This document shows positions 1 to 64,000 of a stretch of DNA of 64,000 nucleotides, piece after piece. The DNA lies in NCBI GenBank assembly GCA_944388045.1, contig CALXHG010000003.1, positions 8,912 through 72,911 on the forward strand, written 5' to 3'. The notes under the pieces are model-generated. The model was not told the DNA's origin. It made no database searches and saw nothing but the letters and a program-made list of their open reading frames with translations. The position numbers were made by a program, and so were the translations under genes. This DNA comes from an uncultured Clostridia bacterium (lineage in GTDB: Bacteria; Bacillota; Clostridia; TANB77; CAG-508). How positions within the stretch are numbered: position 1 is the first letter of the stretch; every line of letters begins with the position of its first letter.

Positions 1-160
1 TTTCCATTTCTGCTAATATGCCACTATTATATATTTTTTCTAATATTTGTTCATTTGTAAATTTCAACTATTGCACCTCCCTTATTTATATATTAAGATA
101 GTTTTATATTTTTGTATAGGAGTATATTTTAAATCAAATTTAATCAATTATAATTTTCAT

Positions 161-670
161 CTATATCATCATTATAATTAGTTCTAATTGTTGACTTAAT
201 TTTTCTAATTTATTATAAAATATATATTTATTTTCTTCATTAAAATCTTTTATTTTATTAACATTAGAAATAACAATTAAATCTCTTTTCTTTTCATTTT
301 TTAAAAATTTGCATTTTTCTATAATCTCATCTGTGGTAGTCTCTGTAGTATAATTAAGATAAAGATTAGATTTAATAATATTTTTAATATTCTTTATTTT
401 TATATTATTTTGTTCTTTTGATAAATTTTTTAATTTATTTATTTCAATTTGTTTATTTATTATCATTTTTATAATTAAATTAATTGATATAATAGAATTT
501 AATATTCCTATTTTTATATTATCTTCAATTATAAATTTTGGAATAATTTTTGATAAATATTTAATTTTCTCTGCCTTTTCTTCATTATCAGTGCTTACAA
601 TTATTGAATCATAATTTTTTAATTCTAAACCATTTATTTTTTCTAAATCTTTTAATTTCTTTAAACACAT
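161..670 (-). CDS. hypothetical protein (169 aa), K/I/N-rich
   Basis: Six-frame ORF only; no recognisable motif. Lies in the accessory left flank beside the toxIN-like locus. Confidence 0.3.
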   Translation of the reverse strand: MCLKKLKDLEKINGLELKNYDSIIVSTDNEEKAEKIKYLSKIIPKFIIEDNIKIGILNSIISINLIIKMIINKQIEINKLKNLSKEQNNIKIKNIKNIIKSNLYLNYTTETTTDEIIEKCKFLKNEKKRDLIVISNVNKIKDFNEENKYIFYNKLEKLSQQLELIIMMI

Positions 671-955
671 TTGTTATTACCTCTTTCATAATAAAATGGG
701 GGTTAGAGAACTTATTTATATATAAATTCTCTATATGGCTGATAATTCATCTTTAGTATATTAATTATATTTTAAGATTAATTTCTAAAAAATTAAATGG
801 GTAATTATTATAAACATTTTTATTTCTATTTCTAATTTATACCACACAAAAATAATAAAAATAAATCAAAAATTAAATCAAAATTTCCATGTTATCCTAT
901 AAACAGTTTAATAATATTATTAAACAAAAAATAAATATTTAAGGAGGATTTCAAC

Positions 956-1552
956 ATGATAACATCAAAATTAAGCAAATTAAAAAATATTTTCATTGAA
1001 GAAAATAAGAAAGGAAATGAAGTTACTCTACTTTCAAATCACGAAAGTATCTACTATGAGTTAGAAGAACATATTTCATATGTTAAATCCATAGAAGATT
1101 ACCCTAACAATCCCAAAATGAAAAAGGTAACTCTTTCATTTAAAAATATGGATTTAGAAACAGTAGTTTATTTAGATAAAGACATAACTGTTGGAAGTTT
1201 AGTTTCCACTATTGGCTATTGTTACATATTCGATGGTAAACTTAATTATTCTTGTAAAGGTGGTATGATTAGAATATATCAAAACATCGAAGAAATGGCA
1301 GAAATATACAGAAACAGAATGTATCATATGGGAATTACTATTGGATTAAGTACTGTAAAAGAACAAAAACCATATTCTACTAAGGCAGAGAACATTCATA
1401 AATTAGAAGATTCCGATTTCTACTATGCAATAGAAGAAAAAGGAAGTAGGGTTATAAATGAAATAGTAAACTCAATTCATAGACATCAAGAAAACAAAAT
1501 AGATATTAATTCTATTCCTGAGGAAGAAATACCAGAAGATGTTGCTATATAG
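956..1552 (+). CDS. hypothetical protein (198 aa)
   Basis: ORF preceded by a strong RBS (AAGGAGGATTTCAAC ATG). No recognisable family. Confidence 0.35.
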   Translation: MITSKLSKLKNIFIEENKKGNEVTLLSNHESIYYELEEHISYVKSIEDYPNNPKMKKVTLSFKNMDLETVVYLDKDITVGSLVSTIGYCYIFDGKLNYSCKGGMIRIYQNIEEMAEIYRNRMYHMGITIGLSTVKEQKPYSTKAENIHKLEDSDFYYAIEEKGSRVINEIVNSIHRHQENKIDINSIPEEEIPEDVAI

Positions 1553-1811
1553 TTATATTAAAATAATTATTTATAATTGGAACTACATTAATTTGTAGTT
1601 CTATTTTATTATAAAAAAAATCAAAATTCTTCCTATATATTAATAAGAAAATAATAATATCTTCAAAAAAAAATAATTAATATATATATATATATTATTT
1701 TTTAGTTACTTTGTTACTTTAAATTATTACCTTTTCTAATAATTTAAAATTTACGCACAATTCTTTTAATTTATAATAATTATTGTAAGTGTAATTAACT
1801 TTTTTTAAAAT

Positions 1812-2156
1812 TTAATTTTGGTGTTTAGAAATATAATAATATTCCTTGTATAATTTATTAGAATAATTATAATTAATTTTTTTAGCATACCTTTTAGGAA
1901 CAGGTATCATATTAGCAAACCTAATCAAACCAATATAATTATTATAATAATCATATATTCTAAAAAAAGTTTTATTCATATAATAATTCTTATGTTTTTC
2001 TTTTGGAGAATATAAAGGTAAAAAATAATCATAATTTTTATTTTTTAAATTTATTTTTAAATATGGTCTATTTTTTGTTGGTATCTTTTTATCAAATTGT
2101 CTTAAATAATTTATATATTTTGGTTCTATATAATAAAATTCTAATGGTTTTAATAT
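1812..2156 (-). pseudogene. ToxN/AbiQ-family type III toxin (endoribonuclease), frameshifted in an A8 tract
   Basis: Read by hand on the minus strand. Frame A from 2156 gives ILKPLEFYYIEPKYINYLRQFDKKIPTKNRPYLKINLK. The frame shifted at about 2041-2048 gives NKNYDYFLPLYSPKEKHKNYY... and reaches a stop at 1812-1814. Together these match ToxN/AbiQ motifs (FY.I..KYI.YL..FD.K.P and Y.APLTSPK.KH). An RBS GGAGG sits 8 nt upstream, but the start is non-ATG (ATA/ATT). The shift falls in the run atttAAAAAAAAtaaaaatt; 6 or 9 A would restore one frame. Confidence 0.5.
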
Positions 2157-2170
2157 TTTGATTACCTCCT

Positions 2171-2262
2171 TAATTTGTATATTACTTGTATATTACATTA
2201 AACTCTTTGTGTATATTACTTGTATATTACCTGTATATTATGTGTATATTACCATCTTAATT
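2171..2262 (-). ncRNA. ToxI/antiQ-like antitoxin RNA repeat array (about 2.5-3 tandem units of about 34 nt)
   Basis: Immediately upstream of the toxN-like gene on the same strand. Minus-strand reading gives repeated GTAATATACAAGTAATATACACAAAGAGTTTAAT-like units (plus-strand TGTATATTAC seen 7-8 times) and ends at the toxN RBS. This is the layout of type III toxin-antitoxin loci. Confidence 0.4.
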
Positions 2263-2320
2263 TTATTCGATTTTATTTAATCTAAATTTATCTTTTAAAT
2301 TAGTTAGAAAGGTAATAATA

Positions 2321-2605
2321 TCAATCATTTCCACTTATTTGTAAGGATTGGGAATTTATATAAAAATTGAATAAAATATAATCTTTTTTACTTTGAATTA
2401 AAATTTGAATTTCAAAATTACATGTTTTTAAAAATGATTTATATGAATTTAATATAGACTCTTTTTCTAATTGAGTTTTTAAATTAAAATTAATTGGATT
2501 TATTTTTATTATTTTAATAAATTTATTTTTCTTTATTTTAATTATACCATTTTCATAAATTTTTTCTATAGGTATCCAGTTTTGAATTGATTTAATTTTT
2601 TTCAT
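2321..2605 (-). CDS. hypothetical protein (94 aa) upstream of the toxI-like repeats
   Basis: ORF only. Same strand as toxN and directly upstream of it. Confidence 0.25.
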   Translation of the reverse strand: MKKIKSIQNWIPIEKIYENGIIKIKKNKFIKIIKINPINFNLKTQLEKESILNSYKSFLKTCNFEIQILIQSKKDYILFNFYINSQSLQISGND

Positions 2606-2639
2606 CTCCTTATTAGATTTTTATAATAATTATTAAATA

Positions 2640-3140
2640 TTCATTTATTTATTGAATTTAATAATTCTAATTATATTTTTTAATAATCAATTATTTTTTT
2701 ATTAATTATTTTTTTAATAATTAATTTTTATTATTTATTATCTAATTATTTTTTTATTTAATTAATTTGTTTTTTTATTATTTAATTATTTTTTATTTAT
2801 TTAATTTTTTTATTTTTTATTAATTAATCTTTTTATTTAATTAATTTATTTTTTTTATTATTTAATTATTTTTTTTATTAATTTTTTTATTTTTTATTAA
2901 TTAATCTTTTTATTTAATTAATTTATTTTTTTTATTATTTAATTATTTTTTTATTAATTTTTTTATTTTTTATTAATTAATTTTTTTATTTAATTAATTT
3001 ATTTTTTTATTTAATTATTTTTTATTTAATTATTTTTTTATTTAATTATTTTTTTATTTTTTATTAATTAATTTTTTTGTTTAATTAATTTATTTTATTT
3101 TTTATTATTTAATTATTTTTTAGTTGATTATTTTTCTTTT
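2640..3140. repeat. AT-only minisatellite with a roughly 78-nt higher-order period
   Basis: Direct reading: units such as attatttaattattttttttattaatttttttattttttattaattaatctttttatttaattaatttatttttttt recur 5-6 times with small variations. Essentially 100% A+T and no ORF. Confidence 0.7.
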
Positions 3141-3852
3141 TGATTTTTTAGAATATAAATATAACTTTTGAATAAAATATAATAATATATTATTTTAATT
3201 TAATAATATATTTTTCTAAAAAATATTGAATGTTTAAATTTGATATAAAAACAATTTTATTATACTATGATTTTAAATTTTGTCAAGAAAAAGTTATTGA
3301 CAAATTTCGACATAAATTTTTAATTTTTACAATTTATAAACTCAATAGTTTTATTCACTATCTTTTAAGGTTTTACAATATTTTTAATGTCAAAAAAAAA
3401 TATTTATTTTCTGTATAATAAAAAAAAATCTGCATATAATATGGTCATAAGGTTATTAATAGTTGAGTTAAGAATTATATTAGATTACAAGTTAGTTTAT
3501 TATAATTCGAACAAAGATATATATTAGTTTATTTGAGTAGATTAATATATGTCGGCGATAAGAATATATTTTGTATATGTAAGCTGTATTTTATTATATT
3601 CTTCATTTTAATTTTTACTTTAAAATTTTTATATATGGTTAAATTATATATTATATATTTGAACTAAGATTATACTTATAATATATGGGGTTATTATTAG
3701 TCCCACGTGGATGAATATAGTTTTTACTATTGTATTTATAGTCGAACAAGTGATTAATTTATGTGATATATGGTTTATTTGTATAGTAATATGCATTAGA
3801 TCAAACTGTTATGTATATTAGTTTGAGTTAAGATTATTAATAGCTTTATAGA

Positions 3853-3890
3853 TAATAGCTAAGAGATTGAGTTTTCTCTTAGCTATTAAT
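3853..3890 (-). terminator. hairpin terminator downstream of gyrB
   Basis: Stem atagctaagaga / tctcttagctat with a GAGTTT-containing loop, just past the gyrB stop on the minus strand. Confidence 0.5.
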
Positions 3891-3892
3891 TA

Positions 3893-6914
<3,022 letters not shown>

Positions 6915-7172
6915 TTGTGTATTATTTTTTATTTTTTTAACAATTAATTTTATTTTAAATAAATAAAATTGTCTTATTTTTGATTCTCGTGCGTCGATTT
7001 TTCTTGATATATCAATTTTATCTGAATTTTTTTGTTTTTTAAATTAATTTTTTTTTATTTTTATTTTAATTTTAAAAATTTTTTAATAATTTTTATAATA
7101 TAACTTTATTACTAAAAAATAAAAACGTCTTATTTTTGATTTTCATGCGTCGTTTTTTTCAAATATTAAATA

Positions 7173-7205
7173 AATACTGGTCAGATTGAGTATCTGACCA
7201 GATTT
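7173..7205. terminator. bidirectional hairpin downstream of dnaN
   Basis: ctggtcagat tgagt atctgaccag followed by a T-run on the plus strand and T-rich sequence on the minus strand. Confidence 0.4.
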
Positions 7206-7216
7206 TTTATAAAAAA

Positions 7217-8332
7217 TTAATCCTTTAATCTTATTGGTAAAATCATATATACATATTCGTTATTTTCTATAGGTTTTATTAAACAAGGAGAAATATTAGT
7301 TCCAAATTCTACAAACACTTCTTCGTCATCAATTGATTTTAAAGCATCAAGGAAATATTTTGGATTAAATCCTACTTCTATATTTTTTCCTTCTGTAGAT
7401 ATAAATATTTCTTCTTTAGCTTCACCAGTTTGATTTGTACAAGATATTAAAATTTTTCCAATATCAACAGAAACTTTTACAGGATATTTTTTTTCTTTTT
7501 CTATAGATGATGCAGAAATTAAGCTTATTCTTTCAAAACTATCTTGTAAATTATTCTTGTTAACTCTTATTCTAGTCTCCCAAGTATTTGGAATTACTGA
7601 TTTATAATTTAAAAATTCTCCATCTAATGTCCTAGATACTATTTTACAATTTTCCATTTCAAACAATGCTTGATTTTTTGATATTCCAATTTTTATATTT
7701 TCAAATGAGTCAGATAATATTTTATTAATTTCATTTAAAGTTTTTCCTGGTATAACAGCTTTAAAATCTGACACTTTTACAGGTAAATAAATACTTCTTA
7801 ATGCTAGTCTAAAACCGTCTACTGCAACAACATTTAGTTTATTGTTTTCCACTTCAAACAAACAACCTGTGAATATCTGCCTATTTTCTTCTGTACTTAC
7901 TGCAAATATTGTTCTTTTTATCATATTTTTTAGCATATTCTGTTCTAAATCAATTGAATTTTCAACTTCTATTTTTGGTAATTCAGGAAATTCATCTGGA
8001 TTCATTGTTGTAAGTTTATATAGTGCTCCCTCACATTCTATTTCTAATAAATTATTTTCATTTAAAGTTATATAAATTTCTGAATCTGGTAATTTTCTAA
8101 TTATTTCACTAAACATTATAGCATTTACAACTGTACTTCCTTGTTGTTTTACTTCACTATCTATTATGTATTCAATTCCTAATTCCATATCATATGTAGT
8201 TAATTTTATCTGATTATCATTAGTTTGTATAAGTATTCCTTCTAATATAGGATTTGTAGTTTTAGAAGCTACTCCCTTTATTACGGAATTTAAAGCTTTA
8301 AGGAGATTATCCTTATAACAAACAATTTTCAT
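7217..8332 (-). CDS. dnaN: DNA polymerase III beta sliding clamp
   Basis: 371 aa with three-domain clamp architecture. Sits directly downstream of dnaA. Confidence 0.95.
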   Translation of the reverse strand: MKIVCYKDNLLKALNSVIKGVASKTTNPILEGILIQTNDNQIKLTTYDMELGIEYIIDSEVKQQGSTVVNAIMFSEIIRKLPDSEIYITLNENNLLEIECEGALYKLTTMNPDEFPELPKIEVENSIDLEQNMLKNMIKRTIFAVSTEENRQIFTGCLFEVENNKLNVVAVDGFRLALRSIYLPVKVSDFKAVIPGKTLNEINKILSDSFENIKIGISKNQALFEMENCKIVSRTLDGEFLNYKSVIPNTWETRIRVNKNNLQDSFERISLISASSIEKEKKYPVKVSVDIGKILISCTNQTGEAKEEIFISTEGKNIEVGFNPKYFLDALKSIDDEEVFVEFGTNISPCLIKPIENNEYVYMILPIRLKD

Positions 8333-8359
8333 TTTTTTAACACCTTTCTTTCAAATTTT

Positions 8360-8600
8360 TTTGATTGCGTTTATATGAATTATAATAATAAATATAAATA
8401 TAATTAGTAGTAGTAGTAGTAGGTCCTGTGGATAATGTGGAAAACTGTGTGGAAACATGTAATCCCTAGGATTTTTTCTTGTGTATAACTCAGTGGATAA
8501 CTTAATGTTTTCTCCACAGCAAAATTTTTAAAATGTGGATAATGTAGTTTTAAACATTTTATTAACACACTTTCCACATTAGGGTGTGGATAATCAATTA
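8360..8600. promoter_or_regulatory. oriC DnaA-box cluster (dnaA-dnaN intergenic) with an AT-rich unwinding region and a (TAG)5 DnaA-trio-like tract
   Basis: Perfect TGTGGATAA at 8427-8435, 8534-8542 and 8585-8593. One-mismatch boxes at 8492-8500 and 8510-8518. tagtagtagtagtag at about 8407-8421 abuts the first box. An AT-rich stretch lies at 8360-8405. Confidence 0.8.
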
Positions 8601-8692
8601 AGCCGTTCCCTAAGTAAAGATAACTTTTTTGTAACCGAACAAAAGATTTGGAGAACAGTTATTCAAAAAGTATCTATTAAGTATTTATTTTT

Positions 8693-10054
8693 CTATTGTT
8701 CACCATTTATGATAATGTTTTTCACACTTTCCACAATTAGTCTTGTGTTATTTTTTTCTTTTATTTCATTTTCAATTTTCTTACAAGCATGCATTACTGT
8801 TGAATGATCTCTATTTCCAAAATCTTCTCCTATTTTAGGATATGACATATTTGCAACTTCTCTACATAAGTACATTGCAATTTGTCTAGGAAAAGCTATT
8901 TCATTTGAACGTTTATTACTTGATAAGTCATTTTTATCAACACTAAAATATTTTGCAACAATTTCTTTTACATAATCTGATGATAATACTTTTTCATTTT
9001 CTGCTTTAAATTCATTTATGGTATTTTCTGCCAATTCAATAGATATTTGAGTATGCATTAATGAAGCTCTTGCAATCATTTTATTAAAAACACCCTCTAA
9101 TTCTCTAATATTTGATTCTATTTTTGTAGCAATATTTGCTAATATAATATCATCAACTAATATTTTTTCATCTTGAGCTTTTCTTCTTAATATTGCTAAA
9201 CGAGTTTCATAATCTGGACAAGAAATATCTGCAAGTAATCCCCATTCAAATCTGGATTTTAACCTATCTTCCAAAAGTTGTATTTCTTTTGGTGGTCTAT
9301 CGCTTGAAATAATAATTTGTTTTTTCTCTTCATACAATTCATTAAATGTATGAAAAAATTCTTCTTGAACTTGTTTTTTTCCAGCAATGAATTGTATATC
9401 ATCAATAAGTAATACATCGATTTTTCTATATTGGTTTCTAAATACTTCCATTTTATTGTCTTTTATTGCATTAATCATATGATTTGTAAATTTTTCAGAT
9501 GTTACATATAAAATTTTATAATTTCTATAATTTTTTAAGATTCTATTCCCTATTGCATGCATTAAATGAGTTTTTCCTAATCCTACACCACCATATAAAA
9601 AAAGTGGATTATATGCTTCTGAAGGTTTATCCGCAACAGCTAATGCTGCTGCTTGTGCAAATCTGTTATTATTTCCAACAACAAAAGTATCAAATGTATA
9701 TTTTGGATTTAAAATTTTATTAGAAAGTTCTATTTCTCCTTCTAATTCTTCATTTTCTGAATCTGATGGAATAACATCATCTTTCATTTCCATATTTGTT
9801 TTTTCATCATTGTAAATAATTGTTAATGATCTTTCTTTATTAGTTAAGTATTTGAAAGTGTTTATAATTAAATCTCCAAATCTTTTACCTAGAAAATTGG
9901 CATTATAGTCTGTATTTGATTTTATTGTTATTCTTTCATCATCAATAGATACTAATTTTAAAGGTAAAATCCATGTATCATATGCAATTGAGGATAATTC
10001 ATCTTTAATAAGTTCTTTAGCTTGTCTAAAAAGTTCTTCATAATCACTTTGCAT
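8693..10054 (-). CDS. dnaA: chromosomal replication initiator DnaA
   Basis: 453 aa. AAA+ Walker A GGVGLGKTHL, LLIDDIQF box, C-terminal DNA-binding helix-turn-helix. Flanked by DnaA boxes. Confidence 0.95.
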   Translation of the reverse strand: MQSDYEELFRQAKELIKDELSSIAYDTWILPLKLVSIDDERITIKSNTDYNANFLGKRFGDLIINTFKYLTNKERSLTIIYNDEKTNMEMKDDVIPSDSENEELEGEIELSNKILNPKYTFDTFVVGNNNRFAQAAALAVADKPSEAYNPLFLYGGVGLGKTHLMHAIGNRILKNYRNYKILYVTSEKFTNHMINAIKDNKMEVFRNQYRKIDVLLIDDIQFIAGKKQVQEEFFHTFNELYEEKKQIIISSDRPPKEIQLLEDRLKSRFEWGLLADISCPDYETRLAILRRKAQDEKILVDDIILANIATKIESNIRELEGVFNKMIARASLMHTQISIELAENTINEFKAENEKVLSSDYVKEIVAKYFSVDKNDLSSNKRSNEIAFPRQIAMYLCREVANMSYPKIGEDFGNRDHSTVMHACKKIENEIKEKNNTRLIVESVKNIIINGEQ

Positions 10055-10089
10055 ATCAAAAACATCCTTTCAAAATATTTATATTACAT

Positions 10090-10285
10090 AAGTTATCCAC
10101 AAAGTTATCCACAGGTGTGGATAACTTTGTAATAATTATGAAATAATCTTAGTTTTTTTTACAAACATTTATTTATTTGATTTAATTATAATGTTTGATT
10201 TTTATAAGCTTCTTTTATAATATCAAATTATTACAAAATTCGTCAATAGAATTGTGGATAATTTTTAAAAAATTGTGGATAACTT
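10090..10285. promoter_or_regulatory. DnaA-box cluster upstream of dnaA (second oriC half and dnaA promoter region)
   Basis: Perfect TTATCCACA at 10093-10101 and 10105-13. Perfect TGTGGATAA at 10116-24, 10253-61 and 10275-83. Confidence 0.8.
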
Positions 10286-10533
10286 TAAAATTTTTATAAA
10301 AAAATCTTAAATATTACAAAAATATTACAAAAAAGCTTTTGTTTTTACGTTATACTATATTTTTGTATAAAAAGCAAGAAGTTAAAGGGAAATTTTAAAA
10401 AAAATTTAAAATTTCCAAAAACTATTGACAAATGCCTATATATTGATGTATAATCGATTTACTTGTTATTTTGTAACAATAATTTCCTTATATGGAATTA
10501 ACATAAAAAGAAATAAATAGGAGGTGCAATATA

Positions 10534-10668
10534 ATGAAAAGAACATTCCAACCAAAAAATAGACAAGAAAAAAGAGAACATGGATTTATGAAAAGAATGT
10601 CAACTAGAGCTGGAAGAAATGTACTAAAAGCTAGAAGAGCAAAAGGAAGAAAAAAAATCTGTGCATAA
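10534..10668 (+). CDS. rpmH: 50S ribosomal protein L34
   Basis: Hand-translated: [53 protein letters not shown] upstream. Missing from the ORF track because it is under 60 aa. Confidence 0.9.
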
Positions 10669-10796
10669 TAATATTTTAATTTACTAAATTCTAGGATAGA
10701 AATCCTAGAATTTAAACAAATAATTGACCTTTAATGAATAAAAAACTATATACTTATTATAAGTTTATAGGTTGTGAAAGGAAAGAAAGTTAGAAA

Positions 10797-11147
10797 ATGA
10801 AAGAAACAGAAATGCTAAAAAAAAATTATGAATTTAGAAATGTTCTAACAAAAGGTCATTTTTTCATTGGAAGACAATTAAAAGTTGTTATTTTTAAAAA
10901 TAGAAAAAAATGTAAATTACTTGGAATAGCTATAAGCTCAAAAAATGGAAAAGCATACCAAAGAAATAGAGCAAAAAGATTGATAAGAGAAAGCTATAAG
11001 ATTCTTGAAGAAAAAATTGAAAATGGTTATACTATAGTAATTTTAATCAAAAATGATATTAATTTAAAAGATTTAAAATTTATTGATATATTAAATGAAT
11101 TAAAAGATACTTTAAAAAAATCTCAAATTTTATATATTAAAGATTAA
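10797..11147 (+). CDS. rnpA: RNase P protein component
   Basis: 116 aa basic protein directly after rpmH. Canonical position. Confidence 0.85.
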   Translation: MKETEMLKKNYEFRNVLTKGHFFIGRQLKVVIFKNRKKCKLLGIAISSKNGKAYQRNRAKRLIRESYKILEEKIENGYTIVILIKNDINLKDLKFIDILNELKDTLKKSQILYIKD

Positions 11148-11168
11148 TTGAAAAGGTAAAATTTAAAT

Positions 11169-11387
11169 ATGAAAAAAATATGTATTTATTTAATTGAATG
11201 GTATCAAAAACATATATCAGTATTTTTAGATGAAAAAAACATTAAATGCAAATATTACCCAACATGTTCAGAGTATACTAGACAAGCAATAATTAAATAT
11301 GGTTGTATAAAAGGAATATTTCTTGGAGGAAAAAGAATACTTAAATGTAATCCTTTTTCTAAGGGAGGATATGATCCTTTAAAATAG
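11169..11387 (+). CDS. yidD: membrane protein insertion efficiency factor YidD
   Basis: 72 aa. YYPTCSEY...GG.DP motif typical of the YidD family. Confidence 0.8.
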   Translation: MKKICIYLIEWYQKHISVFLDEKNIKCKYYPTCSEYTRQAIIKYGCIKGIFLGGKRILKCNPFSKGGYDPLK

Positions 11388-11401
11388 AAAGGGGTATAGG
11401 G

Positions 11402-12349
11402 ATGATAGCACCATTTGCAAATTTATTTGGATATATATTAAATTTTATTTATAATGTAGTTAATAATTATGGTATAGCAATTATAATTTTTTCAATATTA
11501 ATAAAATTAGCTATGCTTCCAATATCTATAAAACAGCAAAAAACAATGAAAAAAACTACAAAAATACAAAATAAAATGAAGGAAATCCAATTTAAATATA
11601 AGAATGATCCAGAAAATTTAAATAGAGCAATGATGGAATTATACAAGTCAGAAAATATGAGTCCTTTTAGTGGTTGTTTTAGTGCAATAGTACAAATTAT
11701 TTTATTATTTGCTGTATTTTACCTTGTTAGATCACCATTAACTTATATGAAAAAAGTTGATAGTGAGGTAATTAGTAAATATACAAAAATAATGCAACAA
11801 AATGAACTAACCACAAGTAGTGCATATCCTGAAATTGAAATTATTAGAGATATAGATAAAATAAAAGAATTAAGAACAAAAGAGGAACAAGCACAAGATG
11901 GAACAGAGGAAAATAGTGAGCAAGTTGAAGAAAATTCTCAAAATGAAGACGAAAAAATAAATTTTACAGAAATAAATGATGAAGAATTAGATTCACTTAA
12001 TATAAATATGGAATTTTTAGGATTAAATCTTGCACAAGTTCCTACGAATACAACTGACTGGAAAGCTTATATAATACCATTATTATATGTACTTGTATCA
12101 ATAATCTCATTAAGACTAACAAATCCAACAAAAAATAAAAAGAAAAATGATGATAAAGATAATAATAAAGAAGAATTTGATCCAATGGTACAAATGAATA
12201 AAAATATGAATATAATATTTCCAATTATGTATTTATCTGTAGCTTTAATTGCACCATTAGGTTTAGCTTTATATTGGTTAACAAACAGTCTTTTAATGAT
12301 AGTTGAAAAGTTAACTTTAAATAAGGTATTAAAAGATGAGGAGGAATAA
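11402..12349 (+). CDS. yidC: membrane protein insertase YidC/Oxa1 family (SpoIIIJ-like)
   Basis: 315 aa multi-TM protein following rnpA-yidD. Confidence 0.85.
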   Translation: MIAPFANLFGYILNFIYNVVNNYGIAIIIFSILIKLAMLPISIKQQKTMKKTTKIQNKMKEIQFKYKNDPENLNRAMMELYKSENMSPFSGCFSAIVQIILLFAVFYLVRSPLTYMKKVDSEVISKYTKIMQQNELTTSSAYPEIEIIRDIDKIKELRTKEEQAQDGTEENSEQVEENSQNEDEKINFTEINDEELDSLNINMEFLGLNLAQVPTNTTDWKAYIIPLLYVLVSIISLRLTNPTKNKKKNDDKDNNKEEFDPMVQMNKNMNIIFPIMYLSVALIAPLGLALYWLTNSLLMIVEKLTLNKVLKDEEE

Positions 12350-12351
12350 GA

Positions 12352-13029
12352 ATGGCAAAAAGTATTATTTCAGAAGGTAAAACAAAACAAGAAGCAATTG
12401 AGAAAGGATTAAAAGCAATAAATTTACCAAAAGAATTGTGTGAAATAAAAGTTTTAAATGATAATAAAAAAAGTTTTTTTGATATCTTAGCTCCAACAAT
12501 AGTTAAAGTTGAAATTAAAGAAATTGAAGCTAAAAAGCCAGAAAAAATTGAAATTATTACAACAGAAGAAGAATTAATTAATGCAAAAAATAATATTGAA
12601 AATTTTTTAAAAGAATTTTTTGAAAAAATGAAAATTGATGCAGAATCAAATGTTGAAATAAAAGATAAGTGTATATATGTATCAATTAATGGAAAGAATA
12701 TTGGAAATTTAATAGGGTATAGAGGAGATGCATTATATGCCTTAGAAAATATATTAAAATCAATAGCAAATAAAAATTCTGAAAATAGAGTTATTGTAAG
12801 ATTAGATATAGAAAATTATAAACAAAAAAGAGAAGAAACATTAAAAGAATTTGCATTAAAAAAAGCTGATTTAGTTGTAAAAACTGGAAAAACTTTAACA
12901 TTAGAACCAATGAAAGCATATGAAAGAAAAATAATTCATACTGTTTTACAAGAAAATAGTAATGTAGAAACTAGAAGTATAGGTGAGGAACCAAGAAGAA
13001 GAATAGTTATTACAAAAAAGGAAAGTTAA
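12352..13029 (+). CDS. jag: Jag/KhpB RNA-binding protein (KH and R3H domains)
   Basis: 225 aa. C-terminal R3H-like KIIHTVLQEN...RSIGEEP. Synteny after yidC. Confidence 0.8.
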   Translation: MAKSIISEGKTKQEAIEKGLKAINLPKELCEIKVLNDNKKSFFDILAPTIVKVEIKEIEAKKPEKIEIITTEEELINAKNNIENFLKEFFEKMKIDAESNVEIKDKCIYVSINGKNIGNLIGYRGDALYALENILKSIANKNSENRVIVRLDIENYKQKREETLKEFALKKADLVVKTGKTLTLEPMKAYERKIIHTVLQENSNVETRSIGEEPRRRIVITKKES

Positions 13030-13651
13030 TAAATTTATAAATCGGAAGTCAAAGTTCGGATTTTAATCAAAAGATTAAAAACAAATTTTGACTTCTATTT
13101 TTAATAAAATAGTTAAATTATTTATAAATTATATATAATAATTAATTATTATAAAATATATTTTTAAAATATAAAAAAATATATATAAAATATAAAATTA
13201 CATTATTAATTCTTTTAAATCAAATTAGATAGAAAAATAAAATTTAAATAAAATTAAAATAACAACATGAAAAAAATAATATAAATATAAAATAAATAAA
13301 AAATAATTTAATAATAATATTATTATTTTTATTAATATTATAATAAAAAAATAATTAAAAATATTAAATAATTTGTTGAAAAAATAATATAAAATAATTT
13401 GTTAAATAAAATAAAAAATAATTTATTAAAAAAATAATATAAAATAATTTATAAAAAAATAATATAAATAATTAATTAAAATTTATTATATTAAAAATTA
13501 TAATAAAATAAAAAATTTATTTAAATAATTATATAAATAATAAATATTTTATTATATAATTTTATAAATAATTAAATAGAATTTAAACAAAAATATAATG
13601 AAATTTAAAATATATTTGAAAAATATGGAAAATAAAAAAGGAGGAACAAAA

Positions 13652-15022
13652 ATGAATACAATTGTAGGTGTATCTACAGCACCTGGGATAGGTGGTATCG
13701 GGATTATACGAATGAGTGGAGAAGATACTTTTAAAATTTTAGATAAAATTTTTGTACCAAAGCATAAACAAGAAATAAATGATATAAAAGGATACACAAT
13801 TAAATATGGAAATATAATAGAAAATAATGAAATAATTGATGAAGTATTAGTTTCTTATTTTAAATCACCTAAAAGTTATACAATGGAAAATATGTGTGAA
13901 ATAAATTCCCATGGAGGAAATTTAATTATAAAAAAGATTTTAGAAATTTGTTTAAAAAATGGAGCAGAAATGGCTGAACCAGGTGAATTTACAAAAAGAG
14001 CATTTCTTAATGGAAGAATTGATTTAGCCCAAGCAGAATCTGTTATTGATATAATAAATGCAAAATCTGATAGAGAAGCTAAAAGTGGGGTAAAACAATT
14101 AGAAGGATTTTTATCAAAAGAAATTAAAGAAATCAAACAAAATATTTTAGATGTACTTGTAAATATTGAAGTAACTATTGATTATCCAGAATATGATACA
14201 CCAGAAGTACAAAAAAAAGAAATAAAAGACATGCTTGAAAATATTGGAAAAAAATTAACTAAGCTAGAAAAATCATTTGATAATGGTAAAATCGTAAAAG
14301 ATGGTATTAAAACTGCTATTATAGGTAAACCAAATGCGGGAAAATCTTCATTATTAAATGCAATATTAAAAGAAGATAGAGCAATTGTAACAGACATTGC
14401 TGGAACAACTAGAGATACTATAGAAGAATATGTTACAATAAATGGAATAACATTAAAATTAATAGATACTGCAGGAATAAGACAATCAAATGACTCTGTG
14501 GAAAAAATAGGAATTGAAAAATCTATAGAACAAGCTAATGAAGCGGATTTGGTTATTGCTATATTTGATTGTTCTAAAGAATTAGATAAGGAAGATTTAG
14601 AAATTTTAAAATTAATAGAAAATAAAAAATCCATAATTTTGTTAAATAAAAGTGATTTGAAAAATGTTTTAAATAAAGAAAATGATTTATTAAAAAATAA
14701 ATCTAAAAATATTTTAAAAATTTCTGCGCTAAATAAAACAGGATTAGAAGAATTATATAATAAAATAACAGAAATGTTTCAATTAAATGAAATTAATTTA
14801 GATAATGAAGTATTAATTACTAACGTAAGGCATAAAAATATTATATCAAAAGCAATAGAAAGTGTTAAATTGGCAAATAAGGCGATTTTAGATAATATGC
14901 CTATAGATATCATATCTATTTATATAAAACAGATTTTAGACGATTTAGGAGAGATTACAGGAGAAGTTGTTACAGAAGATATTATTAATGAAATTTTTTC
15001 AAAATTCTGTTTAGGAAAATAA
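13652..15022 (+). CDS. mnmE: tRNA modification GTPase MnmE
   Basis: G-domain GKPNAGKSSLLNA, DTAGIR, NKSD, and the C-terminal CxGK tail (FCLGK). Start chosen at MNTIVGV with RBS AAAGGAGG. The track ORF starts upstream at 13598. Confidence 0.9.
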   Translation: MNTIVGVSTAPGIGGIGIIRMSGEDTFKILDKIFVPKHKQEINDIKGYTIKYGNIIENNEIIDEVLVSYFKSPKSYTMENMCEINSHGGNLIIKKILEICLKNGAEMAEPGEFTKRAFLNGRIDLAQAESVIDIINAKSDREAKSGVKQLEGFLSKEIKEIKQNILDVLVNIEVTIDYPEYDTPEVQKKEIKDMLENIGKKLTKLEKSFDNGKIVKDGIKTAIIGKPNAGKSSLLNAILKEDRAIVTDIAGTTRDTIEEYVTINGITLKLIDTAGIRQSNDSVEKIGIEKSIEQANEADLVIAIFDCSKELDKEDLEILKLIENKKSIILLNKSDLKNVLNKENDLLKNKSKNILKISALNKTGLEELYNKITEMFQLNEINLDNEVLITNVRHKNIISKAIESVKLANKAILDNMPIDIISIYIKQILDDLGEITGEVVTEDIINEIFSKFCLGK

Positions 15023-15041
15023 AGAAAAGAGGTAAAAATAA

Positions 15042-16913
15042 ATGAGTTATTATGCAGGAGAATATGATGTAGCAGTAATTGGAGCAGGACATGCAGGATG
15101 TGAAGCCGGTCTTGCAGCAGCAAGATTAGGAATGAAAACAGTTGTTTTTTCTATAAGCTTGGAGGCGGTTGCAAATATGCCTTGTAATCCACATATAGGT
15201 GGAAGTTCAAAAGGGCATTTAGTAAGAGAAATAGATGCTTTAGGTGGTGAAATGGCAAAAAATATTGACAAAACTATGATACAAATAAAGATGTTAAATA
15301 CTTCAAAAGGACCAGCAGTATATTCTTTAAGAGCCCAAGCTGATAGAAAAAGATATCAAATGGAAATGAAACATACATTAGAAAAACAAGAAAATTTAGA
15401 TTTAAAACAAGCAGAAATAGTTGACATAAAAATAGAAAATAATAAAATAAAATCAATTGAAACAGATGTTGGAGCAATATATAATGTAAAAACATTAATT
15501 GTTGCAAGTGGAACATATTTAAAAGGAAAAATTTTTATTGGAGAATTTTCTAGAGAAAGTGGACCAGATGGAGTATTTCCTGCAAATAAACTTTCTGAAG
15601 CTTTAAAAAGAAATGGAATTAATCTAATAAGATTTAAAACAGGAACACCAGCTAGAATTAATAAAAAAAGTATAGATTTTTCAAAAATGGAAATTCAAAA
15701 AGGGGAAGATAATATAATACCATTTTCTTTTGAAGATAAAATGCAAAAATTTGACCAAGTTGATTGTTATTTGACTTATACAACACAAGAAACACATAGA
15801 ATTATTAGAGAAAATCTACATAGATCACCATTGTTTGCAGGAGTTATTGAAGGAACAGGACCAAGATACTGCCCATCAATAGAAGATAAAGTTGTAAGAT
15901 TTGCTGATAAAGAAAGACATCAAGTTTTTGTTGAACCAATTGGATTAGATACAGATGAAATGTATATACAAGGTATGAGCTCATCTTTGCCAGAAGATGT
16001 GCAAATTGCAATGTATAGAACTCTACCGGGATTAGAACATTGTGAATTTACAAGACCAGCATATGCAATAGAATATGATTGCATAGATCCATCAGAATTA
16101 AAATTATCATTAGAATATAAAACAATTGAAGGCTTATTTTTTGCCGGACAAACTAATGGTACATCAGGATATGAAGAAGCAGCATGTCAAGGACTAATTG
16201 CAGGAATAAATGCTTCACAAAAAATAAAAGGTAAAGACCCCTTAATTTTAGATAGAACAGAAGCATATATTGGTGTATTAATAGATGATATTGTTACTAA
16301 AGGAACAAATGAACCATATAGAATGATGACATCAAGAGCTGAATATAGATTATTATTAAGACAAGATAATGCAGATTTAAGACTAACAGAAAAAGGGCAT
16401 GAAATTGGATTAATTTCTGATGAAAGATATGAAAAATTTCTTGAAAAAAAGAAAAAAATAGAAGAAGAAAAAGAAAGATTACAAAAAACAATTGTAAAAC
16501 CAACACAAGAAGTAAATAAATTTTTAAAAGAAGCTGGAACATCAGAATTAACAACAGGATGTAAATTAGCAGATTTATTAAAAAGAACAGAAATAACATA
16601 TGCTTCACTTGAAACAATAGATAAAGATAGACCACATTTGCCAGAACAAGTTAGAGAAGAAGTAGAAATTCAAGTAAAATATGATGGATATATAAAATTA
16701 CAAGAACAACAAGTAGAAAAATTTAAAAAAATGGAGAAAAAATTAATACCAGATAATATAAATTATGATGATGTTAAAGGAATTTGTTTAGAAGCAAGAC
16801 AAAAATTAAAAAAACATATGCCACATTCCATAGGACAGGCTTCAAGAATATCAGGAGTTTCACCAGCAGATATTTCTGTATTATTAGTATATTTACAAAC
16901 CAAAAAACATTAA
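15042..16913 (+). CDS. mnmG: tRNA uridine 5-carboxymethylaminomethyl modification enzyme MnmG (GidA)
   Basis: 623 aa. FAD-binding N-terminus [15 protein letters not shown]. Confidence 0.95.
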
Positions 16914-16985
16914 AGCTTAGATACTAATTTTGAAATCAATTAATAATATAAATAAATTATTATAAAAAGGAGATAAAAAATAAAT

Positions 16986-17708
16986 ATGGAAGAAAAAGAA
17001 TTTTTTAATCAAATACAAGAAAAAGGAGAGGTTTTAAATATTTTTTTTTCCGTGGAGCAAAAAACAAAATTTTACAAATATATGCAATTGTTACTTGAAT
17101 GGAACAATAAGATAAACCTTACAGCAATAACGATTCCGGAAGAAATAATTTTAAAACATTTTATAGATTCTTTAACAATTTACAAAAAATTAACCCGTGG
17201 AGCAAAAATAATTGATGTGGGAACAGGAGCAGGTTTTCCTGGAATTCCATTAGCAATTATTGATGAAAATTTAAAAATAACACTTAATGATTCATTAAAT
17301 AAACGATTAATATTTTTAACAGAAGTAAAAAACCAATTAAAAATAGATAATATAGAAATAATTCATTCTAGAGCAGAAGAAATTGGACAGAAAAAAAATT
17401 ATAGGGAAAAATTTGATTATGCAACATCAAGAGCTGTTGCAAATTTATCTACATTATCAGAATATCTTTTACCATTAGTAAAAGTAAATGGTAAATGTAT
17501 TTGTATGAAAGCATCAAATATTGAGGAAGAATTAAATCAAGCTCAAAATGCAATAAAGGTATTGGGAGGAGAAGTAACAGATATTGAAAAATTCAAATTA
17601 CCACAAAGTGATATAGATAGAACAATAATAACAATAACAAAAACAAAAAATACTCCAAATAAATATCCAAGAAAAGCAGGAACACCAAGTAAAGATCCTA
17701 TAAAGTAA
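16986..17708 (+). CDS. rsmG: 16S rRNA (guanine527-N7)-methyltransferase RsmG
   Basis: 240 aa. SAM-binding DVGTGAGFPGIPLAI. Confidence 0.9.
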   Translation: MEEKEFFNQIQEKGEVLNIFFSVEQKTKFYKYMQLLLEWNNKINLTAITIPEEIILKHFIDSLTIYKKLTRGAKIIDVGTGAGFPGIPLAIIDENLKITLNDSLNKRLIFLTEVKNQLKIDNIEIIHSRAEEIGQKKNYREKFDYATSRAVANLSTLSEYLLPLVKVNGKCICMKASNIEEELNQAQNAIKVLGGEVTDIEKFKLPQSDIDRTIITITKTKNTPNKYPRKAGTPSKDPIK

Positions 17709-17760
17709 AAAATGCTCCACATATATTGTGGGGTATTTTCTTATATAAAACACTAAAAAA

Positions 17761-17996
17761 TTAGTTCCAGTTCAGTAGGAAATTTTGATATATTAATAAT
17801 TGCATAAATTTTTTGATTCAATACGGAAATATAAGAATTTCTAAAATAATTTTATGGCACCCTTTCACTTAGTCCTTGCTGGCGCTCGACGCGAACATTT
17901 TCCATAAAATTAATTTAAGAAATTCTAAATTTCCTCCAATCGTATTCAAAATTTATTTATTATTAATATATCAAAATTTCCTACTGAACTGGAACA
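17761..17996. repeat. long palindromic element: perfect 36-bp terminal inverted repeats around an imperfectly palindromic arm and a unique GC-rich core
   Basis: Left arm ttagttccagttcagtaggaaattttgatatattaataa (17761-17799). Its exact reverse complement ttattaatatatcaaaatttcctactgaactggaac is at 17961-17996. Inner sequence also pairs (ccataaaat/attttatgg, ggaaat/atttcc). Central core is about 45 nt: caccctttcacttagtccttgctggcgctcgacgcgaac. Confidence 0.6.
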
Positions 17997-18114
17997 AAAA
18001 TTAAATATTTTTTCTTAAAAATATAAAAAAAACATTGACTTATTCTTAAAATTTTTATATCATTATTATGCAAAAGAAAAAAATAAAATAGTGCAAGAAA
18101 GAAGGGAATAAAAA

Positions 18115-18873
18115 ATGGGAAAAATAATATCTGTAGCCAATCAAAAAGGGGGAGTTGGAAAAACAACAACAACAGTAAATTTAAGTACTATTTTAGCAAA
18201 AAGAGGCAAAAATATTTTATTAATAGATGCTGATCCACAAGGAAATGCAACAAGTGGATTAGGAGTTACAAAAGAAGTTGAACTTTCATTTTATGATGTT
18301 TTAATTGGAGAAACTGAAATTGAAGAAACATTGCAAGATACTATAATAAAAAATTTTAAAATATGTCCATCAAACATTAGTTTGGCTGGAGCAGAAGTGC
18401 AACTTGTACCAATGATGTCTAGAGAGCAGAGACTTAAAACTAAATTAGATAAAGTAAAAGATAAATATGACTATATTTTAATAGATTGTCCACCATCACT
18501 AGGACTAATTACATTAAATGCATTTACTGCATCAGACAGTGTATTAATTCCAATACAGTGCGAATATTTTGCATTAGAGGGATTAGGACAATTGTTAAAT
18601 ACTGTAAATTTAGTAAAAAAGCATCTAAACAAAAACCTTGACATTGAAGGAGCATTACTTACAATGTATGATGCTAGAACAAATCTTTCAAATCAAGTAG
18701 TAAAAGAGGTAAAAAAATATTTTGAAAATAAAGTATATAAAACAGTAATTCCTAGAAATGTAAGGCTAAGTGAAGCTCCAAGTTATGGAATGCCAATAAC
18801 AGTTTATGATCCTAAATCAAAAGGTGCAAAAGCATACGAAAAATTTGCAAAAGAATTATTAAAAAATAATTAA
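18115..18873 (+). CDS. soj: chromosome partitioning ATPase ParA/Soj
   Basis: 252 aa. Deviant Walker A KGGVGKTTT. Confidence 0.9.
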   Translation: MGKIISVANQKGGVGKTTTTVNLSTILAKRGKNILLIDADPQGNATSGLGVTKEVELSFYDVLIGETEIEETLQDTIIKNFKICPSNISLAGAEVQLVPMMSREQRLKTKLDKVKDKYDYILIDCPPSLGLITLNAFTASDSVLIPIQCEYFALEGLGQLLNTVNLVKKHLNKNLDIEGALLTMYDARTNLSNQVVKEVKKYFENKVYKTVIPRNVRLSEAPSYGMPITVYDPKSKGAKAYEKFAKELLKNN

Positions 18874-18919
18874 AATATAAGAGAAAAATGAGTAATAAAA
18901 ACAAAAAGGAGGCAATAAT

Positions 18920-19798
18920 ATGGCAAAACCAAAAATGACAGGCTTAGGAAAAGGATTAGATGCTCTTTTTGGAGGACCAACTATTAATAAAGAAGAGGAA
19001 ATAGATTTTAATGAAGAAGAAATTAGAGATGATGACAATTTAAGAAACTTAAAGATGACAGAAGTTGAACCTAATAGAGATCAACCAAGAAAACAATTTA
19101 ATCAAGAATCATTAGAAGAATTAGCAAATTCAATAAAAGAATATGGTGTAATACAACCAATAGTTGTAACAAAAAAAGATGGATATTATGGTATAGTTGC
19201 TGGAGAAAGAAGATGGAGAGCTGCAAAATTAGCAGGATTAGAAGAAATACCAGCAATTATTAGAGATGATGACGAACAAAAAAATAGAGAAATAGCACTT
19301 ATAGAAAATATACAAAGAGAAGATTTAAATCCATATGAAAAAGCATTAGGAATAAGAAGCTTAATGGATAAATATGGATTAACACAAGAAGAAGTATCAA
19401 AAAGACTTGGAAAAAGTAGAAGTTCAGTTTCAAATACAGTAAGAATACTAAATTTATCACCAGATGTATTAGAATTTGTAAAACAGGGAAAACTAACAGA
19501 AGGACATTGTAAAGCACTAGCAGCAATAATTGATCCAAAAAAACAATATCAAGCAGCAGTAAGGATGATAGAAAGGGGAGAATCTGTTAGACAAGCAGAA
19601 CAAAAACATTTAAGGGTAAAAAAAGAAAAATTTTTAGACCCTAAATATAAAATGTTATATAATGACATAGAAGATAGATTTCAAGTATTTTTTGGAACAA
19701 AAGTAAAACTAGACCAAGGAAAAAGAAAAGGAAAAATAATAATAGAATATGATGGAAATGCAGATTTAGAAAGAATATTAGGACTAATTAATAAATAA
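18920..19798 (+). CDS. spo0J: chromosome partitioning protein ParB/Spo0J
   Basis: 292 aa. ParB box GERRWRAA and helix-turn-helix. Confidence 0.9.
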   Translation: MAKPKMTGLGKGLDALFGGPTINKEEEIDFNEEEIRDDDNLRNLKMTEVEPNRDQPRKQFNQESLEELANSIKEYGVIQPIVVTKKDGYYGIVAGERRWRAAKLAGLEEIPAIIRDDDEQKNREIALIENIQREDLNPYEKALGIRSLMDKYGLTQEEVSKRLGKSRSSVSNTVRILNLSPDVLEFVKQGKLTEGHCKALAAIIDPKKQYQAAVRMIERGESVRQAEQKHLRVKKEKFLDPKYKMLYNDIEDRFQVFFGTKVKLDQGKRKGKIIIEYDGNADLERILGLINK

Positions 19799-19802
19799 TA
19801 AA

Positions 19803-19840
19803 TTACAGTTCACTATTTTTGTGAACTGTAATAAAAATAT
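19803..19840 (+). terminator. rho-independent terminator after parB
   Basis: ttacagttcac tattttt gtgaactgtaa followed by A/T-rich sequence. Confidence 0.6.
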
Positions 19841-20014
19841 TTTTATATATTAGTGATATGTAGACAAAAATAAGATACAAATAAAATAAAAAAGTTAAGA
19901 GTAGTAAATAAAATTCTTTAGCTGTAAATTAAAAAAAATATTAAAAATACTATTGACAAAGAGTTAACTCTATGTTAATATAAATACTGTTTACTGTGAA
20001 AGTTAAGACAAAAT

Positions 20015-20106
<92 letters not shown>

Positions 20107-20272
20107 AACAAAACATAGAGTTAGATATAATATGAAGATATAAGATATCTAACTTTTATTTATATAAGATATTTAAACTGTATATAATATTGTATTATAT
20201 AATTAAAACTATATAAATAATAGTTAGAAATATTAGAAATATTAGAAATAATATTAAAATAATATAAAAAAT

Positions 20273-20363
20273 GTAGGTGTACCCAAGTGGTGAAGGGGGC
20301 AGTTTGCTAAACTGCTAGGTCATGTAAGTGGCGCGGAGGTTCGAACCCTCTCACCTACGCCAA
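20273..20363 (+). tRNA. tRNA-Ser (anticodon GCT)
   Basis: Acceptor GTAGGTG/CACCTAC with encoded CCA. Anticodon stem-loop GCAGT-TTGCTAA-ACTGC. Long variable arm. GGTTCGAACCC T-arm. Confidence 0.8.
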
Positions 20364-20508
20364 AAAATGATATAAAGTAAATTTTTACTTTATATTTTTT
20401 TTACTGAAAATAAAGAATCAACTTTTTACATGACATGGAAAAGACAAATTAGCATAAAATATAATCAATAAAAAATATATTTAAGTGTTGTTATAGAATA
20501 GCTAAACT

Positions 20509-20536
20509 TGAAATATATAGAAATATATAGTATAAT
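20509..20536 (+). promoter_or_regulatory. sigma-70-type promoter (TTGAAA, 16 nt, TATAAT) for the small hydrophobic peptide gene
   Basis: -35 at 20509-20514 and -10 at 20531-20536, read directly. Confidence 0.5.
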
Positions 20537-20591
20537 ATAAATATAAGTACAAAGAATGTACTCGTTTGAAAGTGAAAAAAGGAGAGAGAGT

Positions 20592-20753
20592 ATGTGGAAA
20601 CTGTTCTTGATTTTGTTGGCATTAGCATGCCTGATTCCTTTTCTGTCACCGCTATTCTTAGCGCTAGCACTGCTTGTGCTTATTGAATGGATAGGCATTT
20701 TGCCTGTAGTCGTACTAGGATTTTGCCTGTGGCTATTCGTAAAGGAACGGTGA
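20592..20753 (+). CDS. small two-TM hydrophobic peptide (about 54 aa) with atypically GC-rich codons
   Basis: MWKLFLILLALACLIPFLSPLFLALALLVLIEWIGILPVVVLGFCLWLFVKER. RBS AGGAGAG 5 nt upstream of the ATG. Uses ctg/gcg/gcc/gtc codons unlike the surrounding genes. The track ORF 20556..20753 starts further upstream. Confidence 0.4.
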   Translation: MWKLFLILLALACLIPFLSPLFLALALLVLIEWIGILPVVVLGFCLWLFVKER

Positions 20754-21072
20754 TAAATGTGCTAAAAGGAGGAGGGGTTGGTGATTAATTAAAATCCAGC
20801 CCTATTCTCTTTTTTGTTATATTTATAATTTAATGGATATTGAAGATTATATAGGAAAGAATTTTAATAATAATAAATACTTGAATAAATACAAATTGCA
20901 TAATGAATAACAAAAATAAACAATAAAATTAAAAAAATAGTTGAAAAAGTAAGTAAAAAAGCAAAAAATTAAGAAAAAAATAAGAAATTTGTAAAAAAAG
21001 TATTGCAATTAAAAAAAAAATAATTTATAATTAAATTGATAAGTTAAGATTGTTGTGGTTAGGAGGGAATAT

Positions 21073-21516
21073 ATGAAAAAGTATTTATGTAAGATATTAA
21101 TAGTTTTTACTTTTTTTGTATGTATAATAAATAGTTTTCCTAATCAAGTAAAGGCAATTGATAAATATATTATAAATTCTAGTATTAAAATTTCAGTTGC
21201 AATAGCTGCAACTGGAGGAGGAAGAGGCTCTACAAGTTCAGGCAATTCTGGAAAAATTGATACAGGTAGTTATAAACCAGAAATAACCAATAATACTAAA
21301 GCTAATTCTATGATTGGTAAGATTTTTGGAGCTTTACAGATAATTGGAATGATTGCAATAGTACTATCAATTGCGTTAGTTGGATTTAATACAATGCTAG
21401 GTTCAGCAGAAGAAAAAGCACAGGGAAAAGGAAAAGCGATAGGCATATTATTTGGAGCCATTATGATAACAGCTGTTTCAACAATTGCTAAATTAATAAT
21501 TTCTGCTGTTGAATAA
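21073..21516 (+). CDS. VirB2/TrbC-like pilin-like protein, paralog 1 (signal peptide plus two hydrophobic helices)
   Basis: RBS AGGAGGG. Signal-like N-terminus ending VKA. Mature part IGMIAIVLSIALVGFNTMLGSAEEKAQGKGKAIGILFGAIMITAVSTIAKLI. Sits in a T4SS-like cluster. Confidence 0.5.
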   Translation: MKKYLCKILIVFTFFVCIINSFPNQVKAIDKYIINSSIKISVAIAATGGGRGSTSSGNSGKIDTGSYKPEITNNTKANSMIGKIFGALQIIGMIAIVLSIALVGFNTMLGSAEEKAQGKGKAIGILFGAIMITAVSTIAKLIISAVE

Positions 21517-21530
21517 AAGGGGTGAATGGT

Positions 21531-21953
21531 ATGAAAGAGATACAAGTTTTAAAAGTTTCGAAAAAAAACATAATTGTTTTTTTCATATTTTTAATCTTTA
21601 TGTATATAATGCAACCAGCGATTGTATTAGGGGCTAATGGTGGAGAAGATACATTGGATGATATTATACAAAGTGGAAATGATTTTTTAAATGCAGCAGA
21701 TGATTCTATGAACACTATAGATGAAGGAGATTTACAAGGTTTATCTAAATTTATATCAGGAGTTTTACTTTCCATAGCAATTGGTGTTACAGTTATATCA
21801 GGAGTTGTGTTAGGAATAAAATTTGTAACACAAAGCATTGAAGATAAAGCAAAAATAAAGGAAGCAATGGTACCATGGATAATTGGAATAATGGTTTCTT
21901 TTGGAGCATTTACTATTTGGGAGATTACAATCAAATTCTTCCAAAACATGTAA
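21531..21953 (+). CDS. VirB2/TrbC-like pilin-like protein, paralog 2
   Basis: Signal peptide then LLSIAIGVTVISGVVLGIKFVTQSIEDKAKIKEAMVPWIIGIMVSFGAF. Same helix-(S/A)xEDKAK-helix motif as paralogs 1 and 3. Confidence 0.45.
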   Translation: MKEIQVLKVSKKNIIVFFIFLIFMYIMQPAIVLGANGGEDTLDDIIQSGNDFLNAADDSMNTIDEGDLQGLSKFISGVLLSIAIGVTVISGVVLGIKFVTQSIEDKAKIKEAMVPWIIGIMVSFGAFTIWEITIKFFQNM

Positions 21954-22010
21954 TTAAATTGTTTATAAAATTTTATAATATAATATAAAAAATAAAAAGG
22001 AGGAGATTAT

Positions 22011-22373
22011 ATGACAAAATACTTAAAAGTATTTGCAATAATAGCAATGGCTTTAATTATGATTTTTACAGTATCTAATATAGCTTTTGCAGATTCTGCA
22101 CAAGATATTATTACTGGAATAGAGGGAGATACACAAGGAATTGATGCATCTGGAATGAAAAGTATAGCTAGTAGAGTTTTAGGATTATTACAAATTTTAT
22201 CAGCTATTTTAGCAGTTATTTTAATTGCATATTTAGGTTTTAAAATGCTATTAGGATCAGCTAATGAAAAAGCAGATGTTCAAAAACAATTTATCCCATT
22301 AATTATTGGTGTAGTAATTGTATTTGCTGCAACAAGTATTGCTAAATTATTACTTGGAATTATGGGGGTATAA
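22011..22373 (+). CDS. VirB2/TrbC-like pilin-like protein, paralog 3
   Basis: RBS AAAGGAGGAG. Signal peptide ending AFA. LQILSAILAVILIAYLGFKMLLGSANEKADVQKQFIPLIIGVVIVFAATSIAKLLLG. Confidence 0.5.
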   Translation: MTKYLKVFAIIAMALIMIFTVSNIAFADSAQDIITGIEGDTQGIDASGMKSIASRVLGLLQILSAILAVILIAYLGFKMLLGSANEKADVQKQFIPLIIGVVIVFAATSIAKLLLGIMGV

Positions 22374-22490
22374 AAAAGTAAAAAACAAGACATTTTATGA
22401 TAAATTTTATCATAAAATGTTTTCTTTTTTGTTCTTTTATGTTATAATAAAATAGAATAAATATTTTTATAACGAAAGAGAGGAAAAAAT

Positions 22491-22856
22491 ATGGCAAGAT
22501 ATGCATATACAATACCTAGAAATACAAAAGGAGAAGGTAGAATATTATTAATATTTACAAAGAAATCTTTTTTATGGACAATTGCTAGTTCTGCAGTAGG
22601 TCTTTTTGTTGGATATTTACCTATTGGAATGATTCTACAACATCCATTTATAGGAATAGCAGTTACACTTGTATTTGGATTAATTGGATTTTTAATAGCA
22701 ACATTAAAAGTACCTAATTCAACCAATTTTGAGATATTTAGAAAAACTGGAGGAGAAAATATAGATGAAATATTAATGAGAGCTATTAAATTTAAAAAAC
22801 AAGGAAAGAAAATATATTTATATCATTACAACAAAGGAGGAGATGATAATGAGTAA
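22491..22856 (+). CDS. VirB3/PrgI/Orf17-like small two-TM protein
   Basis: 121 aa. Central TM hairpin FLWTIASSAVGLFVGYLPIGMILQHPFIGIAVTLVFGLIGFLIATL. Lies immediately upstream of the VirB4-region genes, as in Gram-positive T4SS. Confidence 0.45.
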   Translation: MARYAYTIPRNTKGEGRILLIFTKKSFLWTIASSAVGLFVGYLPIGMILQHPFIGIAVTLVFGLIGFLIATLKVPNSTNFEIFRKTGGENIDEILMRAIKFKKQGKKIYLYHYNKGGDDNE

Positions 22857-24063
22857 TCCAGAACAACTTATACCAATTTTAGTTGGAATTGCTGTTGTTT
22901 TAGTAATTGTTATTTTTATATTATTAGGGGTATGGATTTTTGTAGTTTCTAAAGAAAAGAGAAAATCCAAAGAAAATAAAGAAAATGAGAATGTAGATAC
23001 TAATGGAATATATAATATAAATTCTATAATGAATTTCATGGAATTTGAAAAAGTTGAAGATAATATGATAATACAAAAAAATGGTAAATATTTGATGGTA
23101 ATTGAGTGTCAAGGAATAAATTTCGATTTAATGTCTGAAATGGAAATGACTTCTGTTGAACAAGGATTTATAGAATTTTTAAATACTTTAAAATATGAAA
23201 TACAAATTTATGTTCAAACAAGAACAGTTAATCTAGAACAAAGCTTGCAAGAATACAAACTAAAATTTAGAGATATTGAAGATAAATATAATGTATTGCA
23301 AAACAAATATTTACAAATGAAAGAAGCAGAACCAGGAATTTATTCTGAAAAAGACATATATAAAGCATATACAGAGTTTGTAAGACAAAGAAACAAATAT
23401 GAGTATACAAAAGACATTATAGCAGATACAGAAAAAAATAGTTTAAATAGTAATGTATTACATAAAAAATATTATATAATTATTGCTTATTATGAAGATG
23501 AAGTAAATACTCAGAATTATTCAAAAGATGAAATTCAAAATATGATATTTAATGAATTATATACAAGAGCAAGATCAATAATGAGAACATTAACAAGATG
23601 TGAAGTTAATACTAAAATATTAGATTCTAGAGCATTAGTTGAATTATTATATAATGCATATAATAGAGAAGATGCTGACGTGTTTAGTGCAAAAATGGCT
23701 ATGAATGCTGGATTTGACGCATTATATTCTACAGCACCAGATGTACTAGACAAGAGAATGAAATTAATAAATAAACAAATAGAAGATGAAGGATTAAAAG
23801 TAGCAAATGAAGCGATTAATGAAGCAAGAAGTGATAAAGAAATGATGATAAGGATTAGAGAAGAAAATGCTAAAAACTTAATATTTGATTTTGCTGAACA
23901 ATTAATTTCTGAAAATGAAGAATTTTTAGGAAAAGATATAGCAGAAGATGCAAAAGTAAAAGTTAGAAGAAAACATAAAGCTACGGAAGAAGGAGGTAAT
24001 GAGGATGAAGCAGAAGAAAAGAAAACAACAAGAAGAAAAAGAACAACTACAACAACAAAATAA
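22843..24063 (+). CDS. membrane-anchored protein with a region resembling the non-ATPase N-terminal domain of VirB4-family proteins, plus a coiled-coil, K/E-rich C-terminus
   Basis: N-terminal TM PILVGIAVVLVIVIFILLGVWIFVV. KYLMVIECQGINFDLMSEMEMTSVEQGFIEFLNTLKYEIQIYVQTRTV matches the pattern of VirB4 N-terminal regions as I recall it. No Walker A. Confidence 0.3.
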   Translation: MIMSNPEQLIPILVGIAVVLVIVIFILLGVWIFVVSKEKRKSKENKENENVDTNGIYNINSIMNFMEFEKVEDNMIIQKNGKYLMVIECQGINFDLMSEMEMTSVEQGFIEFLNTLKYEIQIYVQTRTVNLEQSLQEYKLKFRDIEDKYNVLQNKYLQMKEAEPGIYSEKDIYKAYTEFVRQRNKYEYTKDIIADTEKNSLNSNVLHKKYYIIIAYYEDEVNTQNYSKDEIQNMIFNELYTRARSIMRTLTRCEVNTKILDSRALVELLYNAYNREDADVFSAKMAMNAGFDALYSTAPDVLDKRMKLINKQIEDEGLKVANEAINEARSDKEMMIRIREENAKNLIFDFAEQLISENEEFLGKDIAEDAKVKVRRKHKATEEGGNEDEAEEKKTTRRKRTTTTTK

Positions 24064-25975
24064 TAGAGAACCTGTTTTTTTAAGGAAAAAAAGTATAAAA
24101 GAACTTATTGCTCCTTCTGGAATTGATGCTTCAAATATTGACCATTTAGAAATTATTTCTAATGTTAAAAGATATGCAAGAAGTTTTTATGTTGCAACAT
24201 TACCTAGAACATGTATATTTCCAGAATTATTCAGGTCTCTTTACATGTTTGGAGATATAAATACTTCAATATATATAAAACCTATACAAGAATCTAACTC
24301 ACAAAATGAATTAAATAAAATTATTACAGAACTTGAAACAGAAAGAATTGTTGCTAATGATAGGGGGAATATAAATAGAGAAAGTTTATTGACTCAAAAA
24401 AGATTTGAAACAGAACAATTAAGAGATGAGATTGCTGCAGGGTTTAATAAATTATATGAAGCATCAATTGTTTCAACATTATTTGCTTATAGTAAAGAAG
24501 ATTTAGATAGATTATCAAAGATGTTGACATCTGAAATGGCAAAATCATTAGTTGGAATAAGAAGTGCTTGGGCAATTCAAGAAGATGGATTTAAATCAGC
24601 ATTACCTTTAATGGACGATAAAATAAAAAAAATACATACATTTGATAGACCTTCAATGGGAACAATATTCCCTTTTACTACATCAAATATAGGGCATGAT
24701 ACAGGAGTTCCTATAGGAATTAATAAACAAACAGGAGTACCAATTTTGTTTGATAATTTCCATTCATCCTTAACAAATTATAATATGGTTATATTTGCTA
24801 AATCTGGTGCTGGTAAATCAGTAACAATGAAAACATTAATTTCTAGGTCATCTGTTTTAATGGGAATTGAAAGTTTAACACTTGATGCAGAAGGTGAATA
24901 TTCTGTTGTTGCAGAAGCTTTAGGAGGAATTAATGTTGTTATAAGTCCAAATTCAAAGACAATTATTAATTTATTTGATATTGAAGTTGAAAGGACAAAA
25001 GATGAAATAACTGGAAGAGAAAGAGATACTTTAAATGTAGAAAGTAAAGTTGAAGATGTTACACAGGCATTAATGACAATGGCAAAAGGAAGTACTAGAA
25101 CTAAAGAAGTAAATGAATTAACAAAACAAATTATAGCAGAAGCTGTTTCTCAAGAATATGCATCAAGAGGAATAACATCAAATCCGCAAAGTTTATATGA
25201 AAGTACAAATTCAGGAAATGTATTTGAAAGAAGAAAAAAAGAAATGCCAACAATAGGCTCTTGGTACAAACGTATTCGACAAATAGCACAAAGTAATGAA
25301 AATAAAGACTATGAGTTCCATTACAGTTATTTATTAAAAGTAATGAAACAATATATAAGAGAATATAATGGACAAATGGCATATTTTGATGGGCAATCAA
25401 CATTTGATTTAATGGAAGGAGCACCTCTTATTAATATTGATATTTCACAATTGGAGGAAAGATTTGCGAGACCTCTTGCACAACAAATCTTAATGTCATG
25501 GATTTGGGAAAAATTTGTTAAGAAAAACAGTGAAGATAGAAAAAAAGCAAGACAAAAAAGAGTTATTGTTGATGAGGCATGGATGTTACTTCCATTCCCA
25601 GAAGCCGTAGACTTTTTAAACAAAATGGCAAGACGTGCTAGAAAAAGAAATGTTTCTCTTGCAATTATTTCTCAAAGATTCCAAGACTTTTATGAGAAAC
25701 CAGAAGCACAAGCTGTTTTGACATCATCTGATACAAAGTTATTTTTAGCACAAGATAAATCAGAAATACAACAATTAAAAGAAGTATTTAAACTAAGTGA
25801 AGGTGAAGCATCATTTCTTGTTACATGTACAAAAGGTGAAGGATTATTAAAAGTAGGACAAGATACAACAATTATTCAAATTACACCAACTAGAAAAGAA
25901 TTTGAATTTGTTGAAACTAATATGAATAAATTGATGGCAAAAAGCCAGAAAGAAGAACAAGAAAATAAGAGATAA
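23999..25975 (+). CDS. VirB4-family T4SS ATPase (TraE/PrgJ/TcpF-like)
   Basis: 658 aa. N-terminal LIAPSGIDASNIDHLEI...YVATLPRTCIFPELF. Walker A FAKSGAGKSV. Walker B RVIVDEAWMLL (the DEAW hallmark of VirB4/TraC). Confidence 0.8.
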   Translation: MRMKQKKRKQQEEKEQLQQQNNREPVFLRKKSIKELIAPSGIDASNIDHLEIISNVKRYARSFYVATLPRTCIFPELFRSLYMFGDINTSIYIKPIQESNSQNELNKIITELETERIVANDRGNINRESLLTQKRFETEQLRDEIAAGFNKLYEASIVSTLFAYSKEDLDRLSKMLTSEMAKSLVGIRSAWAIQEDGFKSALPLMDDKIKKIHTFDRPSMGTIFPFTTSNIGHDTGVPIGINKQTGVPILFDNFHSSLTNYNMVIFAKSGAGKSVTMKTLISRSSVLMGIESLTLDAEGEYSVVAEALGGINVVISPNSKTIINLFDIEVERTKDEITGRERDTLNVESKVEDVTQALMTMAKGSTRTKEVNELTKQIIAEAVSQEYASRGITSNPQSLYESTNSGNVFERRKKEMPTIGSWYKRIRQIAQSNENKDYEFHYSYLLKVMKQYIREYNGQMAYFDGQSTFDLMEGAPLINIDISQLEERFARPLAQQILMSWIWEKFVKKNSEDRKKARQKRVIVDEAWMLLPFPEAVDFLNKMARRARKRNVSLAIISQRFQDFYEKPEAQAVLTSSDTKLFLAQDKSEIQQLKEVFKLSEGEASFLVTCTKGEGLLKVGQDTTIIQITPTRKEFEFVETNMNKLMAKSQKEEQENKR

Positions 25976-26121
25976 TAAATATAATATTTAATTTTAGTAG
26001 GAAGGAGGGGAATGAATGAAGAAAATTTTAAAAAAAGAAATACTTAAAAAAATTATAATTACATTTATAATTGCAATTGTAATTTCTAATTTAATAATGC
26101 CAAATTTAGCACTAGCAAAAT

Positions 26122-28488
26122 TTGTTTGGTTTGAAATTACAGAAAATGGTCGGAATTATTATTCTTTCAGATGTAGCTGAAGGGGATGAGGATATTTATG
26201 ATGGAGGAATAGATGCTTATAGTGATGCTGAAGGTGGAATACTTTTAAATGCAGTTTTTGAATTGGCTTTACTAATAGGTGATGCTGTTAATGCTATTTT
26301 TCAGAAGGTTATGCTTGCAGATGAGAGCAATAATAATTTTATAGTTAATATAGTATCTACGGTAATAGATTCTTTTACTATTATGTCTGATGAAAGTGAA
26401 GATGCTGAATTTGATAATGGTAATATTAATAATACAGCATTAAAAGTTAGAATATTACAAAAATTTAAAGAACTTGAATTTCCACATATTCACTATAGCT
26501 GTGAAGAAATTTTTTCTGGGAAAATTGGAATATTGAATATAAATTTTATTTCTGGTGAGGGACAATCAGAAGGATTGGCAAGTGTACGTACCGTTATATC
26601 ATCATGGTATAGAACATTAAGATTGATGGCTATAGTTGGATTTTTATCTATTTTAATTTATACTGGAATTAGAATTATGATTAGTTCAACAGCAGAGGAT
26701 AAAGCAAAATATAAAGAATGGATTATTAATTGGTTGATTGGTATAGCAATATTATTTTTTATGCATTATATTATGAGTTTTATTATAACTATAGTTGAAC
26801 AGTTTAATAAATTCTTGTCACAATCTATGCAATACATACATATTTCTTCTTACTATGCAGAAAAGAGTTTTGCAATAAATGATAAATCGGGTGCATTTAA
26901 TACCAATTTAATAGGTTTAGTAAGATTTTGCGCACAATCATCAGTACCCCAATTTAAAGTAGGATATTTAATTTTATATATTATGCTTACGACATATACT
27001 GCAAAGTTTACATTTATATATTTAAAAAGGGTTATTAATATGGCGTTTTTAACTATGATTGCACCAATTGTTGCTTTTACATATCCATTAGATAAACTAT
27101 CTGATGGAAAGGCAGAAGGTTTTAATATGTGGTTAAAAGAATATGTGTTTAATGCTTTATTACAACCAATGCACTTTTTACTATATTATATTTTAGTAGG
27201 TTCATCAGTTATAATAGCAGCAGAAAATCCTATATACGCAATTGCTGTATTAGCTTTTATGTCTGAAGGAGAAAGATTGTTAAGAAAAATATTTGGATTT
27301 GATAAAGCATCAGGTGGTACTGTTAAAGGAATGCAGGATGCATTTGCTGCAGCCACAATTGCAACAAGTCTTAGAGGACTTATGTCTAAAGGTGGGCAAA
27401 AGAATTCAACACAAAGAAAAATGACTGCACCAGGAGGTTTTAAGGATGATTTAAAAAATGGTATTGCTATGAATAATCCTAATATAAATTCTGCGGCTCA
27501 ACTAACAAGTGGAACAGAAGAAAAGCCAACATCTGATTCTGGAGGAAATCAAAGAAATTCTGACTCAGATTCTAGTGGTAATGGAGCAGAAAGTGTTGAT
27601 AATAATAACACAAGAACACTTAATCCAAATGAAAATAATTCAAGAGATTCTAGCTCACAAACTAATGGACAAACAGAAGATAATCAAAAAACACAAACAG
27701 TAAATTCAAATGCAAACAAAGAAGGACAAAAACCATTATCTATTAGACAAAAAGCATTAAGAACAGCAAAGAATGTTGGTAAAAAAGCTGTAAGACCTAT
27801 ATGGGATTTTGATAGAACTGGAAAATATAATGGCAAGAGGTTAATTAGGAATGTTGCTAAAGGTGTGGTTGGAACAGGATTAGGAATTACGGCAGCAGCT
27901 GTACAGGCTGGTATAAGTTTAGCTGATGGAAAATATCATCCAGGAGAAGGATTAGCTTCATTTGCTGCAGGATTTGGAGTAGGTGGCAGAGGTTTTGACG
28001 GAGTAGCAAATACTTTTTCAGAGGGATATCAAGAAGGACTTACTGAAGAAGAAAAAATGCAAGCATATCAAGAAGATTTTAGAAATAGAGAAGATGTTAT
28101 CGAATTTTGTAAGCAAACTTATGGAGATGATTGGAAACAATACCGTGATAGAATGACAGATAATTATGTTTATAGAGGTTTTACAGATTTAGGTGAAATG
28201 AAAGAAATGATTAAATATTCTAATGCAATTACAGGTGATGTAAGTGGATTAACAGACAAACAAAGAAAAGAAAAAATTTTGCAGAGTGATATTGCTGCAA
28301 TGTCTATAAAAAATGTTCAAAGAAGAAAAATAAATGAAGGATCAATGTCAACAGTATATAATAGAGATAAAGAAGATGAATATATTAAAGCTAGAACACA
28401 AGATTCTTCTAATCCAACAGAATTAGCAAATAGAATTAGAACTGAAAATGCAGCAATTAGATACTATAACAGTATTGTTAAAGACTAA
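26122..28488 (+). CDS. VirB6/ConG-like polytopic membrane protein, paralog 1, with conserved C-terminal extension; N-terminal signal segment lies in another frame
   Basis: 788 aa from a TTG start. Conserved blocks shared with the next two ORFs: PHIHYS.EEIFSG, ISGEGQ, SSWYRTLRL, AEDKAKYKEWIINWLIGIA, NLIGLVRFC, FTFIYLKRVINMAFLT, IAPIVAFTYPLDKLSDGKAEGFNMWLKEY, NALLQPMH, RPIWDFDRTGKYN, AAVQAGISLADGKY, EEKMQAYQEDFRNREDVIEFCK. A separate-frame ORF at 26006-26170 encodes a signal peptide MKKILKKEILKKIIITFIIAIVISNLIMPNLALA. Confidence 0.5.
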   Translation: MFGLKLQKMVGIIILSDVAEGDEDIYDGGIDAYSDAEGGILLNAVFELALLIGDAVNAIFQKVMLADESNNNFIVNIVSTVIDSFTIMSDESEDAEFDNGNINNTALKVRILQKFKELEFPHIHYSCEEIFSGKIGILNINFISGEGQSEGLASVRTVISSWYRTLRLMAIVGFLSILIYTGIRIMISSTAEDKAKYKEWIINWLIGIAILFFMHYIMSFIITIVEQFNKFLSQSMQYIHISSYYAEKSFAINDKSGAFNTNLIGLVRFCAQSSVPQFKVGYLILYIMLTTYTAKFTFIYLKRVINMAFLTMIAPIVAFTYPLDKLSDGKAEGFNMWLKEYVFNALLQPMHFLLYYILVGSSVIIAAENPIYAIAVLAFMSEGERLLRKIFGFDKASGGTVKGMQDAFAAATIATSLRGLMSKGGQKNSTQRKMTAPGGFKDDLKNGIAMNNPNINSAAQLTSGTEEKPTSDSGGNQRNSDSDSSGNGAESVDNNNTRTLNPNENNSRDSSSQTNGQTEDNQKTQTVNSNANKEGQKPLSIRQKALRTAKNVGKKAVRPIWDFDRTGKYNGKRLIRNVAKGVVGTGLGITAAAVQAGISLADGKYHPGEGLASFAAGFGVGGRGFDGVANTFSEGYQEGLTEEEKMQAYQEDFRNREDVIEFCKQTYGDDWKQYRDRMTDNYVYRGFTDLGEMKEMIKYSNAITGDVSGLTDKQRKEKILQSDIAAMSIKNVQRRKINEGSMSTVYNRDKEDEYIKARTQDSSNPTELANRIRTENAAIRYYNSIVKD

Positions 28489-28566
28489 AAAGTGATTTTT
28501 AGGAATTACACTCTTTATAAAAAAGAGTGTAATTAAAAAAGTTACTTTGTAAAAAGAGGTGATGTA

Positions 28567-31458
28567 ATGAAAAAAACTATTTTTAATAAAATTTTAATAA
28601 TTAATCTTATTTTAATCATTTTACTTAATTGGTGTTTTAATTATATTGTATTTGCAGATAGTACAGAAGAAACATTAGAAAATATTGAAATTCAGGAAAA
28701 CAACGTTGGACAACCTATATATATAAAATTAAAAAAAGAAGCAGTTGAACAACTTAGATTACAATTAGAGGAAAAATATAATTATCAAGGTAGTGTTGAA
28801 GAATTAGCCGAGATTTGTGAAATAGATTTAACAGATGGAACCGCGGGAACAGAACTAAGTTCTGAAGGAAAACAAATTAAAATTGATGATGATACTACAA
28901 TTATATTGGGTTTTAATATAAACATAAAAACAGGAACAGATTCTTCTCTTGCTTCATCAATATCAAATCCAGAAGGAGCATATACAAAAATTGTTATAGG
29001 TGATATTAATGTTATAAAAAATACAGGAGAAGACAATAATGATGAAAAAAATGAAGAAGATTCAAATTCAAATTCTGTAAATTTTAGTAATGAACTTGTT
29101 ATTAATGGAATGATTGTAAAGGGAGAGACAAATTGGGATATAGGTGGAGTTATATTAAAACCGATTTTCTTTTTAGTAAATTGTGTATTTGATACTATAT
29201 TAGCTAGAGTTCAACAAGTAATGTATTCTGATGTATCAGATTTAAATTTATTGTCAGCATATGTAAAAGAAAATTATATTGATAAACTTAGGGTTGTAGA
29301 TAGTAGGAATATAGATCCAATGTTCCAATTATCACAAAATCAAATAAATTATGTGTTGTTTACAGATCAAAAAATAGGAAGTAGTGAATACCCACATATT
29401 CATTATAGTCCAGAAGAAATTTTTTCTGGACAAATTAGTTTATTAAATATAGATTTTATATCAGGAGAAGGACAAGCAGAAGGTTTAGGAGTTATAAGAA
29501 AAACTATCGCAACATGGTATAATGTATTAAGATTAATAGCAACTGTAGGTTTTCTATTAGTATTAATATATATAGGAATTAAAATTATAATTACATCTAG
29601 TTCAAGTGACAAAGCAAAATATAAAGAATGGTTAATAGATTGGTTAATTGGAATTGCTATGTTATATTCAATGCATTTTATAATGGCATTTATTATTTCA
29701 GCAATAAATCAATTAAATAATCATTTAATAACAGTTATGCCGATTATAAGAGTTGCTGCTGGAAATGGTTTTGAATCATTTAGTACAAATCTTATTGGTT
29801 TAGTAAGATTTTGCACACAATATGATACTATTATGTTAAAAATAGGTTTTGAGATTATGTATATTATGCTTGTTGTTTATACATTAAAATTTACTTTTGT
29901 ATATATTAGAAGGGTAATATATATGGCATTTTTAACAATAATTGCACCAATTGTAGCATTTACTTATCCTATAGATAAATTTCTTGATGGAAAAGCAGAA
30001 GGTTTTTCTATGTGGTTAAAAGAATTCTTTTTTAATGCTTTATTACAACCAATGCATTATTTATTATATTATGTAATGGTAAGTTCATCAATAGAAATTG
30101 CTATAAAAAATCCATTGTATGCAGTTGCTGTATTGGCATTTATGACGGAAGCAGAAAGATTAATAAGAAAAATATTTGGTTTTGAAAAAGCTCGAGAAGG
30201 AACAGTTGGCGGATTAGGAACAGCTTTATCTGGACTTGCACTTGTGCAAGGAGCTAAAAAATTATCTGGAATGAGAAAAAACAATCAACAATCACCTACA
30301 AGAAACTATCCAGGAGCTGTAAATCAGGATTATAAAAACAAAGATTATCTTCCTCAAGGAGGAGAAACTGATTTTAATAATGATGATGATTCAAGTAATA
30401 ATAGCTTGGGAGCAATAGATGCGGAAAAAGATAAAAACATATCTACAAATCAACAAAATTCTTCTACTAATCAAAATAATACTAATACTTCAAATAATCA
30501 AGAAAATTCAAATAATGATTTTGTACCAATTGGAAGACCTAGATTGCTAGGAAAAATTATCCCAAATAAAAAAGAAGAAACAATGTTAGATAAAATTCAA
30601 TCAAAACTAGAACCAATACATAAATTAGCAGAAAAAGCAAAAAATACTCAATTGGGACAAAATGCAACAGCACTTGCAAATTCTAAAATTGGAAGGGGAA
30701 CTAGAGCAATTGGTAAAAGGGCATTAAGACCAATTTGGGATGTTGATAGAAGTGGAAAGTATAATTTTAAAAGATTAGTTAGAAAGGTAGCAGTTGGATC
30801 AATTGGAGTAGGTTTTGGACTTACTGCTGCAGCTGTGCAAGCTGGAATTAGTTTAGCTGATGGGAAATATAATCCAAGGGAAGCTATAGGTTCATTTGCA
30901 GCGGGATATGCATTGGCAGGAAGGCAAGTTGGAAATATTGTAGATACTTTTCAAGAAGGGTATCAAGAAGTACTTATAAAAGAAGAAAAAATGAAAAGTT
31001 ATCAAGAAGAATTTAAAAATAGGGAAGATGTTATCCAATTTTGTAAAGAAAATTATGGTGATAAATGGAAAGAATATAGAGAAAGAATTATTGATAATTA
31101 TGTAACAAGAGGCTTTATAGATTTAAATGAAATAAAGCAAGGAATTAAGTATTCAGATAAAATTTCTAAAGAAGTAAATAATAGTAGAACATATTTAAAT
31201 GAAAATCAGAAAAATAAGACTTTAAAAGTTGAAAAAGACAAACAAGATGTTATAGCAATGTATATTATGTCTCAAAAGAAGAAAAGGCAAAAAATTCATG
31301 CATCTTCTATCACATATAATAAGGAAAAAGAAGAAAGATATTTAAAATCTGTTACTCAAGGAATGAAACCAGAAGATGCAAAAAAAACAATAAAACAAGA
31401 AAGAACAATAAGTGCTTCAATTAGATTTTTTGACCAAAAAATTTCAGAAATAGAATAG
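28567..31458 (+). CDS. VirB6/ConG-like polytopic membrane protein, paralog 2
   Basis: 963 aa with RBS AAGAGGTGATGTA. Signal peptide, roughly 280-aa extracellular N-domain, then the same conserved TM core and C-terminal domain as paralog 1, plus a disordered N/S/Q-rich linker. Confidence 0.5.
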   Translation: MKKTIFNKILIINLILIILLNWCFNYIVFADSTEETLENIEIQENNVGQPIYIKLKKEAVEQLRLQLEEKYNYQGSVEELAEICEIDLTDGTAGTELSSEGKQIKIDDDTTIILGFNINIKTGTDSSLASSISNPEGAYTKIVIGDINVIKNTGEDNNDEKNEEDSNSNSVNFSNELVINGMIVKGETNWDIGGVILKPIFFLVNCVFDTILARVQQVMYSDVSDLNLLSAYVKENYIDKLRVVDSRNIDPMFQLSQNQINYVLFTDQKIGSSEYPHIHYSPEEIFSGQISLLNIDFISGEGQAEGLGVIRKTIATWYNVLRLIATVGFLLVLIYIGIKIIITSSSSDKAKYKEWLIDWLIGIAMLYSMHFIMAFIISAINQLNNHLITVMPIIRVAAGNGFESFSTNLIGLVRFCTQYDTIMLKIGFEIMYIMLVVYTLKFTFVYIRRVIYMAFLTIIAPIVAFTYPIDKFLDGKAEGFSMWLKEFFFNALLQPMHYLLYYVMVSSSIEIAIKNPLYAVAVLAFMTEAERLIRKIFGFEKAREGTVGGLGTALSGLALVQGAKKLSGMRKNNQQSPTRNYPGAVNQDYKNKDYLPQGGETDFNNDDDSSNNSLGAIDAEKDKNISTNQQNSSTNQNNTNTSNNQENSNNDFVPIGRPRLLGKIIPNKKEETMLDKIQSKLEPIHKLAEKAKNTQLGQNATALANSKIGRGTRAIGKRALRPIWDVDRSGKYNFKRLVRKVAVGSIGVGFGLTAAAVQAGISLADGKYNPREAIGSFAAGYALAGRQVGNIVDTFQEGYQEVLIKEEKMKSYQEEFKNREDVIQFCKENYGDKWKEYRERIIDNYVTRGFIDLNEIKQGIKYSDKISKEVNNSRTYLNENQKNKTLKVEKDKQDVIAMYIMSQKKKRQKIHASSITYNKEKEERYLKSVTQGMKPEDAKKTIKQERTISASIRFFDQKISEIE

Positions 31459-31473
31459 GAAAGAGGTGAAAAA

Positions 31474-34400
31474 GTGTTTAAAAATGTATTTATTAAAATT
31501 TTAGTTTGTGTTCTTATAACTTGTATTATATTTCCATATTTTTATGTTAATATAATATATGCAGTTCCAGTAGATGAATTTGGAAATCAGATTAATACTG
31601 AAACAGAACAAAATCCTATGCAAGAGGCAGATGAAAATATAAATCCCAATGATGATTATACTACTACTGATGATGGAAATTTATCTGCTGATGTAGATGA
31701 TGATACAGGCGTAATTTTACAAGTTTTAATTGAAATTTTAATGTCTGTTTGTGATGCATTAATTTCAATATTTTCTAATTGTATGCTAGGAACTACAAAT
31801 GAAAAAGTAATGGTAAAATGGGATAAACTAGATACTTCAAATGTTATAGAAGGAAATACAACTAAAACATTTACTCAAGAAGAAATTGATAAATTTAAAA
31901 ATAATAAAGGAAATGTACCAGAATTAAAATATCCTTCTTTTAAATATACACCAGAAGAAATTTTTAAAGGCGAAATAGATTTATTTGGAATAGATTTTAT
32001 TGGTGGAAACGTAGTAAAAAATGGTGTAGAAGAAAAAAATCAATCAGATGGTTGGAATGCACTAAGGTTAACAATATCATCATGGTATAAAACATTACGA
32101 ATAGTTGCACTTGTTTTACTGTTACCAATATTAATATACATAGGAATTAATATTATTATTAATTCTAGTGCAGGAAAAAAAGCAGAATATAAAAAAAGTT
32201 TAGTAAATTGGTTTATTGCATTATTTTTAATATTTACAATGCACTATATTATGGCTTTTGTTATATCTGTAATTCAAAATGTAACTACATTAATAAGTAA
32301 AAGTATAGGGAATGTAAGAGTTATTTTTGGAGATAAAGTTTTTGTAACAAACTTTATGGGACTTGCAAGATTCCAATCACAACAAAATTCTCTTATTAAT
32401 AAATTAGGTTTTTTAATGATTTATGTTTGCTTTATATCTCTTACCGTTAAATTTACATTTATATATTTCAAAAGAATGATAAATATGGCATTTTTAACAT
32501 TAATCTCACCTTTAGTTGCTATGATGTATCCATTAGACAAACTGGAAGGTGGCAAATCAAAAGCTTTTGGATTATGGCTTAAAGAATATATATATAATGC
32601 ATTATTACAACTTATGCACCTTCTTTTATATAATCTTTTAATAGGTTCTGCTGTACAATTGGCAACAGAAAATCCTGTTTATACTATTGTTGCATTATTC
32701 TTTTTGACTGAGGCAGAAAAATTAATGAAAAAACTTTTTGGATTTGGAAGATCAAGAGGAGGAACAGTAGGGGGATTAGCAGGTACTGTAGGTGCATTAG
32801 CTCTTGGATCAGCTGTCGGAGGTGGAATAAGAGATATAATACATTCATATAGAGGAACAAACTCAAATAATTTTTCAGATTCAAAAAATGATTTAAAGAA
32901 AGATAATAGTAACAACTTTGAAGAAGAAGAAGAAAAAGAAGATGAAAGATTTGAAAAGAAATATGGTCAAAGAGGAATAAAATCAGACACTCTTGATGTT
33001 GATAAGAATATATTTAACACTAGAAATAAGTTAACAGATAAAGACTTACAAAGTGATAAAGACGAAGATAAAGAAGAAAATAAAAAATTTGAAAATGCAT
33101 TTAATTTTTTGAAATATAATGGATTTAAAGGTGGGAAAAATGGTGAAGAAAGTGTTATGGCTAAAAGAAAATTTAAGCAAATGAGATCTATTATTAGGAA
33201 AAGTGAAGAACCATTTGATAAAGCTAATATGGCATTACAATATAATGATCAATATTCAAAATATAGTTCAAACCAGTTACTTGAAAAAATGAAAGAAAGT
33301 ATAAATAATGGCGATTTAGAAGAAGCAAGAAAAACTTATGATGCTTTATATAGAAGATTATTAGAAAACAAATTCTTTATGAAACATAAAGGACCAGAAG
33401 CATTTGCAAGAAGAAAATATTATAATTTATCTGATGATGAATTAAAACAAAGATATGAAGAAGCTAAAGCACAGAATAATCAAGAAGATATGTTAGAGTG
33501 TGAAGCTGAAATGGCATTAAGGAGTAAAGATTATTCATTATATGACAAAAAATTAGATGAAATAGAAAAATATAGATTAACACATTCAAATGAAAGTCAA
33601 CCACATTTAAATGGAACAGCAGGTAGTTCTGCAGAAAATAATGAAGTACAAAAAAATAATCAACAATCTAATAACAATGAATTAACAAATCAAAATATTA
33701 AAGAGACTGAAGCAAATAATTCAGAAAGTCAATCAAAACAAATTGATGATAAAGGATTAAAAGAAAATAGAACAAATGTTGGATATAATAAAGAATCATT
33801 AGGTGATAAACTTGATAGAATGAGAAGAGGAACAATTAGTGGATTAGGTGCTGTTGCAAGTAGTGCTGTACGACCAATATGGGATACAGATAGAAATGCT
33901 GGAGAAAATCTTGGCAGATTAGGCAGAAATTTAGCAAAAGGAACCTTACAAACAATTATTGGAGTTACTACAGTTGCAGTACAAGCTGGAGTTAGTGCTG
34001 CAGATGGAAAATATACATCAAAAGAATTTGGTGCTTCTTTAGCAGGAGGAGTTGCATTAGGAGGAAAACTTTATAATAAAGGTGAAAAAGTTGTTAAAGA
34101 TATGGTTAGAGAAACAAGATATGGAAGAGAAGAAACTAGAAAAATACAAATTGCAAAAGATTGGGCAGAAAGAGATGATGTAAAAAGTGCATATGATGAT
34201 TATTATGGCTCAAAATCAAAAGAAATGCTAAGAAGGGCGAGAGATAGATTTGTACCAAAAGGAATTACAGATATAGATGATCAAAAAAGAATACTTAGAT
34301 ATTCAAATTATTTAAGAAGGCAAAAAGGTCACTTTTCAGAAGAAGAAGCAGATAAACAAGCTGTAGAAGTATTTAAGTTTAAGAGAAAAATGGATAATAC

Positions 34401-42749: not shown

Positions 42750-42977
42750 TTATTTTTTTATTAAATAATATATTTTTAAATATTTAAAAATAGAAGAAAA
42801 ATTTTGCAAAAAATATTCTACTTCATTTAAAGAATTACAAACCTTTTTTGGTATAAATTTAATATTGCTTTTTTCTGCTTTTGGAAAATTTTTGCTATTT
42901 AAATTCCTCATATTATATCTATTTAAAGTCTCAATGCTTTGAGATTCATAAGGATAATAATTTTTTTTGTTATGCAT
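42750..42977 (-). CDS. hypothetical small protein (75 aa)
   Basis: ORF only. Confidence 0.2.
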   Translation of the reverse strand: MHNKKNYYPYESQSIETLNRYNMRNLNSKNFPKAEKSNIKFIPKKVCNSLNEVEYFLQNFSSIFKYLKIYYLIKK

Positions 42978-43139
42978 AATAAACTCCTTTTTTATTTTTA
43001 TAATATATAATATGACTAATAATAATAAAATGATTATTTAAGTTAAATTAATGAGTTAAAAAATAAAAAAATTATTAAAATAAATATATTTAAAAAAAAT
43101 AAAAAATATGATAAAATAAATTAGAAAGGTAGGATTTAA

Positions 43140-43964
43140 ATGATAGGAAAATTATATTTAGTAGCAACTCCAATTGGAAATTTAGAAGATATAACATTAA
43201 GAGCTTTAAAAATATTAAAAGAAGTAGATATAATTGCAGCTGAAGATACAAGGCAAACATTAAAATTATTAAATCATTTTGAAATTAATAAACCATTAAT
43301 TAGCTATCATAGGCATAATGAAGAGCTAAAAAGTGAAACTTTAATTGAAAAACTAAAAAATGGAGAGAATATAGCATTAGTTTCAGATGCTGGCACACCT
43401 GGAATCTGTGATCCTGGTGAAGAGGTAATAAAAAAAGCTATTGAAAATGAAATAAATGTAATACCGATTCCAGGTGCTTGTGCAATGATTAATGCACTAA
43501 TTGCTTCTGGAATTAGTACAAAAGAATTTACTTTTTTAGGTTTTTTGCCATTAAATAAAAAATTGAGAAATCAAAAATTAAATGAAATTGCAAATTCAGA
43601 TAAAACAATTATTATATATGAGGCTCCACATAAAATGGAACAAACTCTTAAAGATTTAGAAAAAATATTAAAAAATAGAAATATTGTTTTAGCTAGAGAA
43701 TTAACAAAAATTCATGAAGAATTTATCAGAAAAAATATTAAAGAATTAATAGATGAAATACCAAAGATTAAAGGTGAAATGATATTAATAATTGAAGGGA
43801 ATTCTGATATAAATAATGAGAATTTTTTAAATAAATTATCATTAGAAGAACATTATAGTTATTATGAAAAAAATGGATTATCTAAAAAAGAAATTATAAA
43901 AAAAATTGCGAAAGATAGAAATTTAAATAAAAATGAAATTTATATGTATTTTTTAAATAAATAA
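43140..43964 (+). CDS. rsmI: 16S rRNA (cytidine1402-2'-O)-methyltransferase RsmI
   Basis: N-terminal LYLVATPIGNLEDITLRALKILKEVDIIAAEDTR, tetrapyrrole-methylase fold. Confidence 0.85.
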   Translation: MIGKLYLVATPIGNLEDITLRALKILKEVDIIAAEDTRQTLKLLNHFEINKPLISYHRHNEELKSETLIEKLKNGENIALVSDAGTPGICDPGEEVIKKAIENEINVIPIPGACAMINALIASGISTKEFTFLGFLPLNKKLRNQKLNEIANSDKTIIIYEAPHKMEQTLKDLEKILKNRNIVLARELTKIHEEFIRKNIKELIDEIPKIKGEMILIIEGNSDINNENFLNKLSLEEHYSYYEKNGLSKKEIIKKIAKDRNLNKNEIYMYFLNK

Positions 43965-44056
43965 AATAAAAAATAATTTAATAATAAAAATATGAGATTA
44001 CAACATTTTGTAATCTCATATTTTTGATGTTCATAAAAACAAAAGTACTTTTGGAT

Positions 44057-44323
44057 TTATTCAACTTCTTTTAAAGTAGCTTCTAAAGTAGATATTTTTT
44101 CAATACATTTTGGACATACCAATCTATCCTTATAAGTAATTAGATTTTTTGAATTACCACAGAAAATACAATTTGGCTCATATTTTTTTAGTATAATAGA
44201 AGTTCCATCAACATATATTTCTAAAGGATCTTTTTCGGCAATTTCAAATTTATTTCTAATTTCTCTTGGAATAACTATTCTTCCTAGTTCATCTACTTTT
44301 CTAACAATACCAGTTGATTTCAT
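44057..44323 (-). CDS. abrB: AbrB-family transition-state regulator
   Basis: MKSTGIVRKVDELGRIVIPREIR N-terminal swapped-hairpin motif. 88 aa. Confidence 0.85.
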   Translation of the reverse strand: MKSTGIVRKVDELGRIVIPREIRNKFEIAEKDPLEIYVDGTSIILKKYEPNCIFCGNSKNLITYKDRLVCPKCIEKISTLEATLKEVE

Positions 44324-44515
44324 AATTTGCCCTCCTTAAACATTTTTTCCAATTCATGTATATAATATCATAAAATTTTAATAACGTCAATTATTTTTTT
44401 GAAAATTTGTTATATTTTTACAAATTTTTTGCTGGTACCATATAAAAAAACTTTTTTTATAAGTACTATTTTGTACAATTTTATAATAGTATTTATTAAT
44501 TATGAAAGGAAAAAT

Positions 44516-45097
44516 ATGTTAAATATATTATGGCCAATATTTATTATTTTATCAATTACTTTTTCTATAACAAATGGAAATTTAGATGTTTTGAATAAAG
44601 CAATAACAAATTCAACAGAAAGTGCTGTATCATTAACACTTACATTGGTAGGAACAACGTGTTTATGGAGTGGAATTATGGAAATTGCATCAAACACTAA
44701 AGTAGTAAACATCTTGAGTAAATTATTAAAAAGGATTATAAACAAAATATTTTATAATATTGATAGAAATGAAAAAGCAGAAAAGAAAATTATTATGAAT
44801 ATTATTGCAAATATTTTAGGATTAGGAAATGCTGCAACTCCACTGGGATTAGAGGCAATGAAAGAATTACAAAAAGATAATATTGAAAAAGATAAGTTAA
44901 ATAATAATATGATGATGCTTATTGTTTTAAATACAGCATCATTACAAATTATTCCTACAACAGTAATTGCAATAAGAACTGCTTTAAATTCTGAAAATCC
45001 AACCAAAATAATTTTTCCTGTATGGATTTCCACAATTTGTGCAGGTTGTGTGGGAATTATTATGACAAAATTTTTAATAAAAGTAGATAAAAATTGA
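44516..45097 (+). CDS. spmA: spore maturation protein A (nucleoside-transporter-like)
   Basis: Multi-TM protein with start at MLNILWPIF (RBS AAAGGAAAAAT). Followed by a spmB-like gene overlapping its stop. Confidence 0.55.
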   Translation: MLNILWPIFIILSITFSITNGNLDVLNKAITNSTESAVSLTLTLVGTTCLWSGIMEIASNTKVVNILSKLLKRIINKIFYNIDRNEKAEKKIIMNIIANILGLGNAATPLGLEAMKELQKDNIEKDKLNNNMMMLIVLNTASLQIIPTTVIAIRTALNSENPTKIIFPVWISTICAGCVGIIMTKFLIKVDKN

Positions 45098-45645
45098 AAA
45101 GGAAAGTGATTAAAATAAAATTTATTAATTATATTTCAATATTGGCAATGCCTTTGACTATTCTTATGATTATTTTATTTGGAGTAAAAGAAAAGCAATG
45201 TGTTTTTGACTTATTTTTAAATGGTGCAAAAAAGGGATTAGAAATAACAATTAATATATTCCCAACATTAATTGGTTTATTTTTTGCTATTGGATTATTA
45301 AATAATTCTGGAATCATCGACTATATTACTAAATTAATTGAGCCTATTTTAAAATTTTTTAAGTTTCCAAAGGAAATATTGCCTCTTGCTTTGCTAAGAC
45401 CTATTTCTGGAAGTGCATCATTAGCTCTTGCAACAGATATTATAAAAAATAATGGAGTTGACTCAAATATAGGTTTAATAGCATCTGTTATAATGGGGTC
45501 TACAGAGACTACTTTATATACTATAGCTGTTTATTGTAGTTCTATAAAAATTAAAAACACAAGAAAAATTATAATACCTGCTTTATTAGCTGATATAACA
45601 GGTATTATTGTATCTATTTTAATATGTAATATTTTATTTAATTAA
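45094..45645 (+). CDS. spmB: spore maturation protein B
   Basis: 183 aa multi-TM. Overlaps the spmA stop (ATGA). Typical spmAB pair. Confidence 0.55.
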   Translation: MKRKVIKIKFINYISILAMPLTILMIILFGVKEKQCVFDLFLNGAKKGLEITINIFPTLIGLFFAIGLLNNSGIIDYITKLIEPILKFFKFPKEILPLALLRPISGSASLALATDIIKNNGVDSNIGLIASVIMGSTETTLYTIAVYCSSIKIKNTRKIIIPALLADITGIIVSILICNILFN

Positions 45646-46002
45646 TGAATAAGTATATAATTGATTATTAAGTTGTTATATGTCGAATTATGTCGAACGA
45701 TTTATCTTGACAAATCACAAATTATAGATTAAGATATAGCTAAATAGCAAATATGTATTTTTAAATTTAATATTTGTTTTATTTTATAATTAGTTATATC
45801 TTTATATAAATTTTAATTCATGTTTTTAATTTTGTAAAGGGAATATATAAATTTCCCCCATAAATCAATGATTAATAAAAATAAAAGATTCCTTATTTAA
45901 GTCAAAAATTTTTTCTTCAATAATAGGCCCCTATTTTATTATTAAAGAAGATTAATTATTATTAATTGTTCCTATATATTCTCTTTACAATTATATATAT
46001 TA

Positions 46003-46040
46003 AAAAGACATAGGGAATATTAAACCTATGTCTTTTTAAA
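46003..46040. terminator. bidirectional hairpin terminator
   Basis: aaaaagacatagg gaatattaaa cctatgtcttttt. Confidence 0.5.
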
Positions 46041-46056
46041 ATTAAATAATATTTAT

Positions 46057-46848
46057 TTATAGATTAATAAAGTTTCCAGGAAAATCTCTATTAGCAACGG
46101 ATAAATTAATATTATCTGTATTGCAACCTGTACTAATAAGCTCATCAACAGTTGTTTGATAAGCAAGTTCTGGAAAATTACTTTCTTTGCTTAAATGTCC
46201 TAAAATAGCAGTATGTAAATTACTATTTTTTAATAAATAAGAAATTGTTTTTCCTGCAATTGTATTAGATAAATGTCCATTACTTCCAGCAATACGTGCT
46301 TTTAAATTAAATGGATATTTACAACACTTTAAAACTTCTACATCATAATTTGATTCTAATAAAATTAATTCACTTCCTTCAAGATTATTTACTATATCTT
46401 TGGTCATGTGTCCAATATCTGTTGCAATACTGATTTTATGAGTTTTATTACAAATATTGAAACCACAAGGGTCAGCAGCATCATGAGGAATTGAAAAAGG
46501 TTTTATTTTAATATCTTTTATATCAAAAGAATCATTTACATTAAAAAAATGACAATTTTTATTTAAAATTTCTTCTAGCTGAGTAGGCATTGCATCAAAA
46601 GTTTTCTTAGTTGTATAAACAGGTATATTATATTTTTTTGATATTGTAGACAATCCTTTTATGTGATCAGAATGTTCATGGGTAATAAGGATGGCATCAA
46701 TTGTAGTTAAATTTTTATCAATTGATTGTAAAGCTTCTTCAATTTTTTTGCAGCTCATTCCAACATCAACAAGTAATTTTGTATTTTCACTTTCAACGAA
46801 CATACTATTACCACTACTGCCACTATATAAACTACAAAAATTTAACAT
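46057..46848 (-). CDS. MBL-fold metallo-hydrolase (YycJ/WalJ-like)
   Basis: HEHSDH motif. 263 aa. Confidence 0.7.
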   Translation of the reverse strand: MLNFCSLYSGSSGNSMFVESENTKLLVDVGMSCKKIEEALQSIDKNLTTIDAILITHEHSDHIKGLSTISKKYNIPVYTTKKTFDAMPTQLEEILNKNCHFFNVNDSFDIKDIKIKPFSIPHDAADPCGFNICNKTHKISIATDIGHMTKDIVNNLEGSELILLESNYDVEVLKCCKYPFNLKARIAGSNGHLSNTIAGKTISYLLKNSNLHTAILGHLSKESNFPELAYQTTVDELISTGCNTDNINLSVANRDFPGNFINL

Positions 46849-46884
46849 ATGTATTCTTCTTTCTTTTATTTTAAAGTGTATGGG

Positions 46885-48144
46885 TTATTCAGAAACTCTT
46901 TCAATTTGGGCTCCAAGATTTCTAAATTTTTCTTCGATATTTTCATATCCTCTATCAATATGTTCTAAATTGAAAACTTCAGTTTTTCCTTTTGCTGCAA
47001 TTCCAGCAATAATTAGTGCTGCTCCAGCACGCAAGTCAGTACAATATACAGGAGCTCCATATAATTTATCAACTCCTTCAAAAAATGCAGACTTTCCTTG
47101 AGCTGTAATTTTTGCCCCCATTTTATTAAGTTCATCTGTATATTGAAATCTAGATTCCCAAATACTTTCAATAATTCTACTTGTGCCATTAGCAATAGAT
47201 AAAACAACACCCATTTGAGGTTGTAAATCTGTAGGAAAACCGGGATAAGGTAGAGTTTTTATAATCGCTTTAGAAGGACGTTTATTACAAATTACTCTAA
47301 TACTATCTCCATAATCTTCAACTTGTCCACCAATTTCTGTAATTTTTGCTGTTACTGATTCTAAATGTTTTGTTATACAATTTTTAATTAAAATATTACC
47401 TCTAGTTGCAACAGCTGCTAACATAAATGTACCTGCTTCTATTTGGTCTGGAACAACTGAATAAGTACTATTTCCAGCAAGTTTTTTTACACCATTTATT
47501 TTTATAACATCTGTTCCTGCACCACGAATATCTGCTCCCATAGTATTTAAAAAGTTTGCAACATCAACAATATGTGGCTCTTTTGCAGCATTATCAATAA
47601 TAGTTGTTCCTTCTGCAAGAACTGCAGCAAGCATAACATTAATAGTTGCCCCAACTGATACAACATCCATATAAATAGAAGTTCCAACTAATTTTGAAGC
47701 TTTTGCTGTAATTTTGCCTTGAGAAGTATCTACTTTAGCACCTAATGCTTCAAACCCTTTTATATGTTGATCAATAGGTCTAGCTCCTAGTTTACAACCA
47801 CCAGGCATACCAACAGTTATATTTCCTTTACGTCCAAGCATACTACCTATTATATAATAAGATGCTCTAAACTTTCTGGTTAATTCTTCTGAGGCAATCG
47901 TTTTTTCTATATTTCTAGTATCAATAGTTATTTCATTTGAATTATTCCAAGTTATTTTTGCACCTAAACTTTCTAATATTTTACAAGACATTTTTACATC
48001 ACTTATATTTGGAAGATTTTCTATAGTACAAATACCATCAATTAATAATGTTGCTGGTAAAATAGCTACTGCAGCATTTTTGGCACCACTAATAGAAACC
48101 TCTCCTTTAAGACGAGTTTGTCCTGTTATTACTAGTTTTTCCAA
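46885..48144 (-). CDS. murA: UDP-N-acetylglucosamine 1-carboxyvinyltransferase
   Basis: 419 aa. N-terminus MEKLVITGQTRLKGEVSISGAKNAAVAILPATLL is characteristic of MurA. Confidence 0.9.
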   Translation of the reverse strand: MEKLVITGQTRLKGEVSISGAKNAAVAILPATLLIDGICTIENLPNISDVKMSCKILESLGAKITWNNSNEITIDTRNIEKTIASEELTRKFRASYYIIGSMLGRKGNITVGMPGGCKLGARPIDQHIKGFEALGAKVDTSQGKITAKASKLVGTSIYMDVVSVGATINVMLAAVLAEGTTIIDNAAKEPHIVDVANFLNTMGADIRGAGTDVIKINGVKKLAGNSTYSVVPDQIEAGTFMLAAVATRGNILIKNCITKHLESVTAKITEIGGQVEDYGDSIRVICNKRPSKAIIKTLPYPGFPTDLQPQMGVVLSIANGTSRIIESIWESRFQYTDELNKMGAKITAQGKSAFFEGVDKLYGAPVYCTDLRAGAALIIAGIAAKGKTEVFNLEHIDRGYENIEEKFRNLGAQIERVSE

Positions 48145-48219
48145 ATGTATTCACCCCCATAATGTATATAAATTAACAATTAAAATATAACATAAAATAG
48201 TAAATATTACAATAGTTTT

Positions 48220-48864
48220 TTAATTTTTTGCGGTAAATAGTCCTGTTTGTGCGAAAAATTCTATTATTTTGAATTTGAATTTAATACTAGAGTTGTTTTC
48301 ACTTTGGGAAATTATTTTAAAAGATTCATCTTCAACATTTTCTTCTAAATTTTCTTTTCCGCTTTTATCAACAATTCCGGAACTTATATCTATAAAACAT
48401 AAAGAAGGAAACATAACACACCACCAATTTTGACCTTCTGCTTTACCAATTTCTACTCTTAATGCATCATAATATCCAGCAGGTAAAGAAATGTCACCAT
48501 AAGATTTTGTTGGAAAATAAAAATTATTTATATTAACTTTTACATCATAATTATAACCGTTTTCCTTAATTGTTTTTTCTGCAATTTCTTGAAAAATCTG
48601 TTTATTTTCATTTGCAATTTTCATAGCTTCAGCTTTTGTTTTACAATCAGAGCAAATATTATTCATATAGTTAAGTAAATTATCTCTAACTTTTAATTTT
48701 AAATCTTGATCTTCTTTAGAATTACTATTTGCAATAACATGCAATCTAAATACAGCTTGTGATAAATCTGAAGAAATTGCAAAAGAGTAATTTTGAGCTG
48801 AAATCAATATATAAAGAAAAAGTAAAAATAAAATTATAAAACTATTTTTTATAAATCTTTTCAT
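48220..48864 (-). CDS. spoIIR: stage II sporulation protein R-like secreted protein
   Basis: Signal peptide then RLHVIANSNSKEDQDLKLKVRDNLL, which I recall as the SpoIIR family signature. About 214 aa. Confidence 0.5.
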   Translation of the reverse strand: MKRFIKNSFIILFLLFLYILISAQNYSFAISSDLSQAVFRLHVIANSNSKEDQDLKLKVRDNLLNYMNNICSDCKTKAEAMKIANENKQIFQEIAEKTIKENGYNYDVKVNINNFYFPTKSYGDISLPAGYYDALRVEIGKAEGQNWWCVMFPSLCFIDISSGIVDKSGKENLEENVEDESFKIISQSENNSSIKFKFKIIEFFAQTGLFTAKN

Positions 48865-49044
48865 ATAAAAATGTATCCTTTCTTAATTTTAAATTAACAA
48901 ATTTGTAAAAAAATATCTTTAAATTAAGTTTTACCCAAAAAATATAATTTATACAAATTAATAATAAATGCTTGACAAAAAAATTAAAAGATGGTAAAAT
49001 TTACCAGTAATCAATAATACATCAATTGAAAGGATGATAAAAAA

Positions 49045-49482
49045 ATGATTATTAAAAATAGAAAAATAGAAAAAATATGTAATTTTTATGTAAGCGAGTT
49101 TCATTTAGAAATGATATTGGTTCCATATTTAAGTGAGAAATTAAAAGAAGAAGAACCAATAAATATAATTAGTGAAAAAAATTTAAATCAATCAATACAA
49201 GAACTTATTTCAAAAGTAAATTTAGATAATAATATTAAAAAAGATATTTTAAAATTAGAATGGAATTCATCAGAAATTAAAGATATTCAAAATAATTCAA
49301 ATGTCATACTAATAGGAACGAAAAATTTTATTGAGAAAAATAAAAACAAATTGATAGATATGGATATAGAAAACCTAAAAATTATTGATTGTTATAATTT
49401 AGAAGAAGTTGAAAAAGATATTCAACAAATAGTATTAACACATGATAAAAATTTGAATACACTAGGGATTACTAAAGTTTAA
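49045..49482 (+). CDS. hypothetical protein (145 aa)
   Basis: ORF with upstream RBS GAAAGGATG. No recognisable motif. Confidence 0.35.
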   Translation: MIIKNRKIEKICNFYVSEFHLEMILVPYLSEKLKEEEPINIISEKNLNQSIQELISKVNLDNNIKKDILKLEWNSSEIKDIQNNSNVILIGTKNFIEKNKNKLIDMDIENLKIIDCYNLEEVEKDIQQIVLTHDKNLNTLGITKV

Positions 49483-49583
49483 CGACAAAATTCTACAATA
49501 AATAAAAAAATTTGAATAAAGTATTGATATTTTCGCCAAAATAGTATATATTTAACTTATGTAACTAAGAAAGGAAGAATGCT

Positions 49584-50828
49584 ATGGACGAAAATTTAGA
49601 TGAAATCAAATGGACACTAAAAAAATACTCTCAAGAACACCTATTAAATGGATTTGATAATTTAAGTGAAAAAAATCAAAAAGAATTATTACATCAAATA
49701 AAAGATATTGATTTTGACCTTATGAAAAGTTTGTATGAAAACACAAAAAAAGAAACAAAAGTAGAAGACTTTAGTATTAAACCAATAGATTATGTTGATA
49801 AAGACAAATTATATGATAATTATAAAAAATATCAAGCAATTGGAATTGAAGCAATAAAAAATAGAAAGCTAGTAGCTGTAACAATGGCAGGTGGACAAGG
49901 TACAAGACTTGGACATAAAGGACCAAAAGGAACATATGATATTGGGTTAGAATCACATAAATCTTTATTTGAATTATTAAGTGATGGTTTAAAAGAACAA
50001 GGTCATAAATATGGTGTTACAATTCCATGGTTTATTATGACAAGTAAAGAAAATAATGATGAAACAGTACAATTTTTTGCAAAAAATAGAAACTTTGGAT
50101 ATGAAAAAGATAAAAATTTGTTTTTCTTTAAACAAGAAGAATTACCAATGATGGATATGGAAGGAAAAATTCTAATAGGTGAAGATGGACTAGTTAAAGA
50201 AGCCGCAAATGGACATGGAGGAATATATCAAGCTCTTGTAAAAAATGGCATGACAAAAAAAATGAGAGAATTAGGTGCAGAATGGGTATTTATAGGTGGA
50301 GTTGATAATTGTTTAGTAAAAATGGTAGACCCAGTATTAATGGGTATAGCAATTGATAAACATGTTACAGCCGCAGGAAAATCAGTTGTAAAAGCAAACC
50401 CTCAAGAAAAGGTAGGAGTTTTCTGTAAAAAGAATGGTAGACCATCTGTTATAGAATATACGGAAATACCAAAAGAAATGGCAGAACAAGTTGACAGTAA
50501 TGGTGAACTTGTATATGGAGAGTCACATATATTATGCAATTTATTTAATATTGATGCAATAGAAAGAATGGGAAGTAAACCTTTACCTTACCATACAGCA
50601 TTTAAAAAAGCAACTTATATAGATGAAAATGGAAATAAAATAGTACCAGATGGACCAAATGCTTATAAATTTGAAGCTTTCTTATTTGATGCTTTTGGAG
50701 AATTAGATGATATGGCAATTATGAGAGTAAAAAGAGAAGAAGAATTTGCTCCTGTTAAAAATGCTACGGGAACAGATAGTCCAGAAACAGCAAGAGAATT
50801 ATATAGAAAGTTTAATCATTTATCATAA
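49584..50828 (+). CDS. UDPGP-family sugar-1-phosphate uridylyltransferase (UDP-GlcNAc / UDP-sugar pyrophosphorylase, eukaryotic type)
   Basis: MAGGQGTRLG...KGPKGTY nucleotide-binding motif and 414-aa length fit the UDPGP (UAP1/USP) family. Confidence 0.65.
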   Translation: MDENLDEIKWTLKKYSQEHLLNGFDNLSEKNQKELLHQIKDIDFDLMKSLYENTKKETKVEDFSIKPIDYVDKDKLYDNYKKYQAIGIEAIKNRKLVAVTMAGGQGTRLGHKGPKGTYDIGLESHKSLFELLSDGLKEQGHKYGVTIPWFIMTSKENNDETVQFFAKNRNFGYEKDKNLFFFKQEELPMMDMEGKILIGEDGLVKEAANGHGGIYQALVKNGMTKKMRELGAEWVFIGGVDNCLVKMVDPVLMGIAIDKHVTAAGKSVVKANPQEKVGVFCKKNGRPSVIEYTEIPKEMAEQVDSNGELVYGESHILCNLFNIDAIERMGSKPLPYHTAFKKATYIDENGNKIVPDGPNAYKFEAFLFDAFGELDDMAIMRVKREEEFAPVKNATGTDSPETARELYRKFNHLS

Positions 50829-50871
50829 AGTATTTAAAATGCTACTGGTGAAAATCAGTAGCTATTTATTT

Positions 50872-51029
50872 TTCTTGAATAGGAAAATCGATTTTTCCTA
50901 TTCAAGAAAAGAGCTTCGCTCAAACGGATGCACACAAATTTTACTTTGTAAAATTTGGCGCGCGAACAATAACGCGGGCTTTGAAATGTTATAAACTTAT
51001 AAAATGTTAAAAGAAGCCCGCTATTGTTC
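50872..51029. repeat. copy 2 of the roughly 160-nt structured element, in the leader of the phosphoglucomutase gene
   Basis: Same three-hairpin layout as copy 1. Distal stem reads GCGGGCTTT...AAGCCCGC, where copy 1 has GCGGACTTT...AAAGTCCGC (a compensatory pair change). Track ORF 50746..50994 runs through it and is probably not coding. Confidence 0.6.
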
Positions 51030-51057
51030 TTATAATAAAATTAGAAAGGAATTAGAT

Positions 51058-52788
51058 ATGAATTATTTAGAAGAATATGAAAAATGGTGTACAGATCCAG
51101 CATTTGATGAAAAAACAAAAGAAGAGTTATTAAAAATAAAAGGAAATGATGAAGAAATTAAAGATAGATTTTATAAAGAGCTTGAATTTGGAACAGCAGG
51201 ACTTCGTGGCGTAATTGGAATGGGAACAAATAGAATGAACAAATATACAGTTGGTAAAGCAACACAAGGATTAGCAAATTATATAATAGAACAGGGAACA
51301 CAGGATAAAGGTGTTGCAATTAGTTATGATTCAAGAAAAATGTCAGATGAATTTAGTTTGCAAACAGCATTAATTTTGAATGCAAATGGAATAAAAACAT
51401 ATTTATTTGAAAATTTAAGACCTGTTCCAGAATTATCTTTTGCAGTAAGAGAACTACATTGTACAGCAGGAATAATGATAACAGCTAGTCATAATCCACC
51501 TAAATATAACGGATATAAGGTTTACTGGGATGATGGTTCACAAATAGTTGAACCGAGAGACAAGGAAATAATTGAAAAAGTAAGAGCAATAAAAGATTTT
51601 AAAGAAATAAAAACTATTAGTAAAGAAGAAGCTATAAACAAAGGATTATTCAATATTATAGGAAAAGAAATTGATGATAAATATATAGACACATTAAAAA
51701 AATTAGTATTAAATCCAGAAATATTAAAAAAAGAAGGAAAAGAACTAAAAATTGTTTATACTCCTTTACATGGTACAGGAAATACAGTTGCATCAAGATT
51801 ATTAAAAGAGATAGGATTTGAAAATGTATATGTTGTTCCAGAACAAGAACAACCAGACGGAAATTTTCCAACAGTTGATTACCCTAATCCTGAAGATAAA
51901 AAAGCATTTAAATTAGCATTAGAATTAGCTAAAAAGGTTGATGCAGATGTTGTATTAGCTACAGACCCAGATGCAGATAGATTGGGAATTTATGCAAAAG
52001 ACATAAAAACTGGTGAATATATGACATATACAGGAAACATGTCAGCATTATTAATAGCAGAATATAGAATTTCTCAAATGAAAGAAAAAGGATTATTACC
52101 AAAAAACGGAATGCTTATTACTACAATTGTTTCATCAGATTTGGCTAAAGCAATAGCTGATTATTACGGATTAGAATGTATAGAGGTTTTAACAGGCTTT
52201 AAAAATATAGGAGCAGTAATAAAAAAAGCTGAAGAAAATAAAGATAAAACATATGTATTTGGATTTGAAGAAAGCTATGGATGTTTAATTGGAGATTATG
52301 CAAGAGATAAAGATGGAATTTCAGCGGTTATGTCTTTGTGCGAAGCAGCTGCTTACTATAAATCTAAAGGAATGACATTATGGGATCAAATGATGAAAAT
52401 TTATGAGAAATATGGATTTTATAAAGAAGACCAAATATCAATTGTACTAGAAGGTGCAGATGGCGCAGAGAAAATAAAATCTATGATGACAAATATGAGA
52501 AATAAAGATATAACAAAAATAGGTGATTATAAAGTTAATATTTTTAAAGATATAAATAGAGATTATGTTAAAAATATGCTTACAGGAGAAGAAAGTAAAG
52601 CTAATTTACCAAAATCAAATGTATTATACTATGAATTGGAAAACAATGCATGGTGTTGTGTTAGACCATCAGGAACAGAGCCAAAAATAAAACTTTACAT
52701 GGGTGTAAAAGGTAAAGATGAAGAAGATGCAGTGCAAAAATTAAATAATTTAAAAATAGAAATGGATAAATTAGTAAGAAATGCATAA
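51058..52788 (+). CDS. pgcA: phosphoglucomutase / phosphomannomutase (alpha-D-phosphohexomutase)
   Basis: Active-site TASHNPPKYNGYKV. Four-domain length. Start at MNYLEEY with RBS AAAGGA; the track ORF starts inside the upstream repeat. Confidence 0.9.
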   Translation: MNYLEEYEKWCTDPAFDEKTKEELLKIKGNDEEIKDRFYKELEFGTAGLRGVIGMGTNRMNKYTVGKATQGLANYIIEQGTQDKGVAISYDSRKMSDEFSLQTALILNANGIKTYLFENLRPVPELSFAVRELHCTAGIMITASHNPPKYNGYKVYWDDGSQIVEPRDKEIIEKVRAIKDFKEIKTISKEEAINKGLFNIIGKEIDDKYIDTLKKLVLNPEILKKEGKELKIVYTPLHGTGNTVASRLLKEIGFENVYVVPEQEQPDGNFPTVDYPNPEDKKAFKLALELAKKVDADVVLATDPDADRLGIYAKDIKTGEYMTYTGNMSALLIAEYRISQMKEKGLLPKNGMLITTIVSSDLAKAIADYYGLECIEVLTGFKNIGAVIKKAEENKDKTYVFGFEESYGCLIGDYARDKDGISAVMSLCEAAAYYKSKGMTLWDQMMKIYEKYGFYKEDQISIVLEGADGAEKIKSMMTNMRNKDITKIGDYKVNIFKDINRDYVKNMLTGEESKANLPKSNVLYYELENNAWCCVRPSGTEPKIKLYMGVKGKDEEDAVQKLNNLKIEMDKLVRNA

Positions 52789-52961
52789 ATAAATATAAAA
52801 ATTAGATAATTTATTATATAAAATTTAAAATAATAATTTGTAAAATTTTATTAATAAAAAATTACAAAGTATTTCTATTAGTACAAAGTAATAAAAAACA
52901 GAAAGTAAAAAAGAATCTAAATGATTAGACTTTGAGCTAATAATTTAGATTCTTTCTTTCT

Positions 52962-53681
52962 TTATTTTTCCGTTTCTTTTTTCCATTCTGGAAGATTTCT
53001 TGAAATTGCACCAAAAATATTTGCTTTAATTGTAGGGATATCTTTTTGCCAAGAAAATATTTCTTCTTTAATTTTTTCTCTTTTTGTATTTTCATCCATA
53101 GGACAAACTTTAGGAAGAACTTTTTTATTATATTTTTTTACAAAATGATTAGTATCTTTTTCTGTTAAAAAAATTAATGGTCTAATCATTGTAATTTTGC
53201 TTCTATCCATATAACTTTTTGGAGAAAATGTAGAAATATTACCAGCATATTTCAAATTTAATAAAAATGTTTCTATAACATCATCCATATTATGACCAAG
53301 TGCTATTTTATTACAATTCTCCCTAATTGCAATTGTATTAATAATTCCTCTACGTAGATTTGCACAAAGTGAGCAAGGATTTTTTTCATTTCTAATATCA
53401 AAAACAATTTCTTTAATATGACTATTTTCTATAAATAAAGGAACATCAATCTCATCGCAGTTACTTTGAATAATATTTGTATCAAAATTCTCAAAACCAG
53501 GATTTATTGTTATTGCTATTAAATCAAAATGTTTAGGGTAAAAGCGTTGTAATGCTTTTAATCCATTTAACATTGTTATAGAATCTTTTCCGCCAGATAA
53601 ACAAACTGCGATTTTATCTCCATTTTCAATCATGTTATATTCTTCTATTGCTTTTCTCATTTTACTTAAAATATGTTGCAT
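52962..53681 (-). CDS. ttcA: PP-loop ATPase, TtcA-like tRNA 2-thiocytidine synthase family
   Basis: PP-loop CLSGGKDS. Conserved CSLCANLRRG cysteines. 239 aa. Confidence 0.65.
   Translation of the reverse strand: MQHILSKMRKAIEEYNMIENGDKIAVCLSGGKDSITMLNGLKALQRFYPKHFDLIAITINPGFENFDTNIIQSNCDEIDVPLFIENSHIKEIVFDIRNEKNPCSLCANLRRGIINTIAIRENCNKIALGHNMDDVIETFLLNLKYAGNISTFSPKSYMDRSKITMIRPLIFLTEKDTNHFVKKYNKKVLPKVCPMDENTKREKIKEEIFSWQKDIPTIKANIFGAISRNLPEWKKETEK

Positions 53682-64000: not shown

Follow-up and report, generated by a model that had tools for sequence, protein, structure and literature searches.

Among described systems, the closest to the locus reported here are ToxIN of Bacillus thuringiensis pAW63 (4ato), Pectobacterium atrosepticum pECA1039 (2xd0/2xdb) and Escherichia coli (7d8o), whose toxins belong to the same family and have the same fold, and AbiQ/antiQ of Lactococcus lactis pSRQ900 (4glk). 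CptIN (Eubacterium rectale, 4rmo) and TenpIN fall into the same general fold class and also carry repeats upstream of the toxin gene. In ToxIN, as here, the toxin gene is immediately preceded by the repeats; ToxI of B. thuringiensis has a period of 34 nt, equal to that of the present array. The antiQ repeats number 2.8 at 35 nt each, a small upstream repeat number that can be likened to the one described below. Surveyed type III toxIN loci have repeat arrays of 31–62 nt in 1.9–5.6 copies upstream of the toxin gene, and the repeats of CptIN and TenpIN are 40–57 nt long (PMC3401426). The active site comprises Tyr29, Lys33, Thr52, Ser53 and Lys55 in ToxN Pa and includes Ser51 in AbiQ (PMC5086642). 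Nearer in sequence is a ToxN-like subfamily of about 148 aa from MAGs of gut Clostridia (P0001–P0039), whose members are 60–75% identical, over the full length, to the protein studied here.

The window, that is, the whole 64-kb stretch of DNA analysed, comes from an uncultured gut Clostridia bacterium of about 25% GC. Its toxN locus lies in the remnant of a decayed integrated conjugative element, just downstream of gyrB and near the replication origin. In the order of reading its features are as follows.

2321–2605, minus strand: 94-aa ORF encoding an N-terminal piece of a VirB4-like conjugation ATPase (NCBIfam, synteny).
2270–2299, minus strand: promoter-like hexamers TTTAAA/TTAAAA, 17–18 nt, TAAAAT; weak, upstream of the repeats (position only).
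2176–2252, minus strand: leader array of direct repeats, in which GTAATATACA is present six times (TRF, motif count).
2193–2198, minus strand: ATG with TAA as its next codon, in frame with the toxin (translation, alignment).
2165–2169, minus strand: Shine–Dalgarno (SD) sequence GGAGG, within AAGGAGG (sequence).
2154–2156, minus strand: ATA 8 nt downstream of the SD, the sole plausible start for a full-length product (sequence, comparison).
1815–2153, minus strand: ToxN/AbiQ coding sequence, codons 2–114, including the PLYSPK active-site loop (Pfam, PADLOC, PDB).
2041–2046, minus strand: A6 tract, in frame (codons tta-aaa-aat) (sequence, translation).
1812–1814, minus strand: premature TAA, codon 115 of 145 (comparison with homologs and assemblies).
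1722–1811, minus strand: in-frame, now untranslated C-terminal 30 codons (ILKKVNYTYNNYYKLKELCVNFKLLEKVII) with family-conserved residues (translation, Pfam, alignment).
1719–1721, minus strand: original TAA stop of the full-length gene (translation, alignment).

The locus is probably an inactivated ToxN/AbiQ gene, from a toxin family of the phage-defence type, in a decayed conjugative element, with no frameshift and with repeats most simply explained by slippage. What the analysis shows is the family, the frame, the nonsense allele and the samples that carry it, the conservation of the ATA, how the repeats are built and where the locus sits in the genome.

Searched against Pfam, the minus-strand ORF matched ToxN_toxin (PF13958) and no other family, with E = 1.8e-25 and 90.4 bits when the 30 codons beyond the stop were included (the curated cut-off is 25 bits). 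The truncated product alone matched at E = 9e-20 (71.9 bits) over profile positions 1–119 of 159, and adding the C-terminal codons extended the match to positions 1–155. The PADLOC AbiQ profile also matched the ORF (9e-23, 79 bits). Sequence matches in the PDB were to ToxN (4ato, 2xd0 and 7d8o; E 7e-13 to 1e-10, 25–31% identity) and to AbiQ (4glk; about 24% identity). The fold was compared on an intact homolog, P0007, which is 75% identical to the window protein, and not on the window allele itself; its AlphaFold model (pLDDT 88.3) carries the ToxN fold, a twisted antiparallel β core with helices around it, with TM scores of 0.85 to 4ato, 0.83 to 4glk, 0.80 to 7d8o, 0.79 to 2xd0 and 0.73 to CptN. 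Because profile, sequence and fold evidence all point the same way, identification of the gene as a ToxN/AbiQ-family endoribonuclease toxin gene is strongly supported. An earlier note on this DNA had read ToxN/AbiQ motifs in the same ORF and proposed an HMM search; the profile, PADLOC and PDB matches bear that reading out at the place where it had put them.

The Ser and Lys of the P-L-x-S-P-K loop of ToxN are kept in the window protein, and the RPY(L/V)G motif is common to it and to B. thuringiensis ToxN; by our own reading of the alignment the Arg of this motif sits at about the position of ToxN Lys33. The catalytic Ser (S51 of P0007) is invariant in 43 sequences, with Lys or Arg two residues further on. 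Where ToxN has Thr52, the window subfamily has Tyr or Phe and AbiQ has Leu, PLYS in the window and PLLS in AbiQ both placing a non-hydroxyl residue before the catalytic Ser. An RNase made inactive by the Thr52 to Tyr replacement was considered and dropped, since AbiQ has Leu there and the catalytic Ser is invariant. No alignable equivalent of ToxN Tyr29 was found in the window protein in the alignment with the PDB ToxN sequences.

At 145 aa, the full-length gene product is shorter than ToxN (171–194 aa). Codon 115 is the premature TAA. Gln stands at this position in 17 of 17 aligned homologs, including P0040 and P0041, which are 98–99% identical, and the codon is CAA in eight of the 12 other near-identical assemblies, the exceptions being L048–L051; L001–L006 have C at 1814. 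A single C>T change of the Gln codon, CAA to TAA, accounts for the stop and removes the last 31 residues, Gln115 included, and with them three helices bearing family-conserved residues (114–126, 128–131 and 138–145 in the P0007 model). Past the stop, 30 further codons in frame match the conserved C-terminus of ToxN, and the lost segment contains the nearly invariant I117, K120, Y125, C135, F138 and E142 (P0007 numbering). From this truncation we infer a loss of function, and the gene is most likely dead in this genome. An inactivated toxin beside surviving antitoxin repeats had been suggested before; the inactivation stands in spirit, but the lesion is a CAA>TAA change and not a frameshift.

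The start of the gene also departs from the canonical form. As had been noted earlier, a GGAGG ribosome-binding site precedes the ORF (2169–2165) and the start is not ATG: no ATG, GTG or TTG follows the SD, none occurring in frame before 1979 in the window sequence, and this is conserved across assemblies. With TAA at codon 115 of 145 as well, there is no complete translatable gene here. ATA at the start position is invariant in 13 assemblies; GGAGG is kept in L001–L006 and L048–L050, with GGAGC in L051 and GGAGAG in sub-lineage B. The whole lineage lacks a canonical start, a perfect SD being followed 8 nt on by ATA, while more distant homologs have ATG behind the ribosome-binding site. In a codon-by-codon alignment the ATG of the ATG-TAA pair at 2198–2193 stands opposite the start codon, also ATG, of the 159-aa ORF in the sister sub-lineage (P0054), and gene callers begin these proteins at an internal Met (P0040, P0041, P0053, P0064). 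AUA initiates at about 1–2% of AUG in E. coli (bioRxiv 10.1101/063800), so initiation at the ATA would be weak and even the intact alleles could make very little full-length protein. Elsewhere in the window one candidate SD–ATA start was seen (GGAGG at 55454); it lies inside an apparent SRP RNA and so lends no support to the use of ATA. We note that a strong SD at ideal spacing from the ATA has been retained, which counts against decay.

The 94-aa ORF upstream matches the NCBIfam profile of the CD1110-family VirB4 at 5e-9 over positions 2–65 of 752 and is 48% identical to the TraC-like ORF of L034; on these matches and on synteny it is what is left of the gene found ahead of toxN in related species. 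The order dnaA-dnaN-recF-gyrB-[TraC/VirB4 fragments]-toxN, with an integrase gene further on, is common to several species. The P0001–P0039 subfamily has this same neighbourhood of gyrB, TraC/VirB4 fragments and toxN, with Gln where the window has its stop; the window lineage differs in having lost most of virB4 and in having ATA and the 11-nt array. In the 60–75%-identical homologs the ATG lies 28–50 nt after the VirB4-like ORF, and nearly all are without a significant tandem repeat. No conserved downstream partner that could be a protein antitoxin was found in the relatives, whose downstream genes are mutually non-homologous and absent from the window. In phage and viral collections no relative beyond 31–34% identity was found, in IMG/VR none, and plasmids and two phage records gave only distant ToxN relatives (≤36% identity). 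Unlike AbiQ, the gene sits in a chromosomal island rather than on a plasmid, and is disabled here. The toxN segment is shared between genomes whose gyrB is only about 80% identical.

The six copies of GTAATATACA start at 2252, 2241, 2230, 2219, 2196 and 2185, a spacing of 11, 11, 11, 23 and 11 nt. With relaxed settings TRF reported 34 nt × 2.3 (86% matches) and 11 nt × 7, and a period scan gave 76% identity at 34 nt, with 0 of 60 shuffles as good. With the settings of the type III toxin-antitoxin survey (2,7,7, minimum score 50) it reported 11 nt × 4.0 and 22 nt × 2.0, not 34 nt. The array, previously described as 2.5–3 tandem units of about 34 nt, is real but atypical, a loose 34 nt × 2.3 period that really consists of 11-nt sub-repeats. 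Outside it, the 10-mer GTAATATACA occurs in the 64-kb window at chance level only. The array is identical in L001–L006 and L048–L050, and in the part covered by L051 (to 2210). Related 11-nt motifs (GTAATAYACAA, CGATATACA) are present in the leaders of sub-lineage B (four copies, irregularly spaced at 11, 22 and 102 nt) and of L008/L015 (three copies). Within a lineage the copies are homogeneous, reading ATATACA in the window lineage and ATACACA in sub-lineage B. No comparable 24–60-nt tandem repeat was found upstream of toxN among about 15 distinct subfamily loci outside the window lineage; L039 gave a marginal 25-nt signal (72%), and a 32-nt × 1.9 TRF hit in L036 was discarded as not better than shuffles. 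An origin of the motif in the 3′-terminal part of virB4 (which encodes ...NYTNVE...) looked suggestive by eye and was set aside, the sequence being AT-rich and not confidently alignable. The six copies would have expanded in the mRNA leader of the window lineage only, and the repeats are most simply slippage products of that leader. At best they would be a decoy or antitoxin in rudimentary form and not a pseudoknot array of the canonical ToxI type.

The period and copy number (34 nt × 2.3) fall within the published toxI range. In other respects the locus differs from ToxIN: ATA replaces ATG, there is a premature stop, most close homologs are free of repeats, and in place of 34–36-nt pseudoknot units the window has 11-nt units without pairing potential. 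No terminator was found between the repeats and the ORF (2176–2156, minus strand), where ToxIN has one; the last repeat runs directly into the SD, and the sole terminator-like hairpin (1578–1603, plus strand) is that of a convergent 198-aa gene. Distant canonical loci (L018, L023 and L031), read from sequence, have 35–36-nt repeats followed by a G+C-rich hairpin and a T run. Upstream of the array, TTAAAA-17-TAAAAT at 2298–2270 is rightly placed for a promoter, but promoter-like sites in this AT-rich stretch are as frequent as in shuffles (17 against 16.6). The 116-nt leader has an MFE of −3.8 kcal/mol against a shuffle mean of −7.8 (z = +1.8), that is, less structure than shuffles, and the 34-nt repeat units have an MFE of 0 under nested folding, RNAfold being blind to pseudoknots and protein-induced folds. 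A search of Rfam at a permissive E-value gave no match in 1500–3300. The earlier note had taken the repeats for an antitoxin of the ToxI/antiQ type and had called for them to be folded. Nested folding revealed no pairing potential and, with no terminator, no Rfam hit and mostly repeat-free homologous loci, that assignment is unsupported.

It is possible, if unlikely, that the lineage nevertheless has a live, unconventional type III system of which the window is a recent knock-out allele. The leader repeats would then be co-transcribed with the toxin and serve as a decoy substrate or a minimal antitoxin of the ToxI kind, and the AUA start would replace the missing terminator by holding the toxin well below the antitoxin. 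The repeats are exactly at the toxI position with period and copy number in the known range, the SD and ATA are strictly conserved, conservation extends to the catalytic Ser and the basic residues, and recent spread of the toxN segment has joined genomes with divergent gyrB. The intact alleles, in eight assemblies, have 0 frameshifts or stops in 145 codons of about 80% AT, which counts against decay, and the window lineage shows little excess change at conserved columns (six changes at 69, all conservative; median 1, rank 5 of 40). This lack of further decay would fit a gene still in use, or one whose loss of function is very recent. The recurrence of the 11-nt motif family in the leaders of sub-lineage B and L008/L015 may also mean that the copies are selected rather than accidental. 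Against this stand the lack of a terminator, of pairing potential and of an Rfam hit, and an array of 11 or 22 nt rather than 34 nt under standard TRF settings. The irregular spacing in sub-lineage B means that identical processed units cannot arise there. Most intact subfamily homologs have no repeats at all, so a tandem-repeat antitoxin is no general requirement for this protein.

We consider it improbable that the subfamily is a repeat-independent RNase of conjugative elements for which the window lineage improvised two brakes after the loss of most of virB4. The ToxN subfamily of about 148 aa with a Tyr/Phe loop may normally be expressed right behind virB4, and the brakes may be the AUA start and the expanded 11-nt single-stranded leader motif, acting as a decoy substrate. 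If true, the system would resemble type III but have an unstructured RNA antidote of a new kind, and its dosage control would be translational, not terminator-based.

There is likewise little probability that the array works as DNA and not as an RNA antitoxin, its 11-nt repeats being helically phased binding sites (operator or iteron-like) for a mobile-element regulator controlling toxN transcription. A spacing of about one turn of the helix, the clustering of six near-identical copies at this one place in 64 kb, an RNA without structure, HTH-domain genes in the same island in relatives and the homogeneity of copies within each lineage would all suit such sites. However, no candidate binding protein was identified, no other gene in the window has the motif in front of it, most homologous loci are without it, and recent slippage, the explanation we prefer, accounts for the homogeneity equally well.

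An error of sequencing or assembly at 1814–1812, leaving the gene intact, is very improbable. It would draw on the one-base difference from otherwise identical assemblies, TAA being the single mismatch to the sister MAG L003 over 2384 nt. The TAA allele is, however, present in a 100% identical locus in four other metagenome samples (L048–L051), as four contigs from different samples and assemblers, and the exact 55-aa truncated product is also present in those samples; the TAA is therefore an allele rather than a product of misassembly.

The A tract consists of six A, reads atttAAAAAAtaaaaatt (2041–2046) and is equally long in 12 other assemblies, a HiFi circular MAG among them. Translation from 2198 to 1700 in a single frame gave an unbroken reading from the repeats to ...SKHQN*. 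The earlier note's slippery A8, with the toxin out of frame and tract length switching expression, is almost certainly wrong: it drew solely on the A-rich region at 2033–2050, gained nothing from the analyses, and is contradicted by an A6 tract of identical length across assemblies and an ORF in frame across it. The A8 was a miscount (the 20-letter tract string given for it misfits its own 18-nt range, 2033–2050), and the supposed frameshift disappears on direct translation; it had been correctly remarked that six A would give one continuous frame, and six are present. Because the tract is invariant in the 12 other assemblies there is no phase variation, and a phase-variable (contingency) locus was rejected on the same constant length and the in-frame tract.

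The gene adds an ordinary new member to a known family and is inactivated in this strain. The result is mainly corrective, the A8 frameshift and the phase variation being a counting error, and the picture that remains is a common one, of a defence or addiction gene decaying in an old mobile-element remnant. The ToxN-like subfamily usually lacks the two features by which type III loci are defined, a repeat array and a terminator, and surveys that require both will therefore miss it. The SD–ATA conserved in 13 assemblies before an otherwise intact toxin ORF is a candidate natural near-cognate start for holding a toxin at trace level. The CAA>TAA knock-out allele circulates beside the intact allele in several human- or animal-gut samples, and their coexistence is a small case of ongoing toxin-gene loss.

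The product of the minus-strand ORF matched Pfam ToxN_toxin (PF13958) over profile positions 1–119 of 159 (E = 9e-20) and the PADLOC AbiQ model (9e-23), bearing out the family assignment of the earlier note. Adding 30 codons from beyond its stop extended the PF13958 match to 1–155 of 159 (E = 1.8e-25). Sequence searches also matched ToxN of B. thuringiensis (4ato, 7e-13), P. atrosepticum (2xd0) and E. coli (7d8o), as well as AbiQ (4glk). The AlphaFold model (pLDDT 88.3) of P0007, an intact homologue with 75% identity, superposes on these structures at TM 0.79–0.85 and on CptN at TM 0.73. With the active-site residue list for ToxN/AbiQ taken from PMC5086642, the P-L-Y-S-P-K loop is seen to retain the catalytic Ser and Lys, the Ser being invariant in 43 sequences. 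Where ToxN has Thr52, the window has Tyr and some relatives Phe; since AbiQ has Leu here, we draw no conclusion from the Tyr. The protein adds a new, uncharacterised member to the known ToxN/AbiQ family. The elements of the gene are:

2169–2165, minus strand: SD, AAGGAGG (GGAGG), from the sequence
2156–2154, minus strand: ATA, 8 nt past the SD, from the sequence
1811–1722, minus strand: 30 C-terminal codons in the same frame after the premature stop, ILKKVNYTYNNYYKLKELCVNFKLLEKVII

Gut metagenomes and Clostridia MAGs yielded around 40 full-length homologues (144–160 aa, 59–75% identity). At the position of the window's stop all aligned homologues have Gln, followed by around 30 more residues. 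Six loci near-identical throughout (L001–L006) read CAA at 1814–1812, and a C to T change at the premature stop is the one mismatch in 2384 nt between the window and L003. Records already include the truncated 55-aa ORF product in identical form; the same T is found in four contigs from four different samples, within 99.8–100% identical sequence, which makes it an allele in circulation rather than an error of assembly. Products with an intact C-terminus occur on 128 and 210 contigs, making TAA the minority allele. The lost segment forms three helices in the P0007 model and holds the nearly invariant I117, K120, Y125, C135, F138 and E142 (P0007 numbering); judged from alignment and model, the truncation would mean loss of function. 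In L051, an assembly with the nonsense allele, the SD reads GGAGC where others have GGAGG (the change aligning to window 2165), a possible additional stage in the decay.

The non-ATG start proposed in the earlier note holds. The window ORF has no in-frame ATG, GTG or TTG before 1979, and the arrangement of SD, 8 nt and ATA is unchanged in 13 of 13 assemblies, so gene callers pick an internal Met (P0040 and P0041, 98–99% identical, P0053 and P0064). More distant homologues have ATG behind the RBS. The sister sub-lineage B (P0054, 159 aa; loci L045–L047) also has SD-ATA-ATA, and 13 codons upstream of it L045–L047 retain an in-frame ATG lacking an SD; the window counterpart of that ATG (2198–2196) is immediately followed by TAA. 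AUA initiation in E. coli runs at around 1–2% of AUG (bioRxiv 10.1101/063800). A false SD-ATA candidate lay at ~55400–55520 (plus strand), a G+C-richer stretch with gtcaggtccgggaggaagcagc just upstream of a 558-aa ORF, which from its sequence looks like an SRP (4.5S) RNA gene.

Type III loci are defined by a tandem array (for toxIN 31–62 nt, 1.9–5.6 copies), a terminator hairpin and a toxin gene (PMC3401426). The window array (2176–2252) fits the period and copy number loosely, TRF reporting 34 nt × 2.3 (86% matches) and also 11 nt × 7. The tandem array and approximate 34-nt period of the earlier note were thus recovered; the array is nevertheless built of 11-nt units, and with the parameters of the survey defining type III families TRF called 11 nt × 4.0 and 22 nt × 2.0 and no 34-nt period. 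It consists of six GTAATATACA copies at spacings of 11, 11, 11, 23 and 11, a motif that elsewhere in the 64-kb window is found only at chance level. Its flanks, AAATTAAGATGGTAAT and AAATTAAGGAGGTAAT, make it resemble a local leader duplication, including a decayed RBS copy. The antitoxin reading of the repeats found no support in these analyses: no terminator hairpin was found between repeats and ORF, an Rfam search gave no match, and the predicted leader RNA is without pairing potential. The 34-nt units have an MFE of 0, and the 116-nt leader has −3.8 kcal/mol against −7.8 ± 2.2 for shuffles; canonical repeats fetched for comparison gave −3.1 and −3.9 kcal/mol, the first no better than its own shuffles. 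The sole promoter-like hexamers (2298–2270) are no more than expected by chance in an AT-rich stretch.

Distant canonical ToxN loci from the same searches have the textbook layout, read from their sequences and with significant repeats: 35 nt × 2.9, G+C-rich hairpin and T run, RBS and ATG in L018/L020; 36 nt × 2, hairpin and T run in L023/L024 and L031. In the window's subfamily (around 15 distinct loci) the gene starts 28–50 nt after a VirB4-like ORF, and none of these loci has an upstream 24–60-nt tandem repeat comparable to the window's, which marks the array as a lineage-specific leader feature. L039 gives a marginal 25-nt repeat signal only. The short motif of the window's array is shared only by L008/L015, with three 11-mers of the CGATATACA type, and by sub-lineage B, with four GTAATACACAA copies at spacings of 11, 22 and 102, too irregular for identical processed units. 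Either slippage produced the array, or its copies are DNA sites; at most it could be a decoy of an unconventional kind.

We consider it probable that this is a ToxN/AbiQ-family pseudogene, inactivated here by a nonsense mutation, that AUA translation in the lineage is weak at most, and that the repeats in the leader do not form a canonical ToxI. A live system is unlikely, although intact alleles show no further decay, the SD is retained and two further leaders carry the short motif. The phase-variable toxin of the earlier note, frameshifted in an A8 homopolymer, is refuted: the tract (2050–2033, atttAAAAAAtaaaaatt) has six A, at 2041–2046, its length is equal in 12 other assemblies, and the assemblies, as far as they go, rule out phase variation. 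Three-frame translation of minus strand 2300–1700 gives a single continuous frame from TAA 2195–2193, within the last repeat, to TAA 1814–1812, the product ending in YTSNIQIKEVIKILKPLEFYYIEPKYINYLRQFDKKIPTKNRPYLKINLKNKNYDYFLPLYSPKEKHKNYYMNKTFFRIYDYYNNYIGLIRFANMIPVPKRYAKKINYNYSNKLYKEYYYISKHQN. The note's 20-letter tract string disagrees with its own 18-nt range; its remark that six A would yield one frame was correct.

The window covers the origin region, which also holds recF, of a genome of around 25% GC, with these features:

8693–10054, minus strand: dnaA
3893–5824: gyrB
2321–2605, minus strand: VirB4 N-terminal stub, first 94 aa, CD1110 family (NCBIfam, 5e-9)
956–1552, plus strand: 198-aa ORF, no family match, convergent
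161–670, minus strand: 169-aa ORF, weak DnaB_C match (E 6e-4)

GC and AT skew switch sign at ~10–11 kb, in the region 8693–11400 that carries dnaA; the chromosomal replication origin is inside the window, around 8 kb from the toxN locus. Related species conserve the order dnaA, dnaN, recF, gyrB, TraC-like and VirB4 fragments, toxN, then DUF4314, DnaB_C, HTH and, further on, an integrase. The VirB4 stub is 48% identical to an ORF of L034, and relatives have variously shortened VirB4/TraC-like ORFs (186–443 aa) at this position; decay of the conjugative element is therefore under way separately in several species. The 198-aa and 169-aa ORFs are conserved beside toxN in L001, L002 and L045–L047, and in L045 and L047 the island continues, beyond the window's left edge, to a phage-integrase gene. 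No conserved downstream partner of toxN was found among the compared loci. The island next to gyrB is the decaying remnant of a conjugative element that integrated long ago. At 2638–3135, with gyrB on one side and the VirB4 fragment on the other, lies an almost pure A+T tandem array (76-nt period × 6.2, 244-nt × 1.8), and the 2-kb composition block 2001–4000 has 13.5% GC. The equivalent array in L004 (757–2495), from a 1.8-Mb circular HiFi MAG, is far longer (443-nt period × 3.4, ~1.5 kb, plus further arrays); the window copy may be collapsed or truly shorter.

The toxN segment is 92–96% identical overall to L005 and L006, and ~99–100% within toxN, against only ~80% for gyrB DNA; identity to sub-lineage B is 100% at 2118–1815 and ~75% at 2185–2119. 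This points to a mosaic, recently exchanged segment, whether through exchange between species or through gene conversion, with breakpoints that lie within the locus. Identity changes at ~2385 and ~2119 in the window (L004–L006, L045, L047). P0015, an identical 148-aa ToxN-like protein on >100 contigs, has upstream either a VirB4 C-terminus or a mid-broken VirB4 fragment (L032–L036 versus L010, L011, L033, L035). These comparisons suggest a toxN cassette whose movement or recombination is not tied to its neighbours. The locus deviates from the defining type III architecture, mostly toward degeneration.

Follow-up and report, generated by a model that had tools for sequence, protein, structure and literature searches.

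We have found that the C-terminal hairpin of three small pilin-like proteins (S1, S2 and S3) matches the first membrane hairpin of three giant membrane proteins (B1, B2 and B3), all six being encoded in one T4SS gene cluster of an uncultured Clostridia bacterium, within the stretch of 64,000 nucleotides analysed here (the window). As judged by profile comparison, the hairpins of the two families are truly homologous, with a similarity far above chance, and the similarity between S1-S3 and B1-B3 is confined to this one hairpin. We consider it likely that the shared pilin module constitutes TM1-TM2 of a VirB6-like base, where it would seed the polymerisation of the pilins. In an earlier study, the N-terminus of a VirB6-like protein was found to be homologous to the pilin in the CedA/CedA1 system as well as for VirB6/VirB2 of Agrobacterium, and the authors inferred an origin of one of the two proteins from the other (Beltran et al. 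2023, PMC9905601). Homology between pilins and VirB6 is not new in principle; the present case is much clearer.

Three pilins and three giant proteins

The coordinates of the proteins and their hairpins are given in Table 1.

Table 1. Positions in the window of the small proteins, the giants, their hairpins and the other assigned genes of the cluster
Feature	Position	Strand	Description
S1	21073..21516	+	147-aa pilin-like protein, from the ORF list
S2	21522..21953	+	143-aa pilin-like protein, from the ORF list
S3	22011..22373	+	120-aa predicted TrbC/VirB2-family pilin, based on Pfam
S3 hairpin	22158..22358		residues 50-116, loop GSANEKADVQKQ
Membrane protein in VirB3/TraL/PrgI position	22491..22856	+	121 aa; weak TraL match (E 0.025)
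VirB4 N-terminal membrane-anchored part, TraC-like	22843..24063	+	406 aa
VirB4 ATPase part	23999..25975	+	658 aa; NCBIfam CD1110-family VirB4 (E 8e-62)
Short ORF	26016..26177	+	signal peptide MKKILKKEILKKIIITFIIAIVISNLIMPNLALA after a strong ribosome-binding site (three-frame translation)
B1	26122..28488	+	788-aa giant, probable extended-VirB6 core
B1 pilin-like hairpin	26569..26811	+	residues 150-230, loop SSTAEDKAKYKE; from hhalign against the small proteins
B2	28567..31458	+	963-aa giant, signal peptide intact
B2 pilin-like hairpin	29479..29721	+	residues 305-385, loop SSSSDKAKYKE
B3	31474..34575	+	1033-aa giant, signal peptide intact
B3 pilin-like hairpin	32047..32289	+	residues 192-272, loop SSAGKKAEYKK
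Secreted protein with C-terminal Peptidase_C39_2	35580..38135	+	851 aa; Pfam E 3.5e-10

Sequence and hydropathy show S1-S3 to fit the layout of pilins, being small proteins with a cleavable signal peptide, two TM helices and a short charged loop, and their genes sit in the T4SS cluster adjoining virB3 and virB4. The signal peptide of S1 extends up to ...NQVKA and is followed by an N-terminal part rich in Gly and Ser, and its hairpin occupies residues 79-147 with the loop GSAEEKAQGKGK; the hairpin loop of S2 is QSIEDKAKIKE; and S3 has a signal peptide up to ...IAFA and, in its AF2 model, helices at residues 46-81 and 84-118. S3 scores above both relevant Pfam cut-offs, i.e. those of TrbC (PF04956; 38.3 bits versus 27.9) and T4SS_pilin (PF18895; 33.2 versus 26.6), and it has 261 homologues, to some of which the name TrbC/VirB2 is given by the source records. 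S1 lies slightly below the cut-off of T4SS_pilin (26.0 bits, E 9.8e-6), and S2 is below threshold for both TrbC (23.2 bits, E 8.1e-5) and T4SS_pilin (E 0.0019); therefore, the pilin membership of these two rests on their similarity to S3 (S1-S3 similarity, SW z 15.6). A Foldseek search of the PDB with the S3 model was uninformative, all matches being helical hairpins of a generic kind (e.g. DgkA and V-ATPase c subunits), and the small-protein profile gave only chance matches to PDB sequences in HMMER (a designed TM protein and PsbZ). By their sequences, S1-S3 are VirB2/TrbC-type pilins, and their polymerisation, with phospholipid, into a helical pilus is predicted.

The sole Pfam match of each giant is also T4SS_pilin, located exactly at the hairpin: at residues 155-221 of B1, 310-375 of B2 (E 4.4e-5) and 199-257 of B3 (E 5.5e-4). 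As whole proteins B1-B3 reach 20-24 bits on this model, under its cut-off, and the excised hairpin of B1 reaches 28.9 bits, above it, and covers model positions 4-71 of 71. The giants belong to a family of ~3,700 protein clusters, and the model matches 29 of 30 excised hairpins of this family (E <= 0.01; best 4.7e-9) and 50 of 54 full-length members. Furthermore, the giants have 31 invariant columns, of which 14 fall in the hairpin, including W, Y, K-Y-K and D-W; G-I-[KR], S-S and D-K-A-K-Y-K are also among its conserved residues. In the AF2 model of the B1 core (pTM 0.73), both hairpin helices (residues 150-187 and 191-235) have a pLDDT > 90. The large-protein profile had no match among PDB sequences (HMMER). 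The best 150 matches listed for the giant-hairpin profile, among 1.84 billion representatives, were giants only, so that this search says nothing about whether free-standing small proteins come next in relatedness. B1 has no signal peptide in its own frame; the signal peptide of the short ORF that overlaps its start is in a frame different from that of the B1 body, and the alignment of B1 with its intact orthologues (929-943 aa) starts only at their residue 156-173. We considered whether the hairpin is duplicated within the giants and rejected this, as the 'second stretches' of five family members were signal peptides scoring 3-6 bits.

Homology of the two hairpins

A previous sequence-only reading of this DNA had quoted six peptides from the two families, in which two hydrophobic helices flank a short charged turn. 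All six are present at their places, and S1-S3 and B1-B3 alike can be aligned over a hydrophobic helix, a short S-x-x-[DE]-K-A-x-x-K turn and another hydrophobic helix. The further suggestion of that reading, of a VirB2-type pilin hairpin embedded in the giants, is supported by the placement of PF18895 and by hhalign, in which the small- and large-protein alignments matched with a Prob of 93.5% and an E of 2.2e-7, residues 50-116 of S3 corresponding to 156-223 of B1. When 202 small proteins from 67 related genomes were used, these values became 97.9% and 4.5e-13 (z 14.8). In the AF2 models the helix break is predicted at aligned positions, namely G82-S83 of S3 and S188-S189 of B1, and the signal peptide and N-terminal layout are collinear between pilins and giants.

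Given the low identity (14-18 identical residues over 60-70) and a GC content of about 25%, at which Ile, Lys, Phe and Asn are abundant, one could attribute the match to generic TM-hairpin composition or to convergence in an AT-rich genome, with no homology involved. The controls refute this explanation, to which we give next to no credence. When the columns of TM1, loop and TM2 were shuffled separately, thereby keeping layout and composition, 300 permutations gave a mean score of 12.4 (sd 2.7, maximum 22.3) against the observed 48.5 (z 13.6), and the reversed hairpin scored 10.4. The remaining TM segments of these proteins scored no more than 24; the same ceiling held for single sequences of nine T4SS membrane proteins (PrgF, PrgH, TcpD, TcpE, TcpH, TrwL, TrwM, TrwI and TrwJ) and for a 40-sequence alignment of the PrgH family, all compared with the small, hairpin and core profiles, although these last two controls say little on VirB6 membership, since TrwL, a genuine VirB2, was missed as well. 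In addition, an external model, PF18895, finds the same hairpin. The profile similarity thus goes beyond generic TM-hairpin composition, as the profile-profile check proposed in the sequence-only reading was meant to establish. Outside the hairpin, the large proteins scored only 23.6, and there a signal peptide was aligned to a signal peptide.

Its other proposal, a link between the two gene families through the motif, is supported as well. In reciprocal HMM scans of all 431 window ORFs of at least 40 aa each family finds only the other (24-27 and 13-24 bits), the next best ORFs scoring 7.7 and 9.7 bits. Under the big-hairpin HMM, S1 scores 12.8 bits and S2 21.5 bits. All nine S x B pairwise alignments exceed each of 500 residue shuffles, and the small-protein HMM, applied to 92 full-length giants, falls on the hairpin in every one of them, with a median of 19.6 bits against at most 5.3 bits for reversed decoys.

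The homology could be the product of a lineage-specific event, in which a partial duplication at the 5' end of a giant gene created the pilins, or the N-terminus of a giant was replaced by a pilin. Such an event would account for a similarity so much clearer than that in other T4SS; it agrees with S2 being equally near the giants (SW scores of 72 to B1 and 77 to B2) and the other pilins (79 to S3), and with the lack of detectable similarity of PrgF/PrgH or TrwL/TrwI to these profiles. However, S3 genuinely belongs to the broad TrbC/VirB2 family, the similarity between small proteins and giants is remote (about 21-29% identity) in 67 species, and a Clostridium botulinum plasmid relative already carries both parts. 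We regard such an event as very improbable as an alternative; it is in any case a matter of timing, and is compatible with the explanation that we favour.

The giants as probable VirB6-like proteins

The label 'VirB6-like', also given in the sequence-only reading, has moderate support. Among the 54 full-length family members, 12 match TrbL_4 (PF19597) below the cut-off but collinearly (best E 4.3e-4); in one of them, P0254, residues 179-412 correspond to model positions 47-249, and the pilin-like hairpin coincides with the first hairpin of the model. There are also matches of 45 members to pLS20_p028 (best E 2e-8), of 36 to MMCAP2_0566 (best E 4.5e-10) and of 22 to Mbov_0396 (best E 1e-8), which are far under the respective cut-offs of 150, 90 and 70 bits. 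B3 itself matches MMCAP2_0566 of NCBIfam with an E of 5.6e-7 over residues 168-390, and B1 has weak matches to all three NCBIfam families. pLS20_p028 is gene 49 of pLS20, termed 'putative extended-VirB6', and the other two are CDS16 of mycoplasma ICEs, described as 'likely VirB6-like'. Every VirB6-family match of the giants falls under its curated threshold, and by these scores the giants are relatives, not members, of the pLS20_p028, MMCAP2_0566 and Mbov_0396 families. B1-B3 have no match to Pfam TrbL (PF04610), and hhalign gave no sequence match of the giants to the PrgH-family profile, TrwI or TcpH. A Foldseek search of the PDB with the B1 core model returned nothing significant (best E-value 1.7); the best TM-score (TMt 0.39) was to TrwI, a VirB6 with solved structures (7O3V, 8RT9), likewise not significant.

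Hydropathy, AF2 helices and gene order give the giants a polytopic core of at least five TM segments and a place beside the VirB4 gene, and no other protein of the cluster is of this kind. At least three further hydrophobic helices follow the hairpin, collinear with the TrbL_4, CDS16 and pLS20 gene 49 models. The membrane topology is predicted from hydropathy together with the K-rich loop; if five TM segments follow the signal peptide, the giants would have their long C-terminal part in the cytoplasm. This bears on another interpretation, in which the giants would be minor pilins or adhesins of very large size, rather than subunits of a VirB6 channel, and would enter the pilus by co-polymerising through their N-terminal module, with the rest on display. 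The hairpin is, after all, a T4SS_pilin domain by Pfam's own model, no VirB6 family is matched above threshold, and three sequence-divergent paralogues resemble variable surface proteins. The additional collinear helices and the expected cytoplasmic location of the C-terminal part argue against this interpretation, as does the failure to find any other VirB6 candidate in the cluster, and we consider it improbable. B1-B3 are probably paralogous 'extended VirB6' subunits of a monoderm T4SS, a label that is moderately supported.

Comparison with known systems

As in CedA/CedA1 and Agrobacterium, the N-terminal region of a VirB6-like polytopic protein shows homology to nearly all of its cognate VirB2-like pilin (PMC9905601). 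The evidence for CedA/CedA1 is at the level of HHpred, in a supplementary figure, and that for Agrobacterium is weaker, whereas the giants are matched directly by a curated Pfam pilin model. They also differ from CedA and VirB6 in the size of the family, in the conserved loop motif, in the monoderm host and in the multiple copies of both pilin and giant. With thousands of members and a sharp loop motif, the giant family offers far more sequence signal than the Ced and Agrobacterium pairs, and it adds to the recent evidence for VirB2-type pilins in monoderm T4SS.

Known extended-VirB6 proteins are pLS20 gene 49, TcpH of pCW3 and the VirB6 paralogues found in Rickettsiales. The giants share with them a core of about five TM segments at the N-terminus, a long hydrophilic and partly low-complexity C-terminal extension, a total length of 700-1100 aa and a gene adjoining VirB4 or VirD4; the Rickettsiales proteins are, like the giants, expanded paralogues. 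Residues 63-122 of pLS20 gene 49 align weakly with the giant hairpin. However, unlike the giants, pLS20 gene 49 and TcpH, and also PrgH and TrwI, have no match to PF18895 or TrbC at E <= 1, and the overt pilin signature is thus specific to the giant family. In pCF10, a small two-TM protein, PrgF, is likewise encoded beside the virB6 gene, that of PrgH (bioRxiv 10.64898/2025.12.18.695078); in contrast to the proteins of this cluster, neither PrgF nor PrgH is similar to the small or the giant profile. The same study presents models of Gram-positive systems, including pCLJ of C. botulinum, in which a pilus of the small protein grows on a VirB6 pentamer; a pilin module within VirB6 is not described there.

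A proposed pilin module at the base of the pilus

We propose the following mechanism. In the pilins, a signal peptide and a variable outer segment would be followed by TM1, a cytoplasmic loop that is short and charged, and TM2, and the N-terminal part of B1-B3 would follow the same plan and be homologous to the entire pilin, so that the module would be TM1-TM2 of the VirB6-like core and not an add-on. If a VirB6 pentamer serves as the base of a five-fold pilus, its five anchored pilin modules could act as a fixed 'layer zero', on which free pilins would stack through the helix-helix contacts that they make with each other. The common S-x-x-[DE]-K-A-x-Y/x-K loop might line a continuous channel or lumen, or might touch the same cytoplasmic partner, and the giants would keep their long C-terminal extensions in the cytoplasm. 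In current T4SS models the first pilins are placed on the VirB6 pentamer with their recognition target unspecified; a VirB6-type protein with a pilin module as its most conserved part suggests a testable answer, i.e. that the base mimics a layer of the pilus.

Alternatively, the two hairpins might share ancestry and have been kept alike only for a shared route of membrane insertion or extraction (by Sec/YidC, or by VirB3/VirB4), without any role in seeding a pilus. 'A common export pathway' was inferred for CedA/CedA1 by Beltran et al. (PMC9905601), the collinear signal peptide and N-terminal layout would suit such a route, and the motif lies in the cytoplasm-facing loop, on the side of VirB3/VirB4. 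Nevertheless, the concentration of invariant columns in the hairpin, the most conserved part of the giants, is beyond the needs of a generic insertion signal, and the motif is absent from the other membrane proteins of the cluster; we therefore think a shared route unlikely, and prefer the module as a seed of pilin polymerisation.

A bolder extension, which we put forward as a tentative possibility with more doubt than confidence, is that the VirB6-like pentamer is the first turn of the pilus, its five covalently anchored modules nucleating the free pilins; that in all T4SS the VirB2 pilins originated from the N-terminus of VirB6 or, conversely, were its source; and that this operates here in a domesticated, origin-proximal T4SS serving uptake or cell-cell exchange rather than plasmid conjugation. 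If so, the T4SS of these widespread gut Clostridia, with genomes of ~1.6 Mb, would parallel the essential T4SS of Patescibacteria.

Gene neighbourhood and related loci

The gene order pilin - VirB3 - VirB4 - giant is conserved, and pilin-like small ORFs are located 4-5.5 kb upstream of the giant in 67 of 74 species-level loci. The protein in the VirB3 position is kept beside the pilins in 68 of these 74 loci, and the 406-aa protein, which covers positions 54-316 of the Mbov_0397 VirB4 model and whose orthologues have the TraC-like domain PF26593, is present in 70. The 658-aa part of VirB4 matches P-loop_TraG, DUF87 and AAA_10 of Pfam, and the 851-aa C39 protein occupies the usual place of the T4SS cell-wall hydrolase. 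No family match was obtained for the 332-, 391-, 182- and 428-aa proteins of the cluster, and neither a relaxase nor a coupling protein was found in the window. The commonest arrangement across loci is three pilins with one giant. A one-to-one pairing of pilins and giants was rejected, as the similarity matrix has no such pattern and the copy numbers of the two do not co-vary over 47 loci (r = -0.46), a point against the proposed mechanism as well.

The cluster adjoins the chromosomal origin in these uncultured gut Clostridia, an AT-rich lineage with sporulation genes, which points to a conserved chromosomal T4SS near the replication origin in abundant members of the gut community. According to PMC12102498 and to Wang et al. 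2023 as cited in PMC12857230, the T4SS of Patescibacteria are similar in being of the monoderm MPF-FATA type, in having tandem arrays of 2-11 divergent VirB2-like pilins (recognised through PF04956 and PF18895), and in being often near dnaA, mostly without a relaxase and in small genomes. Patescibacteria differ from the present host in lineage, the latter being AT-rich gut Clostridia with sporulation genes and a genome of ~1.6 Mb, and a pilin-like hairpin in VirB6 is not reported for Patescibacteria. Among 72,556 plasmids, a tblastn search with the B1 core gave no match at E <= 0.01, and a profile HMM found a giant on a C. botulinum plasmid. Plasmids of that species carry the closest plasmid-borne version of the cluster, with a VirB4 that is 42.6% identical and with both a pilin and a giant; their C39 peptidase has the same position as the 851-aa protein.

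Homology of the hairpin in the pilin-like and giant proteins

Both the three small pilin-like proteins (S1-S3) and the three giant, probably VirB6-like proteins (B1-B3) contain a hairpin of two transmembrane helices (TM1 and TM2) joined by a charged loop. In S1-S3, judging by sequence and hydropathy, an N-terminal signal peptide and a variable segment precede the hairpin, a C-terminal pair of hydrophobic helices with a short charged turn; in B1-B3 it is the first membrane hairpin. The sequence-only reading had proposed that the giants embed a pilin hairpin whose motif links the two families, and the six peptides it quoted are all found as written. The proposal is supported by homology with controls and by the Pfam family T4SS_pilin (PF18895), and the profile-profile comparison it suggested gave a similarity beyond generic TM-hairpin composition. 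The alignment of the small proteins had a single match in that of the large ones (Prob 93.5%, E 2.2e-7), pairing S3 50-116 with B1 156-223. Since generic TM-hairpin composition was the refutation named by that reading, alignment columns were shuffled separately within TM1, loop and TM2 (n=300), which gave a mean score of 12.4 (sd 2.7, maximum 22.3) against the observed 48.5 (z 13.6). Full column permutation reached at most 17.8 and the reversed hairpin 10.4, while the large alignment minus its hairpin columns scored only 23.6, with signal peptide on signal peptide.

A reciprocal scan covered every stop-to-stop ORF of 40 aa or longer in the window (431 in total). In it, the small-protein HMM ranked B1, B2 and B3 first (26.8, 26.1 and 24.4 bits; next ORF 7.7), and the giant-hairpin HMM ranked S3, S2 and S1 first (23.7, 21.5 and 12.8 bits; next 9.7). 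Each of the nine pairings of an S with a B protein aligned with a higher score than 500 of 500 residue shuffles, and S2 resembles B1, B2 and S3 equally. PF18895 is the only Pfam family matching B1, B2 and B3 at E <= 1, each time on the hairpin and over nearly the entire model; it matches 29 of 30 excised hairpins, that of B1 with 28.9 bits (gathering threshold 26.6). S3 itself exceeds the gathering thresholds of both TrbC/VirB2 (PF04956) and T4SS_pilin, and some sources name its homologues TrbC/VirB2 family proteins; S1 falls just under the cut-off and S2 below it, both being clearly related to S3. The resemblance is thus beyond chance by every control devised, and the homology is robust.

Conservation among relatives

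The giant-hairpin profile, run against 1.84 billion representatives, matched 3,722 protein clusters at E <= 1e-3, of which 2,712 reached E <= 1e-10; the best 150 of the 3,722 are typically 800-1100 aa long and carry the hairpin around residues 150-430. The best domain of the small-protein HMM is the hairpin in all 92 full-length giants (median 19.6 bits; reversed decoys <=5.3 bits), PF18895 matches 50 of 54 full-length giant relatives, and 14 of the giants' 31 invariant columns fall in the hairpin. Among the best 74 loci of species-representative genomes, the giant family is confined to MAGs of uncultured gut Clostridia (human, rabbit, goat, sheep, mouse and chicken), one of these genomes being a complete 1.57-Mb chromosome. 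The gene order is conserved, with one to five small pilin-like ORFs, most commonly three, 4-5.5 kb upstream of a giant in 67 of the 74 loci. The 206 such ORFs, picked with the small-protein HMM alone, scored a median of 26.5 bits (maximum 40.7) under the giant-hairpin HMM, and their alignment matched the giants' hairpin with Prob 97.9% (E 4.5e-13; z 14.8 relative to permutations). The two family consensuses are ILGIKYMlGS-vEEKAeyK...IIGa..iF and YIGIRIiISStA-DKAKYK...lVAl.LLF. Across 47 loci, where three pilins and one giant are the commonest arrangement, pilin and giant copy numbers do not co-vary (r = -0.46), making it unlikely that each pilin is paired with its own giant.

Probable VirB6-like identity of the giants and a possible role in pilus assembly

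AF2 modelled the B1 core confidently (pTM 0.73), placing the hairpin helices at 150-187 and 191-235 (pLDDT > 90), then a short beta element and more long helices. Foldseek found no significant match for it in the PDB; by far the highest TM-scores were those of R388 TrwI/VirB6 chains (TMt 0.39, not significant). Among 54 giant relatives, 12 matched Pfam TrbL_4 below threshold and collinearly, with the hairpin falling on the first hairpin of that model. Scoring far below curated cut-offs, 45 matched NCBIfam pLS20_p028 (pLS20 gene 49, the gene after VirD4, annotated as 'putative extended-VirB6' by its authors), 36 MMCAP2_0566 and 22 Mbov_0396; the latter two model the mycoplasma ICE membrane protein CDS16, 'likely the VirB6-like component' according to a recent review. 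The giants matched none of Pfam TrbL, the PrgH-family profile, TrwI and TcpH, and a search of the cluster gave no VirB6 candidates besides them. A VirB6-like identity is probable.

In other systems, the conjugative pilus is established as a helical stack with five-fold symmetry, built of VirB2 hairpins whose inter-helix loop faces the lumen, and VirB6 is a pentamer proposed as the base for pilus building. As the giants carry a pilin module as TM1-TM2, their most conserved part, we infer that five modules make a fixed first layer, onto which free S pilins would add by ordinary pilin-pilin contacts; the common loop motif would then reflect either the same cytoplasmic partner or a surface lining one continuous channel or lumen. 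Pilus seeding by the giants is a reasoned proposal, which presumes that they form a pentamer, that they template the pilus and that their topology is as predicted. As the main rival, the hairpin was kept only for a common insertion/extraction route, which is how Beltran et al. (PMC9905601) read the archaeal case. Alternatively, the giants could be giant minor pilins incorporated in the pilus, against which stand their additional TM helices and probably cytoplasmic C-terminus.

Comparison with known systems

The core idea of VirB6-like/pilin homology was already published by Beltran et al. (PMC9905601) for archaeal CedA/CedA1; they reported the same relationship, at lower significance, for Agrobacterium VirB2/VirB6 and concluded that one had evolved from the other. 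The S/B pair is a new, unusually clear case of this known relationship, and its novelty is moderate because the link was noted before. Besides Beltran et al., our search of the literature on VirB6 and T4SS_pilin found no study taking up the link, the only match being one on Patescibacteria. VirB2-like pilins in monoderm T4SS are recent knowledge: a 2025 preprint (bioRxiv 10.64898/2025.12.18.695078) described PrgF, encoded by pCF10, along with candidates for 95% of 174 classes of Gram-positive plasmids, and a separate study described pilin arrays in Patescibacteria T4SS (PMC12102498). B-type giants match pilin models routinely, unlike PrgH, TcpH, TrwI and pLS20 gene 49, none of which matched them.

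The closest plasmid-borne cluster is carried by large C. botulinum and C. beijerinckii plasmids. In the C. botulinum version (VirB4 42.6% identical), the pilin has 138 aa and the loop GDNSSEKAKLK, and the 853-aa giant, found by the core HMM at E 2e-12, has only a weakened motif in its hairpin. On C. botulinum plasmid NZ_KT897276 (9225-17713) the cluster comprises pilin, small membrane protein, 334-aa ORF, VirB4, giant and C39 peptidase; PLSDB nevertheless lists this plasmid as 'non-mobilizable'.

Organization of the T4SS cluster and its chromosomal context

Features of the T4SS cluster and its surroundings
Feature	Position	Strand	Length (aa)	Remarks
gyrB, recF, dnaN, dnaA		-
yidC, jag, mnmE, mnmG, rsmG, parA, parB		+
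Two tRNA-Ser genes				after parA-parB
T4SS cluster	~21.0-41.6 kb			after the tRNA genes
Small-protein genes	21073-22373	+		three in tandem
S1	21073-21516	+	147
S2	21522-21953	+	143
S3	22011-22373	+	120
Membrane protein			121	VirB3/TraL position, between S and B groups
VirB4, N-terminal part	22843-24063		406	membrane-anchored; matches Mbov_0397 VirB4 54-316; TraC-like in relatives
VirB4, ATPase part	23999-25975		658	matches Mbov_0397 VirB4 279-891
B1	26122-28488	+	788	tandem paralogues ~4 kb downstream of S genes; C-terminal module ~560-788
B2	28567-31458	+	963	C-terminal module ~730-963
B3	31474-34575	+	1033	C-terminal module ~800-1033
Secreted protein	35580-38135		851	C-terminal Peptidase_C39_2; usual site of monoderm T4SS cell-wall hydrolase
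Paralogue 1	38163-39338		391	distal end; N-terminal TM anchor
Paralogue 2	40346-41632		428	distal end; N-terminal TM anchor
Germane-domain (GerM-type), TP_methylase-family and more housekeeping genes				downstream of cluster

VirB4 is encoded by two overlapping ORFs, a split also seen in related MAGs, where the parts measure 407+658 and 386+648 aa. On the C. botulinum plasmid the 334-aa ORF, directly upstream of and overlapping the VirB4 gene, is positioned like the N-terminal part. The C39 peptidase has an equivalently placed counterpart on that plasmid, and in one relative its place is taken by a protein of 1234 aa that combines M23, lysozyme and M15 domains. The two distal paralogues (30% identity, E 1e-18) had no match in family searches and may be VirB8-like scaffold candidates; of the 74 related loci, 52 keep the 391-aa type.

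B1 lacks a signal peptide in its own frame; a short distance upstream, a different frame contains an ORF that encodes one and has a strong ribosome-binding site (26016-26177 versus 26122-26200), and the N-terminal ectodomain is some 150-170 aa shorter than in intact orthologues (929-943 aa). The break could reflect a frameshift, gene decay, phase variation or assembly error; in a more distant relative the B1 orthologue is split elsewhere (227 + 740 aa). As in other extended VirB6 proteins, B1-B3 bear a C-terminal extension without assigned function. After a long low-complexity Asn/Ser/Gln/Glu-rich linker, its conserved module comprises RPIWD.DR.G.Y..., a Gly/Ala-rich hydrophobic stretch and a charged helical region, and matches nothing in Pfam or NCBIfam.

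The window is a chromosomal origin region, and the cluster lies on the leading strand, about 10 kb from dnaA, near which the GC-skew sign switches. In relatives it adjoins parAB; of 53 loci having full flanks, 15 have ParB no more than 10 kb upstream. Among the window ORFs scanned, none matched a Pfam family of relaxases, coupling proteins or integrases. The T4SS of Patescibacteria is likewise origin-proximal and relaxase-poor (PMC12102498), a parallel that, judging from the window, raises the possibility of a domesticated, non-conjugative system. The GC content of the cluster (~25%) equals that of its flanks, and positions 1-4000 of the window have only 16%, compared with ~25% elsewhere.
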